Assembly (NCBI RefSeq): GCF_054482595.1 | Contig: NZ_CM137008.1 | Length of the DNA stretch: 64,000 nucleotides | Reading direction: 5' to 3' (one strand) | Shown here: positions 1 to 64,000 of the stretch, one piece after another | How the letters are laid out: each line of letters opens with the position of its first letter | Position numbering within the stretch: the first letter of the stretch is position 1 | Position numbers and translations under genes: made by a program | The notes under the pieces: generated by a model | Database searches by the model: none | The model's input: only the letters and a program-made list of their open reading frames with translations | What the model was told of the DNA's origin: nothing

Positions 1-647
1 TCTACACCAACAATCTGGTTTAATTCGCTCACCAGTTGATCGCGTTGATCCAGCAGATTGTTAGGTGACGCCCCTGCCCCCACGCCTGTCAGACGCGAGA
101 TTTGATCGTTCAGGCTGGCAATTTGTTTAGCGTAATTGTTGATCTGATCAACGCTGGCACCTATCGCGATATTGACCTGTTTGTCCTGGTCGCGAAGATA
201 CTGATCGGTGGTTTTAAACTGATTCACCAACCCTTCTGATTTCCCAATCAGCGCCTGGCGCGCTGCCGGGTCTTCCGCGTTACTCACCAGCGTTTGCAGG
301 CTGGTGAAGAAATCCTGCATCTGTGTTGCCAGCGAAGAGGTACTGGTGGAGAGCATATTGTCGATTTTCGACATCTGCTCATAGCGGGCAGTCAGGCCGC
401 TACTTTGCGTCTGCGCCGCACGTAACTGGTTGGTAATAAACGCATCATACTCACGCTGCACACCAGAAACGTAGACACCATTGCCAACCCAGCCGCCAGC
501 GCCCAACGTGCTATTGGCCTGCGCCATAATAGTGGTTTGGCGGGTATATCCTGCAACGTTATAGCTGGAGATATTATTACTTGCTGTATTTAACGCCGCC
601 TGGGCCGCGTTCAGTCCGCTCATGGCGTTATTGATCAAGCTGGACAT
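1..647 (-). CDS. flgK: Flagellar hook-associated protein 1 FlgK, N-terminal 215 codons only (3' end lies beyond window start)
   Basis: Minus-strand ATG at 647 reads MSSLINNAMSGLNAAQ; lies directly downstream of flgJ in flg operon order. Confidence 0.9.
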   Translation of the reverse strand, partial: MSSLINNAMSGLNAAQAALNTASNNISSYNVAGYTRQTTIMAQANSTLGAGGWVGNGVYVSGVQREYDAFITNQLRAAQTQSSGLTARYEQMSKIDNMLSTSTSSLATQMQDFFTSLQTLVSNAEDPAARQALIGKSEGLVNQFKTTDQYLRDQDKQVNIAIGASVDQINNYAKQIASLNDQISRLTGVGAGASPNNLLDQRDQLVSELNQIVGV

Positions 648-680
648 GGAGGTTCCTTATAAGCCTTCAATTACAGAGTA

Positions 681-707
681 TTATCGGCAGCACCCCGCCG
701 GACTTGA
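681..707 (-). promoter_or_regulatory. Putative sigma-28 (class 3) promoter for flgKL
   Basis: Minus strand reads TCAAGTCC-N11-GCCGATAA about 35 nt upstream of flgK ATG; -10 matches FliA consensus GCCGATAA exactly, -35 partial. Confidence 0.5.
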
Positions 708-712
708 GTTAT

Positions 713-1654
713 TCAGAACAGATTATCAATGTTCATACTGTAGGTTTTGCTCACCTTGTCGCTTATCGATTTCATCTGCTGAATCATGTTGGTGAGTTTA
801 CGGGCATAGTGAGGATCGGTGGCATAGCCCGCGTCCTGTAGGGCCTGCGCCCCCTGTTCCGCACTCGCGGCGGTCGTCACGGCAGCGTAGCGCGGGTTAC
901 GTGTTAACAGCCCAACGTAATCCGACAATGCTTCCAGATACGAGCTGTAGACCCGAAACTTCACTTTTACTTTCTTCGCTTCGCCGTTTTCATATTCAGT
1001 CGTGGTAATTTCAGTGACTGGCCCTTTCCAGTTGCCAGAGGCTTTGACACCAAACAGGTTATAGCTCGGTTCGCCGTTTTCGCGGCGGATTTGTCGTTGC
1101 CCCCAGCCAGATTCCAGCGCCGCCTGAGCGAGGATCAAATGATGTGGCACACCGCTTTGCTGGCTTGCCAGTTGGGCGGGCAGCGAGAGTTGCGCGAGGA
1201 ATGCTTTACTGTCACCCGGCAGCGAATCATCGTAGTTACGTGGCACGGCCTTTTGCACCAGCTGCGAAAGCGCCTGATTTTGATAACGCACCACGGTTTC
1301 GAGCGGGAATTTCATCGGTGCTGCTGGCGTGGACTCCTCTGGCAATGGTTGTTCTGGCGTCATCTGCTTAACCATCATCTCTGCAAGCCCCAGACCTTTG
1401 CCCGCCGTCATCTGTTGGGCAATCTGCTGGTCATACATACTGGTATACAGGCGAGTGTGCTCGCTGCTGAACAGGCCATCTTTTGGTAAAGCGTCGCGCA
1501 TGCTTTTCAACATCATCTGCACGAACATCCCTTCCACCTGACGGGCCACCGGACGGATATTTGCCGCCGGATCTTCGCTCGCTTTCGCCTTTAGTTCGTT
1601 GAGTGATTGCGCATCCCAGGCCGCACTTGCCAGTAGTTTGCTGTCGCTGATCAT
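713..1654 (-). CDS. flgJ: Flagellar rod assembly protein / peptidoglycan hydrolase FlgJ (313 aa)
   Basis: ORF track protein matches FlgJ from [16 protein letters not shown]; start chosen at second Met (ATGA overlap with flgI stop). Confidence 0.95.
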   Translation of the reverse strand: MISDSKLLASAAWDAQSLNELKAKASEDPAANIRPVARQVEGMFVQMMLKSMRDALPKDGLFSSEHTRLYTSMYDQQIAQQMTAGKGLGLAEMMVKQMTPEQPLPEESTPAAPMKFPLETVVRYQNQALSQLVQKAVPRNYDDSLPGDSKAFLAQLSLPAQLASQQSGVPHHLILAQAALESGWGQRQIRRENGEPSYNLFGVKASGNWKGPVTEITTTEYENGEAKKVKVKFRVYSSYLEALSDYVGLLTRNPRYAAVTTAASAEQGAQALQDAGYATDPHYARKLTNMIQQMKSISDKVSKTYSMNIDNLF

Positions 1655-2754
1655 CAGATGATTTCCAGTTTTGCCCGCAGACATCCCGCACTTTGCATTG
1701 ATTGCAAAATAGACATCAGATCCATCGGCGTAGCGCCCAGCGCATTGAGCGCACGCACCACGTTATTGAGGCTGGCGCTGGAACGTACGCTTTGCAGCGA
1801 ACCGCCGCTCTGGCGTAAATCGATCTGCGTTTGTGGCGTTACCACGGTCTGTCCGCCACCAAACGGTGTATCTGGTTGGCTGACATTGGCCTGACGATTT
1901 ACCGTAACTGAGAGATTCCCCTGCGCTACCGCGCAGCTGTCGAGGGTCACTTCGCGATTCATCACCACCGAACCGGTGCGCGAGTTAATCACTACTTTAG
2001 CGTCCTGCGGGGTGACATTAACCTGCATATTCTGGATATCTGCAAGGAAACGGACCTGGGAACTGTTGCCACTTGGTACGCGCACCTGAATAGTCCGCGC
2101 ATCCAACGCGGTGGCGCTGCCATATCCACGCACTCGGTTGATGGTGTCAGCGATTTGCTGCGCCATGCTGAAATCTTCGTCGTTAAGTTGCAAATTAAGG
2201 GTATTCCCGACGCCAAACTGGCTGGGCAATTCACGTTCAATAACCGCACCATTGGTGATCCGTCCACCATTCAGTTGGTTCACCTGAACACTGCTACCGC
2301 CAGCGGAGGCTCCTGCGCCGCCAACCAGAATATTGCCCTGCGCCAGCGCATACACCTGACTGTCAACGCCCTTAAGCGGAGTCATCAACAATGTGCCGCC
2401 ACGCAGGCTTTTGGCATTTCCCATGGAAGAAACCACCACGTCAATGGTTTGCCCCTGACGTCCAAACGGTGGAAGTGACGCCGTCACCATTACCGCAGCA
2501 ACGTTTTTTAGCTGCATATTGGTGCCCGTCGGAACGGTAATTCCCAGCTGTGAGAGCATGTTATTAAGCGTTTGTGTGGTAAACGGCGTCTGGGTTGTCT
2601 GGTCACCGGTGCCATCCAGCCCCACTACCAGGCCATAGCCAATCAGTGAGTTTTGCCTTACCCCCTGAACACTGGTGAGATCGCGAATACGCTCAGCCTG
2701 AGCCGCCGTCGTAACCAGTAGAAGAATTAATGCAGAGAGAAATTTAATCACCAC
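1654..2754 (-). CDS. flgI: Flagellar P-ring protein FlgI
   Basis: ORF translation M(V)[24 protein letters not shown]; signal peptide; operon position. Start may be the GTG 3 nt downstream. Confidence 0.95.
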
Positions 2755-2762
2755 AGCCTCAC

Positions 2763-3461
2763 TTACATTGGCGACAGGTTAAGGAAGAAACGCTGCAACC
2801 AGCCCATATTTTGCGCTTCGTTAATGTAGCCATTGCCTACGTATTCAATGCGCGCATCCGCCACCTGAGTAGACGGTACGGTATTGCTGCCGCTGATAGT
2901 GCGTGGATTAACCACGCCAGAGAAGCGAATAAATTCGGTACCCTGATTAATGGCAATCTGTTTTTCACCCACCACATGCAGATTGCCGTTGACCAGTACC
3001 TGGTCAACCGTCACCGTCAACGTGCCGCTAAAGGTATTGCTGGCATTGGCCCCGCCTTTTCCGTTGAACGTGTTACCACCGGAGGCTTCGACATCGGCAC
3101 GAGCGTTACCAAACAGCCCCTGCAAATAGCGCGGCACAGTATCAAAGCCAAAATTAGTTTTACCGTCACGGCTGGCATTCGCAGAGGAGCTTTTGCTGGC
3201 GCTGACGTTCTCCTGCAACACGATGGTCAGCGTATCGCCAATATTGCGTGGTCGACGATCTTCAAACAGCGGTTGATAGCCATAGTTAATCGGCTGAGCA
3301 GACTGGAAAATAGAACCGTTGGCGACGGGCGTCGGACCGGGAACCGGTTGTGCACTGGTCGCCCCCTGCACCAGCGGCGTGGAGGGTATCCAGGCGCAGC
3401 CGGTTAGTGAAAGCACCAACAAGCTGGAAATGGCATAAGTATGCGCAGCGTTTTTTTGCAT
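2763..3461 (-). CDS. flgH: Flagellar L-ring lipoprotein FlgH (232 aa)
   Basis: Translation [22 protein letters not shown] with lipobox; ORF track begins 5 codons upstream at 3476. Confidence 0.93.
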
Positions 3462-3513
3462 GGCTATCATCTTCAAAAATCAATAAACCGGTGAACCTGC
3501 CACCGGTTATGCC

Positions 3514-4314
<801 letters not shown>

Positions 4315-4341
4315 TTAGTGACAAAGTGCATATGTCTTCTT

Positions 4342-4376
<35 letters not shown>

Positions 4377-4467
4377 AGAGCTCGCAAAATCGATAAATTG
4401 CGATTGCCCCCATAGACCCGATAAACTTGCGCATCGGGCAACTTATACTTGTCATGTATCCTTTCAA

Positions 4468-5223
4468 TTAACTCATCGACAGCAGTTGGTTGGCACGGCC
4501 TGCGTTATCATCGACGCTGCTGATCACCTTCATCTGCATTTCAAAACGCCGCGCGCTGGCAATCATGTCGCTCATTGCCGCAACGGCATTGACATTACTG
4601 CCTTCCAGAACCCCCGACATCACACGCAAGGTTGGATCTGCCTGCAGTACCGGTCCACGTGTAGCCTGGCTTTCTGCGCTTAAACGAAAAATGCCGTCGT
4701 CACCGCGCTGGACTTCGCTGCCCGTGGCTTTCACCAGCTTCAGACGCCCCACTGGCGCAACCGTATTTGCCGGATCGCCCGGATTGAGCGCCGAGATTGT
4801 GCCATCGGCAGCAATCGTGATTTCCGCCCCTTCCGGCACAGCAATTGGCCCCGCCTCGCCTATCACCGGATGCCCCTGAATTGTCAGTTGCCCGGTGGGA
4901 TCAACCTGAATGCTGCCATTACGCGTATACCCTTCGCTGCCGTCAGCGGTCTGCACGGCCAGCCAGCCATCCTGCTGCAACGCAACGTCCAGCGGGCGCG
5001 AGGTGTAATCCATCTTGCCGGGCGTCATGTCTGCACCCGGTGTTGACGCCGTTACCAACGTGCGCGTAGGCAGTGAAAGCCCTTCCACCGGCACTGCGCG
5101 CAAGGCGTTTAACTGCGCACGAAAACCGGGCGTAGAGGCATTGGCCAGATTACTGGCGGTTACCGCCTGTTGATTCAGCGTCTGGCTGGCTGCACCCATC
5201 GCAGTATAAATTGCGTGATCCAT
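4468..5223 (-). CDS. flgF: Flagellar proximal rod protein FlgF (251 aa)
   Basis: ORF translation MDHAIYTAMGAASQTLNQQAVTASNLANAST. Confidence 0.96.
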   Translation of the reverse strand: MDHAIYTAMGAASQTLNQQAVTASNLANASTPGFRAQLNALRAVPVEGLSLPTRTLVTASTPGADMTPGKMDYTSRPLDVALQQDGWLAVQTADGSEGYTRNGSIQVDPTGQLTIQGHPVIGEAGPIAVPEGAEITIAADGTISALNPGDPANTVAPVGRLKLVKATGSEVQRGDDGIFRLSAESQATRGPVLQADPTLRVMSGVLEGSNVNAVAAMSDMIASARRFEMQMKVISSVDDNAGRANQLLSMS

Positions 5224-5242
5224 TGAGCTATCCCGTCAGCGA

Positions 5243-6448
5243 TTAGCGTAAGTTAACCAGCGTGTTGAGGATCTGGTCCTGGGTTTTGATGGTCTGGGCG
5301 TTAGACTGATAGTTACGCTGGGCAACGATCATATTGACCAGTTCTTTACTGAGATCGACGTTGGACGCTTCCAGCGCACCGTTGGTCAGGGTGCCAAAGT
5401 TGCCCGTCCCGGCTGTCCCCAACAGCGCCACGCCAGAAGATTGCGTCGCAGACCAGACGTTGTCGCCTTCGGATGCCAGACCTTCGTTGTTGGCAAAGTT
5501 CGCCAGTACAATCTGCCCCAGCAGTTGGGTTTGTTCGTTGGAATAGTTGCCGACAACCGTACCGTCATCATTGATTTGATAACTCACGAGATCGCCCGGT
5601 TTGTAGCCGTTCTGGGTGGTTGCCACAATGTTGTTAGCGCCGGTATTTTGCTGCATGGAGTTGAGGAAGCTCAGGCTAAACGTGGCGGGATCTGCGCCGT
5701 TAATTGCGCCAGTGGTAATATTCTCTGTTGGATTTGAGGTCAGAACGCCATTGGAATTAAACACCAGCGTCATTGCATGGTCAGCTGTGCCTGTTGGATC
5801 ACTGCTATCCTGGGTGTAGACCTCCCAGTTATTATCCCCGGTCTTCACAAAGTACACGCTCATGTCATGAGCATTACCCTGACTATCGAAAACAGTCACC
5901 GAACCTTTTTTGTTATAGCTATCCGCATTGCTGGCATCAAATGCGTTAACAGAGGGAAGCGGATCGCTGGAATTCAGGTTGATCTGCATCGACGCCGTGG
6001 TGGTAGTTTTCGCTGCCATCAGGGTATTCGGGATCGAAATGTTAGTCGGATTCGCCCCTTGCTGAATAGTTGGCGGCGTACCGGTTGCCGGGTAACCCGT
6101 CAGCTGTAAACCTTGCATATTCACCAGGTTACGGTTTTCATCCAGCTTAAATTGTCCGTTACGGCTGTAGAACACCGAACCGTTGCTGTCTACCAGACGG
6201 AAAAAACCGTTCTGGCTGATAGCAACGTCCAGACCTCGCCCGGTGTTGGTGGTCGTGCCATCGGTAAAGTCCTGAGTGATACCGGCAACCTTTACCCCCA
6301 GTCCCACTTTCGAACCGGCAAACATATCGGCAAAAGAGGCCGTGCCTGATTTAAAGCCGTAGGTGGCGGAGTTGGCGATATTGTTGCCAATAACATCGAG
6401 GTTGGTGGCGGCAGCGTTTAATCCGCTAACCGCTTGAGAAAAGGCCAT
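5243..6448 (-). CDS. flgE: Flagellar hook protein FlgE (401 aa)
   Basis: ORF translation MAFSQAVSGLNAAATNLDVIGNNIANSATYGFK. Confidence 0.96.
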   Translation of the reverse strand: MAFSQAVSGLNAAATNLDVIGNNIANSATYGFKSGTASFADMFAGSKVGLGVKVAGITQDFTDGTTTNTGRGLDVAISQNGFFRLVDSNGSVFYSRNGQFKLDENRNLVNMQGLQLTGYPATGTPPTIQQGANPTNISIPNTLMAAKTTTTASMQINLNSSDPLPSVNAFDASNADSYNKKGSVTVFDSQGNAHDMSVYFVKTGDNNWEVYTQDSSDPTGTADHAMTLVFNSNGVLTSNPTENITTGAINGADPATFSLSFLNSMQQNTGANNIVATTQNGYKPGDLVSYQINDDGTVVGNYSNEQTQLLGQIVLANFANNEGLASEGDNVWSATQSSGVALLGTAGTGNFGTLTNGALEASNVDLSKELVNMIVAQRNYQSNAQTIKTQDQILNTLVNLR

Positions 6449-6472
6449 GACTGACTCCTGAAATGTGAAGGC

Positions 6473-7168
6473 TTAAATTATCTGCCGTACTTCGTCGAGG
6501 GTGGTGGTGCCGTAAGTGCCGAGATCCAGCGTATTACCGTTGTTGCCGCGGATCACACCCTGCACCAGAGCAAACTGCAGCGGCTGGGCAACCAGTTGTG
6601 TACCACCGTTACTGGCGCTAATCGCTACGTTGTAAGAACCGTTCGGCGCAGTGCTGCCGTCAGTCAACGTACCGTCCCAGGTGAAACTGTGGACTCCGGC
6701 GGTCAGTTCACCAATATCAATGGTGCGCACAACCGCGCCATTTTTATCGGTGATGGTGGCCGTAACTTTGTCTGCCGCCTGTTGCAGCTCAACACCAAAC
6801 GGCGTGGTCGTGGTCACAGCCCCTTCTTCACTGCCGGTTCCCGCAAGAACAGTGGTGCCGGGGATCATCACGCCGTGACCGATCAGGTTACTGGCCTGTA
6901 ACGACTGGCTGTTATCAATCTGTCCGGAAATAGATCCGAGCGTGGTATTGAGTTTTTCAATCCCGCTGACCGTGCTGATTTGTGCCAATTGCGACGTCAG
7001 CTCGTTGTTTTCCATTGGATTGGTCGGGTCCTGGTTTTTCAGCTGCGCCACCAACAAAGTCAGAAAACTGCTTTGTAAATCTGCGGCGTTGCTGCCCGTG
7101 AGCGAACTACTGCTGGTGGTACTGACGCCGGTATTTGTCGGATCGGTGGTGGTTACCGCAATGGACAT
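6473..7168 (-). CDS. flgD: Flagellar hook capping/assembly protein FlgD (231 aa)
   Basis: ORF translation MSIAVTTTDPTNTGV...; operon position. Confidence 0.95.
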   Translation of the reverse strand: MSIAVTTTDPTNTGVSTTSSSSLTGSNAADLQSSFLTLLVAQLKNQDPTNPMENNELTSQLAQISTVSGIEKLNTTLGSISGQIDNSQSLQASNLIGHGVMIPGTTVLAGTGSEEGAVTTTTPFGVELQQAADKVTATITDKNGAVVRTIDIGELTAGVHSFTWDGTLTDGSTAPNGSYNVAISASNGGTQLVAQPLQFALVQGVIRGNNGNTLDLGTYGTTTLDEVRQII

Positions 7169-7179
7169 AGCTTTCTCCT

Positions 7180-7584
7180 TTATTGACCGAGCGTAAGGGT
7201 TTTCAGCATCATGCTTTTCACCGTGTTGAGCACTTCAACATTGGCCTGATAGCTGCGTGACGCCGACATGGTGTTAACCATCTCTCCGACAACATCAACG
7301 TTCGGCATTTTTACGTAGCCCTTTGCATCCGCCAGCGGATTACCCGGTTCATAAACCAGTTTGTCCGGGGCCTGACTTTCTATAACATCGGCAACCTTTA
7401 CGCCGCCTGTCGCAGCACCTGGTGCAGCGTTAACCTGGAATACCACCTGTTTTGCCCGATATGGCTGTCCATCGGGACCGGTCACGCTATCAGCATTCGC
7501 CAGATTACTGGCCGCCACGTTCAGGCGCTGGGACTGGGCAGTTAACGCCGATCCGGCGATATCAAAAATATTCAGCAGTGCCAT
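7180..7584 (-). CDS. flgC: Flagellar proximal rod protein FlgC (134 aa)
   Basis: ORF translation [33 protein letters not shown]. Confidence 0.96.
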
Positions 7585-7587
7585 CCG

Positions 7588-8004
7588 TTAATTTCCGCTC
7601 TGTAAAACGTTCATCATGCCTTTGATTTGCCCGCTCAACGCACTAAGGCTCATCTGGTATTGCAGGCTGTTATCGGCAAACTGGGTGCGTTCGCGATCCA
7701 TATCGACGGTATTACCGTCAAGCGAAGGCTGGTCCGGAATACGGTATTGCAGTTCTGCGGTAGGAGGCGTCAGCGCCTGCGCCGGAATGTGTTGCGTTGA
7801 GGTCATCGTCAGAGCAACCACACTGGTTGCATCCCGTCCACGTTGCATGACTTTTTTAAGTTCACTGGCAAAATCGATATCGCGCGCCTGATAACCAGGG
7901 GTATCGGCATTGGCGATGTTTGCTGCCAGCACTTCCTGACGCTGGGCGCGCAGATTGAGCGCCTCTTGTTGAAAACGTAAGGCGGCGTCGAGCTTATCGA
8001 GCAT
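7588..8004 (-). CDS. flgB: Flagellar proximal rod protein FlgB (138 aa)
   Basis: ORF translation [38 protein letters not shown]. Confidence 0.96.
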
Positions 8005-8158
8005 ATCTCCTCCGCAGGTATCAAAATTCTGCCATCAGCTTAAATGCCTTTACGCGCGCGTTATCGACGGAATAAACGCAAAATGGGTCGCTATTTATGC
8101 CGTTGATGGTCATTGCGGACAGGTACAATTCACGTTGTAGAAATGGCTGGGGGCGAAA
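8005..8158. promoter_or_regulatory. Divergent flgB / flgA class 2 flagellar promoter region (FlhDC-dependent)
   Basis: 154-bp divergent intergenic region between flgB (minus) and flgA (plus); assigned from known operon organisation, individual sites not resolved. Confidence 0.5.
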
Positions 8159-8818
8159 ATGCTGACAATAAAACGTAGCGTGGCGATCATCGCGATACTG
8201 TTCAGTCCGTTAAGTGCGGCGAGCAATCTCACATCGCAATTGCAAACCTTTTTTAGCTCCCAGCTCGCAGGGATAAGTGATGAGGTTCGTGTTTCTATTC
8301 GTACAGCGCCCAATCTACTACCGCCGTGCGAGCAGCCATTGCTTTCGATGAGCAATAATTCCCGCTTGTGGGGCAATGTGAATGTGTTGGCACGCTGCGG
8401 TAACGACAAACGATATTTACAGGTTAATGTGCAGGCCACAGGAAATTATGTGGTTGCCGCGATGCCCATTGTGCGAGGAGGAAAGCTGGGAGCTGGCAAT
8501 GTCAAACTGAAACGCGGACGGCTGGATACCCTGCCGCCGCGTACGGTGCTGGATATCAATCAACTTGTTGATGCCGTTAGCCTGCGCGATCTATCACCCG
8601 ATCAACCTATCCAGTTAACCCAGTTTCGCCAGGCATGGCGGGTAAAAGCGGGACAACGCGTCAACGTGATCGCCAGCGGTGATGGGTTTAGCGCCAACGC
8701 AGAAGGTCAGGCGCTGAACAATGCAGCCGTCGCACAGAATGCGCGGGTGCGCATGGTATCTGGACAGGTAGTCAGCGGCGTTGTTGATGCAGATGGGAAT
8801 ATTCTTATAAACCTGTAA
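8159..8818 (+). CDS. flgA: Flagellar P-ring formation chaperone FlgA (219 aa)
   Basis: ORF translation MLTIKRSVAIIAILFSPLSAASNLTSQ; signal peptide. Confidence 0.95.
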   Translation: MLTIKRSVAIIAILFSPLSAASNLTSQLQTFFSSQLAGISDEVRVSIRTAPNLLPPCEQPLLSMSNNSRLWGNVNVLARCGNDKRYLQVNVQATGNYVVAAMPIVRGGKLGAGNVKLKRGRLDTLPPRTVLDINQLVDAVSLRDLSPDQPIQLTQFRQAWRVKAGQRVNVIASGDGFSANAEGQALNNAAVAQNARVRMVSGQVVSGVVDADGNILINL

Positions 8819-8823
8819 GCTGT

Positions 8824-8850
8824 TAAAGATTACCCGTCCCTTGCCGATAA
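8824..8850 (+). promoter_or_regulatory. Sigma-28 (FliA) class 3 promoter for flgMN
   Basis: TAAAGATT-N11-GCCGATAA, near-perfect match to consensus TAAAGTTT-N11-GCCGATAA, 44 nt upstream of flgM ATG. Confidence 0.75.
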
Positions 8851-8893
8851 ATAAGCAACACATGATAAAAGCGCCCTCAATGAGGAATAAACC

Positions 8894-9187
8894 ATGAGTA
8901 TTGATCGCACTTCGCCTCTGAAGCCCGTAAGCACCGTTCAACCGCGCGAAACCACTGACGCGCCGGTAACGAACACCCGGGCGGCAAAAACAACAGCATC
9001 CACCAGCACCAGTGTGACGTTAAGCGACGCGCAAGCAAAACTGATGCAACCCGGCAGCAGTGATATCAATCTTGAACGTGTCGAAGCGTTAAAACTGGCG
9101 ATTCGTAACGGTGAACTAAAAATGGACACCGGCAAAATTGCCGATGCGCTGATCAACGAAGCGCAGCAAGACTTGCAGAGTAACTGA
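8894..9187 (+). CDS. flgM: Anti-sigma-28 factor FlgM (97 aa)
   Basis: ORF translation [25 protein letters not shown]. Confidence 0.95.
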
Positions 9188-9191
9188 TCGT

Positions 9192-9608
9192 ATGACACGT
9201 CTTGCAGAGATCCTCGACCAGATGTCCGCTGTGCTTAACGATCTCAAAACGGTAATGGATCAAGAGCAGCAACATCTCTCTATGGGGCAGATCAACGGCA
9301 GCCAGTTGCAATGGATTACAGAACAAAAAAGCTCACTGCTGGCAACGTTGGATTACCTCGAACAGTTACGCAGGAAAGAACCCAATACAGCAAATAGCGT
9401 TGATATTAGTCAACGCTGGCAGGAAATTGCTGTGAAAACGCAGCAACTACGCCAAATGAATCAACATAACGGCTGGTTACTGGAAGGACAGATTGAGCGC
9501 AATCAACAGGCGCTGGAAATGTTGAAACCGCATCAGGAACCGACGCTATATGGGGCGAACGGTCAGACCTCAACAACCCATCGCGGCTGTAAAAAGATTT
9601 CGATCTGA
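9192..9608 (+). CDS. flgN: Flagellar export chaperone FlgN (138 aa)
   Basis: ORF translation MTRLAEILDQMSAVLNDLKTVMDQEQQHLS. Confidence 0.95.
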   Translation: MTRLAEILDQMSAVLNDLKTVMDQEQQHLSMGQINGSQLQWITEQKSSLLATLDYLEQLRRKEPNTANSVDISQRWQEIAVKTQQLRQMNQHNGWLLEGQIERNQQALEMLKPHQEPTLYGANGQTSTTHRGCKKISI

Positions 9609-9617
9609 AGATTATCT

Positions 9618-9638
9618 CCGGCCTGCACTGCAGGCCGG
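9618..9638. terminator. Palindromic hairpin between convergent flgN and murJ
   Basis: Perfect palindrome CCGGCCTGCA-c-TGCAGGCCGG between the two stop codons; flanking U-tracts weak. Confidence 0.4.
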
Positions 9639-9647
9639 AATGCATTG

Positions 9648-11270
<1,623 letters not shown>

Positions 11271-11292
11271 CTACCGCCAGATGTTACAGGGT

Positions 11293-12216
11293 TTATTCAC
11301 TCATCGCATCGCGCCAGATCTTGTCAACGATACGTTGCGCCAGCACGGCCTGTTCGCCGGCGGTTTGCGGAACTGTCTGATTTTGCACACATTCAATGAA
11401 GTGCCGCGCACAGCCGACAAATCCACGTTGCTCAAGCGTGCTCTGCCAACCAGGAATCGGTTTATTCACTACACCCTGCCCACGCTCCTCACGCCATTCG
11501 CGCATTTCCGTAATGTCGATGAGCGCACCGTCAGTCACGGCCTGCACGGTTTCACGCTGACTTCCGGCACGGCGATGCATACAGGTGGTGATCTGCAAAG
11601 GACCGGCCGAAAAATGGTGCTCGGCAAACAGCATTTCGCCAGCGTCGTTAGTCAGTAGCGTACCGCCATCCAGAGAGGCTTTGCCGCCCGACAACCACAG
11701 CGCGGTATCCACCACATGCAGATAATCATCCAGCAACGTGAAATAAAGATCGTGTGGCCCGACGCTATTGCTACGATGTTTATCCATTCTTAGCGAGGCT
11801 GCGGTGGCGAGTTGCGTTTTTAACTCACCGTAGAGTGGTGCGAAACGACGGTTAAAACCGACCATCAACGTCAGTTTTTTCCGCGCCGCCAGTTCCACCA
11901 GCCGTTCAGCATCGCGCAGATTTTCTGCCAGCGGTTTATCGACACAGACATGTACCCCCGCATTGAGTAACGTACTGACCACGTCAAAGTGACTGGCGGT
12001 GCTGGAATGTACAAAAACCGCATCGCAACTGGCGGCAAGGCTGGATAACGAATCGGCATAAGGAATGCGCCAGCTTTCACAAATTGGCAGGGCTTTCGCG
12101 CGCGTAGGCGACCAGGCTCCTTGTAACGTCCAGTCAGACGCTGCCGCCAGCACCGGTAACCACGCTTTTTGCGCAATGCCGCCTAATCCCACTACGCCGA
12201 TACGTAATTTTTTCAC
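11293..12216 (-). CDS. yceM: Putative NAD-dependent oxidoreductase YceM (MviM), 307 aa
   Basis: Translation (M)KKLRIGVVGLGGIAQKAWLP from GTG at 12216 preceded by GGGAGA Shine-Dalgarno; Rossmann GxGxxA motif. Confidence 0.9.
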   Translation of the reverse strand: MKKLRIGVVGLGGIAQKAWLPVLAAASDWTLQGAWSPTRAKALPICESWRIPYADSLSSLAASCDAVFVHSSTASHFDVVSTLLNAGVHVCVDKPLAENLRDAERLVELAARKKLTLMVGFNRRFAPLYGELKTQLATAASLRMDKHRSNSVGPHDLYFTLLDDYLHVVDTALWLSGGKASLDGGTLLTNDAGEMLFAEHHFSAGPLQITTCMHRRAGSQRETVQAVTDGALIDITEMREWREERGQGVVNKPIPGWQSTLEQRGFVGCARHFIECVQNQTVPQTAGEQAVLAQRIVDKIWRDAMSE

Positions 12217-12217
12217 T

Positions 12218-13460
<1,243 letters not shown>

Positions 13461-13695
13461 TCTATACCTACTCCTTCCCGTAACGTCTTTAATACGCTGT
13501 AAGTATTACTATACCTGCGCAACCAGACCCTGTGAAAAGTCCAAAATGCCATTTTCTGCATTATTCACATATTTGATAAAAACTCTCTATCAAAGCGACG
13601 TTTTGATAAAAAAATATTGTCCCCGAAGTGATGGGAAAAGTCTTAGCGGCAATGCAGAATAGAAAGTGCTCATCTTTTATTTCCCGGGAGGGGAA

Positions 13696-14904
13696 ATGTC
13701 CCGCGTGTCGCAGGCGAGGAACCTGGGTAAATATTTCCTGCTCATCGATAATATGCTGGTCGTGCTGGGGTTCTTTGTTGTCTTCCCTCTGATCTCTATC
13801 CGCTTCGTTGATCAAATGGGCTGGGCCGCCGTCATGGTCGGTATTGCTCTCGGTCTACGCCAGTTTATTCAGCAAGGTCTGGGTATTTTCGGCGGCGCAA
13901 TTGCCGACCGCTTTGGTGCCAAACCGATGATTGTTACCGGTATGCTGATGCGCGCCGCCGGATTCGCCACAATGGGTATCGCCCACGAACCGTGGCTATT
14001 GTGGTTTTCATGCCTGCTCTCGGGACTCGGCGGCACGTTGTTTGATCCGCCGCGTTCGGCGCTGGTGGTGAAACTAATCCGTCCACAACAGCGTGGTCGT
14101 TTTTTCTCGCTGTTGATGATGCAGGACAGTGCCGGTGCAGTCATTGGCGCATTGTTGGGGAGCTGGCTGTTGCAATACGACTTTCGCCTGGTCTGCGCCA
14201 CAGGGGCAGTTCTATTTGTGCTATGTGCGGCGTTCAATGCGTGGTTGTTACCAGCATGGAAACTCTCCACCGTACGCACGCCCGTTCGCGAAGGCATGAC
14301 CCGCGTGATGCGTGACAAGCGTTTTGTCACCTATGTCCTGACGCTGGCGGGTTACTACATGCTGGCTGTACAAGTGATGCTGATGCTGCCAATTATGGTC
14401 AACGACGTGGCTGGCGCGCCCTCTGCCGTTAAATGGATGTATGCCATTGAAGCGTGTCTGTCGTTAACGTTGCTCTACCCTATCGCCCGCTGGAGTGAAA
14501 AGCATTTTCGTCTGGAACACCGGTTGATGGCTGGGCTGTTGATAATGTCATTAAGCATGATGCCGGTGGGCATGGTCAGCGGCCTGCAACAACTTTTTAC
14601 CCTGATTTGTCTGTTTTATATCGGGTCGATCATTGCCGAGCCTGCGCGTGAAACCTTAAGTGCTTCGCTGGCGGACGCAAGAGCTCGCGGCAGCTATATG
14701 GGGTTTAGCCGTCTGGGTCTGGCGATTGGTGGCGCTATTGGTTATATCGGTGGCGGCTGGCTGTTTGACCTGGGCAAATCGGCGCACCAACCAGAGCTTC
14801 CGTGGATGATGCTGGGCATTATTGGCATCTTCACTTTCCTTGCGCTGGGCTGGCAGTTTAGCCAGAAACGCGCCGCGCGTCGTTTGCTGGAACGCGACGC
14901 TTGA
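13696..14904 (+). CDS. mdtH: MFS multidrug efflux transporter MdtH (402 aa)
   Basis: Translation from ATG 13696 [32 protein letters not shown] track extends 10 codons upstream. Confidence 0.95.
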
Positions 14905-14967
14905 TTTGATACTCCCCCCTGACTCCTCCATACTGAAAGTGAACTGACAGCCAAATGGAGGAGTCAC

Positions 14968-15615
14968 GTGAAGCTATACATTTACGATCACTGCCCTTAC
15001 TGCCTCAAAGCCCGCATGATTTTCGGCCTGAAAAATATCCCCGTCGAATTACATGTTCTGCTCAACGACGATGCAGAAACACCCACCCGGATGGTCGGTC
15101 AAAAACAGGTTCCCATTCTGCAAAAAGATGACAGCCGCTATATGCCAGAAAGCATGGACATCGTTCACTATGTCGATAAACTCGACGGCAAACCGTTACT
15201 GACCGGCAAACGTTCCCCTGCCATTGAAGAGTGGCTGCGCAAGGTCAATGGCTACGCCAACAAACTGCTGTTGCCGCGTTTTGCCAAATCGGCATTTGAT
15301 GAGTTTTCTACTCCCGCCGCGCGCAAATATTTCGTCGACAAGAAAGAGGCCAGCGCGGGTAATTTTGCCGACCTGCTGGCCCACTCTGACGGTCTGATTA
15401 AGAATGTCAGCGATGATTTACGTGCGCTGGACAAACTGATCGTCAAACCGAACGCCGTGAATGGCGAACTTTCGGAAGATGATATTCAGCTATTTCCGCT
15501 ACTGCGTAATCTGACGCTGGTAGCCGGAATCAACTGGCCAAGCCGCGTTGCTGATTACCGCGATAATATGGCGAAACAGACACAAATCAATTTGTTATCA
15601 TCAATGGCGATTTAA
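14968..15615 (+). CDS. grxB: Glutaredoxin 2 GrxB (215 aa)
   Basis: ORF translation MKLYIYDHCPYCLKARMIFGLKNIPVELHV with CPYC active site. Confidence 0.96.
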   Translation: MKLYIYDHCPYCLKARMIFGLKNIPVELHVLLNDDAETPTRMVGQKQVPILQKDDSRYMPESMDIVHYVDKLDGKPLLTGKRSPAIEEWLRKVNGYANKLLLPRFAKSAFDEFSTPAARKYFVDKKEASAGNFADLLAHSDGLIKNVSDDLRALDKLIVKPNAVNGELSEDDIQLFPLLRNLTLVAGINWPSRVADYRDNMAKQTQINLLSSMAI

Positions 15616-15748
15616 TCCTGACCCGCCGCGGCAGCCTGTATTCGCGGGTTGCCGCCGTTTTCAGTTTTTTCTGCTGGCGAGTCTATCGCTGGTGACACAT
15701 GCTGCGTTGTGTCAGGATATTGACGCAGATTTCATGTCGAGGACTACC

Positions 15749-16309
15749 ATGAACAAGTTTTTATTTGCCGCTGCATTGATCGTCAGTGGCCTGCTCGTTG
15801 GCTGTAATCAACTCACCCAATACACCATCACCGAACAAGAAATTAACCAGTCGCTTGCGAAACATAATAATTTCTCAAAAGATATCGGTTTACCCGGCGT
15901 GGCTGACGCCCATATTGTTCTGACAAACCTGACCAGCCAAATTGGTCGCGAAGAGCCGAATAAGGTTACCCTAACCGGAGACGCCAATCTGGACATGAAC
16001 TCCCTGTTCGGTAGTCAGAAAGCGACCATGAAACTGAAGCTGAAAGCGCTGCCCGTGTTTGATAAAGAAAAAGGTGCGATCTTCCTGAAAGAGATGGAAG
16101 TGGTCGATGCGACGGTACAACCGGAAAAAATGCAAACGGTGATGCAAACGTTGCTTCCCTATCTGAACCAGGCATTACGCAATTACTTTAACCAGCAACC
16201 TTCTTACGTCCTGCGCGAAGATGGCAGCCAGGGCGAAGCAATGGCGAAAAAACTGGCGAAAGGCATTGAAGTGAAGCCAGGCGAAATTGTCATTCCATTT
16301 ACTGATTAA
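15749..16309 (+). CDS. yceB: Lipoprotein YceB (186 aa)
   Basis: Translation from ATG 15749 MNKFLFAAALIVSGLLVGC with lipobox; ORF track extended upstream into grxB. Confidence 0.92.
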   Translation: MNKFLFAAALIVSGLLVGCNQLTQYTITEQEINQSLAKHNNFSKDIGLPGVADAHIVLTNLTSQIGREEPNKVTLTGDANLDMNSLFGSQKATMKLKLKALPVFDKEKGAIFLKEMEVVDATVQPEKMQTVMQTLLPYLNQALRNYFNQQPSYVLREDGSQGEAMAKKLAKGIEVKPGEIVIPFTD

Positions 16310-16346
16310 TCACGAGGGCGCATTCGCGCCCTTTATTTTTCGTGCA

Positions 16347-16362
16347 AAGGAAAACGTTTCCG
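16347..16362. promoter_or_regulatory. Putative PurR operator upstream of pyrC
   Basis: aggaaaACGTTTccgc palindromic core AAACGTTT resembling pur box; pyrC is a known PurR target. Confidence 0.4.
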
Positions 16363-16376
16363 CTTATCCTTTGTGT

Positions 16377-16403
16377 CCGGCAAAAACATCCCTTCAGCCG
16401 GAG
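16377..16403 (+). promoter_or_regulatory. pyrC leader hairpin sequestering the Shine-Dalgarno sequence
   Basis: CCGGC (16377-16381) can pair with GCCGG (16397-16401), which overlaps GGAG 11 nt upstream of pyrC ATG; fits the known start-site-switching translational control. Confidence 0.45.
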
Positions 16404-16414
16404 CATAGAGATTA

Positions 16415-17461
16415 ATGACTGCACCATCCCAGGTATTAAAGATCCGCCGCCCAGACGACTGGCACCTTCACCTCCGCGATGGCGACATGTTAAAAACTGT
16501 CGTGCCGTATACCAGCGAAATTTATGGACGGGCTATCGTAATGCCCAATCTGGCTCCGCCCGTGACCACCGTTGAGGCTGCCGTGGCGTATCGCCAACGT
16601 ATTCTTGACGCCGTACCTGCCGGGCACGATTTCACCCCATTGATGACCTGTTATTTAACAGATTCGCTGGATCCTAATGAGCTGGAGCGCGGATTTAACG
16701 AAGGCGTGTTCACCGCTGCAAAACTTTACCCGGCAAACGCAACCACTAACTCCAGCCACGGCGTGACGTCAATTGACGCAATCATGCCGGTACTTGAGCG
16801 CATGGAAAAAATCGGTATGCCGCTACTGGTGCATGGTGAAGTGACACATGCAGATATCGACATTTTTGATCGTGAAGCGCGCTTTATAGAAAGCGTGATG
16901 GAACCTCTGCGCCAGCGCCTGACTGCGCTGAAAGTCGTTTTTGAGCACATCACCACCAAAGATGCTGCCGACTATGTCCGTGACGGAAATGAACGGCTGG
17001 CTGCCACCATCACTCCTCAGCATCTGATGTTTAACCGCAACCATATGCTGGTTGGAGGCTTGCGTCCGCACCTGTATTGTCTACCCATCCTCAAACGCAA
17101 TATTCACCAACAGGCACTGCGTGAACTGGTCGCCAGCGGTTTTAATCGAGTATTCCTCGGTACGGATTCTGCGCCACATGCACGTCATCGCAAAGAGAGC
17201 ACCTGCGGCTGCGCGGGCTGCTTCAACGCCCCAACCGCGCTGGGCAGTTACGCTACCGTCTTTGAAGAGATGAATGCTCTGCAGCACTTTGAAGCATTCT
17301 GTTCTGTAAATGGCCCGCAGTTCTATGGGTTGCCGGTCAACGACACATTCATCGAACTGGTACGTGAAGAGCATCAGGTTGCTGAAAGCATCGCACTGAC
17401 AGATGACACGCTGGTGCCATTCCTCGCCGGGGAAACGGTACGCTGGTCCGTTAAACAATAA
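16415..17461 (+). CDS. pyrC: Dihydroorotase PyrC (348 aa)
   Basis: ORF translation [26 protein letters not shown], HxH metal-binding motif. Confidence 0.97.
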
Positions 17462-17497
17462 AAATCGTAGCTTCCTGTTGTCATTAGGTTATTTTAC

Positions 17498-17513
17498 CTG
17501 TATAAATAACCAG
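17498..17513. promoter_or_regulatory. LexA box (SOS operator) of dinI
   Basis: CTGTATAAATAACCAG = CTG-N10-CAG with TA-rich spacer, 22 nt upstream of dinI ATG. Confidence 0.75.
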
Positions 17514-17534
17514 TATATTCAACAGGGGGCTATT

Positions 17535-17780
17535 ATGCGAATTGAAGTCACCATAGCGAAAACTTCTCCATTGCCAGCTGGGGCTATTGACGCCCTGGCT
17601 GGCGAACTTTCCCGCCGTATTCAGTATGCGTTTCCTGATAATGAAGGCCACGTATCGGTACGTTACGCCGCAGCGAATAATTTATCGGTTATTGGCGCGA
17701 CAAAAGAAGATAAACAGCGCATTAGCGAAATTCTCCAGGAAACGTGGGAAAGCGCCGATGACTGGTTTGTCAGCGAATAA
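17535..17780 (+). CDS. dinI: DNA damage-inducible protein DinI (81 aa)
   Basis: Translation MRIEVTIAKTSPLPAGAIDALAGELSRRIQYAF; ORF track extended upstream into pyrC. Confidence 0.95.
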   Translation: MRIEVTIAKTSPLPAGAIDALAGELSRRIQYAFPDNEGHVSVRYAAANNLSVIGATKEDKQRISEILQETWESADDWFVSE

Positions 17781-17801
17781 TATGCAGTGATTTTTGTTTT
17801 T

Positions 17802-17824
17802 GCCGGGTCGCCCCGGCTTTTTTA
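17802..17824 (+). terminator. Rho-independent terminator of dinI
   Basis: GCCGGG-tcgc-CCCGGC stem-loop followed by TTTTTTA. Confidence 0.7.
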
Positions 17825-18069
17825 TTTTACTTACAAATTTTGAGTACAAAATTTCTACACTTCCTCAAAATAATTGCACAATATGCTAAAAAAATATGAA
17901 TGACATGCTGTTTTATTGTTCATATAAATCTTAAAAGCAGAAATTTATCTGTTTCCCCCTTTAAAAATTCGGTGAATACCCTTACTTATTGGTATACTGA
18001 AGTTGCTTCAGATAAAAACGCATTGAACCTCGAATAACGTTGTCTAGTAACACGAATTAGGGGGCCATG

Positions 18070-18324
18070 ATGGAAAAAAATAATGAAGTCATTCAGACTC
18101 ATCCGCTCGTAGGGTGGGACATCAGCACCGTTGATAGCTATGATGCGCTGATGTTGCGTTTGCACTACCAGACCCCAAATAAGTCCGAGCAGGAAGGGAC
18201 TGAAGTTGGTCAGACGCTCTGGTTAACCACTGATGTTGCCAGACAATTTATTTCGATATTAGAAGCAGGAATCGCCAAAATTGAATCCGGTGATTTCCCG
18301 GTAAACGAGTATCGGCGTCATTAA
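18070..18324 (+). CDS. bssS: Biofilm regulator BssS (84 aa)
   Basis: Translation MEKNNEVIQTHPLVGWDISTVDSYDALMLRLHYQ; tandem ATG at 18067/18070. Confidence 0.93.
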   Translation: MEKNNEVIQTHPLVGWDISTVDSYDALMLRLHYQTPNKSEQEGTEVGQTLWLTTDVARQFISILEAGIAKIESGDFPVNEYRRH

Positions 18325-18438
18325 CATGACATGACCATCCACCCAAAAGGCACCTCACCGGTGCCTTTACCATTTCTGGGTTGTATATCTGCATTCAGTT
18401 AATTACTCTGCTTAAACCATGAGAGCAGAGAGAAAAAA

Positions 18439-19557
18439 ATGAAATACGATCTCATCATTATTGGCAGCGGTTCCGTAGGCGCTGCCGCCGGGTATTATGC
18501 AACCCGCGCCGGTTTAAACGTGCTTATGACCGACGCCCATATGCCACCACATCAACACGGCAGCCACCACGGCGATACGCGATTAATTCGCCATGCTTAT
18601 GGTGAAGGCGAAAAGTATGTCCCGCTGGTCCTCCGCGCACAAACGCTGTGGGATGACCTCTCCCGCCACAACGAAGATGATCCCATTTTTGTACGCTCTG
18701 GTGTCATTAACCTTGGCCCGGCTGACTCCGCATTTCTCGCCAACGTCGCCCACAGCGCCGAACAGTGGCAACTCAACGTTGAAAAGCTCGATGCGCAAGG
18801 GATTATGGCCCGCTGGCCAGAAATACGCGTCCCGGACAACTACATCGGCTTATTTGAGACTGATTCCGGTTTTTTGCGCAGCGAACTGGCGATTAAAACC
18901 TGGATCCAACTGGCGAAGGAAGCGGGCTGTGCGCAACTGTTCAACTGCCCGGTCACCGCAATTCGTCATGAGGATGATGGCGTAACTATTGAAACTGCTG
19001 ATGGTGAGTATCAGGCGAAAAAAGCGATTGTCTGCGCGGGAACATGGGTAAAAGACCTGCTCCCGGAGCTGCCTGTCCAGCCCGTACGTAAAGTATTTGC
19101 CTGGTATCAGGCCGATGGCCGCTATAGCGTGAAGAATAAATTCCCGGCGTTTACCGGTGAACTGCCCAATGGCGATCAATATTATGGTTTTCCGGCAGAA
19201 AACGACGCGTTGAAGATTGGCAAACATAACGGAGGCCAGGTTATCCATTCAGCGGATGAACGTGTTCCGTTTGCGGAAGTGGCCAGTGATGGGTCAGAAG
19301 CCTTCCCGTTCTTGCGCAATGTATTGCCGGGTATCGGTTGCTGCCTGTACGGCGCTGCCTGCACCTATGATAATTCGCCTGACGAAGATTTTATTATCGA
19401 TACCCTACCCGACCACGATAATACACTGCTCATTACCGGCCTGAGTGGGCACGGTTTTAAATTTTCGTCAGTTTTAGGGGAAATAGCTGCCGATTTTGCG
19501 CAAAACAAAAAAAGCGATTTTGATTTGACGCCATTCAGGCTTTCCCGCTTCCAATAA
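18439..19557 (+). CDS. solA: N-methyl-L-tryptophan oxidase SolA (372 aa)
   Basis: ORF translation [25 protein letters not shown] with FAD-binding GxGxxG. Confidence 0.96.
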
Positions 19558-19565
19558 TCATCATT

Positions 19566-19591
19566 ACGGCCTCCAGAATGAGGCCGTTTTT
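19566..19591 (+). terminator. Rho-independent terminator after solA
   Basis: ACGGCCTC-cagaat-GAGGCCGT followed by TTTT. Confidence 0.6.
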
Positions 19592-19718
19592 ACAGGAGTA
19601 TTTAATGCGTCGGCTGTTGCACTATCTCATCAATAATATTCGCGAGCATCTGATGCTTTATCTTTTTCTCTGGGGATTGTTGGCAATTATGGATCTGATC
19701 TATGTGTTTTATTTTTAG
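19578..19718 (+). CDS. yceO: Small protein YceO (46 aa)
   Basis: Small [49 protein letters not shown], too short for ORF track; start lies inside the solA terminator hairpin. Confidence 0.55.
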
Positions 19719-19978
19719 TTTTCCGCACTGACATAAACTGACAAATATTTAATCTCCCTTTCATTTAGCGTGAAAAATTGAATGAGATTATTCCTGCTTC
19801 TACAGCACTCACCAGACACCTCTGATGCTGAACCCACTAAACTTATGAAGATTCTTTCATTATTAATTCAAAATTATTGAAATAAAAATAAATATCATTC
19901 AATTTGTTATTTTTGTGTTGCAATTCATTCTCCGACACGCCATTTTCTTTCTCTCGCAAATTCGTTTTGGATGCACTT

Positions 19979-20545
19979 ATGTCATTCACAAATACCCCTG
20001 AACGCTATGGTGTTATATCTGCGGCCTTCCATTGGCTAAGCGCAATTATTGTCTACGGCATGTTTGCTTTAGGTCTGTGGATGGTCACGCTCAGTTATTA
20101 CGATGGCTGGTATCACAAAGCACCCGAACTGCATAAAAGCATCGGTATTTTGTTAATGATGGGGCTGGTTATTCGCGTTCTGTGGCGTGTCATATCTCCA
20201 CCGCCGGGTCCGCTGCCGAGTTATTCGCCCATGACTCGTCTTGCCGCAAAAGCTGGACATCTCGCATTGTACCTATTGCTGTTCGCCATCGGCATCAGCG
20301 GCTATCTGATCTCAACTGCCGATGGTAAACCGATCAGCGTTTTTGGCTGGTTTGACGTCCCCGCGACCCTTGCCGACGCTGGCGCACAGGCAGACTTTGC
20401 CGGTGCCCTGCATTTTTGGCTCGCGTGGAGCGTCGTAGTACTGTCCGTTATGCACGGATTTATGGCCCTGAAGCATCATTTCATCGATAAAGACGACACT
20501 CTGAAGCGCATGCTGGGAAAGTCGTCATCTGACTATGGAGTATAA
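19979..20545 (+). CDS. yceJ: Cytochrome b561 family protein YceJ (188 aa)
   Basis: Translation MSFTNTPERYGVISAAFHWLSAIIVYGMFALGLWM; ORF track extended 25 codons upstream. Confidence 0.93.
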   Translation: MSFTNTPERYGVISAAFHWLSAIIVYGMFALGLWMVTLSYYDGWYHKAPELHKSIGILLMMGLVIRVLWRVISPPPGPLPSYSPMTRLAAKAGHLALYLLLFAIGISGYLISTADGKPISVFGWFDVPATLADAGAQADFAGALHFWLAWSVVVLSVMHGFMALKHHFIDKDDTLKRMLGKSSSDYGV

Positions 20546-20548
20546 AAA

Positions 20549-21124
20549 ATGAAAAAAAGCCTGCTTGGTTTAACCTTCGCGTCCCTGATGTTCTCTGCCG
20601 GTTCAGCGGTTGCCGCCGATTACAAAATTGACAAAGAAGGTCAGCACGCCTTTGTTAACTTCCGCATCCAGCATCTTGGCTATAGCTGGTTATATGGCAC
20701 CTTTAAAGATTTCGACGGTACTTTTACCTTTGATGAAAAAAATCCAGCTGCCGATAAAGTGAATGTGACAATTAAGACCACCAGCGTCGATACTAACCAC
20801 GCCGAACGCGATAAACATCTTCGCAGTGCAGATTTCCTCAATACCGCAAAATATCCACAGGCAACATTCACCTCCACCAGCGTGAAGAAAGACGGTGACG
20901 AACTGGATATTACCGGCGATCTGACGCTGAATGGTGTAACCAAACCCGTCACGCTGGAAGCGAAATTAATTGGTCAGGGCGACGACCCGTGGGGTGGTAA
21001 ACGTGCAGGCTTCGAGGCCGAAGGCAAAATTAAGCTCAAGGACTTCAATATCAAGACAGATTTAGGTCCAGCTTCTCAGGAAGTGGATCTGATTATTTCA
21101 GTGGAAGGCGTACAGCAGAAGTAA
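20549..21124 (+). CDS. yceI: Periplasmic polyisoprenoid-binding protein YceI (191 aa)
   Basis: ORF translation [38 protein letters not shown]; signal peptide. Confidence 0.95.
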
Positions 21125-21134
21125 GAGTGAAATG

Positions 21135-21159
21135 TTGCCGGATGGCACGCATCCGGCAA
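21135..21159. terminator. Hairpin between convergent yceI and trhO (likely bidirectional terminator)
   Basis: TTGCCGGATG-gcacg-CATCCGGCAA between the two stop codons. Confidence 0.5.
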
Positions 21160-21165
21160 TGATAT

Positions 21166-22218
21166 TTATTCTGTTGGATCAGGAATGCCCAGTGTTGTAT
21201 TCAGACGTCCACGAGACTTATTAAAGATCTTATTGCCATTTTCACGTCCTGCCCGACGGCGTCTCTGTTCTTCTGGCGGTAACGCGCTTTCTTCGCAGCA
21301 AATTTCACTACAACAACCTTTGTATTTTTCCGCGCATACTGGACACTGAATAAACAGCAGGTGGCAGCCATCATTTTTACAGTTGGTATGGCTGTCGCAC
21401 GGCGCACCGCACTGGTGGCAATGCGCGATAATCTCATCCGATATACGTTCGCCCATCCGCTCGTCAAAAACAAAATTTTTGCCAATAAAACGCACCGGCA
21501 AGCCCTGCTCGCGCGCCTTACGGGCGTATTCAATAATTCCGCCCTCGATATGCCAGACTTTGTTGAATCCGTTATGTTTCATCCAGGCACTGGCCTTTTC
21601 ACAACGAATGCCGCCGGTGCAGTACATGACGATTTTTTTATCTTTATGTGCCTGCATCATCTCGACTGCTTTTGGCAGCTGCTCACGGAAGGTATCTGCC
21701 GGAATTTCGAGCGCGTTTTCAAAGTGCCCCACTTCATACTCATAGTGGTTACGCATGTCGATAAATAGTGCATCGGGATCGTCAAGCATGGCGTTCACTT
21801 CCGCCGCTTGCAGATACTCACCAACATTGCTGGCATCAAAGTGAGGATCGTCAATACCGTCGGCAACGATACGATCGCGGACCTTCATGCGCAGTACCCA
21901 GAAAGATTTCCCATCATCATCCAACGCGATATTCAGGCGTAAACCCTCTAAAGCCGGGTCGAAGGCATAGAGCTGCGCGCGAAATGTTTCAACATTGCTC
22001 GCTGGTACGCTGATTTGCGCGTTAATGCCCTCATGCGCCAGATACACTCGCCCAAAAACATTCAGCGCGGTAAACAGCTGATATAAAGCGTCACGGGTCG
22101 CCTTAGGATCGGCGATGTGGAAATACTTGTAAAACGAAATGGTGGTTCGCGGTTCGCTCTCAGCCAACATTTTGGCTTTTAACGCGTCGTTGGAAATGCG
22201 GTTGTGTAACACTGGCAT
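21166..22218 (-). CDS. trhO: tRNA uridine(34) hydroxylase TrhO (YceA), rhodanese domain (350 aa)
   Basis: Translation from ATG 22218 [33 protein letters not shown]; Cys-rich C-terminus; ORF track extended 18 codons. Confidence 0.93.
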
Positions 22219-22442
22219 GGTGTACGGTTCCTGCGAGATGGGAAAGTAAAAATCCGCGGCATGATATAGCAATTATCGATAATTAACATCCACACATTTT
22301 ACGCTACATTTGCGCATTAAAAATTATTTGTTATTTACAAGCGCGGCAATTTCGCCCAGTCTTCAGCCACAAATTTTGGTTGCGGGCGAAAAAATGCGAC
22401 AATACATACAATTGCCCGAATAGGTTGAAAAACAGGATTGAT

Positions 22443-23363
22443 ATGACGAATCTACCCAAGTTCTCCACCGCACTGCTTCATCCGCGTTATTGGTTAACCT
22501 GGTTGGGTATTGGCGTACTTTGGTTAGTCGTGCAATTGCCCTACCCGGTTATCTACCACCTCGGTTGTGGATTAGGAAAACTGGCGTTACGTTTTATGAA
22601 ACGACGCGCAAAAATTGTGCATCGCAACCTGGAACTGTGCTTCCCGGAAATGAGCGAACAAGAACGCCGTAAAATGGTGGTGAAGAATTTCGAATCCGTT
22701 GGCATGGGCCTGATGGAAACTGGCATGGCGTGGTTCTGGCCGGACCGCCGAATCGCCCGCTGGACGGAAGTGATCGGCATGGAACACATTCGTGACGTGC
22801 AGGCGCAAAAACGCGGCATCCTGTTAGTTGGTATCCATTTTCTGACACTGGAGCTGGGTGCGCGGCAGTTTGGTATGCAGGAACCAGGGATTGGCGTTTA
22901 CCGCCCGAACGATAATCCACTGATTGACTGGCTACAAACCTGGGGCCGTTTGCGCTCAAATAAATCGATGCTCGACCGCAAAGATTTAAAAGGCATGATT
23001 AAAGCCCTGAAAAAAGGCGAAGTGGTCTGGTACGCACCGGATCATGATTACGGCCCGCGCTCAAGCGTTTTCGTCCCGTTGTTTGCCGTTGAGCAGGCTG
23101 CGACCACGACCGGAACCTGGATGCTGGCACGGATGTCCGGCGCATGTCTGGTGCCCTTCGTTCCACGCCGTAAGCCAGATGGCAAAGGGTATCAATTGAT
23201 TATGCTGCCGCCAGAGTGTTCTCCGCCACTGGATGATGCCGAAACTACCGCCGCGTGGATGAACAAAGTGGTCGAAAAATGCATCATGATGGCACCAGAG
23301 CAATATATGTGGTTACACCGTCGCTTTAAAACACGCCCGGAAGGCGTTCCTTCACGCTATTAA
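22443..23363 (+). CDS. lpxL: Lipid A biosynthesis lauroyltransferase LpxL (HtrB), 306 aa
   Basis: Translation from ATG 22443 [30 protein letters not shown]. Confidence 0.95.
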
Positions 23364-23370
23364 ATCTTCC

Positions 23371-23401
23371 ATGCCGGATGCTTCAGAATGGCATCCGGCA
23401 T
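23371..23401. terminator. Hairpin downstream of lpxL
   Basis: ATGCCGGATGC-ttcagaatg-GCATCCGGCAT 8 nt after lpxL stop; same GCCGGATG/CATCCGGC arms as hairpin at 21135. Confidence 0.5.
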
Positions 23402-23534
23402 TACCACAGCAAATCCCCCTGATTTAGCGATAAAAGCTCTCTGGATTGCGCCCCCTGGAAGTCGGGCGCATAATTAGTGTGCTTATCTTTTCTTCTTATG
23501 TTCACCGCGCCTGGCGCACCAACAGCGGATTGCT

Positions 23535-24761
23535 ATGTCACCCTGTGAAAATGACACCCCTATAAACTGGAAACGAAACCTGATCGTCGCCTGGCTAGGC
23601 TGTTTTCTTACCGGTGCCGCCTTCAGTCTGGTAATGCCCTTCTTACCCCTCTACGTTGAGCAGCTTGGCGTTACCGGTCACTCCGCCCTGAATATGTGGT
23701 CCGGTATTGTCTTCAGCATTACATTTTTATTTTCGGCCATCGCTTCACCGTTTTGGGGTGGGCTCGCCGACCGTAAAGGCCGAAAACTCATGCTATTACG
23801 CTCTGCTCTCGGCATGGGCATCGTGATGGTGTTGATGGGACTGGCACAAAATATCTGGCAGTTTTTGATCCTGCGGGCGCTTCTTGGGTTACTTGGCGGA
23901 TTTGTCCCCAACGCTAATGCTCTTATCGCCACACAAGTACCGCGTAATAAAAGCGGCTGGGCACTGGGTACGCTCTCCACAGGCGGCGTTAGCGGCGCGT
24001 TGCTCGGCCCAATGGCTGGCGGTTTGCTCGCCGATAGCTACGGCTTACGTCCGGTATTCTTTATTACCGCCAGTGTGCTCATACTCTGCTTTTTCGTCAC
24101 CCTGTTCTGCATCAGAGAAAAATTCCAGCCGGTCAGCAAAAAAGAGATGCTGCACATGCGGGAAGTGGTGACATCACTTAAAAACCCGAAACTGGTACTC
24201 AGCCTGTTTGTCACTACGTTAATCATCCAAGTGGCGACGGGCTCAATTGCCCCCATTCTGACGCTGTATGTCCGCGAACTGGCGGGTAACGTCAGTAACG
24301 TCGCCTTTATCAGTGGCATGATCGCCTCGGTGCCAGGCGTGGCGGCTCTGCTGAGTGCACCACGACTCGGCAAACTTGGCGATCGAATCGGCCCCGAAAA
24401 GATCCTGATTACGGCGCTGATCTTTTCTGTACTGCTGTTGATCCCAATGTCTTACGTTCAGACGCCATTGCAACTTGGGATTTTACGTTTTTTGCTCGGT
24501 GCCGCCGATGGTGCACTACTCCCCGCCGTACAGACACTGTTGGTTTACAACTCGAGCAACCAAATCGCCGGACGTATCTTCAGCTATAACCAATCGTTTC
24601 GTGATATTGGCAACGTTACCGGACCATTGATGGGAGCAGCGATTTCAGCGAACTACGGTTTCAGAGCGGTATTTCTCGTCACCGCTGGCGTAGTGTTATT
24701 CAACGCAGTCTATTCATGGAACAGTCTACGTCGTCGTCGAATACCCCAGGTATCGAACTGA
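23535..24761 (+). CDS. mdtG: MFS multidrug efflux transporter MdtG (408 aa)
   Basis: ORF translation [36 protein letters not shown]. Confidence 0.95.
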
Positions 24762-24843
24762 TTTTTCGCCTTTCATACTTGCAAAAGCGGAGAATCAGCT
24801 ATCCTTTTCCCTGAAACCTCATCAACTCAAAGGGAGAATCGTG

Positions 24844-25218
24844 ATGACCATGTACGCAACGCTTGAAGAAGCCATTGACGCTGCACGCGAAGAATTTCTT
24901 GCAGACAACCCCGGCATCGACGCCGAAGATGCGAATGTGCAACAGTTCAATGCCCAAAAATACGTTTTGCAGGACGGCGACATCATGTGGCAAGTTGAGT
25001 TTTTTGCCGACGAAGGTGAAGAAGGTGAATGTTTACCTATGCTTAGCGGTGAAGCCGCGCAAAGTGTTTTTAATGGCGACTATGATGAGATAGAGATCCG
25101 CCAGGAGTGGCAGGAAGAGAATACATTACATGAATGGGACGAGGGGGAATTTCAGCTTGAGCCACCGCTGGATACCGAGGAAGGACGCGCAGCAGCTGAT
25201 GAGTGGGATGAACGTTAA
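24844..25218 (+). CDS. msyB: Acidic protein MsyB (124 aa)
   Basis: Translation MTMYATLEEAIDAAREEFLADNPGIDAED; highly acidic C-terminus. Confidence 0.93.
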   Translation: MTMYATLEEAIDAAREEFLADNPGIDAEDANVQQFNAQKYVLQDGDIMWQVEFFADEGEEGECLPMLSGEAAQSVFNGDYDEIEIRQEWQEENTLHEWDEGEFQLEPPLDTEEGRAAADEWDER

Positions 25219-25446
25219 TTACTCATACGGGCCATGATGAATGTCGATCGGCAGCAGTAAAGTATCAAAAACCAGGGAGAATGGCAGATCAAGGATTGTG
25301 ACATAACGCCAGGCGGAGTCACGCACATCCCATTGCACACCGGGATAATATTGGTTGCCATGCCCCTGCCCCGGTATAGTGCGGCTAATGATGCTGCCAC
25401 AGCCACTCAGCAAGGTCACCATGATGCTCACCACAATTAAACGCAT
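25219..25446 (-). CDS. yceK: Lipoprotein YceK (75 aa)
   Basis: ORF translation MRLIVVSIMVTLLSGCGSIISRTIPGQG with lipobox. Confidence 0.9.
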   Translation of the reverse strand: MRLIVVSIMVTLLSGCGSIISRTIPGQGHGNQYYPGVQWDVRDSAWRYVTILDLPFSLVFDTLLLPIDIHHGPYE

Positions 25447-25469
25447 TTGATACCTCTTCCGTAAAAAAA

Positions 25470-25494
25470 TACCGGCATAACGCCGGTATTTTTA
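25470..25494. terminator. Bidirectional rho-independent terminator (downstream of opgGH)
   Basis: A7-TACCGGC-ataac-GCCGGTA-T5: symmetric A/T tracts flanking a GC stem. Confidence 0.7.
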
Positions 25495-25500
25495 TTGGCT

Positions 25501-25599
25501 CGTTGTTTTTGCCAGATGTGGCGTGAACGCCTTATCCGACCTACAAAATCTTGCAAAATCAACACATTGCAGGAGCGATGTAGGCCTGATAAGCATAGC
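25501..25599. repeat. Pair of REP elements (BIME-like)
   Basis: gccagatgtggcgtgaacgccttatccgacctac and gatgtaggcctgataagcatagcgcatcaggca in inverted arrangement. Confidence 0.65.
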
Positions 25600-25618
25600 G
25601 CATCAGGCAACTACGTTT

Positions 25619-29801
<4,183 letters not shown>

Positions 29802-30082
29802 TCAGCACGCTGGCTCATGGATTAAGCACCTGATTGCAACCGTTTTCACTTTCCGTGCTTCTCCTAAAGACAGAAGCATCGACTTCGTGTAGGGTTTGCC
29901 AGCAAATTTATTTATCAACCGTCTTACAGACGCTTCCATTCTGGTTAGTGGTAGCGATGATGCTATGCATAAAAACTTGAAGCCTGCGCCTGGCGCGGTC
30001 AGGTCGGTGTCGCTATGGCAACAAGCCTAAAGGCATAACCCGACAGGGATAAGACGAAAAATCCGAGATTAGTTAACCATAT

Positions 30083-31240
30083 ATGAATCCAGTACCCGCG
30101 CAACGTGAATATTTCCTCGACTCCATCCGCGCCTGGCTGATGTTGTTAGGGATCCCTTTTCATATTTCTTTAATCTATTCGAGCCATACATGGCATGTGA
30201 ATAGCGCCGAACCGTCATTGTGGCTGACCCTTTTTAATGACTTCATCCACTCGTTCCGCATGCAGGTATTTTTCGTTATATCCGGCTACTTTTCCTACAT
30301 GCTTTTTTTACGCTATCCCTTGAAAAAATGGTGGAAAGTACGTGTCGAACGTGTAGGGATCCCGATGTTAACAGCCATCCCCCTACTGACATTACCGCAA
30401 TTTATTATGCTGCAATACGTCAAAGGGAAAGCGGAAAGTTGGCCTGGACTGTCATTGTATGACAAATATAATACGTTGGCCTGGGAATTAATATCACACC
30501 TGTGGTTTTTACTGGTGTTAGTGGTCATGACGACGCTGTGCGTATGGATATTTAAACGCATCAGAAATAATTTAGAAAATTCTGATAAAACGAATAAAAA
30601 ATTCTCGATGGTAAAACTATCGGTGATTTTTTTGTGCCTCGGCATCGGTTATGCGGTAATAAGAAGAACGATTTTTATTGTGTATCCGCCCATTCTGAGT
30701 AATGGCATGTTCAATTTTATTGTCATGCAAACGCTATTTTATTTACCGTTCTTTATCCTCGGCGCACTGGCTTTCATTTTCCCTCATCTTAAAGCCTTAT
30801 TTACCACGCCGTCTCGTGGCTGTACCCTCGCTGCAGCATTGGCGTTTGTCGCTTATTTACTCAACCAGCGCTATGGCAGTGGCGATGCCTGGATGTACGA
30901 AACCGAGTCGGTGATCACCATGGTCCTCGGTCTGTGGATGGTGAATGTGGTCTTCTCCTTTGGCCACCGTTTGCTTAACTTCCAGTCAGCGCGGGTGACT
31001 TATTTTGTTAACGCATCGCTGTTTATCTATCTGGTTCACCACCCGTTAACGCTGTTTTTCGGCGCATACATTACACCGCACATCACCTCCAACTGGCTTG
31101 GTTTTCTCTGTGGCCTGATATTCGTAGTAGGGATTGCGATAATTCTGTATGAAATTCATTTACGCATCCCATTACTGAAGTTTTTGTTCTCTGGTAAACC
31201 GGTTGTTAAGCGTGAGAACGATAAAGCACCAGCCCGTTAA
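30083..31240 (+). CDS. opgC: OPG succinyltransferase OpgC (MdoC), acyltransferase-3 family (385 aa)
   Basis: ORF translation [33 protein letters not shown]; polytopic membrane protein. Confidence 0.93.
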
Positions 31241-31247
31241 GCCGCGT

Positions 31248-32669
31248 TTACAATAACCATTCCACGGGCAATATCGACGCCAGTCTGACCATAACCCGCT
31301 TCCAGAAACTGGTGGCGGGTTCTTTTTTGAGAACAATCTCTTTCTTTGCATGACGATCAACCCAGTTGATCCGTCCCCACCTGTCCAGACGGAGCTGCCA
31401 GGCCGCATCATACTGGCTCTGAATAAAGCGTTTATCAATTAACTGAGCCAGCGTTTCGCTCTCTATCACGAAGCCCATTTCAGTATTGAGCAATGTTGAA
31501 CGCGGATCGAAATTGAAAGAACCGATAAACACCGTTTTACCATCGATGCTAAAGGTTTTAGCATGCAGGCTGGCACCGGAATTACCTGTTATGCCGCGAT
31601 CGTGTAACGTACTACTTTGTTCACGCGTCGGCTTGAGTTCATATAATTCCACGCCATAACGGAGCAATTTTTTGCGCCAGCGCGCGTATCCGGCATGGAC
31701 GACAGCAACATCGTTAGCGGCAAGAGAATTGGTTAGGATCGCAATCTTTACCCCTTTTCTCACCATCCGTAAGAGTTGCGCCACACCTGCGCGTGTCGGT
31801 ACAAAATAGGAAGAGATAATATCGATGCGTTCACTGGGTGAGCCCATGATATCGAACAGGCGCTGCGGTAACAGCGAATGCCGTTTTGCCTTGCCCTCCC
31901 CTTTCGCCGGATCATCACTTAATAAACGTGTCTTCGCCCAGATAAGCGGCAACGTTCCATCAACCAGATGATTTATAAACGGACTGGATTCCATTTTGCG
32001 TAAGTAACGATGCGTCATGGCATCGTTATGCCATGAGGCGGGTAACTCGATGCGATCCGCCATTTCACCTTCCGGGACATCCAGCACCTGCTGTAAGGGT
32101 GAAACCGATTTGCAATACCAGTAGCGGGCGAAATCATCGGCAACGTCCTCTACTACGGGTCCTATTGCCATGACATCTAAATCCGAAAAAAGTGGCTCTT
32201 CCCCTGCCCCAAAATAGGCATCACCAATATTTCGCCCCCCTACCAGCGTCACCACGCCATCGACAGTGAAACTTTTATTGTGCATACGGCGATTGAGACG
32301 GGAAAAGTCGGTGATATAACCAAGCGGACGCAGCAAGCGAAACGAGAAAGGATTAAAAAGCCGGACTTCAATGCGGGGATGGCTGTCAAGCAAGCGTAAA
32401 ATGTCGTCAAGTCCGGGCGTATTGTTGTCGTCCAGCAACAAACGGACGCGAACGCCACGCTTTGCTGCGGCTAACAGGGCGGAAAACAGTAACCGACCCG
32501 ACATATCGTCCTGCCAGATGTAATACTGAACATCCAGCGTATGCTCTGCCATTTCGGCCAGAAGATACCGGGCGGCAAACGCATCCAGACTTTTCTCCAG
32601 AGGGAAAAGACCACACTGACCGGGATGTTGCGAACACAGTGGCAGCACCGCGCTCGCCAGCCGGGGCAA
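31248..32669 (-). CDS. clsC: Cardiolipin synthase C ClsC (YmdC), phospholipase D family (473 aa)
   Basis: ORF translation with two HxK(x4)D-like motifs; start assigned to TTG at 32669 preceded by AAGGAG, giving 473 aa; ORF track runs to ATG 32738. Confidence 0.9.
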   Translation of the reverse strand: MPRLASAVLPLCSQHPGQCGLFPLEKSLDAFAARYLLAEMAEHTLDVQYYIWQDDMSGRLLFSALLAAAKRGVRVRLLLDDNNTPGLDDILRLLDSHPRIEVRLFNPFSFRLLRPLGYITDFSRLNRRMHNKSFTVDGVVTLVGGRNIGDAYFGAGEEPLFSDLDVMAIGPVVEDVADDFARYWYCKSVSPLQQVLDVPEGEMADRIELPASWHNDAMTHRYLRKMESSPFINHLVDGTLPLIWAKTRLLSDDPAKGEGKAKRHSLLPQRLFDIMGSPSERIDIISSYFVPTRAGVAQLLRMVRKGVKIAILTNSLAANDVAVVHAGYARWRKKLLRYGVELYELKPTREQSSTLHDRGITGNSGASLHAKTFSIDGKTVFIGSFNFDPRSTLLNTEMGFVIESETLAQLIDKRFIQSQYDAAWQLRLDRWGRINWVDRHAKKEIVLKKEPATSFWKRVMVRLASILPVEWLL

Positions 32670-32670
32670 A

Positions 32671-33203
32671 TCATTCATCTCCTTGTTGGGTAAGGAGTCT
32701 TTCGTAGAGGTGGGCGTTTTCTTCATCATAACAGACAAAGTATACCTGTTCGGGTAAAGCGTGACGGGTAATAAATTCTGAAACGGTTTTTACTGCGATT
32801 TCAGCCGCTGCCGCACGAGGGTAACCATAAACCCCAGTACTGATTGCAGGAAAAGCCACTGACGTATAGCTGTTTGCCGCCACCAGTCGCAGGCTATTGA
32901 GATAGGCATCCTGCAAAAGCTGGTCTTCGTTTTGTTCACCACCACGCCAGACTGGCCCGACGGTGTGCACTACGGCTTTAGCGGGAAGATCGCCTGCAAG
33001 CGTAATAACGGCATGCCCCGTAGGGCAATCGCCCTGCTGTTGCCTGACTTTTAAACAAGCATCCAGCAGGGCCGGACCCGCTGCGCGATGAATGGCCCCA
33101 TCGACGCCGCGCCTCCCATTAATGACGGATTAGCCGCATTCACAATCACATCAACGGCCAGTTTGGTAATATCACCCTGCACAACATGAATACGCGTTTT
33201 CAT
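32671..33203 (-). pseudogene. ymdB: ymdB (macrodomain O-acetyl-ADP-ribose deacetylase) disrupted by a 1-nt deletion in the Gly-Gly-Gly-Gly tract
   Basis: ATG 33203 reads [31 protein letters not shown] then shifts frame near 33106-33113 (ggaggcgcggcgtc) to a stop; rest of YmdB is intact in the -1 frame to 32671. Confidence 0.75.
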
Positions 33204-33297
33204 AACGCCTCCTTACACCTTCTTGTTTCTTAAGTGTACAGCAGGCTTTTTGGTTAAATCGCATTTTTCTGCTCAGCAACGTGAGTTGTTCAGAAAC

Positions 33298-34062
<765 letters not shown>

Positions 34063-34120
34063 ATTCTTCTCCCGAAAAAAAACAGGGCTTGCGCCCTGTT
34101 TCTTTAATACAGATGATGTA

Positions 34121-34579
34121 TTAGTACTGATGAGCGGTCGCGTTGTTACCAAAGCCAACCTGAGTTACGTTGACGGTGGAATTAGATGCAGTCTGGTCAA
34201 CCGCTGCACCGTTGCCGCCACCGAACTGTTTAACTGTCATATGAGAGTCTTTACCGTTCCACTGATCAAGAGTGGCGCTGTTACCAAAGCCACGTTGGGT
34301 CAGATCGATTGAGCTGTCATCTGAGCCCTGACCAACATCTGCACCGTTACCACCACCATGCTGGGTAATAGTCAAGTCAGAGTTACGGGCATCAGCTTGC
34401 AGAGCAAGTGCAGAGTTACCACCACCGTACTGATAAATATTCAGCTCTGAATTCGGGCCGCTGTTATTACCACCACCACCGTGGTTACCGCCACCGCCGC
34501 CGTACTGAGGAACAACACCTGCCAGAGCGCTACCGGAGAATACGATTGCTGCAATTGCTGCTACTTTTAAAAGTTTCAT
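34121..34579 (-). CDS. csgA: Major curlin subunit CsgA
   Basis: ORF translation MKLLKVAAIAAIVFSGSALAGVVPQYGGGGGNHGGGGNNSGPNSELNIYQYGGGNSALALQ with Q/N-rich amyloid repeats. Confidence 0.97.
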   Translation of the reverse strand: MKLLKVAAIAAIVFSGSALAGVVPQYGGGGGNHGGGGNNSGPNSELNIYQYGGGNSALALQADARNSDLTITQHGGGNGADVGQGSDDSSIDLTQRGFGNSATLDQWNGKDSHMTVKQFGGGNGAAVDQTASNSTVNVTQVGFGNNATAHQY

Positions 34580-34619
34580 GTAAAACCCCCATCGGATTGA
34601 TTTAAAAGTCGAATGGAAA

Positions 34620-35075
34620 TTAACGTTGTGTCACGCGAATAGCCATTTGCGACTGTCTCTGCACTACAATTGCCGTTTTTTGAGTACCATACTGTGTAAT
34701 ATTTGCTTTATTACCAGAACCTTTCTGGATAATCATCGCAGTATTACCATAAGCACCTTGCGAAATACTGGCATCGTTGGCACTGCCCGCCTGATCAATA
34801 TATGCAAGGTTATAATCTCCTGTCTGGTCAATCTTTGCCCGGTTGCTACTACCTTCTTGCGCAACAACCGCCAAAAGTTTTGAGCCTCCCTGCCGTAACT
34901 GAGCACTATTATTAGTCCCAGCTTGACCAATTATGGCTGCCTGATTAAATGAAGACTTACTCAATTCATTTACCGCGAAGTTATATTCTGAATTAGCTAA
35001 ATCATAACCTGCTGCGGCTGCAATCCCAGGCGCACCCAATATTGTTAACATCATAAATAACAATTTGTTTTTCAT
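34620..35075 (-). CDS. csgB: Minor curlin subunit / nucleator CsgB (151 aa)
   Basis: Translation from ATG 35075 MKNKLLFMMLTILGAPGIAAAAGYDLANSEYNFAVNEL. Confidence 0.95.
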   Translation of the reverse strand: MKNKLLFMMLTILGAPGIAAAAGYDLANSEYNFAVNELSKSSFNQAAIIGQAGTNNSAQLRQGGSKLLAVVAQEGSSNRAKIDQTGDYNLAYIDQAGSANDASISQGAYGNTAMIIQKGSGNKANITQYGTQKTAIVVQRQSQMAIRVTQR

Positions 35076-35828
35076 GTTGTCACCCTGGACCTGGTCGTAC
35101 ATTTAAGAAATTAAATCATTTCAACTTGGTTGTTAACGCAACCTGTATTTTGTTAACGCTGCGTTACGATGGAAAGTATGTCTGCGGAAATATTTTTAAT
35201 AACTCACCCGCGCGTTGTATTTTTCTTTTTTTGTTCATACCAAAGTATTAAAAGCCACGTAAATACGCTGTTATCTACGCAAAAAATATTTTGTTTTCTT
35301 TTAAATCTCCGTTTTCCGCTAGCAAAAAACACCAGACAGTCATTCTTCTTGCCCGTCGCTGATTGCTGCGATATGTCTTGCGCACAAGCCGTGACAAACC
35401 TCGTCTTTTTGCAGTAAAAAATTGTCCACGGTGGTGTGGAGAAAAAACAAGAACGTTTTACATGACGAAAGGACTACACCGAAATATTTTTTATATGCAT
35501 TATTAGTAAGTTAGCACCATTTGTATGATTTTTTAAAATTGTGCAATAAAAACCAAATGTACAACTTTTCTATCATTCCTAAACTTAATAAAACCTTAAA
35601 GTTAACATTTCAATATAACGAGTTACATTTAGTTACATGTTTAACACTTGATTTAAGATTTGTAATGGCTAGATTGAAATCAGATGTAATCCATTAGTTT
35701 TATATTTTACCCATTTAGGGCTGATTTATTACTACACACAGCAGTGCAACATCTGTCAGTACTTCTGGTGCTTCTATTTTAGAGGCAGCTGTCAGGTGTG
35801 CGATCAATAAAAAAAGCGGGGTTTCATC
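35076..35828. promoter_or_regulatory. csgBAC / csgDEFG divergent intergenic regulatory region
   Basis: 753-bp AT-rich gap between divergent csgB and csgD; known to hold both promoters and many regulator sites; individual sites not resolved here. Confidence 0.7.
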
Positions 35829-36479
<651 letters not shown>

Positions 36480-36483
36480 AGCC

Positions 36484-36873
36484 ATGAAACGTTATTTACG
36501 CTGGATTGTGGCGGCAGAATTTCTGTTCGCCGCAGGGAATCTTCACGCCGTTGAGGTAGAAGTCCCGGGATTGTTAACTGACCATACTGTTTCCTCTATT
36601 GGCCATGATTTTTACCGAGCCTTTAGTGATAAATGGGAAAGTGACTATACGGGTAACTTAACGATTAATGAAAGGCCCAGTGCACGATGGGGAAGTTGGA
36701 TCACTATAACGGTCAATCAGGACGTTATTTTCCAGACTTTTTTATTCCCGTTGAAAAGAGACTTCGAAAAAACTGTCGTCTTTGCACTGATTCAAACTGA
36801 AGAAGCACTAAATCGTCGCCAGATAAATCAGGCGTTATTAAGTACGGGCGATTTGGCGCATGATGAATTCTAA
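36484..36873 (+). CDS. csgE: Curli secretion specificity factor CsgE (129 aa)
   Basis: ORF translation [34 protein letters not shown]. Confidence 0.95.
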
Positions 36874-36897
36874 ATAAAAAATTGTTCGGAGGCTGCA

Positions 36898-37314
36898 ATG
36901 CGTGTCAAACATGCAGTAGTTCTACTCATGCTTATTTCGCCATTAAGTTGGGCTGGAACCATGACTTTCCAGTTCCGTAATCCAAACTTTGGTGGTAACC
37001 CAAATAATGGCGCTTTTTTATTAAATAGCGCTCAGGCCCAAAACTCTTATAAAGATCCGAGCTATAACGATGACTTTGGTATTGAAACACCCTCAGCATT
37101 AGATAACTTTACTCAGGCCATCCAGTCACAAATTTTAGGTGGGCTACTGTCGAATATTAATACCGGTAAACCGGGCCGCATGGTGACCAACGATTATATT
37201 GTTGATATTGCTAACCGCGATGGTCAATTGCAGTTGAACGTGACAGATCGTAAAACCGGACAAACCTCGACCATCCAGGTTTCGGGTTTACAAAATAACT
37301 CAACCGATTTTTAA
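36898..37314 (+). CDS. csgF: Curli assembly protein CsgF (138 aa)
   Basis: ORF translation [38 protein letters not shown]. Confidence 0.95.
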
Positions 37315-37340
37315 GCCCCAGCTTCATAAGGAAAATAATC

Positions 37341-38174
37341 ATGCAGCGCTTATTTCTTTTGGTTGCCGTCATGTTACTGAGCGGATGCTTAACCGCCCCG
37401 CCTAAAGAAGCCGCCAGACCGACATTAATGCCTCGTGCTCAGAGCTACAAAGATTTGACCCATCTGCCAGCGCCGACGGGTAAGATCTTTGTTTCGGTAT
37501 ACAACATTCAGGACGAAACCGGGCAATTTAAACCCTACCCGGCAAGTAACTTCTCCACTGCTGTTCCGCAAAGCGCCACGGCGATGCTGGTCACGGCATT
37601 GAAAGATTCTCGCTGGTTTATACCGCTGGAGCGCCAGGGCTTACAAAACCTGCTTAACGAGCGCAAGATTATTCGTGCGGCACAAGAAAACGGCACGGTT
37701 GCCATTAATAACCGAATCCCGCTGCAATCTTTAACGGCGGCAAATATCATGGTTGAAGGTTCGATTATCGGTTATGAAAGCAACGTCAAATCGGGCGGGG
37801 TTGGGGCAAGATATTTTGGGATCGGTGCCGACACGCAATACCAGCTCGATCAGATTGCCGTGAACCTGCGCGTCGTCAATGTGAGTACCGGTGAGATCCT
37901 CTCCTCGGTGAACACCAGTAAGACGATACTTTCCTATGAAGTTCAGGCCGGGGTTTTCCGCTTTATTGACTACCAGCGCTTGCTGGAAGGGGAAGTGGGT
38001 TACACCTCAAACGAACCCGTTATGCTGTGTCTGATGTCGGCTATCGAAACAGGGGTCATTTTCCTGATTAATGATGGTATTGACCGTGGTCTGTGGGATT
38101 TGCAGAACAAAGCAGAACGGCAGAATGACATTCTGGTGAAATACCGCCATATGTCGGTTCCACCGGAATCCTGA
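37341..38174 (+). CDS. csgG: Curli secretion channel lipoprotein CsgG (277 aa)
   Basis: ORF translation MQRLFLLVAVMLLSGCLTAPPKEAARPTLMPRAQSY with lipobox. Confidence 0.97.
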   Translation: MQRLFLLVAVMLLSGCLTAPPKEAARPTLMPRAQSYKDLTHLPAPTGKIFVSVYNIQDETGQFKPYPASNFSTAVPQSATAMLVTALKDSRWFIPLERQGLQNLLNERKIIRAAQENGTVAINNRIPLQSLTAANIMVEGSIIGYESNVKSGGVGARYFGIGADTQYQLDQIAVNLRVVNVSTGEILSSVNTSKTILSYEVQAGVFRFIDYQRLLEGEVGYTSNEPVMLCLMSAIETGVIFLINDGIDRGLWDLQNKAERQNDILVKYRHMSVPPES

Positions 38175-38223
38175 CAGATAAAAAAGCCGGAATTATCATC
38201 CGGCATTTTACTGCTTAAGCGAA

Positions 38224-38253
38224 AGCGTGAGTGCCCCTCACGCTTTATTTTTG
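38224..38253 (+). terminator. Rho-independent terminator downstream of csgG
   Basis: AGCGTGAG-tgccc-CTCACGCT followed by TTATTTTTG; overlaps 3' end of convergent ycdZ. Confidence 0.6.
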
Positions 38254-38729
38254 ATTTCCTGCTCACGGTGCGCCGTCTTTGCACTACGCGCCGCCAGCCA
38301 CAGGCCGCTGTTTTTCATTGCGTAACCAAATATCAGCCCAAGCGCCAGCGAAGGTAACACCAGTTTCCAGTCACCCTGCCCGGCAAACGTCGCGCATGCG
38401 CCTATAAACGTCCCCGGAACAAATGAAAGCAGCAGCTGTTTGGCCTGAATACACATCAGAAACGCGACAATACCGGTTATGACATAACCGAGAATTTCCA
38501 AATGTGGCGTCAGTGCACTACCGTAAATAATGACCATCGCCCACACCACGCCACTAAGCAGGGTTGCAGCGGAGATCGCCAGCCCTTTCAGCCCACCTTG
38601 CGGGCAGGCAAAGTAGGCCGTACAGCCCAGGAAGCCCGCCCAGCTTAGTAAGCCCAGGGAAACAGCCACCCATCCCCAGATACCGGAGAGAATGCCTGTT
38701 GTGATTGCAATAGAGAGAAGTATGTTCAT
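38238..38729 (-). CDS. ycdZ: Inner membrane protein YcdZ (DUF1097), 163 aa
   Basis: Translation from ATG 38729 MNILLSIAITTGILSGIWGWVAVSLGLLSWAGFLGC. Confidence 0.9.
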   Translation of the reverse strand: MNILLSIAITTGILSGIWGWVAVSLGLLSWAGFLGCTAYFACPQGGLKGLAISAATLLSGVVWAMVIIYGSALTPHLEILGYVITGIVAFLMCIQAKQLLLSFVPGTFIGACATFAGQGDWKLVLPSLALGLIFGYAMKNSGLWLAARSAKTAHREQEIKNKA

Positions 38730-38830
38730 GCCGCGCATGATAGCAGAAAACGCGTCCATGAATGAGATCGAGCACACATTTTATGCAACAACAAATTATC
38801 TGTTGCAGTTATGAGTGACGCAGATCACAT

Positions 38831-39385
38831 TTACTCTTCAGAATCCTCTTCCAGCTCGTCCCACATTGCACTAATGGCATCACGGGTTAGCGGTGCCATG
38901 GTGCGCCAGAAAGGCGTGGTTGCATGGGCCTCCACTTTGCCAAGGAACGCGCCACACCAGGGTAACAGATACTCACTGAACAGTGTTCCCAGTGCTTCGC
39001 TCTCATCTTCCGTTGACTGATCTTCCAGCCAGGAAGCCGCAAGCAGCAATGTGCCGATGTGATCGGCTGGCGTATCCGCCAGTGGCATCCCTCGTTCAGA
39101 AAGAAAAGCGCGCACTTCCGCTTCCGTTGCGTCCTCAACCCATGCGCTACGATATGGCGGCACGGCACATTCATCGCCGATAAACAACGCATTGTAATCG
39201 GCAGAGACTTGCGTCATATCACAGCTTTTCTGCAAACGTGTCAGCAACTCATCCTGCTCCAGTGGCCAGTTCGCAGCCAGTTTCCCCTCACGAATCAGGG
39301 TAAACAGCGGCACCAGTAAAGGATCTTGTGGTTGGCGGTAATAGAGCGAACCCAGCACACGACAGAGGATAGAAAACTCGTTCAT
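38831..39385 (-). CDS. ycdY: TorD-family redox enzyme maturation chaperone YcdY (184 aa)
   Basis: ORF translation MNEFSILCRVLGSLYYRQPQDPLLVPLFTLIREGKLAANW. Confidence 0.93.
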   Translation of the reverse strand: MNEFSILCRVLGSLYYRQPQDPLLVPLFTLIREGKLAANWPLEQDELLTRLQKSCDMTQVSADYNALFIGDECAVPPYRSAWVEDATEAEVRAFLSERGMPLADTPADHIGTLLLAASWLEDQSTEDESEALGTLFSEYLLPWCGAFLGKVEAHATTPFWRTMAPLTRDAISAMWDELEEDSEE

Positions 39386-39408
39386 TAATATATTTCCATT
39401 ACTAGTAA

Positions 39409-40146
39409 TTAAAGGTCTGCAAATTCCGCAATCGGTGCCATACCGCGAGATTCAAGGAAGTTCAGTAAGCGGCGCGGAGAAACATTCAAAATGCGCTCTG
39501 GCGGAAAATCTACCGCGTCGAGGATTTTAAGACACTCTTCAAATTCCCCCATGGTAAACGCGGTGTGAGAATCCGAGCCTAATGCCACCCAACCTCCAGC
39601 ATCACGTACCGCTGCGGCTACCGCACGACAGTTGTCTTCACTGCCCTTACGTGAGTGTAAAAATGAGGAATTATTGATTTCCAGCGCCACCTGATGTTTC
39701 GCGGCTGCTTCAGCAACGGCTTTAACATCTATCTCATATTTCGGATTTCCGGGATGGCTTATTATATGCACATTGCCGCTGGCGATAGTGGCGATCATCG
39801 CTTGTGTATTGGTCGCTTTGTCATGTGGTGCAAAAACCGGCTCATGAAAACCGGCAATAATCAGATCCAGCGAATCAAACATTTTGCCGCTGCAGTCAAT
39901 TTCACCATCAACATTTTTAATGTTAGCTTCGATGCCGCGCAGGATCCCTACCCCATCAACCACTCGCGGCCAGATACGCATGTTAATGAAGTGCCAGTGA
40001 TGCGGCGCATCTTCCATATCCGGGCCATGATCGGTGATCGCAAAAAGTTTAATGCCCTTTTGTTTGGCCTGGGCAATGTAATCACTCAATGTGCTATATG
40101 CATGTGTGCTGGCAACGGTATGCATATGAAGGTCGACGGGATACAT
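39409..40146 (-). CDS. ycdX: PHP-family zinc phosphatase YcdX (245 aa)
   Basis: ORF translation [44 protein letters not shown] with PHP His motifs. Confidence 0.95.
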
Positions 40147-40200
40147 AACTCTCTCCTGTATTCAATTCCCGCCAAGGATAGCAGGAATCCTGATGCTTTA

Positions 40201-41178
<978 letters not shown>

Positions 41179-41372
41179 TTATCGTTATGATCTACAAAGG
41201 CCACCAGCATAACAAATCCGTGGTCGGTGGCAAAAAAAGCAGATTTCGCTTATTAAAACTGCATATTGATTGAAGTTTGAATAAACGCGCGATTTTTTCA
41301 AAAAGTTTGTTGACCTCAGGTCATGATTTCCCTAAATTAGCGCCCGTTCCAGCAAGACAGGAACGACAATTT

Positions 41373-41460
41373 GGTGAGGTGTCCGAGTGGCTGAAGGAGC
41401 ACGCCTGGAAAGTGTGTATACGGCAACGTATCGGGGGTTCGAATCCCCCCCTCACCGCCA
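41373..41460 (+). tRNA. serX: tRNA-Ser (anticodon GGA), serX-type, 88 nt with encoded CCA
   Basis: GGTGAGGTGTCCGAGTGGCTGAAGGAGCACGCCTGGAAAGTGTGTATACGGCAACGTATCGGGGGTTCGAATCCCCCCCTCACCGCCA: long variable arm, GGA anticodon, TPsiC GGTTCGAATCC. Confidence 0.97.
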
Positions 41461-41466
41461 GATTAT

Positions 41467-41499
41467 AAGCGCATGTTATTGTTTAACATGCGCTTTTTT
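41467..41499 (+). terminator. Rho-independent terminator of serX
   Basis: AAGCGCATGTTA-ttgtt-TAACATGCGCTT followed by TTTTA. Confidence 0.75.
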
Positions 41500-41609
41500 A
41501 TTTATCCTTCCGGACAGTATGCCATCGGGTATGCCATCTGAAACCGGTTTATATGCCCCGCGATCATATCTTATCGGACAATTTCCGATCTTTGAGCATA
41601 CTGGCAAAG

Positions 41610-42452
41610 CTATACTGCCAGCATGTCAGGATAGTGTTTTGCGATAATATCATTCAGTCTGTCAACCAGTTCTGGTTTCCTGAACGTGATGTGTGCGGAG
41701 CCCTTCTTAAAGTATCTGATGCTGAACATCTCATCTTCATAGTCCTCTTTACCCTGAACAGACTGGATGTGGTCATCCAGACGAAGGGTGATGTTTTCCC
41801 GGTTGTCGGGGATCGGTTTGCCGCTGAACAGGTGCAGCATTCTTTCCAGGTCGGCAAGTCGATCTACCTGGTGCCCGGTGATAAGATGAAATCCCCACCG
41901 GTCCCATCTCACCAGATTGTTGACGATAATTTTACTGCCAAATTTACAGGGGCAATTAGTTTTGTAATTCCAGCTCAATCCCCTGAAGACGTTGATCACC
42001 CCTCGCTCAAACACTTCATCTTTGTTCTGGTGCAGTTGTTCAAATGTGCTCAGAATGTTCGCTTCACTGACTTCCGGAAAATTATCATACTCCAGTGACC
42101 GGTACCATGTATCACGGGCCTGTGCATCCATTAAGGAAAGCATCCCTGAACGTTGCATCAGGTCACGCCAGATTTCTCGGTCAAGATTCCGGGTAATGGC
42201 TTTCATTGCTGTTTCGGGTTTCTCCATCAGCCAGCAACCGCAGCGAAAATCCTGTTTCATGGCCCAGTCCGGGGCGGTTTTACCTCCAATACTTTCTGTC
42301 ATTGATGAGATTTCAGCCAGTTGCCGGATAAGTGTGTCGATTTGCAGCAGTGTACTCTTTCGTACAGCCAGAATGTGGCTGACTGAGGTTGAGCAGATAA
42401 CGTCCGTATGCCCGTTGACCACTTCCGGATGGGAGAGTGTGATTGCAGACAT
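41610..42452 (-). CDS. Island-encoded hypothetical protein (280 aa), resembles proteins found downstream of cbtA-family toxin genes in CP4-type elements
   Basis: Intact ORF MSAITLSHPEVVNGHTDVICSTSVSHILAVRK...; same strand and tight spacing as the TA module; family (DUF4942-like?) is from memory and not verified. Confidence 0.6.
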   Translation of the reverse strand: MSAITLSHPEVVNGHTDVICSTSVSHILAVRKSTLLQIDTLIRQLAEISSMTESIGGKTAPDWAMKQDFRCGCWLMEKPETAMKAITRNLDREIWRDLMQRSGMLSLMDAQARDTWYRSLEYDNFPEVSEANILSTFEQLHQNKDEVFERGVINVFRGLSWNYKTNCPCKFGSKIIVNNLVRWDRWGFHLITGHQVDRLADLERMLHLFSGKPIPDNRENITLRLDDHIQSVQGKEDYEDEMFSIRYFKKGSAHITFRKPELVDRLNDIIAKHYPDMLAV

Positions 42453-42536
42453 AATTGATATTCCTTTTGGTTTATAAACGAAAACGCCAGCCGTATTCAG
42501 GCTGGCGTCAGTGGAATGAAGTCTGGTGAGTAAGAC

Positions 42537-42734
42537 TCACCTGTTCTGTTGCAGAAGCTGCTGTTGGCGCAGGGTACGGATATCTTCCCTGGCCTGTTCA
42601 ATGCAGGGCAGCAGTGCTGCTGAATCCGTTTTATCCTCATCGTTGTCGAAGATAATCCCTGATTCGCAGTCAATATTGTCCTGCAGCCACGCAATCAGAA
42701 TATCCAGCGCCGTTTCTGTGGTTAATGATTTCAT
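42537..42734 (-). CDS. Small island-encoded hypothetical protein (65 aa)
   Basis: ORF MKSLTTETALDILIAWLQDNIDCESGIIFDNDEDKTD; acidic; co-oriented with neighbours. Confidence 0.45.
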   Translation of the reverse strand: MKSLTTETALDILIAWLQDNIDCESGIIFDNDEDKTDSAALLPCIEQAREDIRTLRQQQLLQQNR

Positions 42735-42750
42735 GTTGTGAATTTACGGG

Positions 42751-43239
42751 TTACCAGTCGAAAGTGGGGAACCCCGGCAGACATTCTGCGCCGGCGTCCA
42801 GATGAATGAGACTGACGCCATAACGCCGGGTGAGAGTGACGACCAGACGACGGAACGTTCTTGACAGGCCCAGGCGTTTAAGCCGCAGAACCGGGTACGA
42901 CCATGCATCGGTACGTAACAGATAGCCGCTGCCTGTAAAATGAATCCATTCTGTTTCGCCGTCGTCATTAGTCTGGTGTGACAGCGAGTACAGCCAGGCG
43001 TTGTCCGTTTCCGTGATATGTGCGGTACTGCAACGTATGCCGGTAAGGGTTGTTAACGGTGGTGGTGTACTGGTTGACTGCTGGTCGGATTTATCGACCA
43101 CGCGGAGTGAATAACCGTTTTCAGAGACCTTGTTAATCAGTTCAGCGAGATTAACACCATCGACGTCAACGACAATGCGCCCCATGTTCAGCGCCTGCAT
43201 GTTAATGCTGTCGGCTTCCGGCGTCAGGGAAAGGTTCAT
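42751..43239 (-). CDS. Island-encoded hypothetical protein (162 aa), translationally coupled to the toxin gene
   Basis: ATG 43239 overlaps toxin stop (ATGA, plus 43236-43239); [31 protein letters not shown]... Confidence 0.55.
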
Positions 43240-43619
43240 TGTTTCGCCTCCTCCGGATGCTTGCCCAGGGTAATGTTATTTACCATTCTGTAATTGTCCC
43301 GGGTCATCAGGCCGGTCGCCCTGCGAGCCCGGAGAATATCAATGCTGTTGATTAACTGAGACGACGGGGCTCCTGCGCTGAATCCCGGCTGGTCAGTTCG
43401 TACCAGCACGTATTTTTCAACGAGAAAGTTCACCGCGTCACACAGTGAAATCCCTGCCTCAATATGCTGCTCAATCACACGTTCATCAGCGAACGGTGTG
43501 TCATTCAACGTAAGGCCATAGTGCTGGTCCAGCAGTCGGGTGAGCAGTGTCTGCCAGATTTCAACCGGAGACGGGCAGCGCGATGCCGCCCGTACGTGTG
43601 TGTCGGGTAATGTTTTCAT
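43236..43619 (-). CDS. cbtA: Type IV toxin-antitoxin toxin, CbtA/YeeV/YkfI/YpjF family (127 aa)
   Basis: Translation from ATG 43619 [73 protein letters not shown] track extended 53 codons upstream. Confidence 0.85.
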
Positions 43620-43695
43620 ACTGAAGGTTTTCCTGATATGCAGAGATGAAAAATGGAAAAGTGGCGTGGTGAAAGCACCAGGCCGGAGCAGAAGG

Positions 43696-44076
43696 CTATT
43701 CCGGAGGGTTACTTTCCGTTTCGGTCGCAGGATAAACAGCCAGATAAACGTAACCACAGGAGCCGAGGGTGTCGGCATCGCAGGTCAGCCCTTTCGCATA
43801 CAGCGTGACGGTATGCTGATGCCGGGGATTCAGTTCACCGCTGGTGAGCATGAGTTCCAGTTGTTTCATCAGCAGTGGAAAAGCCTGGTCCAGATGGTAT
43901 GCATCCGCATTGCTGAACCGGCCTCTGATACCGGCGCGGTCTGCAAGGTAATGCAACCGGTTACCCTCCTGCACCAGACGTGCCCCGAAACAGGGCGTCA
44001 CGATGCAGGGCAGCCCCCACCAGGGGCGGTCTTTGTTGTCGTCGGGAAGCGTTGTCCCGGGGAGTGTGTCTGACAC
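43696..44076 (-). CDS. cbeA: Type IV toxin-antitoxin antitoxin, CbeA/YeeU/YfjZ/YafW family (126 aa)
   Basis: GTG start 44076 preceded by GAGGA; translation (M)[51 protein letters not shown]. Confidence 0.85.
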
Positions 44077-44086
44077 GATAAAATCC

Positions 44087-44770
44087 TCACAGAAAATCGG
44101 TGAATGATAGTTTAACGATGACGGGGCAGCCGGCGCGCAGACCGGCTTCGGTGAAGGTATATTCGTTGATGAGAAGGGCCTCATCCACAGCGGCGTCTGA
44201 GGTCAGCCAGTCGTACTCGTTTTCCAGTTGACGGTACAACCAGAAGGCCAGGTCGCGCAGGGCTTCGCTGACTGCGGCTTCCGCATCGGTTGTCATAGCC
44301 TGACCAGTCGGACTGTTCCGGGTGACGGTGATATCCATGCAGTACGGATGGCAGTAACGTCCCCGGTGGTGGATTTCAGCCTGCAGTTGCCAGAAGTTAC
44401 GCTTCTGCACCGCCTGCAGGGCATCCGCGATACGATGAAGCTCACGGTCCTGCGGGGCATACACCCCGACTCTCCTGGCTGTTGCTGACTGCCAGTGCCA
44501 GCGTCCTTCAAAACAGGCTCCGTCCCCCTGGCTGCAGAATCCGCTGAACCAGATGCACGGCTCTTCCATAAACCTGCCGTTGCTGAGCCGGATAACACGC
44601 TGGCGGAGGTCAATCCCGAAAATGCCACAGACCTCCCTGAAGTCCCCATACACGTTTTCATACCAGTTGCTGTCAGCATGATGCTGACGGTACCAGTCGC
44701 GGGCTTTTTCCTGTGCGGTGGAGGATAGCTCATTCAGTGTATACACAGTGGTGGTGATAATTCTGCTCAT
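44087..44770 (-). CDS. Hypothetical protein (227 aa) between DUF987 and antitoxin genes; not recognised as a canonical CP4 gene
   Basis: ORF MSRIITTTVYTLNELSSTAQEKARDWYRQHHADSNWYEN...; fills the gap exactly; its TGA stop (44087-44089) overlaps the antitoxin Shine-Dalgarno GTGAGGA. Confidence 0.6.
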   Translation of the reverse strand: MSRIITTTVYTLNELSSTAQEKARDWYRQHHADSNWYENVYGDFREVCGIFGIDLRQRVIRLSNGRFMEEPCIWFSGFCSQGDGACFEGRWHWQSATARRVGVYAPQDRELHRIADALQAVQKRNFWQLQAEIHHRGRYCHPYCMDITVTRNSPTGQAMTTDAEAAVSEALRDLAFWLYRQLENEYDWLTSDAAVDEALLINEYTFTEAGLRAGCPVIVKLSFTDFL

Positions 44771-44788
44771 CAGAGTGCCCTTACTGAC

Positions 44789-45010
44789 TCAGTTCAGAGT
44801 GACGTTCATCAGCCGGACATACGGGCCAAAACTGTCCTTACGGCGTTCAGCAAACACGGCCAGCACACCGGGAATATCCTGCACTTCACGACCGGTATAC
44901 GCCTCAGCACTGCCGTGCCAGCGGTATTTGCCGGTACAGAAAGGAAAAAGACGGGATGCCGGATGTTGTTGGTGAATACGCATGGCTTCACCACGGGTGA
45001 TGATTTTCAT
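44789..45010 (-). CDS. DUF987 family protein (YeeT/YkfH-like), 73 aa
   Basis: ORF MKIITRGEAMRIHQQHPASRLFPFCTGKYRWHGSAEAYTGREVQDIPGVLAVFAERRKD; canonical position upstream of CbeA-type antitoxin. Confidence 0.8.
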   Translation of the reverse strand: MKIITRGEAMRIHQQHPASRLFPFCTGKYRWHGSAEAYTGREVQDIPGVLAVFAERRKDSFGPYVRLMNVTLN

Positions 45011-45072
45011 AGTGTGATACCTCTGAAGACAGAAGATAAAAGTGCAAACAAGCGTGATGTGGTTGTGACGGG

Positions 45073-45564
45073 TTAAAGCAGACCATGTTCGGCAAAGGAG
45101 AAAACCTGGTTGCCACCGACTATCAGATGGTCCGGCACCCGGATATCCACCAGGCCCAGTGCCTGTACCAGACGTTCCGTGATAAGGCGGTCTGCCTTGC
45201 TGGGTGTGACTTCACCGGACGGGTGATTGTGCGCCAGCACCACGGCAGCGGCATTGTGGTACAGGGCGCGTTTAATCACTTCCCGGGGATGGACTTCCGT
45301 GCGGTTGATGGTGCCGGTGAAGAGGGTTTCACCGGCAATCAGTTGATTCTGGTTATTCAGATACAGCACCCGGAATTCTTCACGCTCCAGTCCCGCCATG
45401 TTCAGAATCAGCCATTCCCGTGCCGCACGGGTGGAGGTGAAGGCCACGCCGGGTTCATGAAGATGGCGGTCCAGAGTTTTCAGGGCCCGCAGAATGAGAC
45501 TGCGCTCGCCGGGCGTCATCTCTCCGGGCAGAAAGGAAAGCTGCTGCATTGTCCCTGCCTCCAT
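45073..45564 (-). CDS. RadC-like JAB-domain protein (YeeS/YkfG/YfjY family)
   Basis: ORF contains HNHPSGEVTPSKADRLITERL (JAMM HxH...S motif); start may be the internal Met at 45549. Confidence 0.85.
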   Translation of the reverse strand: MEAGTMQQLSFLPGEMTPGERSLILRALKTLDRHLHEPGVAFTSTRAAREWLILNMAGLEREEFRVLYLNNQNQLIAGETLFTGTINRTEVHPREVIKRALYHNAAAVVLAHNHPSGEVTPSKADRLITERLVQALGLVDIRVPDHLIVGGNQVFSFAEHGLL

Positions 45565-46050
45565 TCAGTCGATGATGCGCATAATGGCGCTGCATTCCGG
45601 ATGCTGCAGGGCGTAATCCCGCAGCCGGTAATAATGGACCGTCATGGCATAACACTCCGTACGACAGGCGTGATGACTGTACGTCATCAGACAGGCAGCA
45701 ATGCCGGCAGCTTCCGGACTCATTTCAGCGCGGTTACCGTTCATGGCATTGAACAGTACCCATGTTTCGTCATCATCGTCATCCGGTTCGGGTGCCATAA
45801 ATGCCCCGCCGTTGTTCAGGGTGTACAGATTCCAGATACCACCGCAGTAGTCTTCACACAGACGGTCCATCCAGCCGAAGACACGGGGCTCCAGGGCCAC
45901 CCACTGTGGAATGAGGCCAAAGTGCTGCGGCCAGAAGCTGATGCGCTGTTCATCAGGGACTATGGTGGCAACCAGCTGAGGCTGGTCATTCCCTGATGCA
46001 GCGGTTACGGAAACAGAAGGAGTGGTGGAATTATGCAAGACGGTTGTCAT
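45565..46050 (-). CDS. Antirestriction protein, KlcA/ArdB-like (YfjX/YafX family), 161 aa
   Basis: ORF MTTVLHNSTTPSVSVTAASGNDQPQLVATIVPDEQRISFWPQHFGLIPQWVALEPRVFGWMDRL. Confidence 0.8.
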   Translation of the reverse strand: MTTVLHNSTTPSVSVTAASGNDQPQLVATIVPDEQRISFWPQHFGLIPQWVALEPRVFGWMDRLCEDYCGGIWNLYTLNNGGAFMAPEPDDDDDETWVLFNAMNGNRAEMSPEAAGIAACLMTYSHHACRTECYAMTVHYYRLRDYALQHPECSAIMRIID

Positions 46051-46141
46051 GAGATTATTCCTTATAAAAAGTAAATGAATGGAAGAAATCCCGGGGGAAG
46101 GGACAGACGTGAGTCAGAACTGCGCTTTCAGGGAAACGGCA

Positions 46142-46960
46142 TCAGCGCATACTCTCCAGCAGCGTTTCAGCCATCACCCACAATGCGCGGTTGAGCTTAA
46201 TGTCGGTGTCGATGCTGTGAATGGCACGGGTATGGATACGTTTTCCTCTGGCACTGCGACCGGAAATCCCGCCTTTCAGCATATTCTCCTGAATGGTCTG
46301 ATAAGCACTCCACAGGTCCTTACCGTAATCCTCCCGGCGTCGTGGCGTCAGAATGTCGGCGGTGGTGACGGGCCGATGTTCGTCACCATAACGGTAAGTC
46401 AGTGCCGCCTGTGCCAGCGCCTGGCGTGCCGGTGGCGGCAGAATCAGCGACTGCATGGCATCACGCTTTTCCTCAATCCGGTCAAAAACCCCCACCACCT
46501 CGTAAGCCCCTTCAATAACTTTCTCCACCACATTTCCCCGGTGCGGAACACGCACTTCCCCCAGAGACTGACCACAGACGCATCCGTTCTGACAGACGAA
46601 CCTGAAGTAACCCGGCAGCATCTGGTAGCTGGAGGTACCGTCATGGGAGTTGAGCAGAATGATTTCAGGGACATGTTCTCCGTTTATCTCTCCGGCCCGC
46701 CGCAGACGCAGCATATGTTTTGTGTATCCCCGGCGGCCCGGGTCGCGCACACGGGTCTGGCAGGCGAAGAATGGCTGAAAGCCTTCCCGCTGCAGGCTTT
46801 CCAGTACGGTGATGGTGGGAATGTACGCATATCGTTTACTGCGGGAAGTATGCCGGTCTTCACCGAAAATACTGGGAACATAGTGCATCAGTTCTTCGTG
46901 TGTCAGCGGACGGTCACGGCGTATCTGGTTCGTATAACCAAAACGACTGGCTAGTCGCAT
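46142..46960 (-). CDS. Island-encoded DUF932-like protein (YfjQ-like), 272 aa
   Basis: Intact 272-aa ORF MRLASRFGYTNQIRRDRPLTHEELMHYVPSIF...; family from memory. Confidence 0.65.
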   Translation of the reverse strand: MRLASRFGYTNQIRRDRPLTHEELMHYVPSIFGEDRHTSRSKRYAYIPTITVLESLQREGFQPFFACQTRVRDPGRRGYTKHMLRLRRAGEINGEHVPEIILLNSHDGTSSYQMLPGYFRFVCQNGCVCGQSLGEVRVPHRGNVVEKVIEGAYEVVGVFDRIEEKRDAMQSLILPPPARQALAQAALTYRYGDEHRPVTTADILTPRRREDYGKDLWSAYQTIQENMLKGGISGRSARGKRIHTRAIHSIDTDIKLNRALWVMAETLLESMR

Positions 46961-47239
46961 AATTTGCTCCTTATGAATGAGTTAGCGGTATAAATGAAAA
47001 AGCCGCGTCTCCCGGAGAAGACACGGCCTGACAGATGAAATGAATGACGTTTATTGTCTGAGAAGCCCTTCACTGGCGAGCTGCGTATTTTTATGGAAGG
47101 AGATCACCCAATAACCCCATCGGGATCGGGTAATAACCGGCCAGACTGTGATCGATTCAGATGCCATTTGGCAGCAAAAGAGCCTTCGGCAATAAACGTG
47201 ATGTACAACCCGGCATATCTGTTACTCCCTGAAAGTAAA

Positions 47240-47266
47240 AGGCCCCGGTCATTATGACCGGGGCCT
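47240..47266 (-). terminator. Rho-independent terminator downstream of the antigen 43 gene
   Basis: AGGCCCCGGTCAT-t-ATGACCGGGGCCT palindrome 20 nt after Ag43 stop, followed on minus strand by TTTTAC. Confidence 0.65.
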
Positions 47267-47286
47267 GAAGGGGAGTGACCTGATTA

Positions 47287-50133
47287 TCAGAAAGTCACAT
47301 TCAGCGTGGCCTGACCGTTATAGCCTTCGGCGCTGCTGCCGCTGACGCTGTGGGCATAACCGGCCTGAACGCCCAGGGTGATATTTTCCCGGACACGGGC
47401 TTCCAGTCCGGCCTGCAGGTCCAGTGACGTGCCATTCTGGGACGGTGAGAACGTCATGTTACTGCCGGCGGCGGCTGTCCCCATGCTCATGTCACCCCGG
47501 GAACTGAAGGTGCGGATAACAGAAGGCTGTACCCACCAGTTCACCGGCAGTTCACGCACACGGTGTTTTGCACTGTCGCGCAGGGTGTCACGGGATGAGG
47601 TGCCTTCACCAAAGCTCATATCGTTGTGGCTGCCCAGACGGAAGCCGGCACGCATATGTTGTGCACTGCCATGCCCGAACTTCACATAACCGGCGTTATC
47701 CTGGCCGTCATCCAGGGAAAGTCCCTGCCAGGTGTACTGCAGTTGTGGTTCCAGCATCAGGTTGTCAGTGATACTGAAGGGCAGACCGGTTTCCAGTGAG
47801 CCCAGCCAGCCCCAGCCCCGGGCGCGGAAGTCGTTATTGTCCGATGACGCTTTCATGCTGTGGCGGGTTCCCTGTGCCATAATGTCAGCCCACAGGCCGG
47901 AGGACGTGTGTACCAGATTCAGGTATCCGCCCAGGCTGCCGGCATCATCCCGGACCGTGCCGGCGCGGGAGCCGTCATCATCCTTAACATCAACGGAAGA
48001 ATGGCCAGCAGCACTATATACCCCCGCGGTCACAGACATACCGGCAACCTCTGTTCTCAGCAGGTCACTCTCCAGACGGACGAAGCCATAGCTGCCGCTG
48101 CTTTCCGGCGTGGCCCCACGGGCAATACCGCCGTTGTTATCGTGACCGAGATGACCGCCCTGAATGCTGAGACGGACGCTGTTATTTTCACCGTTTACAC
48201 CGGTCTGATGGCTGCGGGAGCCTGCCAGAATCCGGTCATAGTCCATTGCCTGTGTCAGCATGGAAGCATACAGGGGGACTTCAGCACGATAAGCATTTTC
48301 ACTGCGCAGGTACCAGTCTTCATCGCTGTCACGGTTCAGGGTGTAGTTAAAGGCACCGGCCTGAAGCGGGCGACTCAGGGCAAACGCACCTTCTTCTGTG
48401 GTGGCACCATTCTGTGCATCCACAACCCGGATACCCTGTCCGGAAGTTGCCACCCCGAGGTTACTGTTTCCGACATTTGTGAACGCAAGCCAGGTTTTGC
48501 CGGTTGCCTGACCACCATTAATCACCAGCTGGTCAGAGGCATTGCTGCCATCAAGGCGAACACGCATATTGATGGTGCCACCCTGACCGGTGAGGTTACT
48601 GGTGGTCAGTTTATGGAACGTTACCGGGGCGTCGCCTTTTGCAACAGCACGGCTCAGGACGGCATCCTGTGTCGTCTGATTATCAAAGCGAATCTCCCCT
48701 GCGTTAACAATATCGCCGGTACTGACCACATCACCATTCAGTACCATGCTGGCGCCTTTACTGAGCTGTGTTCTGCCACTCAGACTTCCCCCGGCAGCCA
48801 GCGTCAGTGTTCCACGATGTCCGACAGTGGTGTTGCCAGCCTGTCCCCCGGCATTAACCGTAAAGCTGCCGCCATTTTCCAGCAGCAGGCCGCTGGCCTG
48901 ACCGGATATGCCATCAATACTGAACTTACCGCTGGCATTGGTCCCCTCAACAGTGGCACCACTGTCTGCAATCAGGGCACCACCGGATGTCATGGTGACA
49001 CCTGTCGCCTTACCACCGGCAGACACTGCCAGGGTACCGCCGTCATCCACCCGTGTTTTCTGCGCTGAATGACCCTCCAGTACATCCAGACGACCGCCGG
49101 ACTCCAGAACAACACCGTCAGCCTTACCGTTTTCCACCGCGAAATTGCCCAGACGGTTGCTGCCGGTGACGGTTGCCGCCGTACTGGTGACCAGTGCGCC
49201 TCCCTGCTTCAGGGTGACATTCGTGGCTGTACCACCGGCGTTCACCTGCAGTTTGCCTTTCTGGTTAACGGTGGTGAAATCCGCCAGACCACCTTCCTTG
49301 ATAATCTGCCAGCCGTCACTGTTCACAACAGTGTCAGACGTTGTACCGCCGTTGTGTACATACTGGTTACCGCCATTCAGCGTGGTATCCAGTGCGTGGC
49401 CATGTACCGTCTGGTCGCCGCCGGCATAAACCACAGTGGTATTTGCTGTTCCTTCAACAGTCACAATCTGACGACCATTTTTATTGATGGTGGTACGTAC
49501 GGCATTTCCGCGAACAAACTGCCCGGTATCACCATTTTCTGCATCCGGTCCTCCTTCTGCGCCGGTATTCACAACGGTGTCTGTTGCCACTGCGCCGGGT
49601 TTGACGACCTGCCAGCCCTTATCATTAATGACGGTTCCTGTGGCTATCGCACCTTCATGCATCCACTGCTCGCCACCATTCAGCGTGGTGTTCAGTGCCA
49701 GTCCCTTCAGGCTTTGTCCGCCTCCTTCATTGATTATTGTGTCTGTAGCCTTTCCCCCGGCACCTACAAACTGGAGCCCGCCGCTGCTGATGGTGGTATT
49801 ACTGGCTGTGCCGCCATCCTGTACCCATTGCCCGCCGGTATTGGCCTCGTTATCCGTCCCATACTCCAGCCCGGTACTGATGGTCATTCCGTTGGTCGTA
49901 CCGAAGACAATCTGGTTGTCATGATTTGTCAGTGTTCCGCCGTTCACGGTTTCTCCCGCCTCTACAACCGTGTCAGCAGCCAGTGCCGGGACTGGCGTGA
50001 CAGCAGCAAGAGACAGCGCAACCGCCACACCGGCGCGTTTTCCCCGTGAGCGGGCCAGTTCGGAAGCCACCACCAGGGTGCCCGTAATGTGATTCCATAC
50101 CAGCCTGTAGCTGGTGTTCAGATGTCGTTTCAT
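47287..50133 (-). CDS. flu: Antigen 43-type self-associating autotransporter adhesin (948 aa)
   Basis: Translation from ATG 50133 MKRHLNTSYRLVWNHITGTLVVASELARSRGKRAGVAVALSLAAV (extended signal peptide); beta-helical repeats; C-terminal beta-barrel ending QATLNVTF; AAGGA SD. Confidence 0.92.
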   Translation of the reverse strand: MKRHLNTSYRLVWNHITGTLVVASELARSRGKRAGVAVALSLAAVTPVPALAADTVVEAGETVNGGTLTNHDNQIVFGTTNGMTISTGLEYGTDNEANTGGQWVQDGGTASNTTISSGGLQFVGAGGKATDTIINEGGGQSLKGLALNTTLNGGEQWMHEGAIATGTVINDKGWQVVKPGAVATDTVVNTGAEGGPDAENGDTGQFVRGNAVRTTINKNGRQIVTVEGTANTTVVYAGGDQTVHGHALDTTLNGGNQYVHNGGTTSDTVVNSDGWQIIKEGGLADFTTVNQKGKLQVNAGGTATNVTLKQGGALVTSTAATVTGSNRLGNFAVENGKADGVVLESGGRLDVLEGHSAQKTRVDDGGTLAVSAGGKATGVTMTSGGALIADSGATVEGTNASGKFSIDGISGQASGLLLENGGSFTVNAGGQAGNTTVGHRGTLTLAAGGSLSGRTQLSKGASMVLNGDVVSTGDIVNAGEIRFDNQTTQDAVLSRAVAKGDAPVTFHKLTTSNLTGQGGTINMRVRLDGSNASDQLVINGGQATGKTWLAFTNVGNSNLGVATSGQGIRVVDAQNGATTEEGAFALSRPLQAGAFNYTLNRDSDEDWYLRSENAYRAEVPLYASMLTQAMDYDRILAGSRSHQTGVNGENNSVRLSIQGGHLGHDNNGGIARGATPESSGSYGFVRLESDLLRTEVAGMSVTAGVYSAAGHSSVDVKDDDGSRAGTVRDDAGSLGGYLNLVHTSSGLWADIMAQGTRHSMKASSDNNDFRARGWGWLGSLETGLPFSITDNLMLEPQLQYTWQGLSLDDGQDNAGYVKFGHGSAQHMRAGFRLGSHNDMSFGEGTSSRDTLRDSAKHRVRELPVNWWVQPSVIRTFSSRGDMSMGTAAAGSNMTFSPSQNGTSLDLQAGLEARVRENITLGVQAGYAHSVSGSSAEGYNGQATLNVTF

Positions 50134-50348
50134 CAGCTTTTCCTTACAGAGGGTGAATAAAAAAGCCGGTACCCACAAATGTGGATACCGGCAGGTACAA
50201 AACAGCATGGTCAGATAAAGTGGTTTTTCCCGGACATAAATGCTTCCCCTCTCTCATCCGCCAGAGAAGTATCAGTCCGTTGTGTGCAATTCCGTTCTGC
50301 ATGATGAAGAGATTCAGCTGCCTTTTCGCAGACCATTAACCACCATAA

Positions 50349-50390
50349 ACGATCGATGACAACGATCGATACCTGTTTTATCGATCGTTT
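50349..50390. promoter_or_regulatory. agn43 phase-variation switch: three GATC (Dam) sites in the presumed OxyR operator
   Basis: GATC at 50352, 50365 and 50384 within cGATCgatgacaacGATCgatacctgttttatcGATCg, about 220-250 nt upstream of Ag43 ATG. Confidence 0.75.
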
Positions 50391-50504
50391 TATTCTATTA
50401 ACAGCAAGGCAGTCACGCAAGGGAAAGAGGTGGGTATGAGGTGTTTGTATCATGTTTTCAGTTGGTTAACGCAATGTAATCAGGCATTTCCCCTGGCAGA
50501 ATGT

Positions 50505-51416
50505 TCAGAAGAAAATCCAGTTCCATACAGCGCGGGCAACAGAGACCACCGTGTCACGGACGACACGCAGAACCGTACGAGCCACAGAGGCAACACAGAC
50601 GCTCTCCGCCGTGTCAAATATCCGGTCCACCGCACCGGTAAACTGTTCACGGGCCTGCCCCCGGACAGATTCCGTGCACAGCTCGTCCTGCAGGCGGGTC
50701 ATCAGGGGACTGGCGGCATGGTCGGGAAGTGCTGTCATGAGCGCACTGACCAGCGTATCCAGTTCCCAGCCGGTGCGGGCCGATACGGCCACAACCGGAT
50801 GTACGGGCCGGAACAGACGGAATACCGCCTCCGTTTTTTCGCGAATGTTCTGTGCCTGTGCGGGAGAAGGCTGAATACCGGCCATATCCCATTCATGGCA
50901 GGGCTCCGTTTTATCGGCCTGCGTCACCACAAACAGCACCTGCTGATGTCCCCGGTGCAGGATGTGTCGCCAGAAATACTCATCCACAGACAGGGCACGG
51001 TCATCGGCTTTAATCAGCCACAGTACCAGGTCAAGTTCAGGCAGAATGTCACGGTACAGGGCTTCATACTCTGCATCCCTGTCCCGGCTCTCGCCCACCC
51101 CGGGCAGGTCAGTGATAACCATGCTGTGACCGTGGCCACTCAGACGGAAGCGCCGCACTTCCCGGGTGCCGGCGTGAACATCACTGACCGGGGTGACCTC
51201 CCCCTGAAACAGTGCATTACAGAGTGAGGATTTACCGGCCCCGCTTTTCCCCATAATGCCAATCACGGGTTCGTGACTGGTGAGTTTACGCAGATGTTCC
51301 AGGATGTGACGGGAAAGTGAGTAAGGCAGGGAAGAAAGTGGTTTTTCAATTGCCTCAATGGCATCAGACGGATTCATACATGTATTCCCGGTGAAAAAAG
51401 ACAAAACCCCGCGCAC
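50505..51416 (-). CDS. YeeP/YfjP-family GTPase (303 aa)
   Basis: ORF with P-loop GIMGKSGAGKSSLCNAL and DLPG G3 motif; canonical position upstream of agn43; start may be internal Met at 51377. Confidence 0.85.
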   Translation of the reverse strand: MRGVLSFFTGNTCMNPSDAIEAIEKPLSSLPYSLSRHILEHLRKLTSHEPVIGIMGKSGAGKSSLCNALFQGEVTPVSDVHAGTREVRRFRLSGHGHSMVITDLPGVGESRDRDAEYEALYRDILPELDLVLWLIKADDRALSVDEYFWRHILHRGHQQVLFVVTQADKTEPCHEWDMAGIQPSPAQAQNIREKTEAVFRLFRPVHPVVAVSARTGWELDTLVSALMTALPDHAASPLMTRLQDELCTESVRGQAREQFTGAVDRIFDTAESVCVASVARTVLRVVRDTVVSVARAVWNWIFF

Positions 51417-51640
51417 CGGAAAGGTGGCGGGGGATTCACGGAGATAATATCTGTCTGAAATTATTTAGAATGCACCTGGTGCACTGCAAAGGAAAGGCAA
51501 TATTCCGTTCCTCCTCCTTGTCGTGAATACCCCAGGTATCTCACAATGTACACCGACTTACTCCGGGGCTGCCTGAACCACAAGATTGCTGTAGAATTGC
51601 CCCCAATGATTCAGGTCCAAACCAGGAAAATGGATTAAAA

Positions 51641-63077: not shown

Positions 63078-64000
63078 GTTACCCGCTCTTCAATCTCATG
63101 CAATTGATTATGCAATATCGCATTTTCATCCTTTTGCCCGGCTAATGAGTGGGTAAGCGTCTCAACTTCTTGCTGTAATGCGGAGCTCCTGGCCTGGAAA
63201 AACTCAAGTTCCTTCAGAACCCGATCTTTAAGAGAGAATAGGTACTCTTCAGCTGACAGCGTGGTGATCCTATGATGGGCGGCGGCGATAAATTCATCAT
63301 AAAAATCATCACTCTTTGCATCCAGGGCAACAACAAACTCTTTCACTTGCTGATAAAACGGGTGAAATGCCGGACCAGAAATCGTGTTTAAATGCCACTC
63401 AAGGAACACGACAACATAGTTTTTATAATCTCTGAGACGGTGTTCCATCATCCCCTGCTGACAGATAAACGCTTTAAGCGCCACCAATGCTTCAACAGCA
63501 CAGCGGTGCGACTCTGCTCGCGTGGCGGATAGGGATTCACTACGGTTGATGGTATGAGAAATTAACGTTTCATTTAAGACCGAAATTCTGTTCGCCATGA
63601 GCATAAATGCGCAGACGAAGAAAAGATCGTTGGTCGTCCTGATTTCCTGAAAGCGAAGCTGATGACTAGTAATAAATTGACGCCTGAGAAGCTTGTCCCA
63701 TGGCCACCAGACAAAGGTGCGGAAAAAGTCAGAGGGAATATCCTGGGATGAAAAAAACTTGAGATCAGGTAACAGCTCCTGGCGCACTGACCACGGCATC
63801 GGAGCATAAACCTGCAAGGCGGGATCAAAAGACTGGCTGCGACAGATAACGACATCCGCTTGTATATCGCTAGCACGTGCGTACATGCGCTCCAACATCA
63901 TGTTATCGACATAATCGTCGTCATCAAGAAAAATAACGTACTCACCGGTAGCAGCATCCAACCCGATGTTTCTTGAGCCTCCCCCACCAAGATTTGTCGT
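63078..64000 (-). CDS. GT2-family glycosyltransferase fragment: 5' end beyond window, native 3' end replaced by IS903 (ORF track 63047-63961 includes IS-derived codons)
   Basis: Frame open to window end (…TTNLGGGGSRNIGLDAATGEYVIFLDDDDYV… DxD motif); C-terminal heptad-rich region; last 10 codons and stop come from the IS903 inverted repeat. Confidence 0.7.

Follow-up and report, generated by a model that had tools for sequence, protein, structure and literature searches.

The stretch of DNA analysed here (64,000 nucleotides, hereafter the window, with positions counted from its first letter) is part of an E. coli chromosome, with the gene order mdtH, grxB, yceB, pyrC, dinI, bssS, solA around the leader considered below. 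The pyrC coding sequence, for a dihydroorotase of 348 residues, occupies 16415–17461 of the plus strand, beginning with the ATG at 16415. This assignment, made in an earlier sequence-only reading of the window, is borne out both by a match of the open reading frame to the NCBIfam model TIGR00856 (556 bits; cut-off 293) and by annotation, in that a 401-bp probe spanning the site is present in 5,425 of 5,426 complete E. coli genomes, where it is annotated "pyrC" and "yceB". The upstream gene, yceB, ends with its stop codon at 16309. A terminator scan places the intrinsic terminator of yceB at 16314–16333 (plus strand), as an 8-bp stem, six of whose pairs are G-C, with a T-run behind it that extends to 16340; this terminator forms the upstream limit of the pyrC control region. 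The T-run stops one base short of the −35 hexamer of pyrC, and the entire control region is therefore packed into approximately 75 bp. The stretch 5′ of the −35 hexamer is T-rich in the window and A-rich in other genera. A mechanically called open reading frame lying over the leader (16342–16575; 77 residues, GTG start) is out of frame with pyrC and unsupported, and was rejected.

Comparison with the published pyrC promoter, which the sequence-only reading had proposed as a check, gave 100% identity over the 141 bp from 16300 to 16440 with K-12 MG1655, the strain used to establish how pyrC is controlled. Of 5,424 E. coli genomes, 5,360 have a 78-nt pyrC leader with no difference from that of the window. 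Judged by its sequence, the element in the window is, base for base, the pyrC leader of E. coli, and is already known; because the 141 bp around it are identical to K-12 MG1655, the mechanism published for K-12 applies to the window sequence.

The promoter is a weak one. Its −10 hexamer, TATCCT (16365–16370; plus strand), was read directly from the sequence, matches TATAAT at four of six positions, and corresponds to positions 1–6 of the Rfam PyrC_leader model. The −35 hexamer, GTGCAA (16342–16347; plus strand), was assigned from its spacing (17 bp upstream of the −10 hexamer) and its conservation, and matches TTGACA at only three of six positions. A sigma-70 consensus scan of 16200–16500 called no promoter; since the pyrC promoter matches just 7 of the 12 consensus positions, we regard the scan as uninformative and not as evidence against the promoter. 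The alternative transcription starts T, C, C and G (16376–16379; plus strand), placed by the geometry of the sequence, lie 6, 7, 8 and 9 nt past the −10 hexamer; the arrangement that defines the start-site switch, with C and G starts 7 and 9 nt after the −10 hexamer, is thus found here as C16377 (+7), C16378 (+8) and G16379 (+9). We take these four starts to be those named T1, C2, C3 and G4, with C2 and G4 dominant; C16377 is presumably the high-CTP start and G16379 the low-CTP/high-GTP start, as reportedly assigned by Wilson et al. 1992.

For comparison across species, a single PyrC protein scan of GTDB representative genomes yielded 80 loci, 33 of them in the Enterobacterales; 31 Enterobacterales loci together with the window gave 32 leaders that were aligned by anchoring at the −10 hexamer and at GGAG. 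A −10-like hexamer followed by C, C and G at exactly +7, +8 and +9 is present at 31 of the 33 Enterobacterales loci, and the −10 form TAT(C/G/T)CT is conserved across the order. The sequence RTGCA(A/T) lies 17 bp before the −10 hexamer in 30 of the 32 anchored leaders, including that of the window, the exceptions being two Photorhabdus. The full conserved geometry can be written as RTGCA(A/T), 17 bp, TAT(C/G/T)CT, 6 nt, CCG.

The spacer of this promoter is almost filled by a PurR operator (pur box), AGGAAAACGTTTCCGC, at 16348–16363 (no strand assigned), which is identified by weight matrix, conservation and literature and which takes up 16 of the 17 bases between the −35 and −10 hexamers, so overlapping the core promoter. 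The sequence-only reading had claimed a pur-box-like palindrome at 16347–16362; the palindrome is present, although its register has to be moved by one base, with the dyad centre between C16355 and G16356. The 16-bp palindrome is imperfect, its symmetry consisting of the AAACGTTT core and one outer G/C pair only, such that 5 of 8 half-site positions are symmetric. With a weight matrix made from the 28 ChIP-supported PurR motifs that Cho et al. 2011 list in their Table 1 (PMC3159470), the site scores 17.05 bits and ranks first among ~128,000 window positions. The exact P value is 8.3e-7 per position, which corresponds to an expectation of 0.11 such matches for the window and 1.5e-4 for the yceB–pyrC intergenic region; the ChIP-supported sites themselves range from 11.8 to 25.0 bits, and 7 of the 28 lie below the pyrC pur box. 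A search with the consensus ACGNAAACGTTTGCNT, allowing up to two mismatches, found only this site in the window (two mismatches, minus strand), a result which is not significant window-wide (0.68 expected by chance). Significance was taken from the weight matrix and exact P in its place. The next-best pur-box-like matches to the matrix, at 23059–23074, 36438–36469 and 43951–43966 (all minus strand), score 13.7–15.1 bits and were treated as chance, with ~0.4–0.9 expected at such scores; the match at 23059–23074 (15.1 bits) falls within the lpxL coding sequence.

Among the Enterobacteriaceae, a pur box scoring at least 14.6 bits occupies the same promoter position in 17 of 17 leaders. It is absent (below 7 bits) from the leaders of Yersinia, Rahnella, Erwinia, Rosenbergiella, Pectobacterium, Brenneria, Acerihabitans, Hafnia, Edwardsiella and Photorhabdus. 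Position 13 of the operator is C in the window, as opposed to G in 27 of the 28 ChIP sites, and each of the 17 Enterobacteriaceae pyrC operators has either C or A there. The right half of the pur box, CTTT(A/C)CGCT, is semi-conserved even in species without the box. Together, position 13 and the conservation of the right half in such species suggest that the promoter spacer may be constrained by something besides PurR.

The pyrC site resembles PurR operators at large (consensus ACGNAAACGTTTGCNT) in its 16-bp dyad, central CG, AAACGTTT core and location between −35 and −10, a placement found by Cho et al. in 14 of 32 regulated promoters (PMC3159470). It differs from them at position 13 (C, not G) and also at positions 2 or 16, and in that pyrC repression is reported to be weak and the site was missed by ChIP-chip. 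This raises the alternative that in vivo the palindrome does not function as a PurR operator, being either vestigial or very weak, or else the target of another LacI-family repressor with the AAACGTTT core, for example RbsR. That PurR ChIP-chip in vivo detected 13 of 15 known targets with pyrC not among them (PMC3159470) fits such a site, as do the C at position 13 and the symmetry of just 5 of 8 half-site positions. However, the score falls within the range of the ChIP-supported sites and above seven of them, and the operator keeps an identical promoter position throughout the Enterobacteriaceae leaders despite their divergence elsewhere. In addition, pyrC expression is altered in the transcriptome of a purR deletion (PMC3159470), and passages in two independent papers (PMC3159470, PMC6245113) describe the repression of pyrC by PurR as direct and modest on the authority of Choi & Zalkin 1990 and Wilson & Turnbough 1990, and both cite in vitro PurR binding together with ~2-fold purR-dependent repression. 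We therefore consider a non-functional palindrome to be quite unlikely. For a functional PurR operator, modest repression fits the departure from consensus, namely a C at the near-invariant G of position 13, and this same C may be the reason why ChIP-chip missed pyrC.

In terms of mechanism, the PurR–hypoxanthine/guanine repressor would bind the 16-bp pur box at 16348–16363, and PurR so bound would occlude RNA polymerase. The binding itself is taken from the published experiments on the identical K-12 sequence, not from the present analysis, and repression by occlusion is likely because the operator fills the −35/−10 spacer.

The second control element lies downstream of the start sites. Folding and Rfam both place a hairpin at the very 5′ end of the transcript, with the 5′ arm CCGGC at 16377–16381, a 15-nt loop, AAAAACAUCCCUUCA, at 16382–16396, and the 3′ arm GCCGG at 16397–16401 (all plus strand); in the RNA starting at T16376 the arms reach U16376 and A16402, respectively. 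The Shine–Dalgarno (SD) sequence GGAG (16400–16403; plus strand), read from the sequence and invariant in the anchored alignment, lies 11 nt before the ATG, and its first two to three bases are overlapped by the 3′ arm. A second SD-like motif, AGAG (16407–16410; plus strand), lies 4 nt before the ATG and, in the sequence comparison, occurs in Escherichia only. GGAG is reportedly the SD1, the functional one, of Liu & Turnbough 1994 (cited in PMC4491880), and AGAG the SD2.

The Rfam (release 15) family PyrC_leader (RF02372) matches 16365–16414 of the plus strand over the full model (positions 1–50 of 50), with 68.7 bits against a gathering score of 50 and E = 2.8e-11 in a local search. Its consensus 5-bp stem corresponds to CCGGC/GCCGG, in which all pairs are standard and enclose the 15-nt loop, and the same stem is predicted by ViennaRNA. 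The coordinates given for the two arms and for a GGAG SD by the sequence-only reading were exact. Its further claim, that the hairpin can sequester GGAG, holds in that the stem includes the SD, but the overlap is partial, with just two of the four GGAG bases inside the stem, or three with the U16376 start, which adds A16402. In the C-start RNA, G16400 and G16401 are each paired with a probability of at least 0.99.

The stability of this stem depends on where the RNA begins. For RNAs starting at U16376, C16377, C16378 and G16379, the stem-only energies are −8.9, −7.0, −3.7 and −1.3 kcal/mol, respectively; the cost of opening GGAG is 6.9, 5.3, 3.3 and 2.4 kcal/mol, and that of opening 16395–16420 is 11.9, 10.2, 8.2 and 7.9 kcal/mol. 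The hairpin is thus dependent on the extra 5′ C residues (stem −7.0 vs −1.3 kcal/mol; SD opening 5.3 vs 2.4 kcal/mol). The sequence-only reading had staked its hairpin claim on this folding from alternative starts, and the claim stands, as an SD-including stem is stable in the C-start RNA and almost unstable in the G-start RNA. The mean SD-unpaired probability at equilibrium barely differs (0.24 vs 0.29), the contrast appearing only in the opening energy, because weak alternative pairings around the SD in the G-start RNA blur the former measure. Across 32 species the SD-unpaired probability was noisy, and opening energies were used in its place.

Comparison of the leader folding with shuffled sequence gave z values of −0.7 to −1.45, which are not significant, and shuffle z-scores were set aside as a validation for a stem of 5 bp. 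GC-rich 5-bp inverted repeats with loops of 10–25 nt occur approximately once per 213 nt, and 3 of 29 other window open reading frames with an SD-like motif have some 5-bp upstream partner for it, although arms made up entirely of G and C are found for pyrC only. Taken alone, neither the hairpin nor the pur-box consensus match exceeds chance; their support comes from position, conservation and published experiments. For the hairpin, significance rests on a 5′ end that lies exactly at the start-site cluster, on conservation across species, and on the curated Rfam model.

Across the 28 distinct leaders, 93.6% of the cells for the five stem pairs hold a standard pair, compared with at most 45% in slid registers. 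The loop is not conserved in sequence and varies from 15 to 82 nt in length. Compensatory change is limited to the anchored +10 pair, where G-C is replaced by C-G in two Yersinia (CCGC/GCGG), and in a covariation test 22 of 500 shuffles reach the observed score. The comparative evidence is thus the conservation of both arms against a variable background, and not covariation (the arms are almost invariant).

RF02372 passes its threshold in Escherichia and Citrobacter only, with 34–45 bits in other Enterobacteriaceae and no match beyond that family among the loci scanned. The promoter and start geometry and an SD-proximal complementary arm are kept in Yersiniaceae, Erwiniaceae, Pectobacteriaceae, Hafniaceae and Morganellaceae, whose leaders have loops of 27–82 nt and do not match RF02372. 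That the Rfam model under-detects long-loop leaders is a modest detail, with no new biology in it.

Variants of the leader are also seen. At the two Photorhabdus loci, which have two tRNA genes just upstream of pyrC, the 3′ arm GCCGG lies directly after GGAG (GGAGCCGG) and not before it, so that the hairpin would cover the spacer from SD to AUG and not the 5′ part of the SD. Leaders of the CCCCGCC type have a C-C mismatch within the stem. For Yersinia, Rahnella, Hafnia and Acerihabitans, the terminal hairpin is missing from the ViennaRNA predictions, and on these folding models the switch may be weak or lost there. The distance from GGAG to ATG is 11 nt in E. coli and E. albertii, which have the extra AGAG (16407–16410 in the window), and 6–9 nt, with no AGAG, in the other genera examined. 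We give an even chance to a broader reading of these comparisons, in which the start-switch architecture is older and wider than the Rfam family, the pur box is a later addition confined to the Enterobacteriaceae and deliberately sub-consensus at position 13, and the switch may differ or fail in Yersinia, CCCCGCC-type and Photorhabdus lineages.

The arrangement of start sites, hairpin and SD is consistent with the outlined mechanism of pyrimidine control. RNA polymerase may start at T16376, C16377, C16378 or G16379. At high CTP, initiation would occur mainly at C16377, and the 5′-CCGGC of the resulting RNA would pair with GCCGG at 16397–16401, burying the first bases of GGAG and leading to poor ribosome binding. 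At low CTP and high GTP, initiation would shift to G16379; the transcript would then be missing the two 5′ C residues, form at best a marginal 3-bp stem, and leave the SD free for translation. In the published account, the two extra 5′ C residues allow the 5′ end to fold so that the ribosome-binding site is sequestered (PMC6524683), and at low ratios transcription begins at G and the message is translated (PMC6524683; also PMC4491880). The anatomy of the leader, the start-dependent stability of the stem and its overlap with the SD, as well as operator position and conservation, were observed in the present analysis; nucleotide sensing by the polymerase and the effect on translation come from published experiments with K-12, whose sequence here is identical. 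In the primary literature, compensatory arm mutations reportedly restore regulation that single-arm mutations abolish.

The 5′ hairpin might instead act mainly on mRNA stability, by protecting the 5′ end from, or exposing it to, RppH and RNase E, with ribosome binding not the main target. A stem that begins at the very first nucleotide does have what is generally regarded as the classic geometry of a 5′ stabiliser, and the degradation rate of the longer transcript is affected (PMC6524683). The same source, however, ascribes the change in decay to reduced translation and not vice versa; overlap between the 3′ arm and the SD, found in nearly all species, is needless for a pure stability element, and at high CTP a stabilising stem should lead to more expression, opposite to the regulation observed. 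A role confined mainly to stability is thus very unlikely. Still less credible is that the CCGGC/GCCGG repeat arose by chance and has no regulatory role, with pyrimidine control exerted by, for example, attenuation or a protein repressor: the folding z-scores and the frequency of comparable repeats and SD partners given above would allow it, but both arms are kept across the order while the loop changes in sequence and length, in 31 of 33 loci the CCG start cluster is precisely where the 5′ arm begins, a curated Rfam family has the same stem, published genetics and biochemistry bear on the identical sequence (PMC6524683), and a terminator scan found nothing resembling a terminator from the start sites to the ATG.

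Returning to sequestration of the SD by a start-dependent hairpin, the closest known system is the E. coli K-12/Salmonella pyrC leader itself (Wilson et al. 1992; Sorensen et al. 1993; Liu & Turnbough 1994; RF02372), which has the same −10 hexamer, T-C-C-G starts, stem, 15-nt loop and GGAG. No difference was found, and the window has the same element in another E. coli strain. At the pyrD leader of E. coli and Salmonella, too, CTP and GTP govern whether transcription starts at C or G, and a 5′ hairpin again sequesters the SD (PMC6524683); as pyrC has a pur box, so pyrD has a PurR box listed in the ChIP table (PMC3159470). It is, however, a different gene at a different locus outside the window, and is likened to pyrC here through the review (PMC6524683) and not through its own sequence. 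Sensing of nucleoside triphosphates by RNA polymerase at or near initiation, with no dedicated repressor, is also a feature of pyrBI and codBA (reiterative transcription) and of pyrBI and pyrE (UTP-sensitive attenuation) (PMC6524683, PMC4491880). Those systems depend on stuttering at a U-tract, or on a terminator whose action is coupled to translation of the leader, whereas the pyrC leader has no T-run at its start and no terminator from the start sites to the ATG.

Taken together, the region is almost certainly the native E. coli pyrC promoter and leader, carrying two independent, previously described controls. The sequence-only reading had proposed such dual control, by a PurR operator and start-site switching, and the proposal agrees with the identity of the 141 bp to K-12, with the coincidence of its stem and that of RF02372, and with the literature (PMC6524683, PMC3159470, PMC6245113). 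It had also presented the leader as a sanity check and not as a novelty, a judgement that we share, as every defining feature that can be tested on the sequence was found and the element is already known. The leader serves in this sense as a positive control, a textbook regulatory region recognised from raw sequence with near-exact coordinates, and it supports both the gene assignment and the strand. Its wider interest is as a classic case of "repression without a repressor", where the choice of start site is the means by which RNA polymerase reads the CTP/GTP ratio, and where a difference of two nucleotides at the 5′ end of the RNA decides whether the pyrC message can be translated. What the comparison adds is incremental: the order-wide geometry of the switch, the Enterobacteriaceae-specific pur box, the 11-nt SD–ATG spacing specific to Escherichia, and the variant arms in some lineages.

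Elsewhere in the window, further Rfam families matched above their gathering scores. On the plus strand these are the sRNAs ES036 (CssrF; 25545–25587) and ES056 (35682–35773), and an 85-nt tRNA at 41373–41457. On the minus strand they are the IS102 RNA (50152–50388) and an ALIL frameshifting pseudoknot (60561–60677), which together point to the presence of insertion sequences in the window's distal part.

Follow-up and report, generated by a model that had tools for sequence, protein, structure and literature searches.

Translation of yceO very probably starts downstream of the solA terminator hairpin

At which ATG does translation of the small gene yceO begin? In the 64,000-nucleotide stretch of contig NZ_CM137008.1 analysed here (the window), the ORF list contains a reading frame at 19578–19718 that specifies 46 amino acids (aa), and an in-frame ATG at 19605 would yield a product of 37 aa, both as claimed in the preliminary description of this stretch. 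That description placed the yceO start codon within the terminator hairpin of the upstream gene solA and offered two alternatives, namely initiation at 19578 on read-through transcripts whose structure modulates initiation, or a start at 19605. Taking all the evidence together, we consider it very probable that yceO starts at 19605 and comprises 37 codons, that 19578 represents an over-extension, and that the hairpin is maintained by selection, and we infer that the yceO mRNA is probably a product of read-through.

Layout of the solA–yceO junction

The window sequence is 100% identical to that of E. coli strain XH990 over positions 19400–19900 and to that of E. coli K-12 MG1655 over positions 19550–19625, and the ORF list and RefSeq annotation give the plus-strand gene order dinI, bssS, solA, yceO, yceJ and yceI (Table 1). 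The solA stop codon reads TAA (19555–19557) and is followed, after 8 nt and on the same strand, by a hairpin with an 8-bp stem containing six G–C pairs (5′ arm ACGGCCTC, 19566–19573; 3′ arm GAGGCCGT, 19580–19587) and a 6-nt loop, CAGAAT (19574–19579). The first T of the downstream T-run (19587) is able to pair with A19566. The A and T of the ATG at 19578–19580 are the final two loop bases and its G opens the 3′ arm; the earlier placement of this codon in the loop and 3′ arm of the solA stem-loop is thus borne out by the sequence and by RNAfold.

The hairpin is present in both the minimum free energy (MFE) and the centroid structures, with an energy of −14.0 kcal/mol for the hairpin alone and a range of −12.3 to −14.0 kcal/mol across estimates; the z-score of the 81-nt fold, calculated on a single sequence, is only −1.74. 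Scored separately, the hairpin and its T-run have a positive d’Aubenton-Carafa-type value (d = 9.9). A generic consensus terminator scan of the window did not call the hairpin (19566–19591), probably because, on our reading of the stated rule, the A–T closing pair is counted as part of the stem and four T are left in the tail; the same scan may also under-call other terminators in which the first U pairs with an upstream A. No Rfam families were found within positions 19200–20100.

The sequence between the T-run (19587–19591) and the ATG at 19605 is ACAGGAGTATTTA. Both the Shine–Dalgarno (SD) sequence AGGAG and the start codon at 19605 lie just beyond the hairpin, which ends 17 nt before this yceO start, so that the folded stem leaves the SD unpaired by the stem. 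With the usual initiation footprint, a 30S subunit positioned on the ATG at 19605 would extend back to about the base of the stem. On the predicted fold, initiation at 19578 would require melting of the stem, whereas the hairpin could stay folded during initiation at 19605. The stretch from 19578 to 19604 is most likely an untranslated spacer made up of hairpin, U-tract and SD. A pairing of CUCC (19571–19574) with GGAG (19595–19598), which would sequester the SD, was considered and rejected, as it comprises only 4 bp versus the 8-bp stem.

Table 1. Features of the solA–yceO junction in the window and, in the last three rows, of the corresponding Kluyvera intermedia locus (L050, in its own coordinates).
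Feature	Position	Strand	Evidence
solA (N-methyl-L-tryptophan oxidase) CDS	18439..19557	+	ORF list; RefSeq annotation of identical or near-identical E. coli loci
GC-rich hairpin, terminator-type stem-loop of solA	19566..19587	+	Sequence; MFE and centroid structures; energy; covariation
T-run, 5 T after the stem, then ACAGGAG; moderate U-tract	19587..19591	+	Sequence; d = 9.9 with nT = 3.71
Putative 27-nt pseudo-extension: ATG of the K-12 MG1655/UniProt 46-aa annotation and 8 codons	19578..19604	+	No SD; outside the Pfam profile; unconserved ORF
Shine–Dalgarno sequence AGGAG, 6 nt 5′ of the ATG at 19605	19594..19598	+	Sequence; anti-SD duplex of −6.9 kcal/mol
yceO, likeliest translated form: 37 codons and TAG stop	19605..19718	+	Pfam PF10968; PGAP starts; conserved start; third-position bias
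L050: hairpin	2626..2647		
L050: yceO	about 2665..2778		
L050: trhO	2775..3905	−	

Start signals, protein family and conservation of the frame

The two candidate starts differ in their ribosome-binding signals. The predicted duplex with the anti-SD reaches −6.9 kcal/mol for 19605 (AGGAG, 6-nt spacer) versus −1.7 kcal/mol for the 20 nt upstream of 19578; by this measure, 19605 looks like a canonical SD-led start and 19578 does not. Motifs of the GGAG, AGGA or GAGG type occupy the corresponding place in most orthologous loci. Opening the region from −15 to +12 is predicted to cost 17.2 kcal/mol at 19578 and 13.2 kcal/mol at 19605, a modest separation that rests on weak predicted long-range pairs. 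Inspection of the sequence revealed no in-frame ATG, GTG or TTG between the two positions.

The protein family has the same boundary. The reading frame matches the Pfam family DUF2770 (PF10968) with E = 2.4e-22 and 79.1 bits (cut-off 25), and profile positions 1–36 of 36 correspond to residues 10–45 of the 46-aa ORF, the first profile position being the Met encoded at 19605. This match over the full 36-position profile identifies the gene as yceO (E. coli K-12 b1058, UniProt YCEO_ECOLI), for which the reference entry has 46 aa, in contrast to the 37-aa form from 19605 found in the profile, the PGAP records and the orthologues. A HMMER search of 1.84 billion representative proteins returned only 37 relatives, most of which align their residues 1–37 to residues 10–46 of the query; in relatives with longer called N-termini, the extra residues resemble neither MRPFLQEYL nor one another. 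Members of the YceO family are about 37–39 aa long and start with M-R-R at the first position of the profile, a pattern that the ORF from 19605 fits, whereas the 46-aa form carries nine residues outside the DUF2770 family. According to its hydropathy profile, the 37-aa product has a basic N-terminus and one hydrophobic helix, and YceO translated from the ATG at 19605 would be a conserved, single-pass small membrane protein of the DUF2770/YceO family. The calculated average masses are 4718.7 Da for 37 aa (4746.7 Da formylated) and 5897.1 Da for 46 aa (5925.1 Da formylated). YceO had no match in NCBIfam release 20.0 at E ≤ 1, and the PGAP name ‘YceO family protein’ probably stems from another kind of rule. 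A literature search on ‘DUF2770’ found no paper.

To place the two starts in a wider context, 56 loci were fetched from species-representative genomes with SolA as the anchor, of which 54 were usable; the sample includes Escherichia, Citrobacter, Salmonella, Kluyvera, Enterobacter, Kosakonia, Leclercia, Yokenella, Pluralibacter, Pseudescherichia, Pseudocitrobacter and Siccibacter. A YceO homologue of 37–39 aa (22 aa in one case, see below) directly follows solA in 51 of the 54 loci, spanning about 15 named genera, with amino-acid identities of 55–95%. ATG or GTG occupies the position matching 19605 in 50 of these 51 Enterobacteriaceae loci. An in-frame upstream start preceding any stop is absent from 23 of the 51, and the possible N-terminal extensions in the remaining loci range from 3 to 132 nt and differ in sequence. 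Although 33 of the 51 spacers contain some ATG, this codon is in frame and stop-free in only 17, at varying distances. In the spacer alignment, the 3′ arm of the hairpin starts with G in almost every case and the loop frequently ends in T, which produces an NTG at the junction whatever the frame; on this pattern, an ATG within the hairpin spacer is a common accident that does not exceed chance. The ATG at 19578 itself would exist only by virtue of the G of the 3′ arm being preceded by A and U in the loop. Across all genera, the majority-base frequencies in yceO are 0.79, 0.94 and 0.61 at codon positions 1, 2 and 3, respectively.

Individual loci depart from the common arrangement. The sole exception to the conserved start is Citrobacter sp. 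wls619 (L023), which has ATA at this position and a TTG 3 nt upstream as the only nearby alternative. A premature stop cuts the homologue of Salmonella enterica subsp. arizonae CCUG 6322T (L030) to 22 aa, so that it looks like a pseudogene. In Kluyvera genomosp. 3 YDC799 (L058), the solA frame meets a stop 112 codons from the matched start, and a YceO-like segment is still found downstream of this disrupted solA.

Variation within Escherichia distinguishes the two parts of the long reading frame. Among eleven Escherichia sequences, the 27-nt extension contains 11 variable sites, distributed 4/3/4 over the codon positions, whereas the 37 yceO codons contain 23, distributed 7/1/15, a pattern suggesting that the 37 codons evolve as coding sequence and that the extension does not. 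In E. coli S87, the substitution T19603A creates an in-frame TAA immediately before the ATG at 19605 (window positions 19602–19604, L061 203–205), which breaks the 46-aa ORF and leaves the 37-aa ORF intact. The exact 76-nt S87 allele occurs in 1 of 5426 genomes, and about 300 other genomes, including several named phylogroup-B2 strains, lie within two mismatches of it. Nissle 1917 (L066 206–316) has AGGGG in place of AGGAG, a substitution that would read as E7G in a coding stretch. With the exception of S87, the upstream frame is open in the sampled Escherichia, with ATG or TTG at 19578. The changes in the nine extra residues (Y to L or I, E to G, M to L through TTG, and a stop) are consistent with an absence of constraint.

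The two lengths coexist in the public record. The curated MG1655 record gives yceO a CDS of 141 nt (46 aa), as does UniProt in its 46-aa entry, whereas in 9 of 9 non-K-12 records inspected the PGAP CDS starts at the equivalent of 19605 and measures 114 nt (111 nt in Nissle 1917) under the product names ‘YceO family protein’ or ‘DUF2770 family protein’. The 46-aa and 37-aa sequences are each found on at least 1000 contigs. The correction to 37 aa is therefore already public in the automatic RefSeq annotation, and only the reference record and UniProt still deviate from it.

Published protein data demonstrate translation of the gene. In a 2025 proteomics study (PMC12529367), chromosomally encoded YceO-SPA was detected by western blot; the tag is C-terminal and thus reports translation of the gene without locating its start. 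The same study estimated the chromosomal level of YceO to be at least 10,000-fold below the arabinose-induced plasmid level, included YceO in its top-down list and recovered two YceO peptides by mass spectrometry, only from a pBAD24 construct in which the annotated ORF follows vector signals, which makes them uninformative on the native start. The N-terminal peptide of the 46-aa form was undetected in the wild type (PMC12529367), and this 11-aa peptide is probably absent from wild-type cells. Acid-stress Ribo-seq tables contain yceO only with the 46-aa coordinates and with no significant change, and other papers naming the gene list it only in expression tables or deletion lists.

What, then, speaks for the 46-aa product as the correct one? 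Under this reading, ribosomes would initiate at 19578 when the hairpin is transiently open, for instance in the immediate wake of RNA polymerase or once a ribosome has terminated translation of solA, whose stop codon lies 21 nt upstream. The ORF is open from 19578, MG1655 and UniProt list 46 aa, the sampled Escherichia species retain an ATG or TTG there with the frame open, and the N-terminal peptide has been seen by mass spectrometry, if only from the pBAD24 construct (PMC12529367). Against this stand the missing SD, the enclosure of the start-codon G and the following codons within the 8-bp stem (−12 to −14 kcal/mol), and an extension that the family profile does not cover, that most genera lack or carry only in interrupted form, and that shows no codon periodicity and contains a stop in E. 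coli S87, as well as the failure to detect its N-terminal peptide in the wild type (PMC12529367). This combination makes the 46-aa reading very improbable. Use of both starts in Escherichia, with a major 37-aa product from 19605 and a minor, hairpin-dependent 46-aa product from 19578, would agree with the stop-free frame between the two ATGs in nearly all sampled Escherichia, but it encounters the same arguments, and the nine extra residues seem unconstrained, with replacements and a stop; we regard it as improbable, if slightly less so. That yceO might instead be a chance ORF in the solA–yceJ spacer and no gene at all could be suspected from its very short length and from the lack of a demonstrated function in the papers examined. 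The likelihood of this is negligible given its conservation at 55–95% amino-acid identity across about 15 named genera (51 of the 54 loci), the strong third-position bias, the curated Pfam family and the detection of the SPA-tagged chromosomal protein (PMC12529367); conservation and tag detection have already effectively refuted it.

A start codon within the hairpin, as the preliminary description had it in its title, is thus unsupported: the SD, the Pfam profile, the orthologues, the substitutions and the S87 stop all point to 19605. Its second alternative, the 37-aa product from 19605, is strongly supported by SD strength, the Pfam boundary and conservation of the start in 50 of 51 loci, and also by the non-coding substitution pattern of the 27 nt, the in-frame stop of S87 and the PGAP annotation.

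The hairpin across genera and the origin of the yceO transcript

In an alignment of 47 distinct orthologous spacers, the eight pairs of the stem are standard in 92.8% of cells, and double changes were found in five of the eight (e.g., U–A to C–G and C–G to U–A), values that none of 500 shuffles reached. When the 3′ partner was slid along the same 47 spacers, pairing dropped to 25–54%; the structure was derived from one aligned sequence, so that the unslid register is somewhat favoured in this comparison, and the double changes are clear regardless. On this covariation, the hairpin is a real RNA element under selection. Its predicted start lies no more than 12 nt from the solA stop codon in 48 of the 51 loci, and in most loci roughly 14–30 nt separate the end of its core from the yceO start.

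The U-tract, by contrast with the stem, is unconserved. The Escherichia and Citrobacter hairpins score as plus-strand terminators, whereas several other genera have no plus-strand U-tract, and Kluyvera, Yokenella, Pluralibacter and Pseudescherichia combine poor plus-strand scores with good minus-strand scores (d = 13–65). The Kluyvera intermedia locus (L050) has neither yceJ nor yceI, and its trhO runs convergently right up to the yceO stop codon (Table 1). Here the hairpin looks like the terminator of trhO, yceO would lie in antisense orientation within the 3′ portion of trhO, and a transcript from solA would encounter no U-tract ahead of yceO. The hairpins of Kluyvera, Yokenella and Pluralibacter have a minus-strand T-run (d = 25–65) and almost no plus-strand T-run, and Pseudescherichia, which retains yceJ, shows a weaker minus-strand bias (d = 13–18); minus-strand-biased hairpins were seen in L050 and also in L043–L048, L051, L056 and L057. 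In the S. enterica subsp. arizonae locus with the truncated yceO homologue, the U-tract of the hairpin is degraded.

How is yceO transcribed if a terminator-type hairpin precedes it? The 17 nt between the hairpin and the ATG at 19605 leave no room for a promoter, and a consensus scan of the plus strand near yceO found no σ70-like promoter with at least 9 of 12 matches. A relaxed scan yielded only weak candidates, TTATCG-17-GATAAT at 19394–19422 and a −10-like AATAAT at 19553–19558 that overlaps the solA stop codon and could drive a start at the hairpin base, and the last 300 nt of solA contain no conserved block at synonymous sites. With no room for a promoter behind the hairpin and no convincing one in the end of solA, the yceO mRNA most likely stems from solA transcription that reads through this moderate terminator, yceO being the distal gene of a putative solA–yceO transcript that extends past the hairpin. 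Transcripts ending in the U-run would be without the SD. Such an origin would also yield the very low YceO levels observed. The two parts of the first alternative in the preliminary description separate: structure-modulated initiation at 19578 is unsupported, and the read-through origin of the yceO mRNA probably holds, as far as can be deduced from the layout.

The position of the hairpin would suit read-through. Operons with partial intercistronic terminators, of which there are classic examples, resemble the yceO arrangement in having a downstream gene on the same strand, an intercistronic hairpin, a distal product present at a low level and no promoter in evidence, the co-transcription of solA and yceO being putative. 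Partial terminators that set the ratio of upstream to downstream expression in an operon are also mentioned in a study of the tR2 terminator (Li et al., Nucleic Acids Res 2016, PMC4824070). When tR2 was placed at different distances from a stop codon, its repression was near-complete at 8–9 bp and full efficiency was attained only beyond about 30 bp, an effect that the authors attributed to the terminating ribosome. The solA hairpin and U-run, 8 nt after the stop codon, lie at the distance at which tR2 is almost fully repressed, a likeness by geometry alone. By this analogy, read-through is probably favoured, the hairpin being within the range over which a terminating ribosome represses intrinsic termination.

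The MG1655 Term-seq tables (PMC7815308) contain no 3′ end at the hairpin, around K-12 positions 11194xx, never name yceO and list solA only in the Rho table; the missing 3′ end may reflect low solA expression. A Rho termination region lies inside solA at K-12 position 1120419 (minus strand in K-12), equivalent to about 18606 in the window (Adams et al. 2021, PMC7815308, Supplementary file 2). This fits low, leaky expression of the whole unit and is neutral on termination at the hairpin. Located about 170 nt into solA, the Rho region would further limit the transcription that reaches yceO.

Even with the start at 19605, yceO could have its own transcript, made from a weak promoter in the late part of solA and independent of solA expression, with AATAAT or TTATCG-17-GATAAT as the candidate elements. 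Weak promoter-like matches do exist, ‘ATAAT’ overlapping the solA stop codon recurs in the Escherichia, Citrobacter and Salmonella spacers, and one published transcript table lists yceO without solA. We nevertheless consider this unlikely, though a real contender: no match reaches 9 of 12 near yceO, the elements are unconserved beyond the effect of the stop codon itself, synonymous sites at the solA 3′ end are unconstrained, and such a transcript would still need to pass the hairpin and U-run. Beyond read-through as such, one may speculate that the compact module conserved across Enterobacteriaceae, in which stop codon, hairpin, SD and start follow one another, is a device that ties YceO synthesis to solA translation, the hairpin terminating only transcripts with lagging ribosomes and being re-used as the trhO terminator in lineages without yceJ and yceI; this is a doubtful proposition, and a rarer variant of it would add a hairpin-gated 46-aa isoform in Escherichia.

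Consequences for the annotation

Over-extension of start codons by longest-ORF gene calling is a well-known annotation artefact, and the 46-aa reading of K-12 looks like a case of it. As in other such cases, an SD-less upstream in-frame ATG was chosen over a conserved, SD-led start, and the extension is neither conserved nor coding-like; unlike the usual artefact, the spurious start sits in the terminator hairpin of the upstream gene and thereby mimics a regulatory arrangement. With the corrected start, the apparent oddity of a start codon buried in a terminator disappears and the picture that remains is an ordinary one, in which read-through of a terminator near the preceding stop codon would supply a small distal gene.

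Work based on the reference inherits nine N-terminal residues that probably do not exist in cells. This concerns targeted proteomics that uses the N-terminal peptide of the 46-aa form and expression constructs built on the 46-aa ORF (as in PMC12529367), since a 46-aa construct may behave unlike the native protein. The practical value of the present analysis is that the 46-aa reference entry is flagged.

Some further variants and a neighbouring gene also bear on how this region is annotated. In Nissle 1917, YceO is 36 aa long and the conserved NNIREH motif is shorter by one Asn (NIREH). In five E. coli variants (P0128, P0129, P0133, P0134 and P0135), the TAG stop is gone or a frameshift lies close to the 3′ end of yceO, giving C-terminally extended forms of 41–45 aa, or 52 aa where the annotation uses the upstream ATG. 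For yceJ, the longest ORF runs from TTG 19904 (19904–20545, 213 aa) and the RefSeq start is ATG 19979 (19979–20545, 188 aa), making it another locus at which the longest ORF and the annotated start disagree.

Follow-up and report, generated by a model that had tools for sequence, protein, structure and literature searches.

Two short hairpins with a common pair of arms, HP1 in the gap between yceI and trhO and HP2 after lpxL, raise the question of whether such structures are ordinary terminators, mobile REP elements or something derived from them, and of what they do at the gene ends that carry them. Both lie in a window of 64,000 nt of the E. coli chromosome. An earlier note on this DNA had placed them at convergent gene ends, related them to two longer REP elements in the same window and proposed that they may be small REP-type palindromes that terminate transcription or stabilise mRNA.

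Sequences and data sources

Gene coordinates were taken from the annotations of MG1655 and strain XH990. MG1655 positions were converted with the relation window = 1139025 - MG1655, which was verified on both HP1 and HP2. The census of related hairpins was performed on 264 kb of E. coli sequence. For the trhO/yceI position in Enterobacterales, 55 loci were sorted by regular-expression classes and gap lengths; sliding-window RNAfold with few window lengths missed many obvious hairpins. The features under study are listed in Table 1.

Table 1. Positions of the hairpins, the reference elements and the neighbouring features in the window.
Feature	Position	Strand	Description and source
Canonical Y-type REP (reference)	4341-4375	+	TGCCGGATGCGGCGTAAACGCCTTATCCGGCCTAC; bulged stem, CTAC tail
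yceI CDS	20549-21124	+	Stop 21122-21124, 10 nt upstream of HP1; MG1655 and XH990 annotation
Rho termination region (bicyclomycin-sensitive), peak	21040	-	MG1655 1117985, + strand; Adams et al. 2021, supplementary file 2
HP1	21135-21159	.	Perfect palindrome TTGCCGGATG-gcacg-CATCCGGCAA; sequence, fold
trhO (yceA) CDS	21166-22218	-	Stop 21166-21168, HP1 6 nt away; MG1655 and XH990 annotation
lpxL CDS	22443-23363	+	Stop 23361-23363, 7 nt upstream of HP2; MG1655 and XH990 annotation
HP2	23371-23401	+	Perfect palindrome ATGCCGGATGC-ttcagaatg-GCATCCGGCAT; sequence, fold, preprint tables
Rho-binding (rut) peak M_R10_934, in vitro	23411-23508	+	MG1655 1115517-1115614, minus strand; preprint supplement table
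mdtG CDS	23535-24761	+	Same direction as lpxL; MG1655 and XH990 annotation
BIME (reference)	25501-25610	.	Degenerate Y unit and inverted Z unit with GTAG
Shorter relative	38186-38204	.	GCCGGA-attatca-TCCGGC; A6 upstream, T4 downstream

Structure and setting of the hairpins

HP1 and HP2 were found exactly as previously described, with identical arms and different loops. The stem of HP1 comprises 10 bp without mismatch and closes a loop of 5 nt; that of HP2 comprises 11 bp, again without mismatch, with a loop of 9 nt. The 9-nt arms TGCCGGATG/CATCCGGCA are common to both. Predicted RNA folds have energies of -25.2 kcal/mol (z -5.1) for HP1 on the + strand, -16.1 for HP1 on the - strand and -21.7 (z -4.5) for HP2. 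The flanks read ...GAAATG / ATGATA... at HP1 and ...CTTCC / TACCAC... at HP2. The pattern TGCCGGATGN{3,12}CATCCGGCA was matched twice in the window, and a chance origin of the arm match was ruled out because 100 shuffled controls gave no match (0/100); for GCCGGATG alone, 7 occurrences compare with an expectation of 2.7.

The genes yceI and trhO are convergent, and the 41-nt gap between them is filled by HP1. HP2 does not mark such a convergent end, because lpxL and mdtG are a co-directional, tandem pair, so that the earlier placement holds for the former hairpin and not for the latter.

In the 264-kb sample, six GTAG-less perfect hairpins with GCCGGATG/CATCCGGC arms (hereafter minis) were counted, versus 7 canonical tagged Y-type REPs and 8 Z units. 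Two shorter GCCGGA/TCCGGC hairpins and one CCGGATG-armed variant (dacC/deoR) were also present. Convergent genes flank seven of these nine hairpins, and the six minis and two shorter hairpins are all intergenic, with flanking stop codons nearly all 3-10 nt from the stem (cnoX, 30 nt). This placement agrees with that reported for REPs (~60% convergent, ~40% tandem). Fold z-scores across the hairpins range from -3.3 to -5.1. CCGGATG arms were carried by 7 of the 119 perfect hairpins with a stem of at least 8 bp, the next commonest 7-mer arm by 3. The Ju et al. table covers 306 bidirectional terminators and the EcoCyc REP list 697 annotated units. In the SEnd-seq table of bidirectional terminators that was searched, GCCGGAUG occurs 65 times, just 12 of these with the canonical GCCGGAUGCGGCG core. 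The sister copies REP11, REP21, REP41 and REP49 are annotated REPs within bidirectional terminators. The recurrence of the arm motif beyond the window, on which the earlier suggestion depended, is thus confirmed, and GTAG-less hairpins with REP-type arms form a genuine family in E. coli.

Relationship to REP elements

Both reference elements proved to be real, one a Y-type REP and the other a two-unit BIME. The BIME was matched by the Rfam models ES036 and naRNA4 and was the sole match in a scan of positions 20000-26000, in which neither HP1 nor HP2 was hit. Set against the Y REP at 4341, the hairpin arms reproduce its GTAG-distal arm, over 9 nt for HP1 and over 10 nt for HP2, TGCCGGATG (HP1) and TGCCGGATGC (HP2) being identical to the start of this REP and of other Y units. 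With the E. coli REPs or palindromic units (Y, Z1, Z2; 'GTAG-3') the two hairpins have in common the basal stem TGCCGGATG[C] ... [G]CATCCGGCA, the extragenic location at gene 3' ends (convergent or tandem), a high copy number and a curated listing. They are 25 nt (HP1) and 31 nt (HP2) long, compared with ~29-37 nt for REPs. Unlike REPs, they have GTAG-distal-like arms on both sides. No GTAG (CTAC on the opposite strand) was found next to either palindrome, and the AA/GC mismatch bulge is absent, both stems being 100% complementary, unlike the interrupted stem at 4341. At HP2, GGCATTAC resembles GGCCTAC only loosely.

Any substitution in GTAG abolishes binding and cleavage by TnpA-REP, and closing the bulge eliminates its activity (PMC8266576). 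HP1 and HP2, which have neither the tag nor the bulge, are therefore predicted not to be transposase substrates and are probably immobile. In the supplement tables of bioRxiv 10.64898/2026.03.23.713779, HP1 is EcoCyc REP99 (convergent, yceI/yceA) and HP2 is EcoCyc REP98 (MG1655 1115627-1115653, class 'tandem'). Under the broad curated usage of EcoCyc both are REPs, having a REP stem, being extragenic and repeated and being listed for MG1655; the strict biochemical definition, with GTAG tag and bulge, leaves both outside. Judged by their sequence, they are REP-derived and not full REPs in the strict sense, and it is with this caveat that the description as miniature REP-type palindromes is upheld by the curated annotation.

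The names REP98 and REP99 rest on the supplementary tables of one preprint; the main texts of the literature searched contained nothing relevant on them. No repeat feature is annotated at HP1 or HP2 in the RefSeq records of MG1655, W3110 and XH990.

Transcript ends and Rho signals

HP1 coincides with bidirectional terminator #83 of the SEnd-seq study of Ju et al. 2019 (MG1655 1117862-1117893, window 21132-21163). As given in a preprint supplement table, this terminator is seen in both log and stationary phase and has a dG of -16.1, a stem of 10, a loop of 5 and, in the trhO direction (MG1655 + strand, window - strand), only 3 U in 8. The proposed terminator role is thereby substantiated by mapped 3' ends, for HP1 only. 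HP1 resembles the class in being a single hairpin in a very short convergent gap, with weak A/U flanks and detection in two growth phases. It differs from the class in the Rho-dependent region just past it, and HP2 falls outside the class, its neighbours being co-directional. The Rho region at 21040 is antisense to yceI, has a Rho score of 4.98 and lies ~95 nt beyond HP1 in the trhO direction.

Like canonical intrinsic terminators, the hairpins are G+C-rich and directly follow a stop codon. They differ from them in their T-runs: that of HP1 is broken on both strands (TGATATTTATT on one, CATTTCAC on the opposite one), and HP2 is followed by no U-tract, its tail TACCACAGCAAA failing as an intrinsic terminator. 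The + strand of HP1, with 5 T in 8, passes a lenient, simple terminator scan.

The Rho-binding peak M_R10_934 is sense to lpxL and begins 13 bp 3' of HP2; no overlap with a bicyclomycin-sensitive transcript is marked for it. The 100 nt downstream of HP2 contain 26 C and 20 G. Among the curated Term-seq ends of Adams et al. 2021, queried by coordinate prefix and by gene, none falls at HP1 or HP2, and lpxL, trhO and mdtG have no entries; the published data searched yielded neither direct evidence of in-vivo 3' ends at HP2 nor in-vivo bicyclomycin or exonuclease results for it.

Conservation

A search of 5426 complete E. coli genomes located the two loci in 5424-5425 of them, nearly all at an identity of at least 95%. 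A rare HP2 allele, found in 10 E. coli genomes, is REP-shaped and has the AA/GC bulge. Across the Enterobacterales a hairpin is present at both positions in most loci examined; its position persists while its stem sequence changes by lineage. At the HP1 site of Citrobacter and Salmonella the GCCGGAT[G/A] arms are kept, and the interiors differ yet still pair. Citrobacter orthologues have either a longer stem with a bulge or a REP of two units, the latter being BIME-like at the HP1 site of one Citrobacter. By regular-expression classification, 36 of the 55 trhO/yceI loci have neither GCCGGAT nor GCCCGG arms. No GTAG-tagged REP with which the GCCCGG arms could be compared was present in the 9-kb orthologue loci of the Enterobacter group.

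Discussion

HP1 and HP2 are most probably (at about 80%) short, perfect, GTAG-less members of the REP family that function at the 3' ends of genes as RNA hairpins and are domesticated relics. Both retain the REP basal stem TGCCGGATG[C], and in both the GTAG tag and the AA/GC bulge are gone. We infer that neither is a transposase substrate, both being domesticated relics that no longer move, and that they descend from full REPs, as opposed to having been shaped by a shared selection for a good stem.

Both strands are transcribed at HP1, each transcript forming the identical stem. HP1 is a bidirectional terminator: published SEnd-seq data show that the convergent yceI and trhO transcripts end there. 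The published model for this class combines pausing at the hairpin with collision of RNA polymerases and may apply here; in the model of Wang et al., collision-driven bidirectional termination requires the hairpin. Read-through from trhO would be cleared by Rho ~95 nt further on. The Rho signal past HP1 is at odds with this class of terminators having first been described as Rho-independent.

For HP2 the closest parallel is given by Rho-dependent mRNAs whose ends lie at U-less stem-loops, with a rut site just downstream and trimming by PNPase and RNase II (Dar and Sorek 2018). Like these protective 3' stem-loops and the classical REP stabilisers cited there, HP2 is stable, lacks U and is followed immediately by a Rho-binding site. 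By this resemblance, HP2 is a candidate protective stem-loop of a Rho-terminated lpxL mRNA: transcription of lpxL would be halted by Rho at the rut site just 3', 3'-5' exonucleases would trim the RNA back to the hairpin, and the hairpin would shield the lpxL mRNA and may partly insulate mdtG.

It is unlikely that the hairpins are ordinary, independently evolved terminator structures whose likeness to REP arms reflects convergence on a G+C-rich stem. Such convergence would fit the hairpins found at both positions in nearly all Enterobacterales, many with unrelated stems, as the 36 of 55 loci illustrate, as well as the missing GTAG and bulge and the failure of REP-derived Rfam models to match either hairpin. 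It is harder to reconcile with an identity of 9-10 nt that takes in the T/A flanking the distal REP arm, and with the dominance of a single arm (7 of 119 perfect hairpins), other unrelated arms recurring at most twice. Intermediates also exist, namely the bulged stem and two-unit REP of Citrobacter and the rare bulged HP2 allele of E. coli, and curators list both hairpins as REPs. Transposition by a REP-associated tyrosine transposase, which would make them active mobile REPs, is scarcely credible: the common basal stem and the annotation as REPs would suit it, yet the stems are perfect and untagged, states that published assays tie to lost activity (PMC8266576), the position of the hairpins is shared by about 5,424 of 5,426 genomes and Citrobacter and Salmonella keep the HP1 arms at the orthologous site. 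This possibility was rejected because the loci are fixed and the tag and bulge are missing.

A further role in translation is compatible with REP-derived RNA hairpins and would add to their function rather than replace it. In one published model, a stable hairpin that begins no more than 15 nt from a stop codon blocks the terminating ribosome and lowers protein output (Liang, Rudd and Deutscher 2015, as summarised in PMC12306157, where 260 of 496 REPs are placed within 15 nt of a stop). HP1 (10 nt after the yceI stop, 6 nt from that of trhO) and HP2 (7 nt after the lpxL stop) are close enough, and sister copies begin 3-9 nt after stops; against this, a convergent gap of 41 nt itself forces tight spacing, and regulation of this kind at the two sites is doubtful. 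A role at the level of DNA, with gyrase, IHF or HU organising the chromosome through binding sites or cruciforms here, is highly improbable. The abstract of bioRxiv 10.64898/2026.03.23.713779 offers only historical REP proposals in its favour, the preprint finds neither compaction of the chromosome nor contacts between REPs, and the placement hard by stop codons together with the SEnd-seq ends points to a role in RNA.

Beyond the reading as domesticated REP relics, a more specific history is put forward tentatively and is rather less likely to be right than wrong. The perfect hairpins without GTAG may be a separate sub-class of REP derivatives that no longer move. Each would have arisen by a single transition that closed the A/C mismatch and yielded GCCGGATG/CATCCGGC or GCCGGATA/TATCCGGC arms, together with replacement of the interior, and would have been kept preferentially as a two-way terminator in very short convergent gaps. 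The hairpin position would then be ancient and its stem periodically overwritten by the resident REP, with GCCGGAT as the resident stem in Escherichia, Citrobacter and Salmonella and possibly GCCCGG in Enterobacter-like genera. If true, this would bear on the relation between tagged and untagged palindromic repeats, a question left open by PMC3733652.

The finding itself is an ordinary one, because both hairpins are already catalogued as REPs in the curated list and HP1 is also mapped as a two-way terminator in a published catalogue. RefSeq/PGAP shows nothing at either site, so that readers of the sequence alone keep rediscovering both hairpins. HP2 is flanked by genes of practical interest, lpxL (lipid A acylation) and mdtG (drug efflux). 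In the sample studied, GTAG-less minis are about as numerous as canonical Y units, and treating all annotated REPs as transposase-mobilisable therefore mixes two kinds of object.

Sequence material and reference data

The 3.5 kb around the two hairpins (HP1, in the yceI/trhO gap, and HP2, after lpxL) matched E. coli strain XH990 at 100% identity, and the same stretch was found in 5,425/5,426 complete E. coli genomes. The window runs in reverse orientation to MG1655 (~1.075-1.139 Mb), and the XH990 and MG1655 annotations supplied the local gene map. REP names were obtained from the supplementary tables of a 2026 REP-function preprint (bioRxiv 10.64898/2026.03.23.713779), in which EcoCyc REPs are mapped onto published data sets. 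The hairpin family was sampled in 264 kb (the window and four 50-kb MG1655 pieces), the arm pattern was controlled with 100 dinucleotide-preserving shuffles, and 80 TrhO loci from Enterobacterales served as the comparison set.

Positions of genes, hairpins and comparison units in the window
Feature	Position	Strand	Sequence	Remark
Y-type REP	4341-4375			CTAC tail; comparison unit
yceJ	before yceI	+		XH990/MG1655 annotation
yceI	20549-21124	+		XH990/MG1655 annotation
HP1	21135-21159		TTGCCGGATG-gcacg-CATCCGGCAA	stem perfectly complementary
trhO (formerly yceA)	21166-22218	-		XH990/MG1655 annotation
lpxL	22443-23363	+		XH990/MG1655 annotation
HP2	23371-23401		ATGCCGGATGC-ttcagaatg-GCATCCGGCAT	stem perfectly complementary
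mdtG	23535-24761	+		XH990/MG1655 annotation
Two-unit BIME (REP array)	25501-25610			comparison unit
Short family relative	38186-38204		AAAAAA-GCCGGA-attatca-TCCGGC-ATTTT	A and T flanks

Structure, position and annotation of the hairpins

HP1 and HP2 share TGCCGGATG/CATCCGGCA arms around different loops, as the earlier note had described; the window contains two instances of the gapped arm pattern, the 100 shuffles none. The predicted RNA folds (-25.2 and -16.1 kcal/mol for the two strands of HP1, -21.7 kcal/mol for HP2) lie well under shuffled controls. The placement at convergent gene ends held for HP1, which lies within the 41 nt that separate the convergent genes yceI and trhO, but not for HP2, which begins 7 nt past the lpxL stop with co-directional mdtG 133 nt beyond. 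Between HP2 and mdtG, GGGCGCATAATTAGTGTGCTT and ATCTTTTCTT at 23464-23484 were called terminator-like by a simple scan. Almost all mdtG-bearing Enterobacteriaceae loci share a core, GGCGCATAATTAGC(A/T)GGCTTA, located ~50-70 nt before mdtG, and the site (~23455-23490) resembles a conserved promoter or regulator site of mdtG more than it does a terminator.

Both elements are already known. According to the preprint tables, HP1 is EcoCyc REP99 (class 'Convergent') and entry #83 in the SEnd-seq bidirectional-terminator list of Ju et al. 2019 (MG1655 1117862-1117893; UAUCAUUGCCGGAUGCGUGCCAUCCGGCAACAU, -16.1 kcal/mol, stem 10, loop 5), seen in log and stationary phase and affecting yceJ:yceA:yceI. 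HP2, identical in sequence in MG1655 and the window, is given there as REP98 ('Tandem', lpxL/mdtG, MG1655 1115627-1115653). The earlier reading as miniature REP-type palindromes is thus essentially the accepted one, and the REPs used for comparison were genuine Y-type and BIME units. The same tables list sister copies at hpt/can (REP11, terminator #6), htpG (REP44) and fetB/cnoX (REP49, terminator #36), and the preprint reports 697 annotated units, ~60% of them between convergent genes, with 78 REPs contained in the 306 bidirectional terminators. In the bidirectional-terminator table, whose rows carry two or three sequence columns each, GCCGGAUG was counted 65 times, compared with 12 for the canonical core GCCGGAUGCGGCG and 8 for GUAGGCCGGAU; therefore short or variant, mostly untagged forms (without GTAG/CTAC) dominate at bidirectional terminators.

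Hairpin family and REP membership

CCGGATG arms were found in 7 of the 119 perfect hairpins (stem of at least 8 bp) in the 264 kb, an enrichment in keeping with the family proposed earlier; the runner-up 7-mer arm reached 3 occurrences only because of tandem ldr copies. Besides HP1 and HP2, members with GCCGGATG/CATCCGGC arms lie at hpt/can, after htpG, at ushA/ybaK and at fetB/cnoX, with variant or shorter relatives at lpd/yacH, at dacC/deoR and at window position 38186. Convergent gene pairs flank 7/9 of these hairpins, and the stem lies 3-10 nt from nearly all flanking stops, the sole exception being cnoX (30 nt, fetB/cnoX hairpin). Since the same 264 kb contain 7 Y-type tagged units (and 8 Z-type), untagged hairpins and canonical Y units are similarly frequent. 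In every such hairpin, both arms correspond to the Y-unit arm distal to GTAG (TGCCGGATGCG...), the longest match (10 nt) occurring in HP2 and the fetB copy.

Biochemically, an E. coli REP is defined as an imperfect palindrome preceded by GTAG and carrying an AA/GC bulge; for transposase activity no GTAG substitution is tolerated, and bulge closure abolishes activity (PMC8266576). HP1 and HP2 have neither GTAG nor bulge, so they fail this strict definition and should not be transposase substrates; the curated definition, which is based on sequence, includes them as REPs. Rfam REP-derived models matched the BIME region 25462-25587 (ES036 at 25545-25587 above the gathering score, naRNA4 at 25462-25541 below it) and gave no match to HP1 or HP2.

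Three other palindromes were observed. Directly adjoining the BIME, after yceK, a perfect 12-bp palindrome (25465-25493, AAAAATACCGGC-ataac-GCCGGTATTTTT) is shaped like a two-way intrinsic terminator. The 38186 relative adjoins a second hairpin (38222-38246, AAAGCGTGAG-tgccc-CTCACGCTTT), entered as #81 in the list of Ju et al. (MG1655 1100774-1100806, ycdZ/csgG side). After mdfA (MG1655 ~884909-884939; 24909-24939 of the added piece L085), an untagged perfect hairpin, AATGCCTGA-...-TCAGGCATT, has arms matching the Z-type stem (GCCTGAT); short untagged forms may therefore not be confined to Y units.

Transcript 3' ends and termination

The proposed terminator role is supported for HP1 by SEnd-seq, in which the convergent transcripts have overlapping 3' ends at this hairpin (Ju et al., as relayed in bioRxiv 10.64898/2026.03.23.713779), but the curated Term-seq list of Adams et al. 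2021 holds no 3' end at HP1. In the published model of the bidirectional class, RNA polymerase from either side is paused by the nascent hairpin, head-on collision stops read-through, and a trailing polymerase frees the complex; HP1 would likewise combine pausing from both sides with subsequent collision. Its flanks show only slight A and U richness; in the yceI direction, the predicted stem is lengthened by an A-rich segment before it and a T-rich one after it, and a lenient scan called HP1 terminator-like. A bicyclomycin-sensitive region antisense to yceI, on the strand of trhO (MG1655 1117985; Rho score 4.98, p = 2.4e-9; Adams et al. 2021), lies ~95 nt past HP1; therefore part of the trhO transcription reads through HP1 and is terminated by Rho. 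Within the window, that study also lists bicyclomycin-sensitive Rho termination regions antisense to msyB (~24977; MG1655 1114048, + strand) and csgG (~37975; MG1655 1101050, + strand).

HP2 lacks a T-run (tail TACCACAGCAAATCCCCC), and the preprint tables place an in-vitro Rho-binding (rut) peak on the sense strand 13 bp downstream of REP98 (MG1655 1115517-1115614); in the window the peak begins 10 nt past the stem. In both respects HP2 resembles the stem-loops of Dar and Sorek, who describe Rho-terminated mRNAs as trimmed by PNPase and RNase II back to a stable U-less stem-loop that lies just ahead of the rut site. By this likeness, Rho would stop the lpxL transcript downstream, and PNPase/RNase II would trim it back to the hairpin; no in-vivo 3' end, bicyclomycin or half-life data on lpxL were found, including in the tables of Adams et al. 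2021. REPs at most 15 nt from a stop codon are reported, as summarised in PMC12306157, to stall terminating ribosomes; an additional role of this kind is possible for HP1 and HP2, which start 6-10 nt from their respective stops.

Conservation and evolution

Within E. coli, both loci are fixed: of the complete genomes, 5,424/5,426 contain the 106-nt HP1 region and 5,425/5,426 the 111-nt HP2 region, almost all at >=95% identity. A rare lpxL-mdtG allele (L003 2761-2881, equivalent to window 23335-23445) is ~80% identical to the common one, and its hairpin, GCCGGATAAGATGC-gta-GCATCGCATCCGGC, has REP shape with an AA/GC bulge and lacks GTAG. The allele was 100% identical in exactly 10/5,426 genomes, all from pig, pork or cattle, which, with the ~80% identity, suggests a single lineage or an imported segment.

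Among the 80 TrhO loci, yceI was still the convergent neighbour of trhO in 55, with gaps of mostly 31-63 nt and one obvious hairpin in most. GCCGGAT[G/A] arms occurred in 8/55 (Escherichia, Citrobacter, Salmonella; interiors vary, pairing is kept), GCCCGG arms in 11/55 (Enterobacter, Lelliottia, Leclercia and relatives) and unrelated stems in 36/55, with a clear T-run after some of them. In Citrobacter sp. MGH106 (L062 5053-5130), a 77-nt gap holds two REP-like units in opposite, BIME-like orientation (GCCGCATGGGAC..GTCTTATCCGGC, then GCAGGCCGGATAAGACGCGCG) where E. coli has a single short hairpin. About 3.3 kb downstream of trhO (~1.9 kb in L034, L039, L041 and L043), Enterobacter-, Leclercia-, Klebsiella- and Raoultella-group loci (L013, L015, L016, L018, L019, L021, L025, L029, L031, L034, L037-L039, L041, L043) share a nearly invariant palindrome, A(6-8)-GCCGGGGCGACCCGGC-A(4-8), apparently a conserved bidirectional terminator at a different gene boundary. 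After lpxL, a hairpin was again common, with GCCGGAT arms in only 3/75 loci. In sum, the positions of these 3'-end hairpins are old, and their REP-armed occupants are lineage-specific.

Follow-up and report, generated by a model that had tools for sequence, protein, structure and literature searches.

Where does the enzyme ClsC begin? ClsC is a cardiolipin synthase that uses phosphatidylethanolamine as its phosphatidyl donor, and public databases carry models of 473, 476 and 493 amino acids for it together. The 473-aa form, which starts at a TTG codon, is the curated one in E. coli K-12 MG1655 (b1046, NP_415564.2, 1106355–1107776) and in UniProt (CLSC_ECOLI), and the ClsC mass used in the field, 53,666 Da, is the mass of this form (the form started at site A would have roughly 55.9 kDa); we found no experimental basis for the curated K-12 start in the accessible literature. 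The 493-aa PGAP model (WP_021556697.1 and its relatives) is found in strain Santai and in every other non-K-12 E. coli record examined, and the 476-aa model is used by some pipelines (72 contigs). The original prediction for this locus, that clsC is initiated at the TTG, restates the existing K-12 annotation and is not new. With three lengths in the databases, the ambiguity passes to expression constructs, mass-spectrometry searches and knockout designs. The question is one of annotation, and its mechanistic side can be tested; it is ordinary biology, and no new kind of biology is involved.

The DNA analysed (the window) is a stretch of 64,000 nt from assembly GCF_054482595.1, contig NZ_CM137008.1, in which clsC and ymdB both lie on the (−) strand. 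Table 1 lists the features of the ymdB–clsC junction, including the three candidate start regions, which are called sites A, B and C.

Table 1. Candidate clsC starts and other features at the ymdB–clsC junction (window coordinates).
Feature	Position	Strand	Remarks
clsC coding region, longest annotated extent	31248..32729	(−)	body from 32669 downward common to all three models
Predicted 12-bp hairpin	32630..32657	(−)	begins 12 nt past TTG
Invariant block of 55 nt	32646..32700	(−)	−31 to +23 around TTG; K-12 compared with two divergent E. coli-like lineages
Site C, TTG candidate clsC start	32667..32669	(−)	clsC frame; 473-aa product
ymdB stop TGA	32671..32673	(−)	
Site B, in-frame ATG	32676..32678	(−)	476-aa product; abuts SD; overlaps ymdB stop as ATGAATGA
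Shine-Dalgarno (SD) AAGGAG	32679..32684	(−)	within last ymdB codons CAA GGA GAT (174–176)
CTCCTT, complementary to SD	32692..32697	(−)	predicted 6-bp hairpin with 7-nt loop, sequesters SD
Site A, ATG ATG pair in the clsC frame, within ymdB	32724..32729	(−)	from ymdB codons TAT GAT GAA
In-frame TTG, mechanical ORF start	32736..32738	(−)	496 aa; CAGGTA at 4–5 nt aligned spacing
ymdB (macrodomain deacetylase), frameshifted	32671..33203	(−)	one G lost from GGCGGCGGC near 33110

A single base, T32670, separates the ymdB stop from the TTG of site C, which thus begins 2 positions past the last stop base, and the gap between the SD and this TTG is 9 nt (32678–32670). The original prediction had located these elements correctly: the TTG in the clsC frame directly past the ymdB TGA, the AAGGAG 9 nt before it, the product of 473 aa, and the in-frame ATG of site B, 3 codons upstream of the TTG and 2 nt before the ymdB stop, abutting the SD. 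NP_415564.2 of K-12 MG1655 has this length and this start codon; ymdB ends there at 1106353, clsC starts two positions on at 1106355, and the surrounding sequence does not differ from that of the window. The PGAP model describes the same gene in the same frame with a start 60 nt upstream, at the first ATG of site A (32729; 493 aa), and overlaps ymdB by 59 nt; the second ATG of site A (32726) would give 492 aa. It had also been claimed that the reading frame opens with an ATG at 32738 that overlaps ymdB by 68 nt, but that codon is a TTG and only a mechanical ORF start; the 68-nt figure holds for it and not for the annotated start.

A site C product would have the N-terminus (M)PRLASAVLPLCSQHPGQCGLFPLEK, i.e., (M)PRLAS..., and a site B product MNDLPR, while the peptide EMNDLPR is specific to site A products. 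The conserved (T/P)RLxxA...PLC motif starts at codons 2–3 counted from the TTG, which heads the conserved protein body. That body has two PLD-like (HKD) domains (Pfam PLDc_2 in two stretches, E = 2e-40, plus the PLDc active-site motif), and RefSeq gives the product name ClsC; there is no ClsC-specific NCBIfam model, so profile matches give no N-terminal boundary.

How good a start is site C? AAGGAG occurs 20 times in the window against an expectation of 21.3, so as a hexamer it shows no enrichment; the motif alone carries no weight, and it is its position and conservation that do. A simplified, home-made RBS model, whose values are rough, gives an SD hybridisation energy of −8.5 kcal/mol at an aligned spacing of 7 and a total of +3.6 kcal/mol for site C. 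This ranks it first among the clsC candidates, although the start of ymdB itself is predicted to be about 30-fold stronger, since 20.6 kcal/mol of structure has to unfold at site C. Site A, without a strong SD and in AU-rich surroundings, is poor at +8.3 kcal/mol, and site B, which with an aligned spacing of −1 is unable to use the SD, reaches +13.3 kcal/mol, the worst value among the annotated candidates (A0 to C), which bears out the earlier judgement that ATG 32678 is an unlikely start.

The TTG of site C is present in 4676 of 4677 E. coli genomes (the remaining one has TTA, and none has CTG), and the AAGGAG is invariant among the sampled E. coli variants. When K-12 is compared with the two divergent E. 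coli-like lineages, the 55-nt block around the TTG is the longest invariant run in the 1.93 kb of ymdB–clsC (the next longest is 32 nt), all sixteen 40-nt windows with zero changes fall within it, and its conservation includes synonymous sites downstream of the ymdB stop. Outside E. coli and these two lineages, in which the TTG is kept, the picture varies. In E. albertii the TTG is replaced by TTA and the AAGGAG by AAGGCG, so that SD and TTG are lost together, which shows site C to be dispensable in this close relative; no allele of this kind turned up when the E. albertii junction was searched against the E. coli collection. Six Citrobacter have ATG at the codon homologous to the TTG, and stops interrupt the upstream clsC frame in C. 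werkmanii (at −18 and −12) and in Citrobacter strain R56 (at −33); a start at this codon is viable, as Citrobacter shows. The codon for Gly175 of YmdB is GGA also in four other genera that have no downstream start codon.

The upstream start had been regarded as a mere artefact of ORF calling, and the comparison across genera does not bear this out. Nine enterobacterial genera have non-start codons at sites B and C and not one stop in the clsC frame from the ATG inside ymdB onward. In Salmonella, Leclercia and Superficieibacter not one ATG, GTG or TTG occurs from site A to +90, and in most enterobacterial genera with ymdB–clsC, among them Salmonella, Enterobacter, Leclercia and Kosakonia, clsC can start only at site A. 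When the YmdB tail is recoded synonymously, the probability of encountering no stop is 0.19–0.31 for the genera with an LLTQQ tail, and the product of these null probabilities, with one species taken per genus, is about 1.5e-4; the clsC frame has thus been kept open across genera beyond chance. In E. coli alone an open upstream frame has a chance probability of about 0.3 and is therefore weak evidence on its own. Of 17 species, 16 encode Leu171 of YmdB by CTT or CTC, while CTG, CTA, TTG or TTA at this position would put the clsC frame out of use by a stop, and the lone CTG species has an ATG at site C; among 4551 E. coli genomes there were no stop-creating Leu171 variants, an absence that is weak evidence.

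The ymdB codons themselves point the same way. Synonymous codon identity in ymdB peaks at 0.57–0.62 at codons 151–165, around site A, and is 0.53 in the tail vs. 0.425 in the body, where not one of 124 blocks as long as the tail attains its value; ymdB is thus under additional synonymous-site constraint at site A. The Tyr codon that forms the first ATG of site A is TAT in all 12 species that have Tyr there, and the region is identical between E. coli and Salmonella over 36 nt. The N-terminal extension shows no constraint at the protein level within Escherichia: the six substitutions that fall between −60 and −32 all alter its amino acids. A lipoprotein signal peptide in the extension was considered and rejected by eye, since LPLC does not conform to the canonical lipobox and the hydrophobic stretch is not long enough.

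Folding predictions place the SD of site C in a hairpin with the CTCCTT a few bases upstream, and this pairing is found in both the minimum-energy and centroid folds; the paired bases do not vary among the sequences, so there is no covariation. In the predicted 12-bp hairpin downstream of the TTG, five pairs change on one side with pairing kept and none change on both sides (the shuffle control was uninformative). The structure z-score for the 111-nt junction region is −2.4.

Several published data sets bear on the choice of start. Tetracycline ribosome profiling (TetRP) lists a candidate "ymdC ATG −57" at the K-12 junction (Nakahigashi et al. 2016, PMC4909307, Table S2 row 99), which is the second ATG of site A. 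The signal is 0/30.1/16.1 there vs. 0/0/5.7 at the TTG, about 22-fold in favor of the ATG, but the authors classed the site as "not conclusive (5′ ORF)" because it lies within the translated ymdB, where elongation confounds the signal (PMC4909307). Their screen covered in-frame NTG codons up to 60 nt upstream and gave no second clsC candidate, so that site B was not flagged, and their tally of genes with two in-frame starts stands at 22 cases (PMC4909307). In INRI-seq, a published cell-free initiation profiling method, the TTG had 0 CPM in five of five replicates; the synthetic fragment, which was abundant in the pool, carried the SD, ATG 32678 and the TTG, and site A was outside it. This null is consistent with masking of the SD. 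No alternative start at site B is listed in INRI-seq, and published Ribo-RET data have nothing at the TTG; since clsC is poorly expressed in exponential phase (it is induced in stationary phase or at high osmolarity), in vivo negatives at the TTG are weak. ClsC is absent from the supplements of the TRAINSPOTTER N-terminomics and Salmonella riboproteogenomics studies.

We tentatively favor, at a little less than an even chance, a reading in which clsC has two usable in-frame initiation regions, of which site C is coupled to ribosomes finishing ymdB. Site A, an AUGAUG 59 and 56 nt before the ymdB stop, would be the older start and would yield ClsC of 493 or 492 aa with a hydrophilic N-terminal tail whose sequence is free to vary between lineages. 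Site C would be specific to the E. coli lineage, with its AAGGAG-9 nt-UUG arrangement at the ymdB stop giving the 473-aa protein. On naked mRNA, site C would be masked by the pairing of the SD with CUCCUU and by the 12-bp hairpin that starts at +12, and a ribosome finishing ymdB would open the structure and re-initiate at the UUG; such translational coupling would be the main mode in which site C fires. The sequence geometry, the conservation patterns and the published profiling values are observations; from these we infer the use of both sites in vivo, the structural masking of site C and the coupling. The observation behind the original prediction is partly confirmed and its interpretation partly supported: the SD geometry and the curated K-12 and UniProt start speak for the TTG as a clsC start, but not as the whole story, with site A kept in E. 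coli.

Could one of the sites suffice? If only the TTG were used, as in the original prediction and the curated K-12 model, the 473-aa protein would be made from UUG 32669 by SD-guided re-initiation after ymdB, and the upstream open frame would be a leftover without a product. The SD geometry, the 55-nt invariant block, the Citrobacter precedent, the curated model and the mass in field use all fit this, as do an extension without protein-level constraint in Escherichia and an open frame that chance would leave in about 30% of cases. However, the 36 nt around site A are the same as in Salmonella, which has no other possible start, and initiation there would then be expected on the E. coli mRNA as well; moreover, the TetRP values at the TTG are low although ymdB is translated, the INRI-seq value is zero, and E. 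albertii and one E. coli genome have TTA. We consider exclusive use of the TTG rather unlikely. The converse, which corresponds to the PGAP model, is that ClsC is made only from 32729 or 32726, as in other Enterobacteriaceae, that the TTG is an internal Leu codon, and that the AAGGAG arises incidentally from the codons used in ymdB. Stop avoidance across genera and synonymous constraint at site A argue for it, as do the −57 TetRP candidate, the blank INRI-seq and Ribo-RET results at the TTG, the TTA and AAGGCG of E. albertii, and the GGA at Gly175 in the four genera without a later start codon, but it does not account for the peak of conservation that the two genes have at −31 to +23. The near-invariance of the TTG in E. 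coli, the joint loss of SD and TTG in E. albertii and the viable Citrobacter start also stand against it, and exclusive use of site A is, in our estimate, improbable.

Site B could be used if ribosomes that end ymdB at the overlapping UGA (AUGAAUGA) slid back and re-initiated at ATG 32678 to give the 476-aa protein. As a start codon AUG is much superior to UUG, and it lies here just before the ymdB stop; E. albertii keeps this ATG despite its loss of the TTG, the codon is within the invariant block, and some pipelines annotate it. On the other hand, the SD abuts it, outside Escherichia an ATG at this ymdB Asp codon occurs only in some Citrobacter, and neither TetRP nor the INRI-seq listings have a signal there. 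The slide-back route is highly improbable, and we rejected ATG 32678 as the main start on its poor SD spacing and on the lack of signal in the two profiling data sets.

The favored two-site arrangement has known relatives. Classical coupled pairs with adjacent or overlapping stop and start codons, and with a structure-masked SD within the upstream ORF, include trpE–trpD, trpB–trpA and the MS2 coat–replicase pair. The ymdB–clsC junction resembles these in that stop and start are 1 nt apart, the SD is inside ymdB, a hairpin is predicted to hold the SD, and stand-alone initiation is absent from the in vitro data; unlike them, clsC has a second candidate start in frame 60 nt upstream, and its coupling to ymdB is predicted only. 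Long and short isoforms made from two in-frame starts of one gene are also known, among them those of infB (IF2 alpha and beta) and clpB, and the clsC candidate starts, 60 nt apart, would similarly give forms of 493 and 473 aa, although the clsC isoforms are putative.

The junction may also bear on an older observation. Why clones need the neighboring ymdB for good ClsC levels was said to have an unknown mechanism in a 2021 review (PMC8027125). One explanation, possible but doubtful, is that the boost from adjacent ymdB DNA acts in cis on translation at this junction: both initiation regions would sit in the 3′ end of ymdB, and ribosomes finishing ymdB would unmask the SD–UUG. E. coli would then be midway in moving the clsC start out of the overlap, with two isoforms, a move that Citrobacter would have completed and Salmonella not begun. 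According to the title of a 2024 paper, the ymdB product is reportedly not required for ClsC substrate specificity. If the final 60 nt of ymdB do contain the initiation regions, or if ymdB translation is needed, constructs that contain only the 473-aa ORF would be without the native signals.

The frameshifted strains Santai, whose ymdB carries the RefSeq label "frameshifted", SM107 and W619 offer natural cases of disturbed upstream translation. The original prediction's ymdB frameshift is indeed there, as a 1-nt deletion that creates a premature stop at 33053–33051. Dependence of clsC translation on ymdB translation is plausible from the predicted junction structure and the INRI-seq null, and a polar effect of the frameshift on clsC may reasonably be supposed; no sigma-70-like promoter was found inside ymdB. 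Under the two-site reading, the frameshift would halt ribosomes about 380 nt before the junction and would specifically lower the 473-aa form. In this strain the frameshift could reduce ClsC output through lost coupling or through Rho polarity. Three of 5423 genomes (Santai, SM107 and W619) match the window at 100% over exactly 2101 nt.

The ymdB gene and the adjoining downstream gene clsC (cardiolipin synthase C) both lie on the minus strand, and on that strand their junction reads ...AGA CTC CTT ACC CAA CAA GGA GAT GAA TGA T TTG CCC CGG.... [quoted passage not shown] The bare hexamer AAGGAG shows no excess over chance in the window (20 found, 21.3 expected). Upstream on the minus strand (33298-35102) are ymdA and the curli genes csgC, csgA and csgB, and opgC (mdoC) is convergent with clsC on its other side, a gene order that is normal for E. 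coli.

Candidate clsC starts and neighbouring features (binding energies are rough values from a simplified thermodynamic model of our own writing)
Feature	Position	Strand	Product or relation	Ribosome-binding energy (kcal/mol, rough)
ymdB start				-4.1
TTG, mechanical ORF start of clsC	32738	minus		+5.3
ATG, RefSeq-annotated clsC start	32729	minus	493 aa; 59-nt overlap with ymdB	+8.3
SD AAGGAG	32684-32679	minus	9-nt gap to TTG
In-frame ATG touching AAGGAG	32678-32676	minus	476 aa	+13.3
ymdB stop TGA	32673-32671	minus
TTG in clsC frame	32669-32667	minus	473 aa; one base past ymdB stop	+3.6

The region is 100% identical to that of E. coli O157:H16 strain Santai, and the locus was found in 5,423 of 5,426 complete E. 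coli genomes; five ymdB-clsC copies in this collection are on plasmid-labelled records. Because the curated clsC start of K-12 MG1655 (1106355) is this same TTG, with a 473-aa protein, the proposal of a TTG start is not new and restates the existing reference annotation. The ClsC mass quoted in the field, 53,666 Da, matches that computed for 473 aa. Exact look-ups showed that public databases list this protein in 473-, 476- and 493-aa versions, and the annotation itself is in conflict.

Alignment of 1.93 kb of ymdB and clsC from K-12 with two divergent E. coli-like lineages, which differ from K-12 at 11.6% and 12.2% of positions, gave a longest unchanged run of 55 nt, from -31 to +23 relative to the TTG (the runner-up is 32 nt), and all sixteen change-free 40-nt windows lie inside it. 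The block spans ymdB third-codon positions and, past the ymdB stop, synonymous positions of clsC, which places the constraint on the RNA rather than on either protein. The string AAGGAG-ATG-AAT-GAT-TTG is invariant among the sampled E. coli variant alleles; of 4,677 genomes, one has TTA in place of the TTG and none has CTG. The lone TTA genome is E. coli H1827/12 (NZ_CP013031.1, 1875799-1875859), the rest of whose junction is identical. Between -60 and -32 all six substitutions alter residues in the putative N-terminal extension; if made, this extension is under no sequence constraint. ACAAGGA (32681-32687, minus strand), overlapping the clsC SD, matches the core of the CsrA binding motif. CsrA acts on the neighbouring ymdA (PMC7492729), and the match might also help to explain why the 55 nt are conserved.

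We fetched 80 loci encoding ClsC relatives and examined the 22 with ymdB upstream alongside the window or K-12. In six Citrobacter species the counterpart of the TTG codon is ATG, and in two of these six, stops shut the upstream clsC frame (C. werkmanii at -18 and -12, strain R56 at -33), so a start at this codon is real in Citrobacter. In C. werkmanii an indel has changed the frame relation, the clsC ATG overlapping the ymdB stop as ATGA, and this junction looks like the completed form of a start-codon move. E. albertii has just two changes between -31 and +10, AAGGCG for AAGGAG and TTA for TTG, and keeps the ATG three codons upstream. Nine genera (Salmonella, Leclercia, Superficieibacter, Enterobacter, Pseudescherichia with the related strain ESNIH1, Kosakonia, Cedecea, Siccibacter and Buttiauxella) have neither ATG, GTG nor TTG at the two positions close to the ymdB stop. 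Salmonella, Leclercia and Superficieibacter have no start codon at all from the ATG(ATG) within ymdB to +90, so that their clsC has to begin inside ymdB, at the site used by PGAP in E. coli; E. coli and Salmonella are identical over 36 nt around these internal ATGs. Some distant, non-enterobacterial ClsC homologues carry an N-terminal lipoprotein-type signal (..LVAFLPGCSG..) that is absent from the enterobacterial proteins.

The clsC frame within ymdB also appears to be held open. When each species' YmdB tail was recoded synonymously from its own codon usage, LLTQQ-type tails left the clsC frame stop-free in 19-31% of recodings, and every genus without a later start codon has zero stops; the null probabilities, multiplied with one species per genus, give about 1.5e-4 on the only approximately true assumption that genera are independent. 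The constraint centres on Leu171-Thr172, where encoding Leu171 by CTG, CTA, TTG or TTA would interrupt the clsC frame with a stop: the codon is CTT or CTC in 16 of 17 species, the sole CTG being that of Citrobacter R56, where the downstream position is ATG. Synonymous codon identity is 0.53 in the last 25 ymdB codons versus 0.425 in the body, a tail value matched by none of 124 equal-length body blocks, and peaks at 0.57-0.62 in codons 151-165 around the internal ATGs. The Tyr codon that provides the first of these ATGs is TAT in all 12 species with Tyr at that position. E. coli retains the open frame, the Leu171 codon and the TAT, and no stop-creating Leu171 variant was found among 4,551 E. 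coli genomes.

The junction RNA is predicted to form three hairpins: a weak one spanning the internal ATGs, one of 6 bp in which CUCCUU (32697-32692) pairs with the SD, and one of 12 bp (32630-32657, minus strand) within the 473-aa ORF, beginning 12 nt after the TTG; the 111-nt region is more stable than shuffled sequences (z = -2.4). Neither the SD hairpin nor the 12-bp hairpin shows compensatory changes (across Escherichia, five pairs of the latter have a one-sided change that keeps pairing and none a two-sided change), and both therefore stay predictions. By modelled energy the TTG at 32669 is the best clsC candidate; its poor score stems mostly from the 20.6 kcal/mol of structure that has to be unfolded beforehand, and initiation there probably depends on ymdB translation.

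Since the SD-TTG region looks functional and the start inside ymdB is ancestral, the sole one available in most relatives, intact in E. coli and backed by tentative profiling data (TetRP, below), we tentatively favour two clsC starts in E. coli, at somewhat short of an even chance, and the original prediction, which dismissed the upstream start, was half right in its interpretation. Use of the TTG only, rather unlikely in our estimate, would fit the conserved block and the model; in INRI-seq, a cell-free assay that applies retapamulin profiling to synthetic 5' fragments, all five replicates returned 0 CPM at the annotated clsC start. The fragment was abundant in the pool and began at -30, so that SD, abutting ATG and TTG are included and the internal ATGs lie outside, and the assay detected about 70% of annotated starts overall. 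In vivo Ribo-RET values in the same table show no clsC signal, with 51 for ymdB. Initiation only at the upstream ATG, which we consider quite unlikely, draws some profiling support from TetRP (Nakahigashi et al. 2016, PMC4909307), where 'ymdC ATG -57' (32726) has signals of 0/30.1/16.1 versus 0/0/5.7 at the TTG; the authors class it as '5. not conclusive (5' ORF)' because it sits within a translated upstream gene, and this reading would leave the conservation of the SD-TTG block unexplained. The abutting ATG, invariant in the sampled alleles, was not called as an alternative start in INRI-seq, as the original prediction would have it, and has the worst modelled energy; we regard it as a most improbable start. 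No ClsC N-terminal peptide was present in the N-terminomics and riboproteogenomics supplements searched.

In the window ymdB has lost one G from GGCGGCGGC near 33110 (33108-33112, minus strand), and the frameshift leads to a premature stop at 33053-33051, at which ymdB ribosomes would halt some 380 nt short of the junction. The shifted frame is that of clsC, and three stops preclude any fusion. Santai, SM107 and W619, three of the 5,423 E. coli genomes, show 100% identity to the window across exactly 2,101 nt, further leading matches being 1 nt longer, and therefore appear to share the deletion; the annotation of Santai lists ymdB as a frameshifted pseudogene. The ymdB product is reportedly, by the title of a 2024 paper, not required for ClsC substrate specificity. 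How adjacent ymdB DNA raises ClsC levels is among the open questions of a 2021 review (PMC8027125), and we infer that both statements would be compatible with the 3' end of ymdB acting in cis on the translation of clsC. Over its final 120 nt the ymdB RNA is rich in C and poor in G and resembles a Rho loading site, making transcriptional polarity conceivable when ymdB is untranslated, and it is conceivable that the frameshift lowers ClsC through lost coupling or such polarity. The C/G ratio is 1.3-1.8 in 78-nt windows at 32700-32820 (minus strand), compared with a clsC median of 0.88.

Follow-up and report, generated by a model that had tools for sequence, protein, structure and literature searches.

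In the DNA analysed here (the window, 64,000 nt of contig NZ_CM137008.1 from RefSeq assembly GCF_054482595.1), the tRNA gene serX is followed by about 10 kb of genes of the kind found in CP4-type elements, and no integrase lies beside the tRNA. The question raised by this locus is whether the stretch is the residue of a prophage or part of something larger. A first, sequence-only reading had described it as a CP4-type prophage-remnant module, belonging to an element either larger than the window or decayed. Our analyses indicate that the stretch from 41461 to 51474 is very probably the tRNA-proximal, integrase-distal arm of an integrative island of approximately 41.6 kb, of the SRL-PAI/OI-43/OI-48 (SpLE1) family. 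Earlier work had already described module, attachment site, 14-bp repeat, integrase family and polysaccharide cargo alike. The features of the window are collected in Table 1.

Table 1. Features at and downstream of serX, in window coordinates
Feature	Position	Strand	Evidence
serX, tRNA-Ser(GGA)	41373..41460	+	ARAGORN (single tRNA); Rfam tRNA
attL core CCCCCTCACCGCCA, 14 bp, last 14 nt of serX; left direct-repeat copy	41447..41460	+	
Terminator-like hairpin for serX, island-supplied	41467..41495	+	Terminator scan
Two tandem GTATGCCAT motifs, candidate arm-type integrase binding sites	41517-41525 and 41529-41537	+	
DUF4942 protein, last gene of module	41610..42452	-	Pfam PF13708, E = 3e-69
65-aa ORF, annotated DUF957	42537..42734	-	RefSeq annotation of identical copy
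DUF5983 (YeeW-like) protein	42751..43239	-	Pfam PF25638, PF19419
CbtA-family toxin, type IV TA pair	43236..43619	-	Pfam PF06755, E = 2e-59, positions 1-112 of 112
CbeA/YeeU-family antitoxin	43696..44076	-	Pfam PF06154, E = 5e-54, positions 1-100 of 101
227-aa ORF	44087..44770	-	phrog_5162 match
DUF987 (YeeT-like) protein	44789..45010	-	Pfam PF06174, E = 5e-40
RadC-like JAB-domain protein (YeeS-like)	45073..45549	-	Pfam PF04002, E = 8e-45
Antirestriction protein	45565..46050	-	Pfam PF03230, E = 3e-37; phrog_10132, anti-restriction
DUF932 protein	46142..46960	-	Pfam PF06067, E = 6e-52
Ag43/Cah-family self-associating autotransporter adhesin	47287..50133	-	Pfam ESPR, AIDA repeats, AC_1, Autotransporter beta-domain; RefSeq
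agn43 leader/regulatory region	50152..50388	-	Sequence; Rfam IS102 RNA, RF00124, 71.6 bits
YeeP/YkfA-like GTPase, first gene of module	50505..51377	-	Pfam MMR_HSR1 and others; RefSeq
Orphan type I RM methylase gene hsdM	51641..53212	+	Pfam N6_Mtase, HsdM_N
wbbY, two-domain galactosyltransferase, D-galactan II polymerising	54062..56284	-	740 aa, GT4 and GT2 domains
wbbZ, O1b terminal pyruvyltransferase	56382..57191	+	Pfam PS_pyruv_trans; PMC4237132, PMC10629545
IS block: IS256 fragment, ISKpn26, IS3-family elements, IS903B	57458..63045	.	RefSeq, co-linear copy
Family 2 glycosyltransferase gene, cut by window end	63047..64000	-	Pfam; RefSeq annotation of the THO-010 and SMS-3-5 copies

The junction at serX

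The serX sequence in the window is identical to that of K-12, and the tRNA gene is intact despite the insertion. Both K-12 and BL21 have an empty site, and comparison with these two genomes places the island junction at 41460/41461, the exact 3' end of serX, where synteny with the window stops as the sequence-only reading had stated. The core CCCCCTCACCGCCA at this end is the reverse complement of TGGCGGTGAGGGGG, the published repeat of OI-43/48 and SRL-PAI (PMC3064760). A search allowing up to one mismatch returned only the serX copy in the 64-kb window; judging from the THO-010 genome, the right-hand copy is expected beyond it, at the equivalent of about 83068-83081. A duplicate of the serX 3' end in K-12 was considered as a possible island scar and rejected, because these copies turn out to be where two RtT repeat units (Rfam RF00391) end.

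The native serX terminator stands directly after the tRNA in K-12 and after the right-hand repeat in THO-010, SMS-3-5 and O157. The terminator-like hairpin that the island supplies just inside the junction takes the place of this native terminator, now moved to the island's other end. The GTATGCCAT motif, present as a tandem pair next to this hairpin, occurs exactly four times in the 50-kb THO-010 locus (L001), where 0.58 copies would be expected by chance; two copies lie just within each end of the island, all on one strand. Three of the four are exact in the arms of the O157 island, the attL-proximal one reading GTATGCCAC. From this arrangement we infer that the pairs are candidate arm sites for the integrase.

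Gene content of the module

Pfam matches, together with what RefSeq annotates in a 99.9%-identical copy, give 12 co-oriented minus-strand genes after serX. In order of transcription these encode the GTPase, Ag43, the DUF932 protein, the antirestriction protein, the RadC/JAB protein, the DUF987 protein, the 227-aa ORF, the antitoxin, the toxin and the DUF5983, DUF957 and DUF4942 proteins, which confirms the content and order given by the sequence-only reading. Its assignment to the CP4 type is likewise borne out, the families being those of the 'flu/yee' module in canonical order (Pfam E values from 1e-14 to 1e-69). The ORF limits of the sequence-only reading run slightly long: for Ag43, the GTPase, the toxin and the antitoxin, annotated starts lie downstream of those of the maximal ORFs. 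Alignment to the O157 island puts the right limit of the conserved module at approximately 51474, close to the 51416 proposed earlier; this is the end of the module and not of the element.

The antitoxin and toxin genes resemble a type IV toxin-antitoxin system in their layout, with cbeA upstream of cbtA on the same strand, 76 nt between them and both full-length. The 227-aa ORF belongs to a family that is typically 214 aa long (2726 homologues) and carries the database label 'antitoxin of toxin-antitoxin stability system'; it had no match in Pfam, NCBIfam, PADLOC or PDB sequences. Coming from a family with neither a Pfam model nor a structural relative, it may represent a new factor for establishment or anti-defence. 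For the 65-aa DUF957 ORF, Pfam, NCBIfam and PHROG searches all returned no match. PADLOC, run on the proteins of the module and of the integrase end, reported only the hsdM remnant and a weak similarity of the GTPase to LeoA/LeoBC. Upstream of agn43, three GATC sites, each within CGATCG, are found at 50386-50383, 50367-50364 and 50354-50351. This is the layout of a Dam/OxyR phase-variation switch, for which OxyR binding and switching are predicted.

The far end of the island in near-identical genomes

The integrase and the right-hand repeat were read in the near-identical THO-010 and SMS-3-5 copies, the window itself ending approximately 19 kb before the predicted far end. Over the 22.6 kb of island that the window contains, the alignment is co-linear with both genomes, with 14 mismatches and 2 gaps against THO-010 (99.93% identity) and 2 mismatches against SMS-3-5 (99.99%). 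In both, the island measures approximately 41.6 kb, and at its end an intact P4-type integrase of 402 aa adjoins a perfect direct repeat of 14 bp. In THO-010 the two direct core copies are 41.6 kb apart and the far end adjoins ycdU. The right-hand repeat is also perfect in the O157 island. The THO-010 integrase matches an NCBIfam integrase-domain model and is 97% identical to that of O157 OI-48; its 90% cluster includes a 405-aa integrase of Shigella flexneri. An AlpA-family excisionase candidate and a DUF3987 gene, the latter frameshifted in THO-010, also lie at the integrase end, outside the window. The direct repeat and tyrosine integrase that the sequence-only reading suggested seeking are thus both present in the co-linear copies, approximately 41.6 kb from serX. 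Its observation that the window holds no integrase and no second tRNA 3' end also stands: the core is single, and no tyrosine recombinase is annotated in the equivalent stretch of THO-010.

Such a window is also what one would see if the module were an orphan fragment in the source genome, fixed in place after loss of the integrase and right repeat. Insertion sequences are abundant in the island, parts of its interior are deleted in some relatives (76-85% coverage), and IS-mediated internal deletions are documented in OI-48 (PMC3064760). We nevertheless consider a decayed remnant very unlikely: the module genes are intact, all of the visible 22.6 kb is co-linear with complete 41.6-kb copies, and THO-010, whose core flank is also approximately 100% identical to that of the window, retains the complete far end. 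Of the two options left by the sequence-only reading, an element larger than the window therefore holds and a decayed one does not, as copies 99.93-99.99% identical retain the integrase, the AlpA candidate and the repeat. An inversion or serW/serX rearrangement behind the 'missing' integrase was rejected, as the far-end repeat is direct and both O157 and CP4-6 show this layout too.

Were the module left over from a P4-like satellite phage with phage-related functions, the P4-type integrase, the AlpA-family regulator and the PHROG matches of several module proteins would be in keeping, as would the traditional annotation of the K-12 homologues as 'CP4 cryptic prophages'. Those PHROG matches are only to unknown-function or moron-type families, however, and what the island carries as cargo are genes for an adhesin, restriction-modification and polysaccharides. 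No capsid, tail, packaging or lysis genes, nor any resembling P4 sid, psu or delta, are annotated in the whole island of THO-010 or SMS-3-5. A true cryptic prophage is accordingly highly improbable; as the annotation of the whole island is free of virion, packaging and lysis genes, the term survives as a historical label only.

A model for integration

The anatomy of the island, together with published work on the SRL-PAI/OI-43/OI-48 family, suggests how an integrative island would have come to this position. The last 14 nt of serX would be the place where a P4-type tyrosine integrase, whose gene lies at the other extremity of the island, inserted the element through site-specific recombination. 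Once the island was in place, the tRNA would take its new 3' end and a new terminator from the module end, and the displaced original 14 nt and native terminator would adjoin the integrase, beside ycdU. Family assignments suggest a role in establishment for the antirestriction, RadC/JAB, DUF932 and DUF987 proteins, in maintenance for the CbtA/CbeA type IV pair, and in phenotype for Ag43 as an adhesin that may be phase-variable through a Dam/OxyR-type switch. The rest of the island is cargo and IS debris, Klebsiella O1-type O-antigen genes included.

RecA-dependent homologous recombination could have brought the island to serX in place of the integrase, through import of a large piece of chromosome with the site already occupied or through exchange between serW and serX. 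These two genes are identical in the 88-nt tRNA and in approximately 60 nt of downstream terminator, so that homology exists on both sides of the core. The island has no conjugation genes, and its transfer from cell to cell must therefore rely on something else. We regard this route as unlikely: serW and serX have only a very short stretch of homology in common, site-specific recombination at the 14-bp core would give precisely the junctions observed, and the core flank of the window up to serX is typical of its own lineage, differing by 1.8% from that of SMS-3-5. Integrase-dependent excision and the use of two sites are moreover documented for the family (PMC3064760, PMC7545054).

Comparison with known islands

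Among the closest known systems are OI-43 and OI-48 (SpLE1), found at serW and serX in O157:H7. They use the attachment sites of this island, and their 14-bp direct repeat recurs as the left copy in the window and as both copies in THO-010 and SMS-3-5. The O157 serX island conserves both att arms and has the layout of the THO-010 copy (serX - DUF4942 ... GTPase - cargo - int - ycdU); across the module, its DNA matches the window at 88-93% identity. It differs in lacking the 227-aa ORF, in having three additional genes (patatin, RdcB-like and dynamin-like) between DUF932 and cah, in its size (approximately 87 kb versus 41.6 kb) and in its cargo, which is ter, ure and iha (tellurite resistance, adherence) rather than hsdM', wbbYZ and an rfb2a-like cluster. 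OI-43 and OI-48 carry a P4-family integrase at the ycdU/clpA end, are flanked by the 14-bp repeat they share with SRL-PAI, and excise by recombination between the repeats (PMC3064760).

SRL-PAI likewise uses serX, with serW as an alternative, and has identical flanking 14-bp repeats. At 90% identity or more, its integrase clusters with that of the THO-010 island, and it also carries an Ag43-family gene; by description it differs in size (66 kb) and in its antibiotic resistance and fec cargo. Excision of SRL-PAI requires int (PMC7545054).

The K-12 elements CP4-6 (thrW), CP4-44 and CP4-57 share the GTPase, DUF932, antirestriction, RadC, DUF987, antitoxin and toxin families. CP4-6 is also alike in geometry, the tRNA being followed by a reversed module with intF 34 kb away at the far end; it differs in its tRNA target and integrase and in lacking Ag43 and the DUF5983/DUF957/DUF4942 tail. 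The geometry is reversed in CP4-57, where the integrase adjoins ssrA. In GI-pheV islands, too, the integrase adjoins the tRNA (PMC11537424). The sequence-only reading had pointed out that no integrase adjoins the tRNA; this is no anomaly but the standard geometry of SRL-PAI, OI-43 and OI-48 (PMC3064760) and of CP4-6. When a reversed CP4 module stands after a tRNA and no integrase adjoins it, the element is therefore not to be annotated as decayed, since in the serX/serW family and in CP4-6 the integrase belongs at the other end by design.

Distribution and mobility

The junction between serX and the island is present in 1173 of 5426 complete genomes. With K-12 and BL21 empty, the region is accessory; serX is an island integration site, as proposed earlier, and the contrary outcome named by the sequence-only reading, presence of these genes at serX in essentially all E. 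coli, is excluded. The core flanks of the window are 100% identical to those of several strains, of which THO-010 is the closest that also has this island at serX. SMS-3-5 (O19:H34), a phylogroup F strain (PMC11537424), carries essentially the same element, with wbbY and wbbZ (EcSMS35_2255/2256), at serW rather than serX (infA-serW-island-clpA). Between the window and SMS-3-5 the island diverges by approximately 0.01% and the core flanks by 1.8%. A near-identical island at paralogous sites in diverged flanks indicates that the element has moved horizontally in recent times.

Cargo and insertion sequences

The cargo includes Klebsiella O1-type O-antigen genes, with wbbY and wbbZ inside the window and the rfb2a-like cluster beyond it. 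Klebsiella proteins dominate the clusters of both gene products (the 90%-identity cluster in the case of wbbY). In SMS-3-5, EcSMS35_2255 shows 99% identity to WbbY of K. pneumoniae (PMC4237132). The wbbYZ genes of that strain, which match their K. pneumoniae counterparts at 99%, were the subject of Hsieh 2014 and Kelly 2023, and this cargo is already on record both in E. coli O19 and in SMS-3-5. In O19-type strains, the Klebsiella O1-like O-antigen genes are carried by an OI-48-type island able to reside at serX or at serW, which bears on serotyping and on O1-antigen vaccines.

We suggest tentatively, and with some doubt, that the island may be currently active and serotype-adding, moving a complete Klebsiella O1-type pathway (rfb2a-like cluster and wbbYZ) among E. 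coli lineages via serX or serW, whose attachment sites are identical. If so, this would account for a published remark on where these genes sit in the chromosome, which 'varies among isolates' (PMC10629545), and cross-reactivity between O19-like and O1 antigens would be a horizontally mobile trait.

The hsdM gene is accompanied by no hsdS or hsdR gene. Its 3' end has been replaced by IS1, the last codons of the ORF deriving from the end of that element; IS1B is annotated in the co-linear RefSeq copy at the equivalent of 53206-53903. The larger IS block stands between wbbYZ and the rfb2a-like cluster, and the family 2 glycosyltransferase gene after it opens the remaining 19 kb or so of the island. 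Within the block, Rfam identifies an ALIL pseudoknot at 60561-60677.

Gene content downstream of serX

The sole tRNA gene in the window (ARAGORN) is a tRNA-Ser(GGA) at 41373-41460 (+), identical to K-12 serX, with ghrA, ycdX, ycdY, ycdZ and csgG upstream in a K-12-like arrangement. Directly after it lie 12 genes, all on the minus strand; they were assigned from Pfam matches together with RefSeq gene calls for a near-identical copy. The sequence-only reading had described these twelve as a CP4-type prophage remnant, and its gene list and order were correct; its ORF limits picked out the right genes, with some starts too long.

Features of the serX-proximal module and incidental core features (window coordinates; P, Pfam; R, RefSeq annotation of near-identical copy; G, Rfam gathering-level match, ordinary core-genome feature)
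Feature	Position	Strand	Transcription order	Evidence
YeeP-like GTPase	50505-51377	-	1 (first)	P, R
Ag43/Cah autotransporter	47287-50133	-	2	P, R
DUF932	46142-46960	-	3	P, R
Antirestriction protein	45565-46050	-	4	P, R
RadC/JAB	45073-45549	-	5	P, R
DUF987	44789-45010	-	6	P, R
227-aa ORF	44087-44770	-	7	R, no Pfam match
CbeA/YeeU antitoxin	43696-44076	-	8	P, R
CbtA toxin	43236-43619	-	9	P, R
DUF5983	42751-43239	-	10	P, R
65-aa ORF annotated DUF957	42537-42734	-	11	R
DUF4942	41610-42452	-	12 (last)	P, R
ES056 sRNA	35682-35773			G
ES036 (CssrF) sRNA	25545-25587			G
PyrC leader	16365-16414			G

Judging from family membership, the antirestriction, RadC/JAB, DUF932 and DUF987 proteins probably serve establishment after transfer, the CbtA/CbeA type IV toxin-antitoxin pair probably contributes stabilisation or cell-shape effects, and Ag43 would promote aggregation and biofilm. 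The agn43 upstream region contains three CGATCG sites and an Rfam match to the agn43-leader family IS102, a layout that, as read from sequence, is the hallmark of the Dam/OxyR phase switch.

The 227-aa ORF had no sequence match in Pfam, NCBIfam, PADLOC or PDB, and its sole match was phrog_5162, of unknown function. Its family has 2726 members, mostly of 214 aa, and identity is still approximately 60% among Alphaproteobacteria homologues. The place of the family within CP4 modules is variable; in the same module of Klebsiella michiganensis, the homologue separates cbeA from cbtA. In Methylosinus its neighbours are ArdC, ParB_N, helicase and Toprim genes, and the region resembles a segment of a conjugative element. 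The AlphaFold model is fairly confident (mean pLDDT 81.6) and yielded no convincing structural relatives.

Island ends and integrase

A search of the 64-kb window for a second copy of the 14-bp serX 3' end returned the serX copy alone, and the annotation of the equivalent stretch in the near-identical copy lists no tyrosine recombinase. The final 24 kb of the window matched 22 complete E. coli genomes at a coverage of at least 80%. In THO-010 the match is a single co-linear piece, with 14 mismatches and 2 gaps in 22.6 kb from serX onward, and the core flank is also approximately 100% identical. Past the window end, the THO-010 island has a Klebsiella rfb2a-like cluster and then IS remnants, a pseudogene with a primase domain, an 'inovirus Gp2-type' gene and a hypothetical gene of 607 aa; an AlpA-family regulator of 82 aa, a DUF3987 gene and a 402-aa tyrosine integrase (-) come next, and ycdU lies beyond. 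A perfect direct copy of CCCCCTCACCGCCA lies between the integrase and ycdU and is followed by the native serX terminator. Of the two alternatives offered in the sequence-only reading, an element extending beyond the window was borne out, and the direct repeat and integrase suggested as a check are both present at the far end of the THO-010 copy. The THO-010 island measures 41,621 bp with one repeat copy included, and by projection the present one would end at approximately 83081 in window coordinates.

The island itself contributes the final 14 nt of serX at the left junction, together with a terminator-like hairpin (41467-41495) that is new to the gene; in island-free genomes such as K-12, BL21 and ATCC 43886 the native terminator is directly 3' of serX. 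In the 50-kb THO-010 locus there are exactly four occurrences of the 9-mer GTATGCCAT, against 0.58 expected by chance; each island end has two of them in tandem just within the element (window 41517-41537; THO-010 locus 45046-45066), and all four share one strand. The O157 island arms match three of these copies exactly and have GTATGCCAC in place of the fourth. We infer that these pairs are candidate arm-type integrase sites. In the complete copies neither repeat is damaged, nor are the integrase and AlpA-like genes, which would fit an excision-competent element; no conjugation genes are annotated in the island (RefSeq, THO-010 copy).

The empty serX sites of K-12 (L003, 4204-4521) and ATCC 43886 (L012, 1140-1560) carry two RtT-type repeats (Rfam RF00391) of approximately 178 bp. 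Each ends in a serX 3'-end copy including the 14-bp core, which brings the number of potential cores at an empty site to three. No RtT unit lies between island and ycdU in island-bearing THO-010 and O157.

Accessory status and mobility

A 600-nt probe spanning ghrA, serX and the island was counted at a coverage of at least 80% in 5426 complete genomes. The junction was covered in 1173, and most of the remainder, K-12 and BL21 among them, matched only up to the tRNA end, in agreement with the claim that the module is accessory. The equivalent serW junction was covered in 282 genomes. The particular island of the window is rare (approximately 22 genomes).

That the element targets tRNA genes was likewise upheld. 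The 14-bp repeat is the serX 3' end, and SMS-3-5 carries the same island at serW, between infA-serW and clpA, with no such island at its serX site. The island part differs from SMS-3-5 by 2 mismatches in 22,628 bp, versus 747 mismatches (98.19% identity) in the 41 kb of core to its left. Because of this roughly 200-fold contrast and the two alternative sites, the comparison indicates recent horizontal movement. At the SMS-3-5 serX locus (L006, 44645-46861) a DUF2726 gene and then phoH follow; the ycdU/pga region of K-12 and THO-010 is not adjacent to serX there.

Relation to known islands

Read on the other strand, the 14-bp repeat is TGGCGGTGAGGGGG, a sequence already published as the direct repeat of O157:H7 O-islands 43 and 48 and Shigella SRL-PAI. 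The insertion sites of these islands are serW and serX, their P4-family integrase lies towards clpA or ycdU, and they are excised when the two repeats recombine (PMC3064760; PMC7545054). In one O157 genome examined directly, the serX island (approximately 87 kb) has the same layout: ghrA, serX, DUF4942 through DUF932, three extra genes, cah, GTPase, cargo, int and ycdU. Its integrase is 97% identical to that of THO-010, and both of its att arms align with those of the present island. The integrase's 90%-identity cluster includes a 405-aa S. flexneri protein, which fits the published difference, the OI integrase being 15 bp shorter than the SRL integrase (PMC3064760). Module DNA is 88-93% identical to that of O157; the present module carries roughly 550 additional bp that cover most of the 227-aa ORF and has no counterpart of a 4.7-kb patatin/RdcB/dynamin insert found in O157. 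These differences show the usual mosaicism.

The lack of an integrase beside the tRNA had been taken as a possible sign of decay, a reading that did not hold. An integrase remote from the intact tRNA is normal for the SRL-PAI/OI-43/OI-48 family (PMC3064760), and K-12 CP4-6 has the same geometry: the genes that follow thrW (ykfI, yafW, ykfH, ykfG, yafX ... yafZ and ykfA) run on the other strand, and intF is 34 kb away. Because both share it, the arrangement here is ordinary rather than odd. GI-pheV-like islands, in which the integrase abuts the tRNA (PMC11537424), differ solely in the orientation of the tRNA-derived core; in the circular form attP would be flanked by the integrase and the DUF4942 end under either geometry. 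The element is a member of a long-known island family with cargo already described, and its interest is low.

O-antigen cargo

Beyond the module is an hsdM gene (51641-53903 including IS1) whose 3' end is replaced, the last codons being supplied by the inserted IS1. No hsdS or hsdR partner is present in the cargo, and this orphan type I hsdM looks like a remnant of a cargo-borne defence system. A divergent pair follows (54062-57191), encoding a 740-aa two-domain glycosyltransferase (wbbY) and a 269-aa pyruvyltransferase (wbbZ). Their 90%-identity clusters are mostly Klebsiella proteins, and GC content falls to 36-41% across the pair. The rfb2a-like cluster past the window (THO-010 locus 25166-33068; wzm-wzt-wbbM-glf-GT-GT) encodes an ABC-transporter permease and ATPase, a DUF4422 (WbbM-type) protein, Glf and glycosyltransferases. 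The island cargo thus includes Klebsiella O1-type O-antigen genes.

SMS-3-5 EcSMS35_2255/2256 are 99% identical to K. pneumoniae WbbY and WbbZ and have been linked to D-galactan II of E. coli O19 (PMC4237132). E. coli wbbYZ is often near a complete rfb2a cluster, at a variable chromosomal position (PMC10629545). Carriage on an OI-48-type island at serX or serW, which neither paper states, at least partly explains this variable position, and the link is our sole addition to what was known.

Between the two polysaccharide loci lies a dense IS stack (57458-63045) of an IS256 fragment, ISKpn26, two IS3-family elements and IS903B, the last adjoining the 3' end of a family 2 glycosyltransferase gene.

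Follow-up and report, generated by a model that had tools for sequence, protein, structure and literature searches.

The locus examined here raises two questions: whether its autotransporter gene, shorter than the antigen 43 gene (agn43, also flu) of Escherichia coli K-12, is an intact allele of a known kind, and whether the three GATC sites upstream of it belong to a phase-variation switch. Both were addressed within a window of 64,000 nucleotides, the whole stretch of DNA that was analysed. The explanation that best accounts for our data, to which we assign a probability of roughly nine in ten, is that of an intact agn43 of the short class C4, preceded by a Dam/OxyR switch, expressed by read-through of a leader RNA and encoding an exported, self-associating adhesin, a type Va autotransporter.

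An intact agn43 gene in the serX island

The agn43 coding sequence occupies 47287..50133 on the minus strand and encodes 948 amino acids plus a stop codon, a class C4-like mosaic of the Ag43/Cah family. The surrounding minus-strand open reading frame (47287..50208) contains an in-frame upstream ATG that would yield 973 amino acids. The true start is the ATG at 50133..50131 (MKRHLNT...), and an AAGGA ribosome-binding site, identified by sequence reading and invariant with respect to K-12, precedes it by 7 nt (50141..50145, minus strand). This start yields the 948-residue product that RefSeq also annotates in strain CFSAN061769, where the locus is 99.9% identical and the chromosome collinear with the window. 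The 948-residue autotransporter described in an earlier note on this DNA is thus borne out (minus strand, 50133..47287), and RefSeq contains the identical protein as WP_000820472.1, under the name 'Ag43/Cah family autotransporter adhesin'. The NCBIfam equivalog auto_Ag43 (NF033177), whose profile is itself 948 positions long and has a cutoff of 1200 bits, covers residues 1-948 of 948 with 1958.4 bits. Judging from this curated equivalog and a 92%-identical crystal structure, the identity as Ag43 is settled. By its sequence, the locus is an intact agn43 (flu/cah) in its short 948-residue form, which is common and already present in databases.

A 3' intrinsic terminator follows the gene (47240..47266, minus strand; 12 pairs, 9 of them GC, then a T run in the terminator scan) and is conserved in four loci. 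A CP4-like genomic island that has integrated at a tRNA-Ser gene (serX, 41373-41460) adjoining ghrA harbours the gene, and a search of the 64-kb window for a second agn43 copy found none. Matches to the TIGR04415 repeat led us to look for an Aah/TibC-type heptosyltransferase near agn43, which was not found; the glycosyltransferase of the island is a GT1+GT2 fusion beside a pyruvyl transferase and does not belong to the Aah/TibC family.

The encoded protein shows the complete architecture of an extended signal peptide (ESPR), an AIDA-repeat β-helix, a type 1 autochaperone and a C-terminal β-barrel, with all Pfam matches above their cutoffs (ESPR PF13018, AIDA PF16168, AC_1 PF18883 and β-domain PF03797). 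The signal peptide comprises residues 1-52 (49978..50133, minus strand; PF13018 at residues 6-50, E = 6.5e-13), and the α-domains as crystallised begin at residue 53 (PMC8993888). Passenger and autochaperone span residues 53-613 (48295..49977, minus strand), which align ungapped with the structures 7KO9 and 7KOH and contain the AC_1 match and the AIDA repeats, the latter in seven stretches totalling 172 bits. The linker and the β-barrel translocator make up residues 614-948 (47290..48294, minus strand; PF03797 at residues 690-924) and are 86-100% identical to K-12. Both the signal peptide and the C-terminal barrel had been called conserved in the earlier note, and the domain matches agree with this; the conserved start of the passenger that it described is likewise seen, as residues 1-350 are mostly 82-98% identical to K-12 (68% at residues 101-150). 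In K-12, the α/β cleavage motif is reportedly D551/P552, as Henderson and Owen are said to have described in 1999. A search of the window protein for a counterpart of this motif found no 'DP' dipeptide. The α-domains of short-class proteins are still released by heat in UTI89 and EDL933 (PMC8993888).

The short passenger belongs to a published class

In a BLASTP alignment, the protein is 72% identical to K-12 Flu (1039 aa), and the 91 gap positions are confined to the part between window residues ~350 and ~510. The shortfall of about 90 residues and the divergent central passenger claimed previously are therefore both real, the former amounting to 91 residues. In bins of 50 residues, identity to K-12 is 82-98% over residues 1-350, except for 68% at residues 101-150, drops to 34-68% over residues 351-600, and rises again to 86-100% over residues 601-948. 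Compared with Cah of O157 the pattern is reversed: identity over residues 151-350 is 82-98% with K-12 and 58-84% with Cah, and over residues 351-600 it is 90-98% with Cah and 34-68% with K-12. The protein is thus a mosaic with a K-12-like part (residues 1-350) and a Cah-like part (residues 351-613), and the elbow motif VVLESGGRLDVL is present. The segment unlike K-12 Flu (residues 351-600; 48334..49083, minus strand) carries the 91-residue difference and is of the EJ2-BL2 type, followed by the autochaperone.

Class C4 is defined as SL1 + EJ2-BL2, and passengers of the classes C2 and C4 measure ~430 aa versus ~500 aa for C1 and C3 (Ageorges 2019, PMC6668479); BL2 comprises 90 aa and BL1 143 aa (PMC10058404). 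Judged by the bin identities and an ungapped alignment with the C4 prototype, the window allele falls into class C4, with an N-terminal SL1 stem as in K-12, followed by an elbow, bottom and autochaperone (EJ2-BL2-AC) that resemble those of Cah and UTI89. On this sequence comparison, its short length is that of the published short-passenger subfamily (C2/C4) and no oddity of this allele. Among the structures, 7KO9 matches the window protein best (1068 bits), followed by 7KOH (932), 4KH3 (490) and 7KOB (417).

Could the missing 91 residues nevertheless reflect a wrong start, an inactivating internal deletion or an assembly error? The alternative start of the mechanical open reading frame list, with its 973 residues, would speak for such an artefact, as would the frameshifted and truncated agn43 copies found in other genomes. 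However, start and stop are homologous to those of K-12 and align with them, so the difference is genuine and no product of start-site choice or annotation. Moreover, many genome annotations list the 2847-nt form as an intact gene, the equivalog profile of equal length is matched end to end, and two crystal structures of equal-length passengers align without a gap. Members of the short classes C2 and C4 are also functional in aggregation assays (PMC6668479, PMC8993888). An artefact or decay is thus extremely improbable and, as we read the K-12 alignment, the structures and the equivalog profile, already refuted.

Over residues 101-150, identity to each of K-12, Cah and UTI89 is just 62-78%, and for this reason the strength of aggregation is not predictable with confidence. 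A patch at approximately residues 113-146 departs from all three of these proteins.

Three GATC sites overlap the promoter and two putative OxyR half-sites

Upstream of the gene, we found GATC-I at 50383..50386 (-253 from the ATG), GATC-II at 50364..50367 (-234), 19 bp past GATC-I, and GATC-III at 50351..50354 (-221), a further 13 bp on. The earlier note had described three GATCs spaced as in the classical agn43 switch, and the sites at 50383, 50364 and 50351 indeed show the 19 and 13 bp of K-12. All 14 alleles compared (the window, K-12 and 12 others), whose flanks differ, share exactly this spacing. A MAFFT alignment of the upstream regions introduced a 13-bp gap into the switch and so put the GATCs out of register; anchoring on the GATC triplet gave an ungapped alignment with the same spacing throughout.

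The -10 hexamer TAGAAT (50392..50397, minus strand) is invariant in 14/14 alleles. Sequence reading places a -35 hexamer TTGCGT (50415..50420, minus strand) 17 bp upstream of it, the TTG of which is invariant in the 14 alleles. A consensus promoter scan requiring 9 of 12 matches missed this pair, which scores below that rule. Around the GATCs, where OxyR-site sequence was to be expected, we identified two putative OxyR half-sites on the minus strand. The first, ATAGAATAAAACGAT (50384..50398), agrees with ATAGnTnnnAnCTAT at 8/10 positions and overlaps the -10 hexamer and GATC-I; of the 13 switch sequences scanned, 12 score 8/10 at this half-site, and EC04 scores 7/10. The second, ATCGTTGTCATCGAT (50352..50366), also scores 8/10 and spans GATC-II and GATC-III. 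Among 13 alleles it varies just at the N positions 5, 7, 8 and 9, the consensus-specified positions and position 11 being invariant. The starts of the two half-sites are 32 bp apart, which work on opvAB describes as the canonical distance for reduced OxyR (PMC4856963), and together the half-sites cover all three GATCs. While the three GATCs thus stand as claimed, the end of the region given at that time, 50390, cuts through half-site 1 (50398..50384) and omits the -10 (50397..50392) and -35 (50420..50415) hexamers.

Since GATC triplets within 60 bp also occur at several other places of the window, inside core genes, the three sites could in principle be a chance cluster devoid of any regulatory role, and a second triplet at 47102-47153 is unconserved. 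However, the exact 19/13 pattern occurs only once within the 64 kb and is invariant in 14 alleles despite differing flanks, its GATCs overlap a conserved promoter and the putative OxyR half-sites, and its surroundings are otherwise nearly free of GATC. A pattern that is unique and set in a GATC-poor stretch of 10.4 kb is therefore not due to chance; that reading has next to no probability, and the conservation data, as far as alignments can tell, already refute it. We also considered the second triplet (47102, 47124 and 47150, between the agn43 terminator and a DUF932 gene) as a second switch and rejected it. Strain DAM has a homologous segment, 87% identical, that lacks all three of these GATCs, and in many genomes a DUF905 pseudogene takes the place of this segment.

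A leader RNA lies between promoter and gene

The region between promoter and gene contains a 5' leader RNA homologous to IsrC (Rfam IS102, RF00124; 50152..50388, minus strand), which cmscan detected over the entire model (1-206/206) with 71.6 bits (E = 3.6e-12; gathering score 46 bits). The Rfam model starts at 50388, 4 nt downstream of the -10 hexamer. The leader ends in an intrinsic terminator just 5' of the agn43 ribosome-binding site, consisting of the hairpin GCCGGTATCCACATTTGTGGGTACCGGC and a T run (50165..50192, minus strand; 12 pairs, 8 of them GC, in the terminator scan), which is nearly invariant compared with K-12. A passage of PMC5389530, citing Wallecha 2014, reports flu to be under IsrC antitermination control.

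Taken together, we propose that a σ70 promoter (TTGCGT, 17 bp, TAGAAT) would start the transcript at ~50388, in a region that carries the three GATCs inside the two OxyR half-sites. By homology, the OFF state would have OxyR on the unmethylated sites, covering the -10/+1 region and blocking Dam; in the ON state, the GATCs would be methylated by Dam and OxyR would not bind. The ON state would be inherited until some round of replication lets the other protein win. Transcripts would then cross the ~255-nt IsrC/IS102 leader, whose intrinsic terminator must be read through. The product would be exported by means of its ESPR signal peptide and β-barrel, and its β-helical passenger would pair head-to-tail with copies of itself on adjacent cells, resulting in clumping and biofilm formation.

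The majority type of upstream region differs from K-12

OxyR is a repressor of agn43 in K-12 as well as in the uropathogenic strains EC958, CFT073 and 83972 (PMC4807369, PMC3764049), and whether OxyR is oxidised or reduced makes no difference to the regulation of agn43 (PMC4856963). The dam and oxyR genes lie outside the window; as this is part of an E. coli chromosome, we assume that the strain has both. The invariant spacing, the conserved promoter and the two conserved, putative OxyR half-sites make phase variation of agn43 in the window strain a reasonable prediction. OxyR binding and differential methylation, like switching and aggregation strength, are inferred from characterised homologues.

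Of 5,426 complete E. coli genomes, about 3,290 have an upstream region of the window's type, the K-12 version being a minority. These two types are each conserved internally and place GATC-I either at -253/-252 or at approximately -220 to -228 from the ATG. They raise the possibility that the majority-type switch departs from the K-12 paradigm in its half-site pair, its switching rates or the factor involved, with a normal adhesin. The segment between GATC-I and GATC-II reads GATAAAACAGGT in the window versus AATATCTATTTT in K-12, so that the sequence giving K-12 its 14/20 matches is replaced. In the textbook K-12 OxyR register, a 37-mer (37 bp) starting 2 bp before GATC-I, the window scores 10/20 versus 14/20 for K-12; 10/20 is also the score of eight other type-A alleles, and the five K-12-type alleles reach 13-14/20. 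In EC958, the mapped transcription start is 228 bp away from the start codon (PMC4807369), in agreement with the K-12-like type, and the published experiments consulted may therefore miss the type seen here; a search of the accessible literature for an OxyR footprint on the majority-type switch found none. Against this, both types share the two 8/10 half-sites 32 bp apart, which include the GATCs and the -10 hexamer, and this spacing is canonical for reduced OxyR, agn43 being independent of oxidation state (PMC4856963). With common half-sites at canonical spacing, the differing segment would be mere spacer, and the 19/13 pattern, invariant across both types, argues for one common mechanism. 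A divergent switch is thus rather improbable, and we favour the Dam/OxyR switch of the K-12 kind for the window allele as well.

GATC sites are scarce in agn43 and its island

The agn43 coding sequence lacks any GATC in 14/14 diverse alleles, and at 24 polymorphic contexts one step away from GATC, none (0/24) realises it. The island backbone is a GATC desert, with 6 sites observed in a 10.4-kb stretch versus ~37 expected; apart from the switch triplet, three remain.

Both counts speak for selection, and the coding sequence shows signs of active GATC avoidance. We found no specific report on this in a literature search for GATC avoidance in agn43, and under-representation of GATC in mobile elements has been published. 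It is conceivable, but on our estimate unlikely, that the absence was selected as part of the switch, where an isolated triplet would limit processive Dam traffic and SeqA binding and thereby stabilise the OFF state. We lean towards the simpler reading, in which the element as a whole avoids GATC, because the desert spans the entire island backbone downstream of agn43 and because K-12 has the GATC-rich yeeR directly 3' of the gene. The idea that the desert is a fast-evolving zone poor in mismatch repair is disfavoured because, in a published test, a distance of 2122 bp to the nearest GATC left the rate of frameshift mutations unaffected (PMC3306285).

Significance and comparison with known systems

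The interpretation holds but brings no novelty, as allele, class and switch are already known. For annotation, it is useful to know that the serX island of this strain holds one intact Ag43 allele of class C4 together with a complete switch; the allele record helps to predict a phase-variable phenotype, and the finding is otherwise minor. Those working on agn43 may find it of some use that the majority type of upstream region lacks the 14/20 register of K-12 and keeps two 8/10 half-sites 32 bp apart, and that the coding sequence is kept free of GATC, which might affect switching.

The closest characterised relative is Ag43 of UTI89 (UTI89_C1139; 7KO9, class C4). Both proteins have a 562-residue stretch of passenger and autochaperone, which aligns ungapped with 91.8% identity, and residues 521-613 are identical. 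The interface residues of the UTI89 protein have been determined, and D133 and R161 were proposed to prevent a double interface (PMC8993888). All nine interface residues (G13, G30, T32, N60, D79, T80, T98, N100 and N137) are conserved in the window protein, as are D133 and R161. Because the residues of the single interface are conserved, aggregation is probably moderate, as in UTI89. In contrast, residues 52-150 are just 77.8% identical between the two.

K-12 Flu (1039 aa, class C1) shares with the window the signal peptide, stem residues 151-250 (94-98%) and the β-domain (86-100%), as well as the promoter -10, the 19/13 GATC spacing, the leader terminator and the ribosome-binding site. It differs in being 91 residues longer in the elbow and bottom (EJ1-BL1 versus EJ2-BL2, 34-68% identity), in a leader ~31 nt shorter (GATC-I at -222 versus -253), in the spacer sequence between GATC-I and GATC-II, and in its location in prophage CP4-44, where yeeR follows the gene, whereas DUF932 follows it in the serX island. 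Cah of EHEC O157:H7 (949 aa; 7KOH, class C2) has the same short architecture, is 90-98% identical over residues 351-948 and possesses an upstream region of the window's type, with GATC-I at -252; its stem, however, is of the SL2 type and just 58-66% identical over residues 101-300.

Beyond the Ag43 family, the gtr and opvAB switches of Salmonella resemble the agn43 switch in that pairs of GATCs, 13 bp from each other, are enclosed in an OxyR half-site, the half-sites have the spacing for reduced OxyR, and methylation and OxyR binding exclude each other (PMC2909390, PMC4856963). They differ in having three or four half-sites, at which alternative positions of OxyR activate and repress, whereas agn43 has a single site and is subject to repression only (PMC2909390).

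A single agn43 gene on a CP4-like island

The window is a piece of E. coli chromosome collinear with strain CFSAN061769, running from flgK through the curli genes and ghrA to a tRNA-Ser (gga) gene (41373-41460), next to which lies a CP4-like island. The island carries DUF4942, DUF957, DUF5983, CbtA/YeeU, DUF987, JAB/RadC, antirestriction and DUF932 genes, followed by agn43, a GTPase gene and hsdM abutted by IS1, and then by a GT1+GT2 glycosyltransferase and a pyruvyl transferase. agn43 is present in a single copy, no second one being found in the window; in CFT073, agn43 resides in the serX and pheV islands (PMC4807369).

At 51641-53709, a full-length hsdM (type I methylase, 523 aa) lies directly against the IS1 element, so the genes for specificity and restriction have apparently been lost or moved elsewhere, and hsdM may be an orphan methylase. 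The low-GC segment 54062-57191 (~44%) is flanked by IS elements and encodes the glycosyltransferase, a GT1+GT2 fusion of 740 aa, together with the polysaccharide pyruvyl transferase. Neither enzyme is related to the heptosyltransferases known as autotransporter modifiers.

The Ag43 allele is a shorter, mosaic form of class C4

The earlier note had described a 948-aa autotransporter, about 90 residues shorter than K-12 Flu and divergent in its central passenger. Counted from the first ATG, the open reading frame on the minus strand (50208..47287) comprises 973 aa. This start is an ORF-listing artefact; the 25 extra codons (50134-50208) run across the leader terminator hairpin. The coding sequence (50133..47287, minus strand; 948 aa and a stop) starts at ATG 50133..50131, 7 nt behind an AAGGA (50145..50141), and its protein begins MKRHLNTSYRLVW. 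This start bears out the claimed length and matches the RefSeq annotation of the CFSAN061769 locus, which is 99.9% identical and also 948 aa; the translation is identical to its WP_000820472.1 ("Ag43/Cah family autotransporter adhesin"). Above cutoffs, Pfam recognizes an ESPR, seven AIDA repeat stretches, a type 1 autochaperone and an autotransporter beta-domain. The NCBIfam equivalog auto_Ag43 (NF033177) scores 1958 bits against a cutoff of 1200 over profile positions 1-948 of 948, a profile exactly as long as the window allele.

The other two claims also stood. In BLASTP, the protein is 72% identical to K-12 Flu (1039 aa, locus L002 of our comparison set), and the 91 gap positions are confined to window residues ~350 to ~510. 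When identity to K-12 is binned by 50 residues, it starts at 82-98% over residues 1-350 (except 68% at 101-150), falls to 34-68% over 351-600 and rises to 86-100% over 601-948. O157 Cah behaves in the opposite way, with 58-66% identity over residues 101-300 and 90-98% from residue 351 on. These reversed patterns mark the allele, by its identity profile, as a mosaic of a K-12-like stem and a Cah/UTI89-like elbow, bottom and autochaperone, which fits the definition of class C4 as stem SL1 with elbow-bottom EJ2-BL2 (Ageorges et al. 2019, PMC6668479). According to the same study the passenger measures ~500 aa in C1/C3 versus ~430 aa in C2/C4, and a 2023 follow-up gives 143 aa for bottom module BL1 and 90 aa for BL2 (PMC10058404). 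The conserved elbow motif VVLE[N/S]GGRLDVL occurs as VVLESGGRLDVL. Alignment with K-12 Flu and other Ag43 subfamilies shows that the 91-residue shortfall is genuine and a subfamily trait already described, neither an artefact nor a novelty.

One patch of the stem (residues 101-150; 49684-49833) diverges from all three of K-12, Cah and UTI89, with identities of only 62-78%; on either side of it, identity to one or more of them reaches 84-98%. Another block of recombination, or a subtype of the stem, may account for this patch. The self-association interface residues falling inside it are conserved.

The predicted phase-variation switch comes in two regulatory types

The three Dam sites of the switch, GATC-I (50383-50386), GATC-II (50364-50367) and GATC-III (50351-50354), lie at -253, -234 and -221 from the ATG. 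Their 19/13 bp spacing, which the earlier note had likened to the classical agn43 switch, is indeed the same in 14/14 alleles (window, K-12, O157 cah and eleven others) and occurs once within the window. Alleles were aligned without gaps by anchoring on this triplet, as MAFFT misplaced the GATCs. Upstream on the minus strand, TTGCGT (50420..50415) is separated by a 17-bp spacer from the -10 element TAGAAT (50397..50392), which does not vary in any allele compared.

A search for the OxyR half-site consensus, given in PMC2909390 as ATAGnTnnnAnCTAT, predicted two minus-strand half-sites, each scoring 8/10 in nearly all alleles: ATAGAATAAAACGAT (50398..50384), overlapping the -10 and GATC-I, and ATCGTTGTCATCGAT (50366..50352), spanning GATC-II and GATC-III. 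Half-site 2 changes between alleles only at the consensus-unspecified positions 5, 7, 8 and 9, the pattern that OxyR constraint would give. The half-site starts are 32 bp apart, the same distance as between the opvAB half-sites centered at -148/-116 and -75/-43, whose spacing is canonical for reduced OxyR; agn43 regulation does not depend on the OxyR oxidation state (Cota et al., PMC4856963).

Between GATC-I and GATC-II, most alleles, those of the window and O157 cah among them, read GATAAAACAGGT, and alleles of the K-12 type read AATATCTATTTT or near variants. The contiguous 37-bp OxyR consensus register, as in the K-12 textbook site, matches at 13-14/20 positions in the K-12 type versus 10/20 in the window type, and both retain the two 8/10 half-sites at 32 bp. 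By megablast, ~3,290 of 5,426 complete genomes hold a place that matches 80% or more of the query and takes in the upstream region; for K-12-type alleles the alignment begins only at query position 304, where the conserved terminator of the leader lies. The window type is the common upstream region and K-12 the minority type. OxyR represses agn43 in K-12 and in UPEC EC958, CFT073 and 83972 (PMC3764049, PMC4807369), and we infer its binding to the window-type switch from conservation. The phase-variable expression put forward in the earlier note is thus supported as a prediction.

The leader matches the IsrC sRNA family (Rfam IS102, RF00124) over the full model (50388..50152, minus strand; 71.6 bits, gathering score 46), with a terminator hairpin and T run at its end (50192..50165, minus strand) that hardly varies from K-12. 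IsrC antitermination is reported, in a passage of PMC5389530 citing Wallecha et al. 2014, to be necessary for flu expression. A second terminator follows the agn43 stop codon (47266..47240, minus strand).

GATC is depleted across the island backbone

The island backbone (41998-52395) contains six GATCs versus 36.6 expected from a Markov estimate, making GATC its most depleted 4-bp palindrome; the six are the switch triplet and the GATCs at 47102, 47124 and 47150, which make up a second triplet. In all 14 diverse alleles the coding sequence of agn43 (47287-50133 in the window) lacks GATC. Synonymous-codon shuffling gives an expectation of 5.7-9 per allele, and not one shuffle in 1000 was GATC-free. 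A 12-allele alignment (944 variable columns, minimum pairwise identity 78%) formed GATC in 0/24 polymorphic contexts one base away from it. On this realised-context measure GATC ranks lowest of 249 tetramers (median 0.52), and it is one of just two tetramers missing from all 12 genes. These data point to ongoing avoidance, beyond shared ancestry. That prophages and genomic islands of E. coli are poor in GATC is already published (Forde et al. 2015, PMC4659465, citing Hénaut et al. 1996); we found no literature report specific to its absence in agn43.

The desert spans the entire island backbone both in the window and in strain DAM (5 GATCs versus 37 expected over 9.3 kb). Depletion is only partial in the paralogous CP4-57 backbone and absent from ypjA, an unrelated autotransporter, while K-12 yeeR, directly 3' of agn43, is rich in GATC. 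Most simply, the mobile element as a whole would avoid GATC, perhaps as a defence against restriction enzymes specific for it; an antirestriction gene is present on the island. A GATC-free coding sequence might also insulate the switch, but the data do not support this, and a local mismatch-repair effect of the GATC shortage is disfavoured (PMC3306285).

The second triplet (47102-47153), with its GATCs spaced by 22 and 26 bp, is flanked by the agn43 terminator and the DUF932 gene. None of its three GATCs is present in the 87%-identical segment in strain DAM, and many genomes carry a DUF905 pseudogene in place of this segment. The triplet is probably not functional, being unconserved and located in a deleted DUF905 remnant. 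Other, dense GATC clusters occur in core genes: six within 140 bp across flgM/flgN (9151-9290), four at ~20-bp spacing in mdtG (24381-24440) and three spaced by exactly 9 bp in mdoG (28700-28718).

The passenger resembles that of UTI89

Residues 52-613 align without gaps to 7KO9 and 7KOH, the alpha-domains of class C4 Ag43 from UPEC UTI89 and of class C2 Cah from EHEC EDL933 (Vo et al. 2022, PMC8993888). Identity to the Ag43-UTI89 alpha-domain is 91.8%, and all residues of its self-association interface are kept (G13, G30, T32, N60, D79, T80, T98, N100 and N137; alpha numbering, i.e., full-length number minus 52). D133 and R161, suggested to prevent a second interface (Vo et al., PMC8993888), are also kept. 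Judging from these residues, the window Ag43 would self-associate head-to-tail via a single interface, with a predicted moderate aggregation phenotype like that of UTI89. Identity to Ag43-UTI89 drops to 77.8% over residues 52-150, so this functional forecast is a prediction only. Taken as a whole, the window gene is an allele of the textbook Ag43 system, catalogued before and nothing new.
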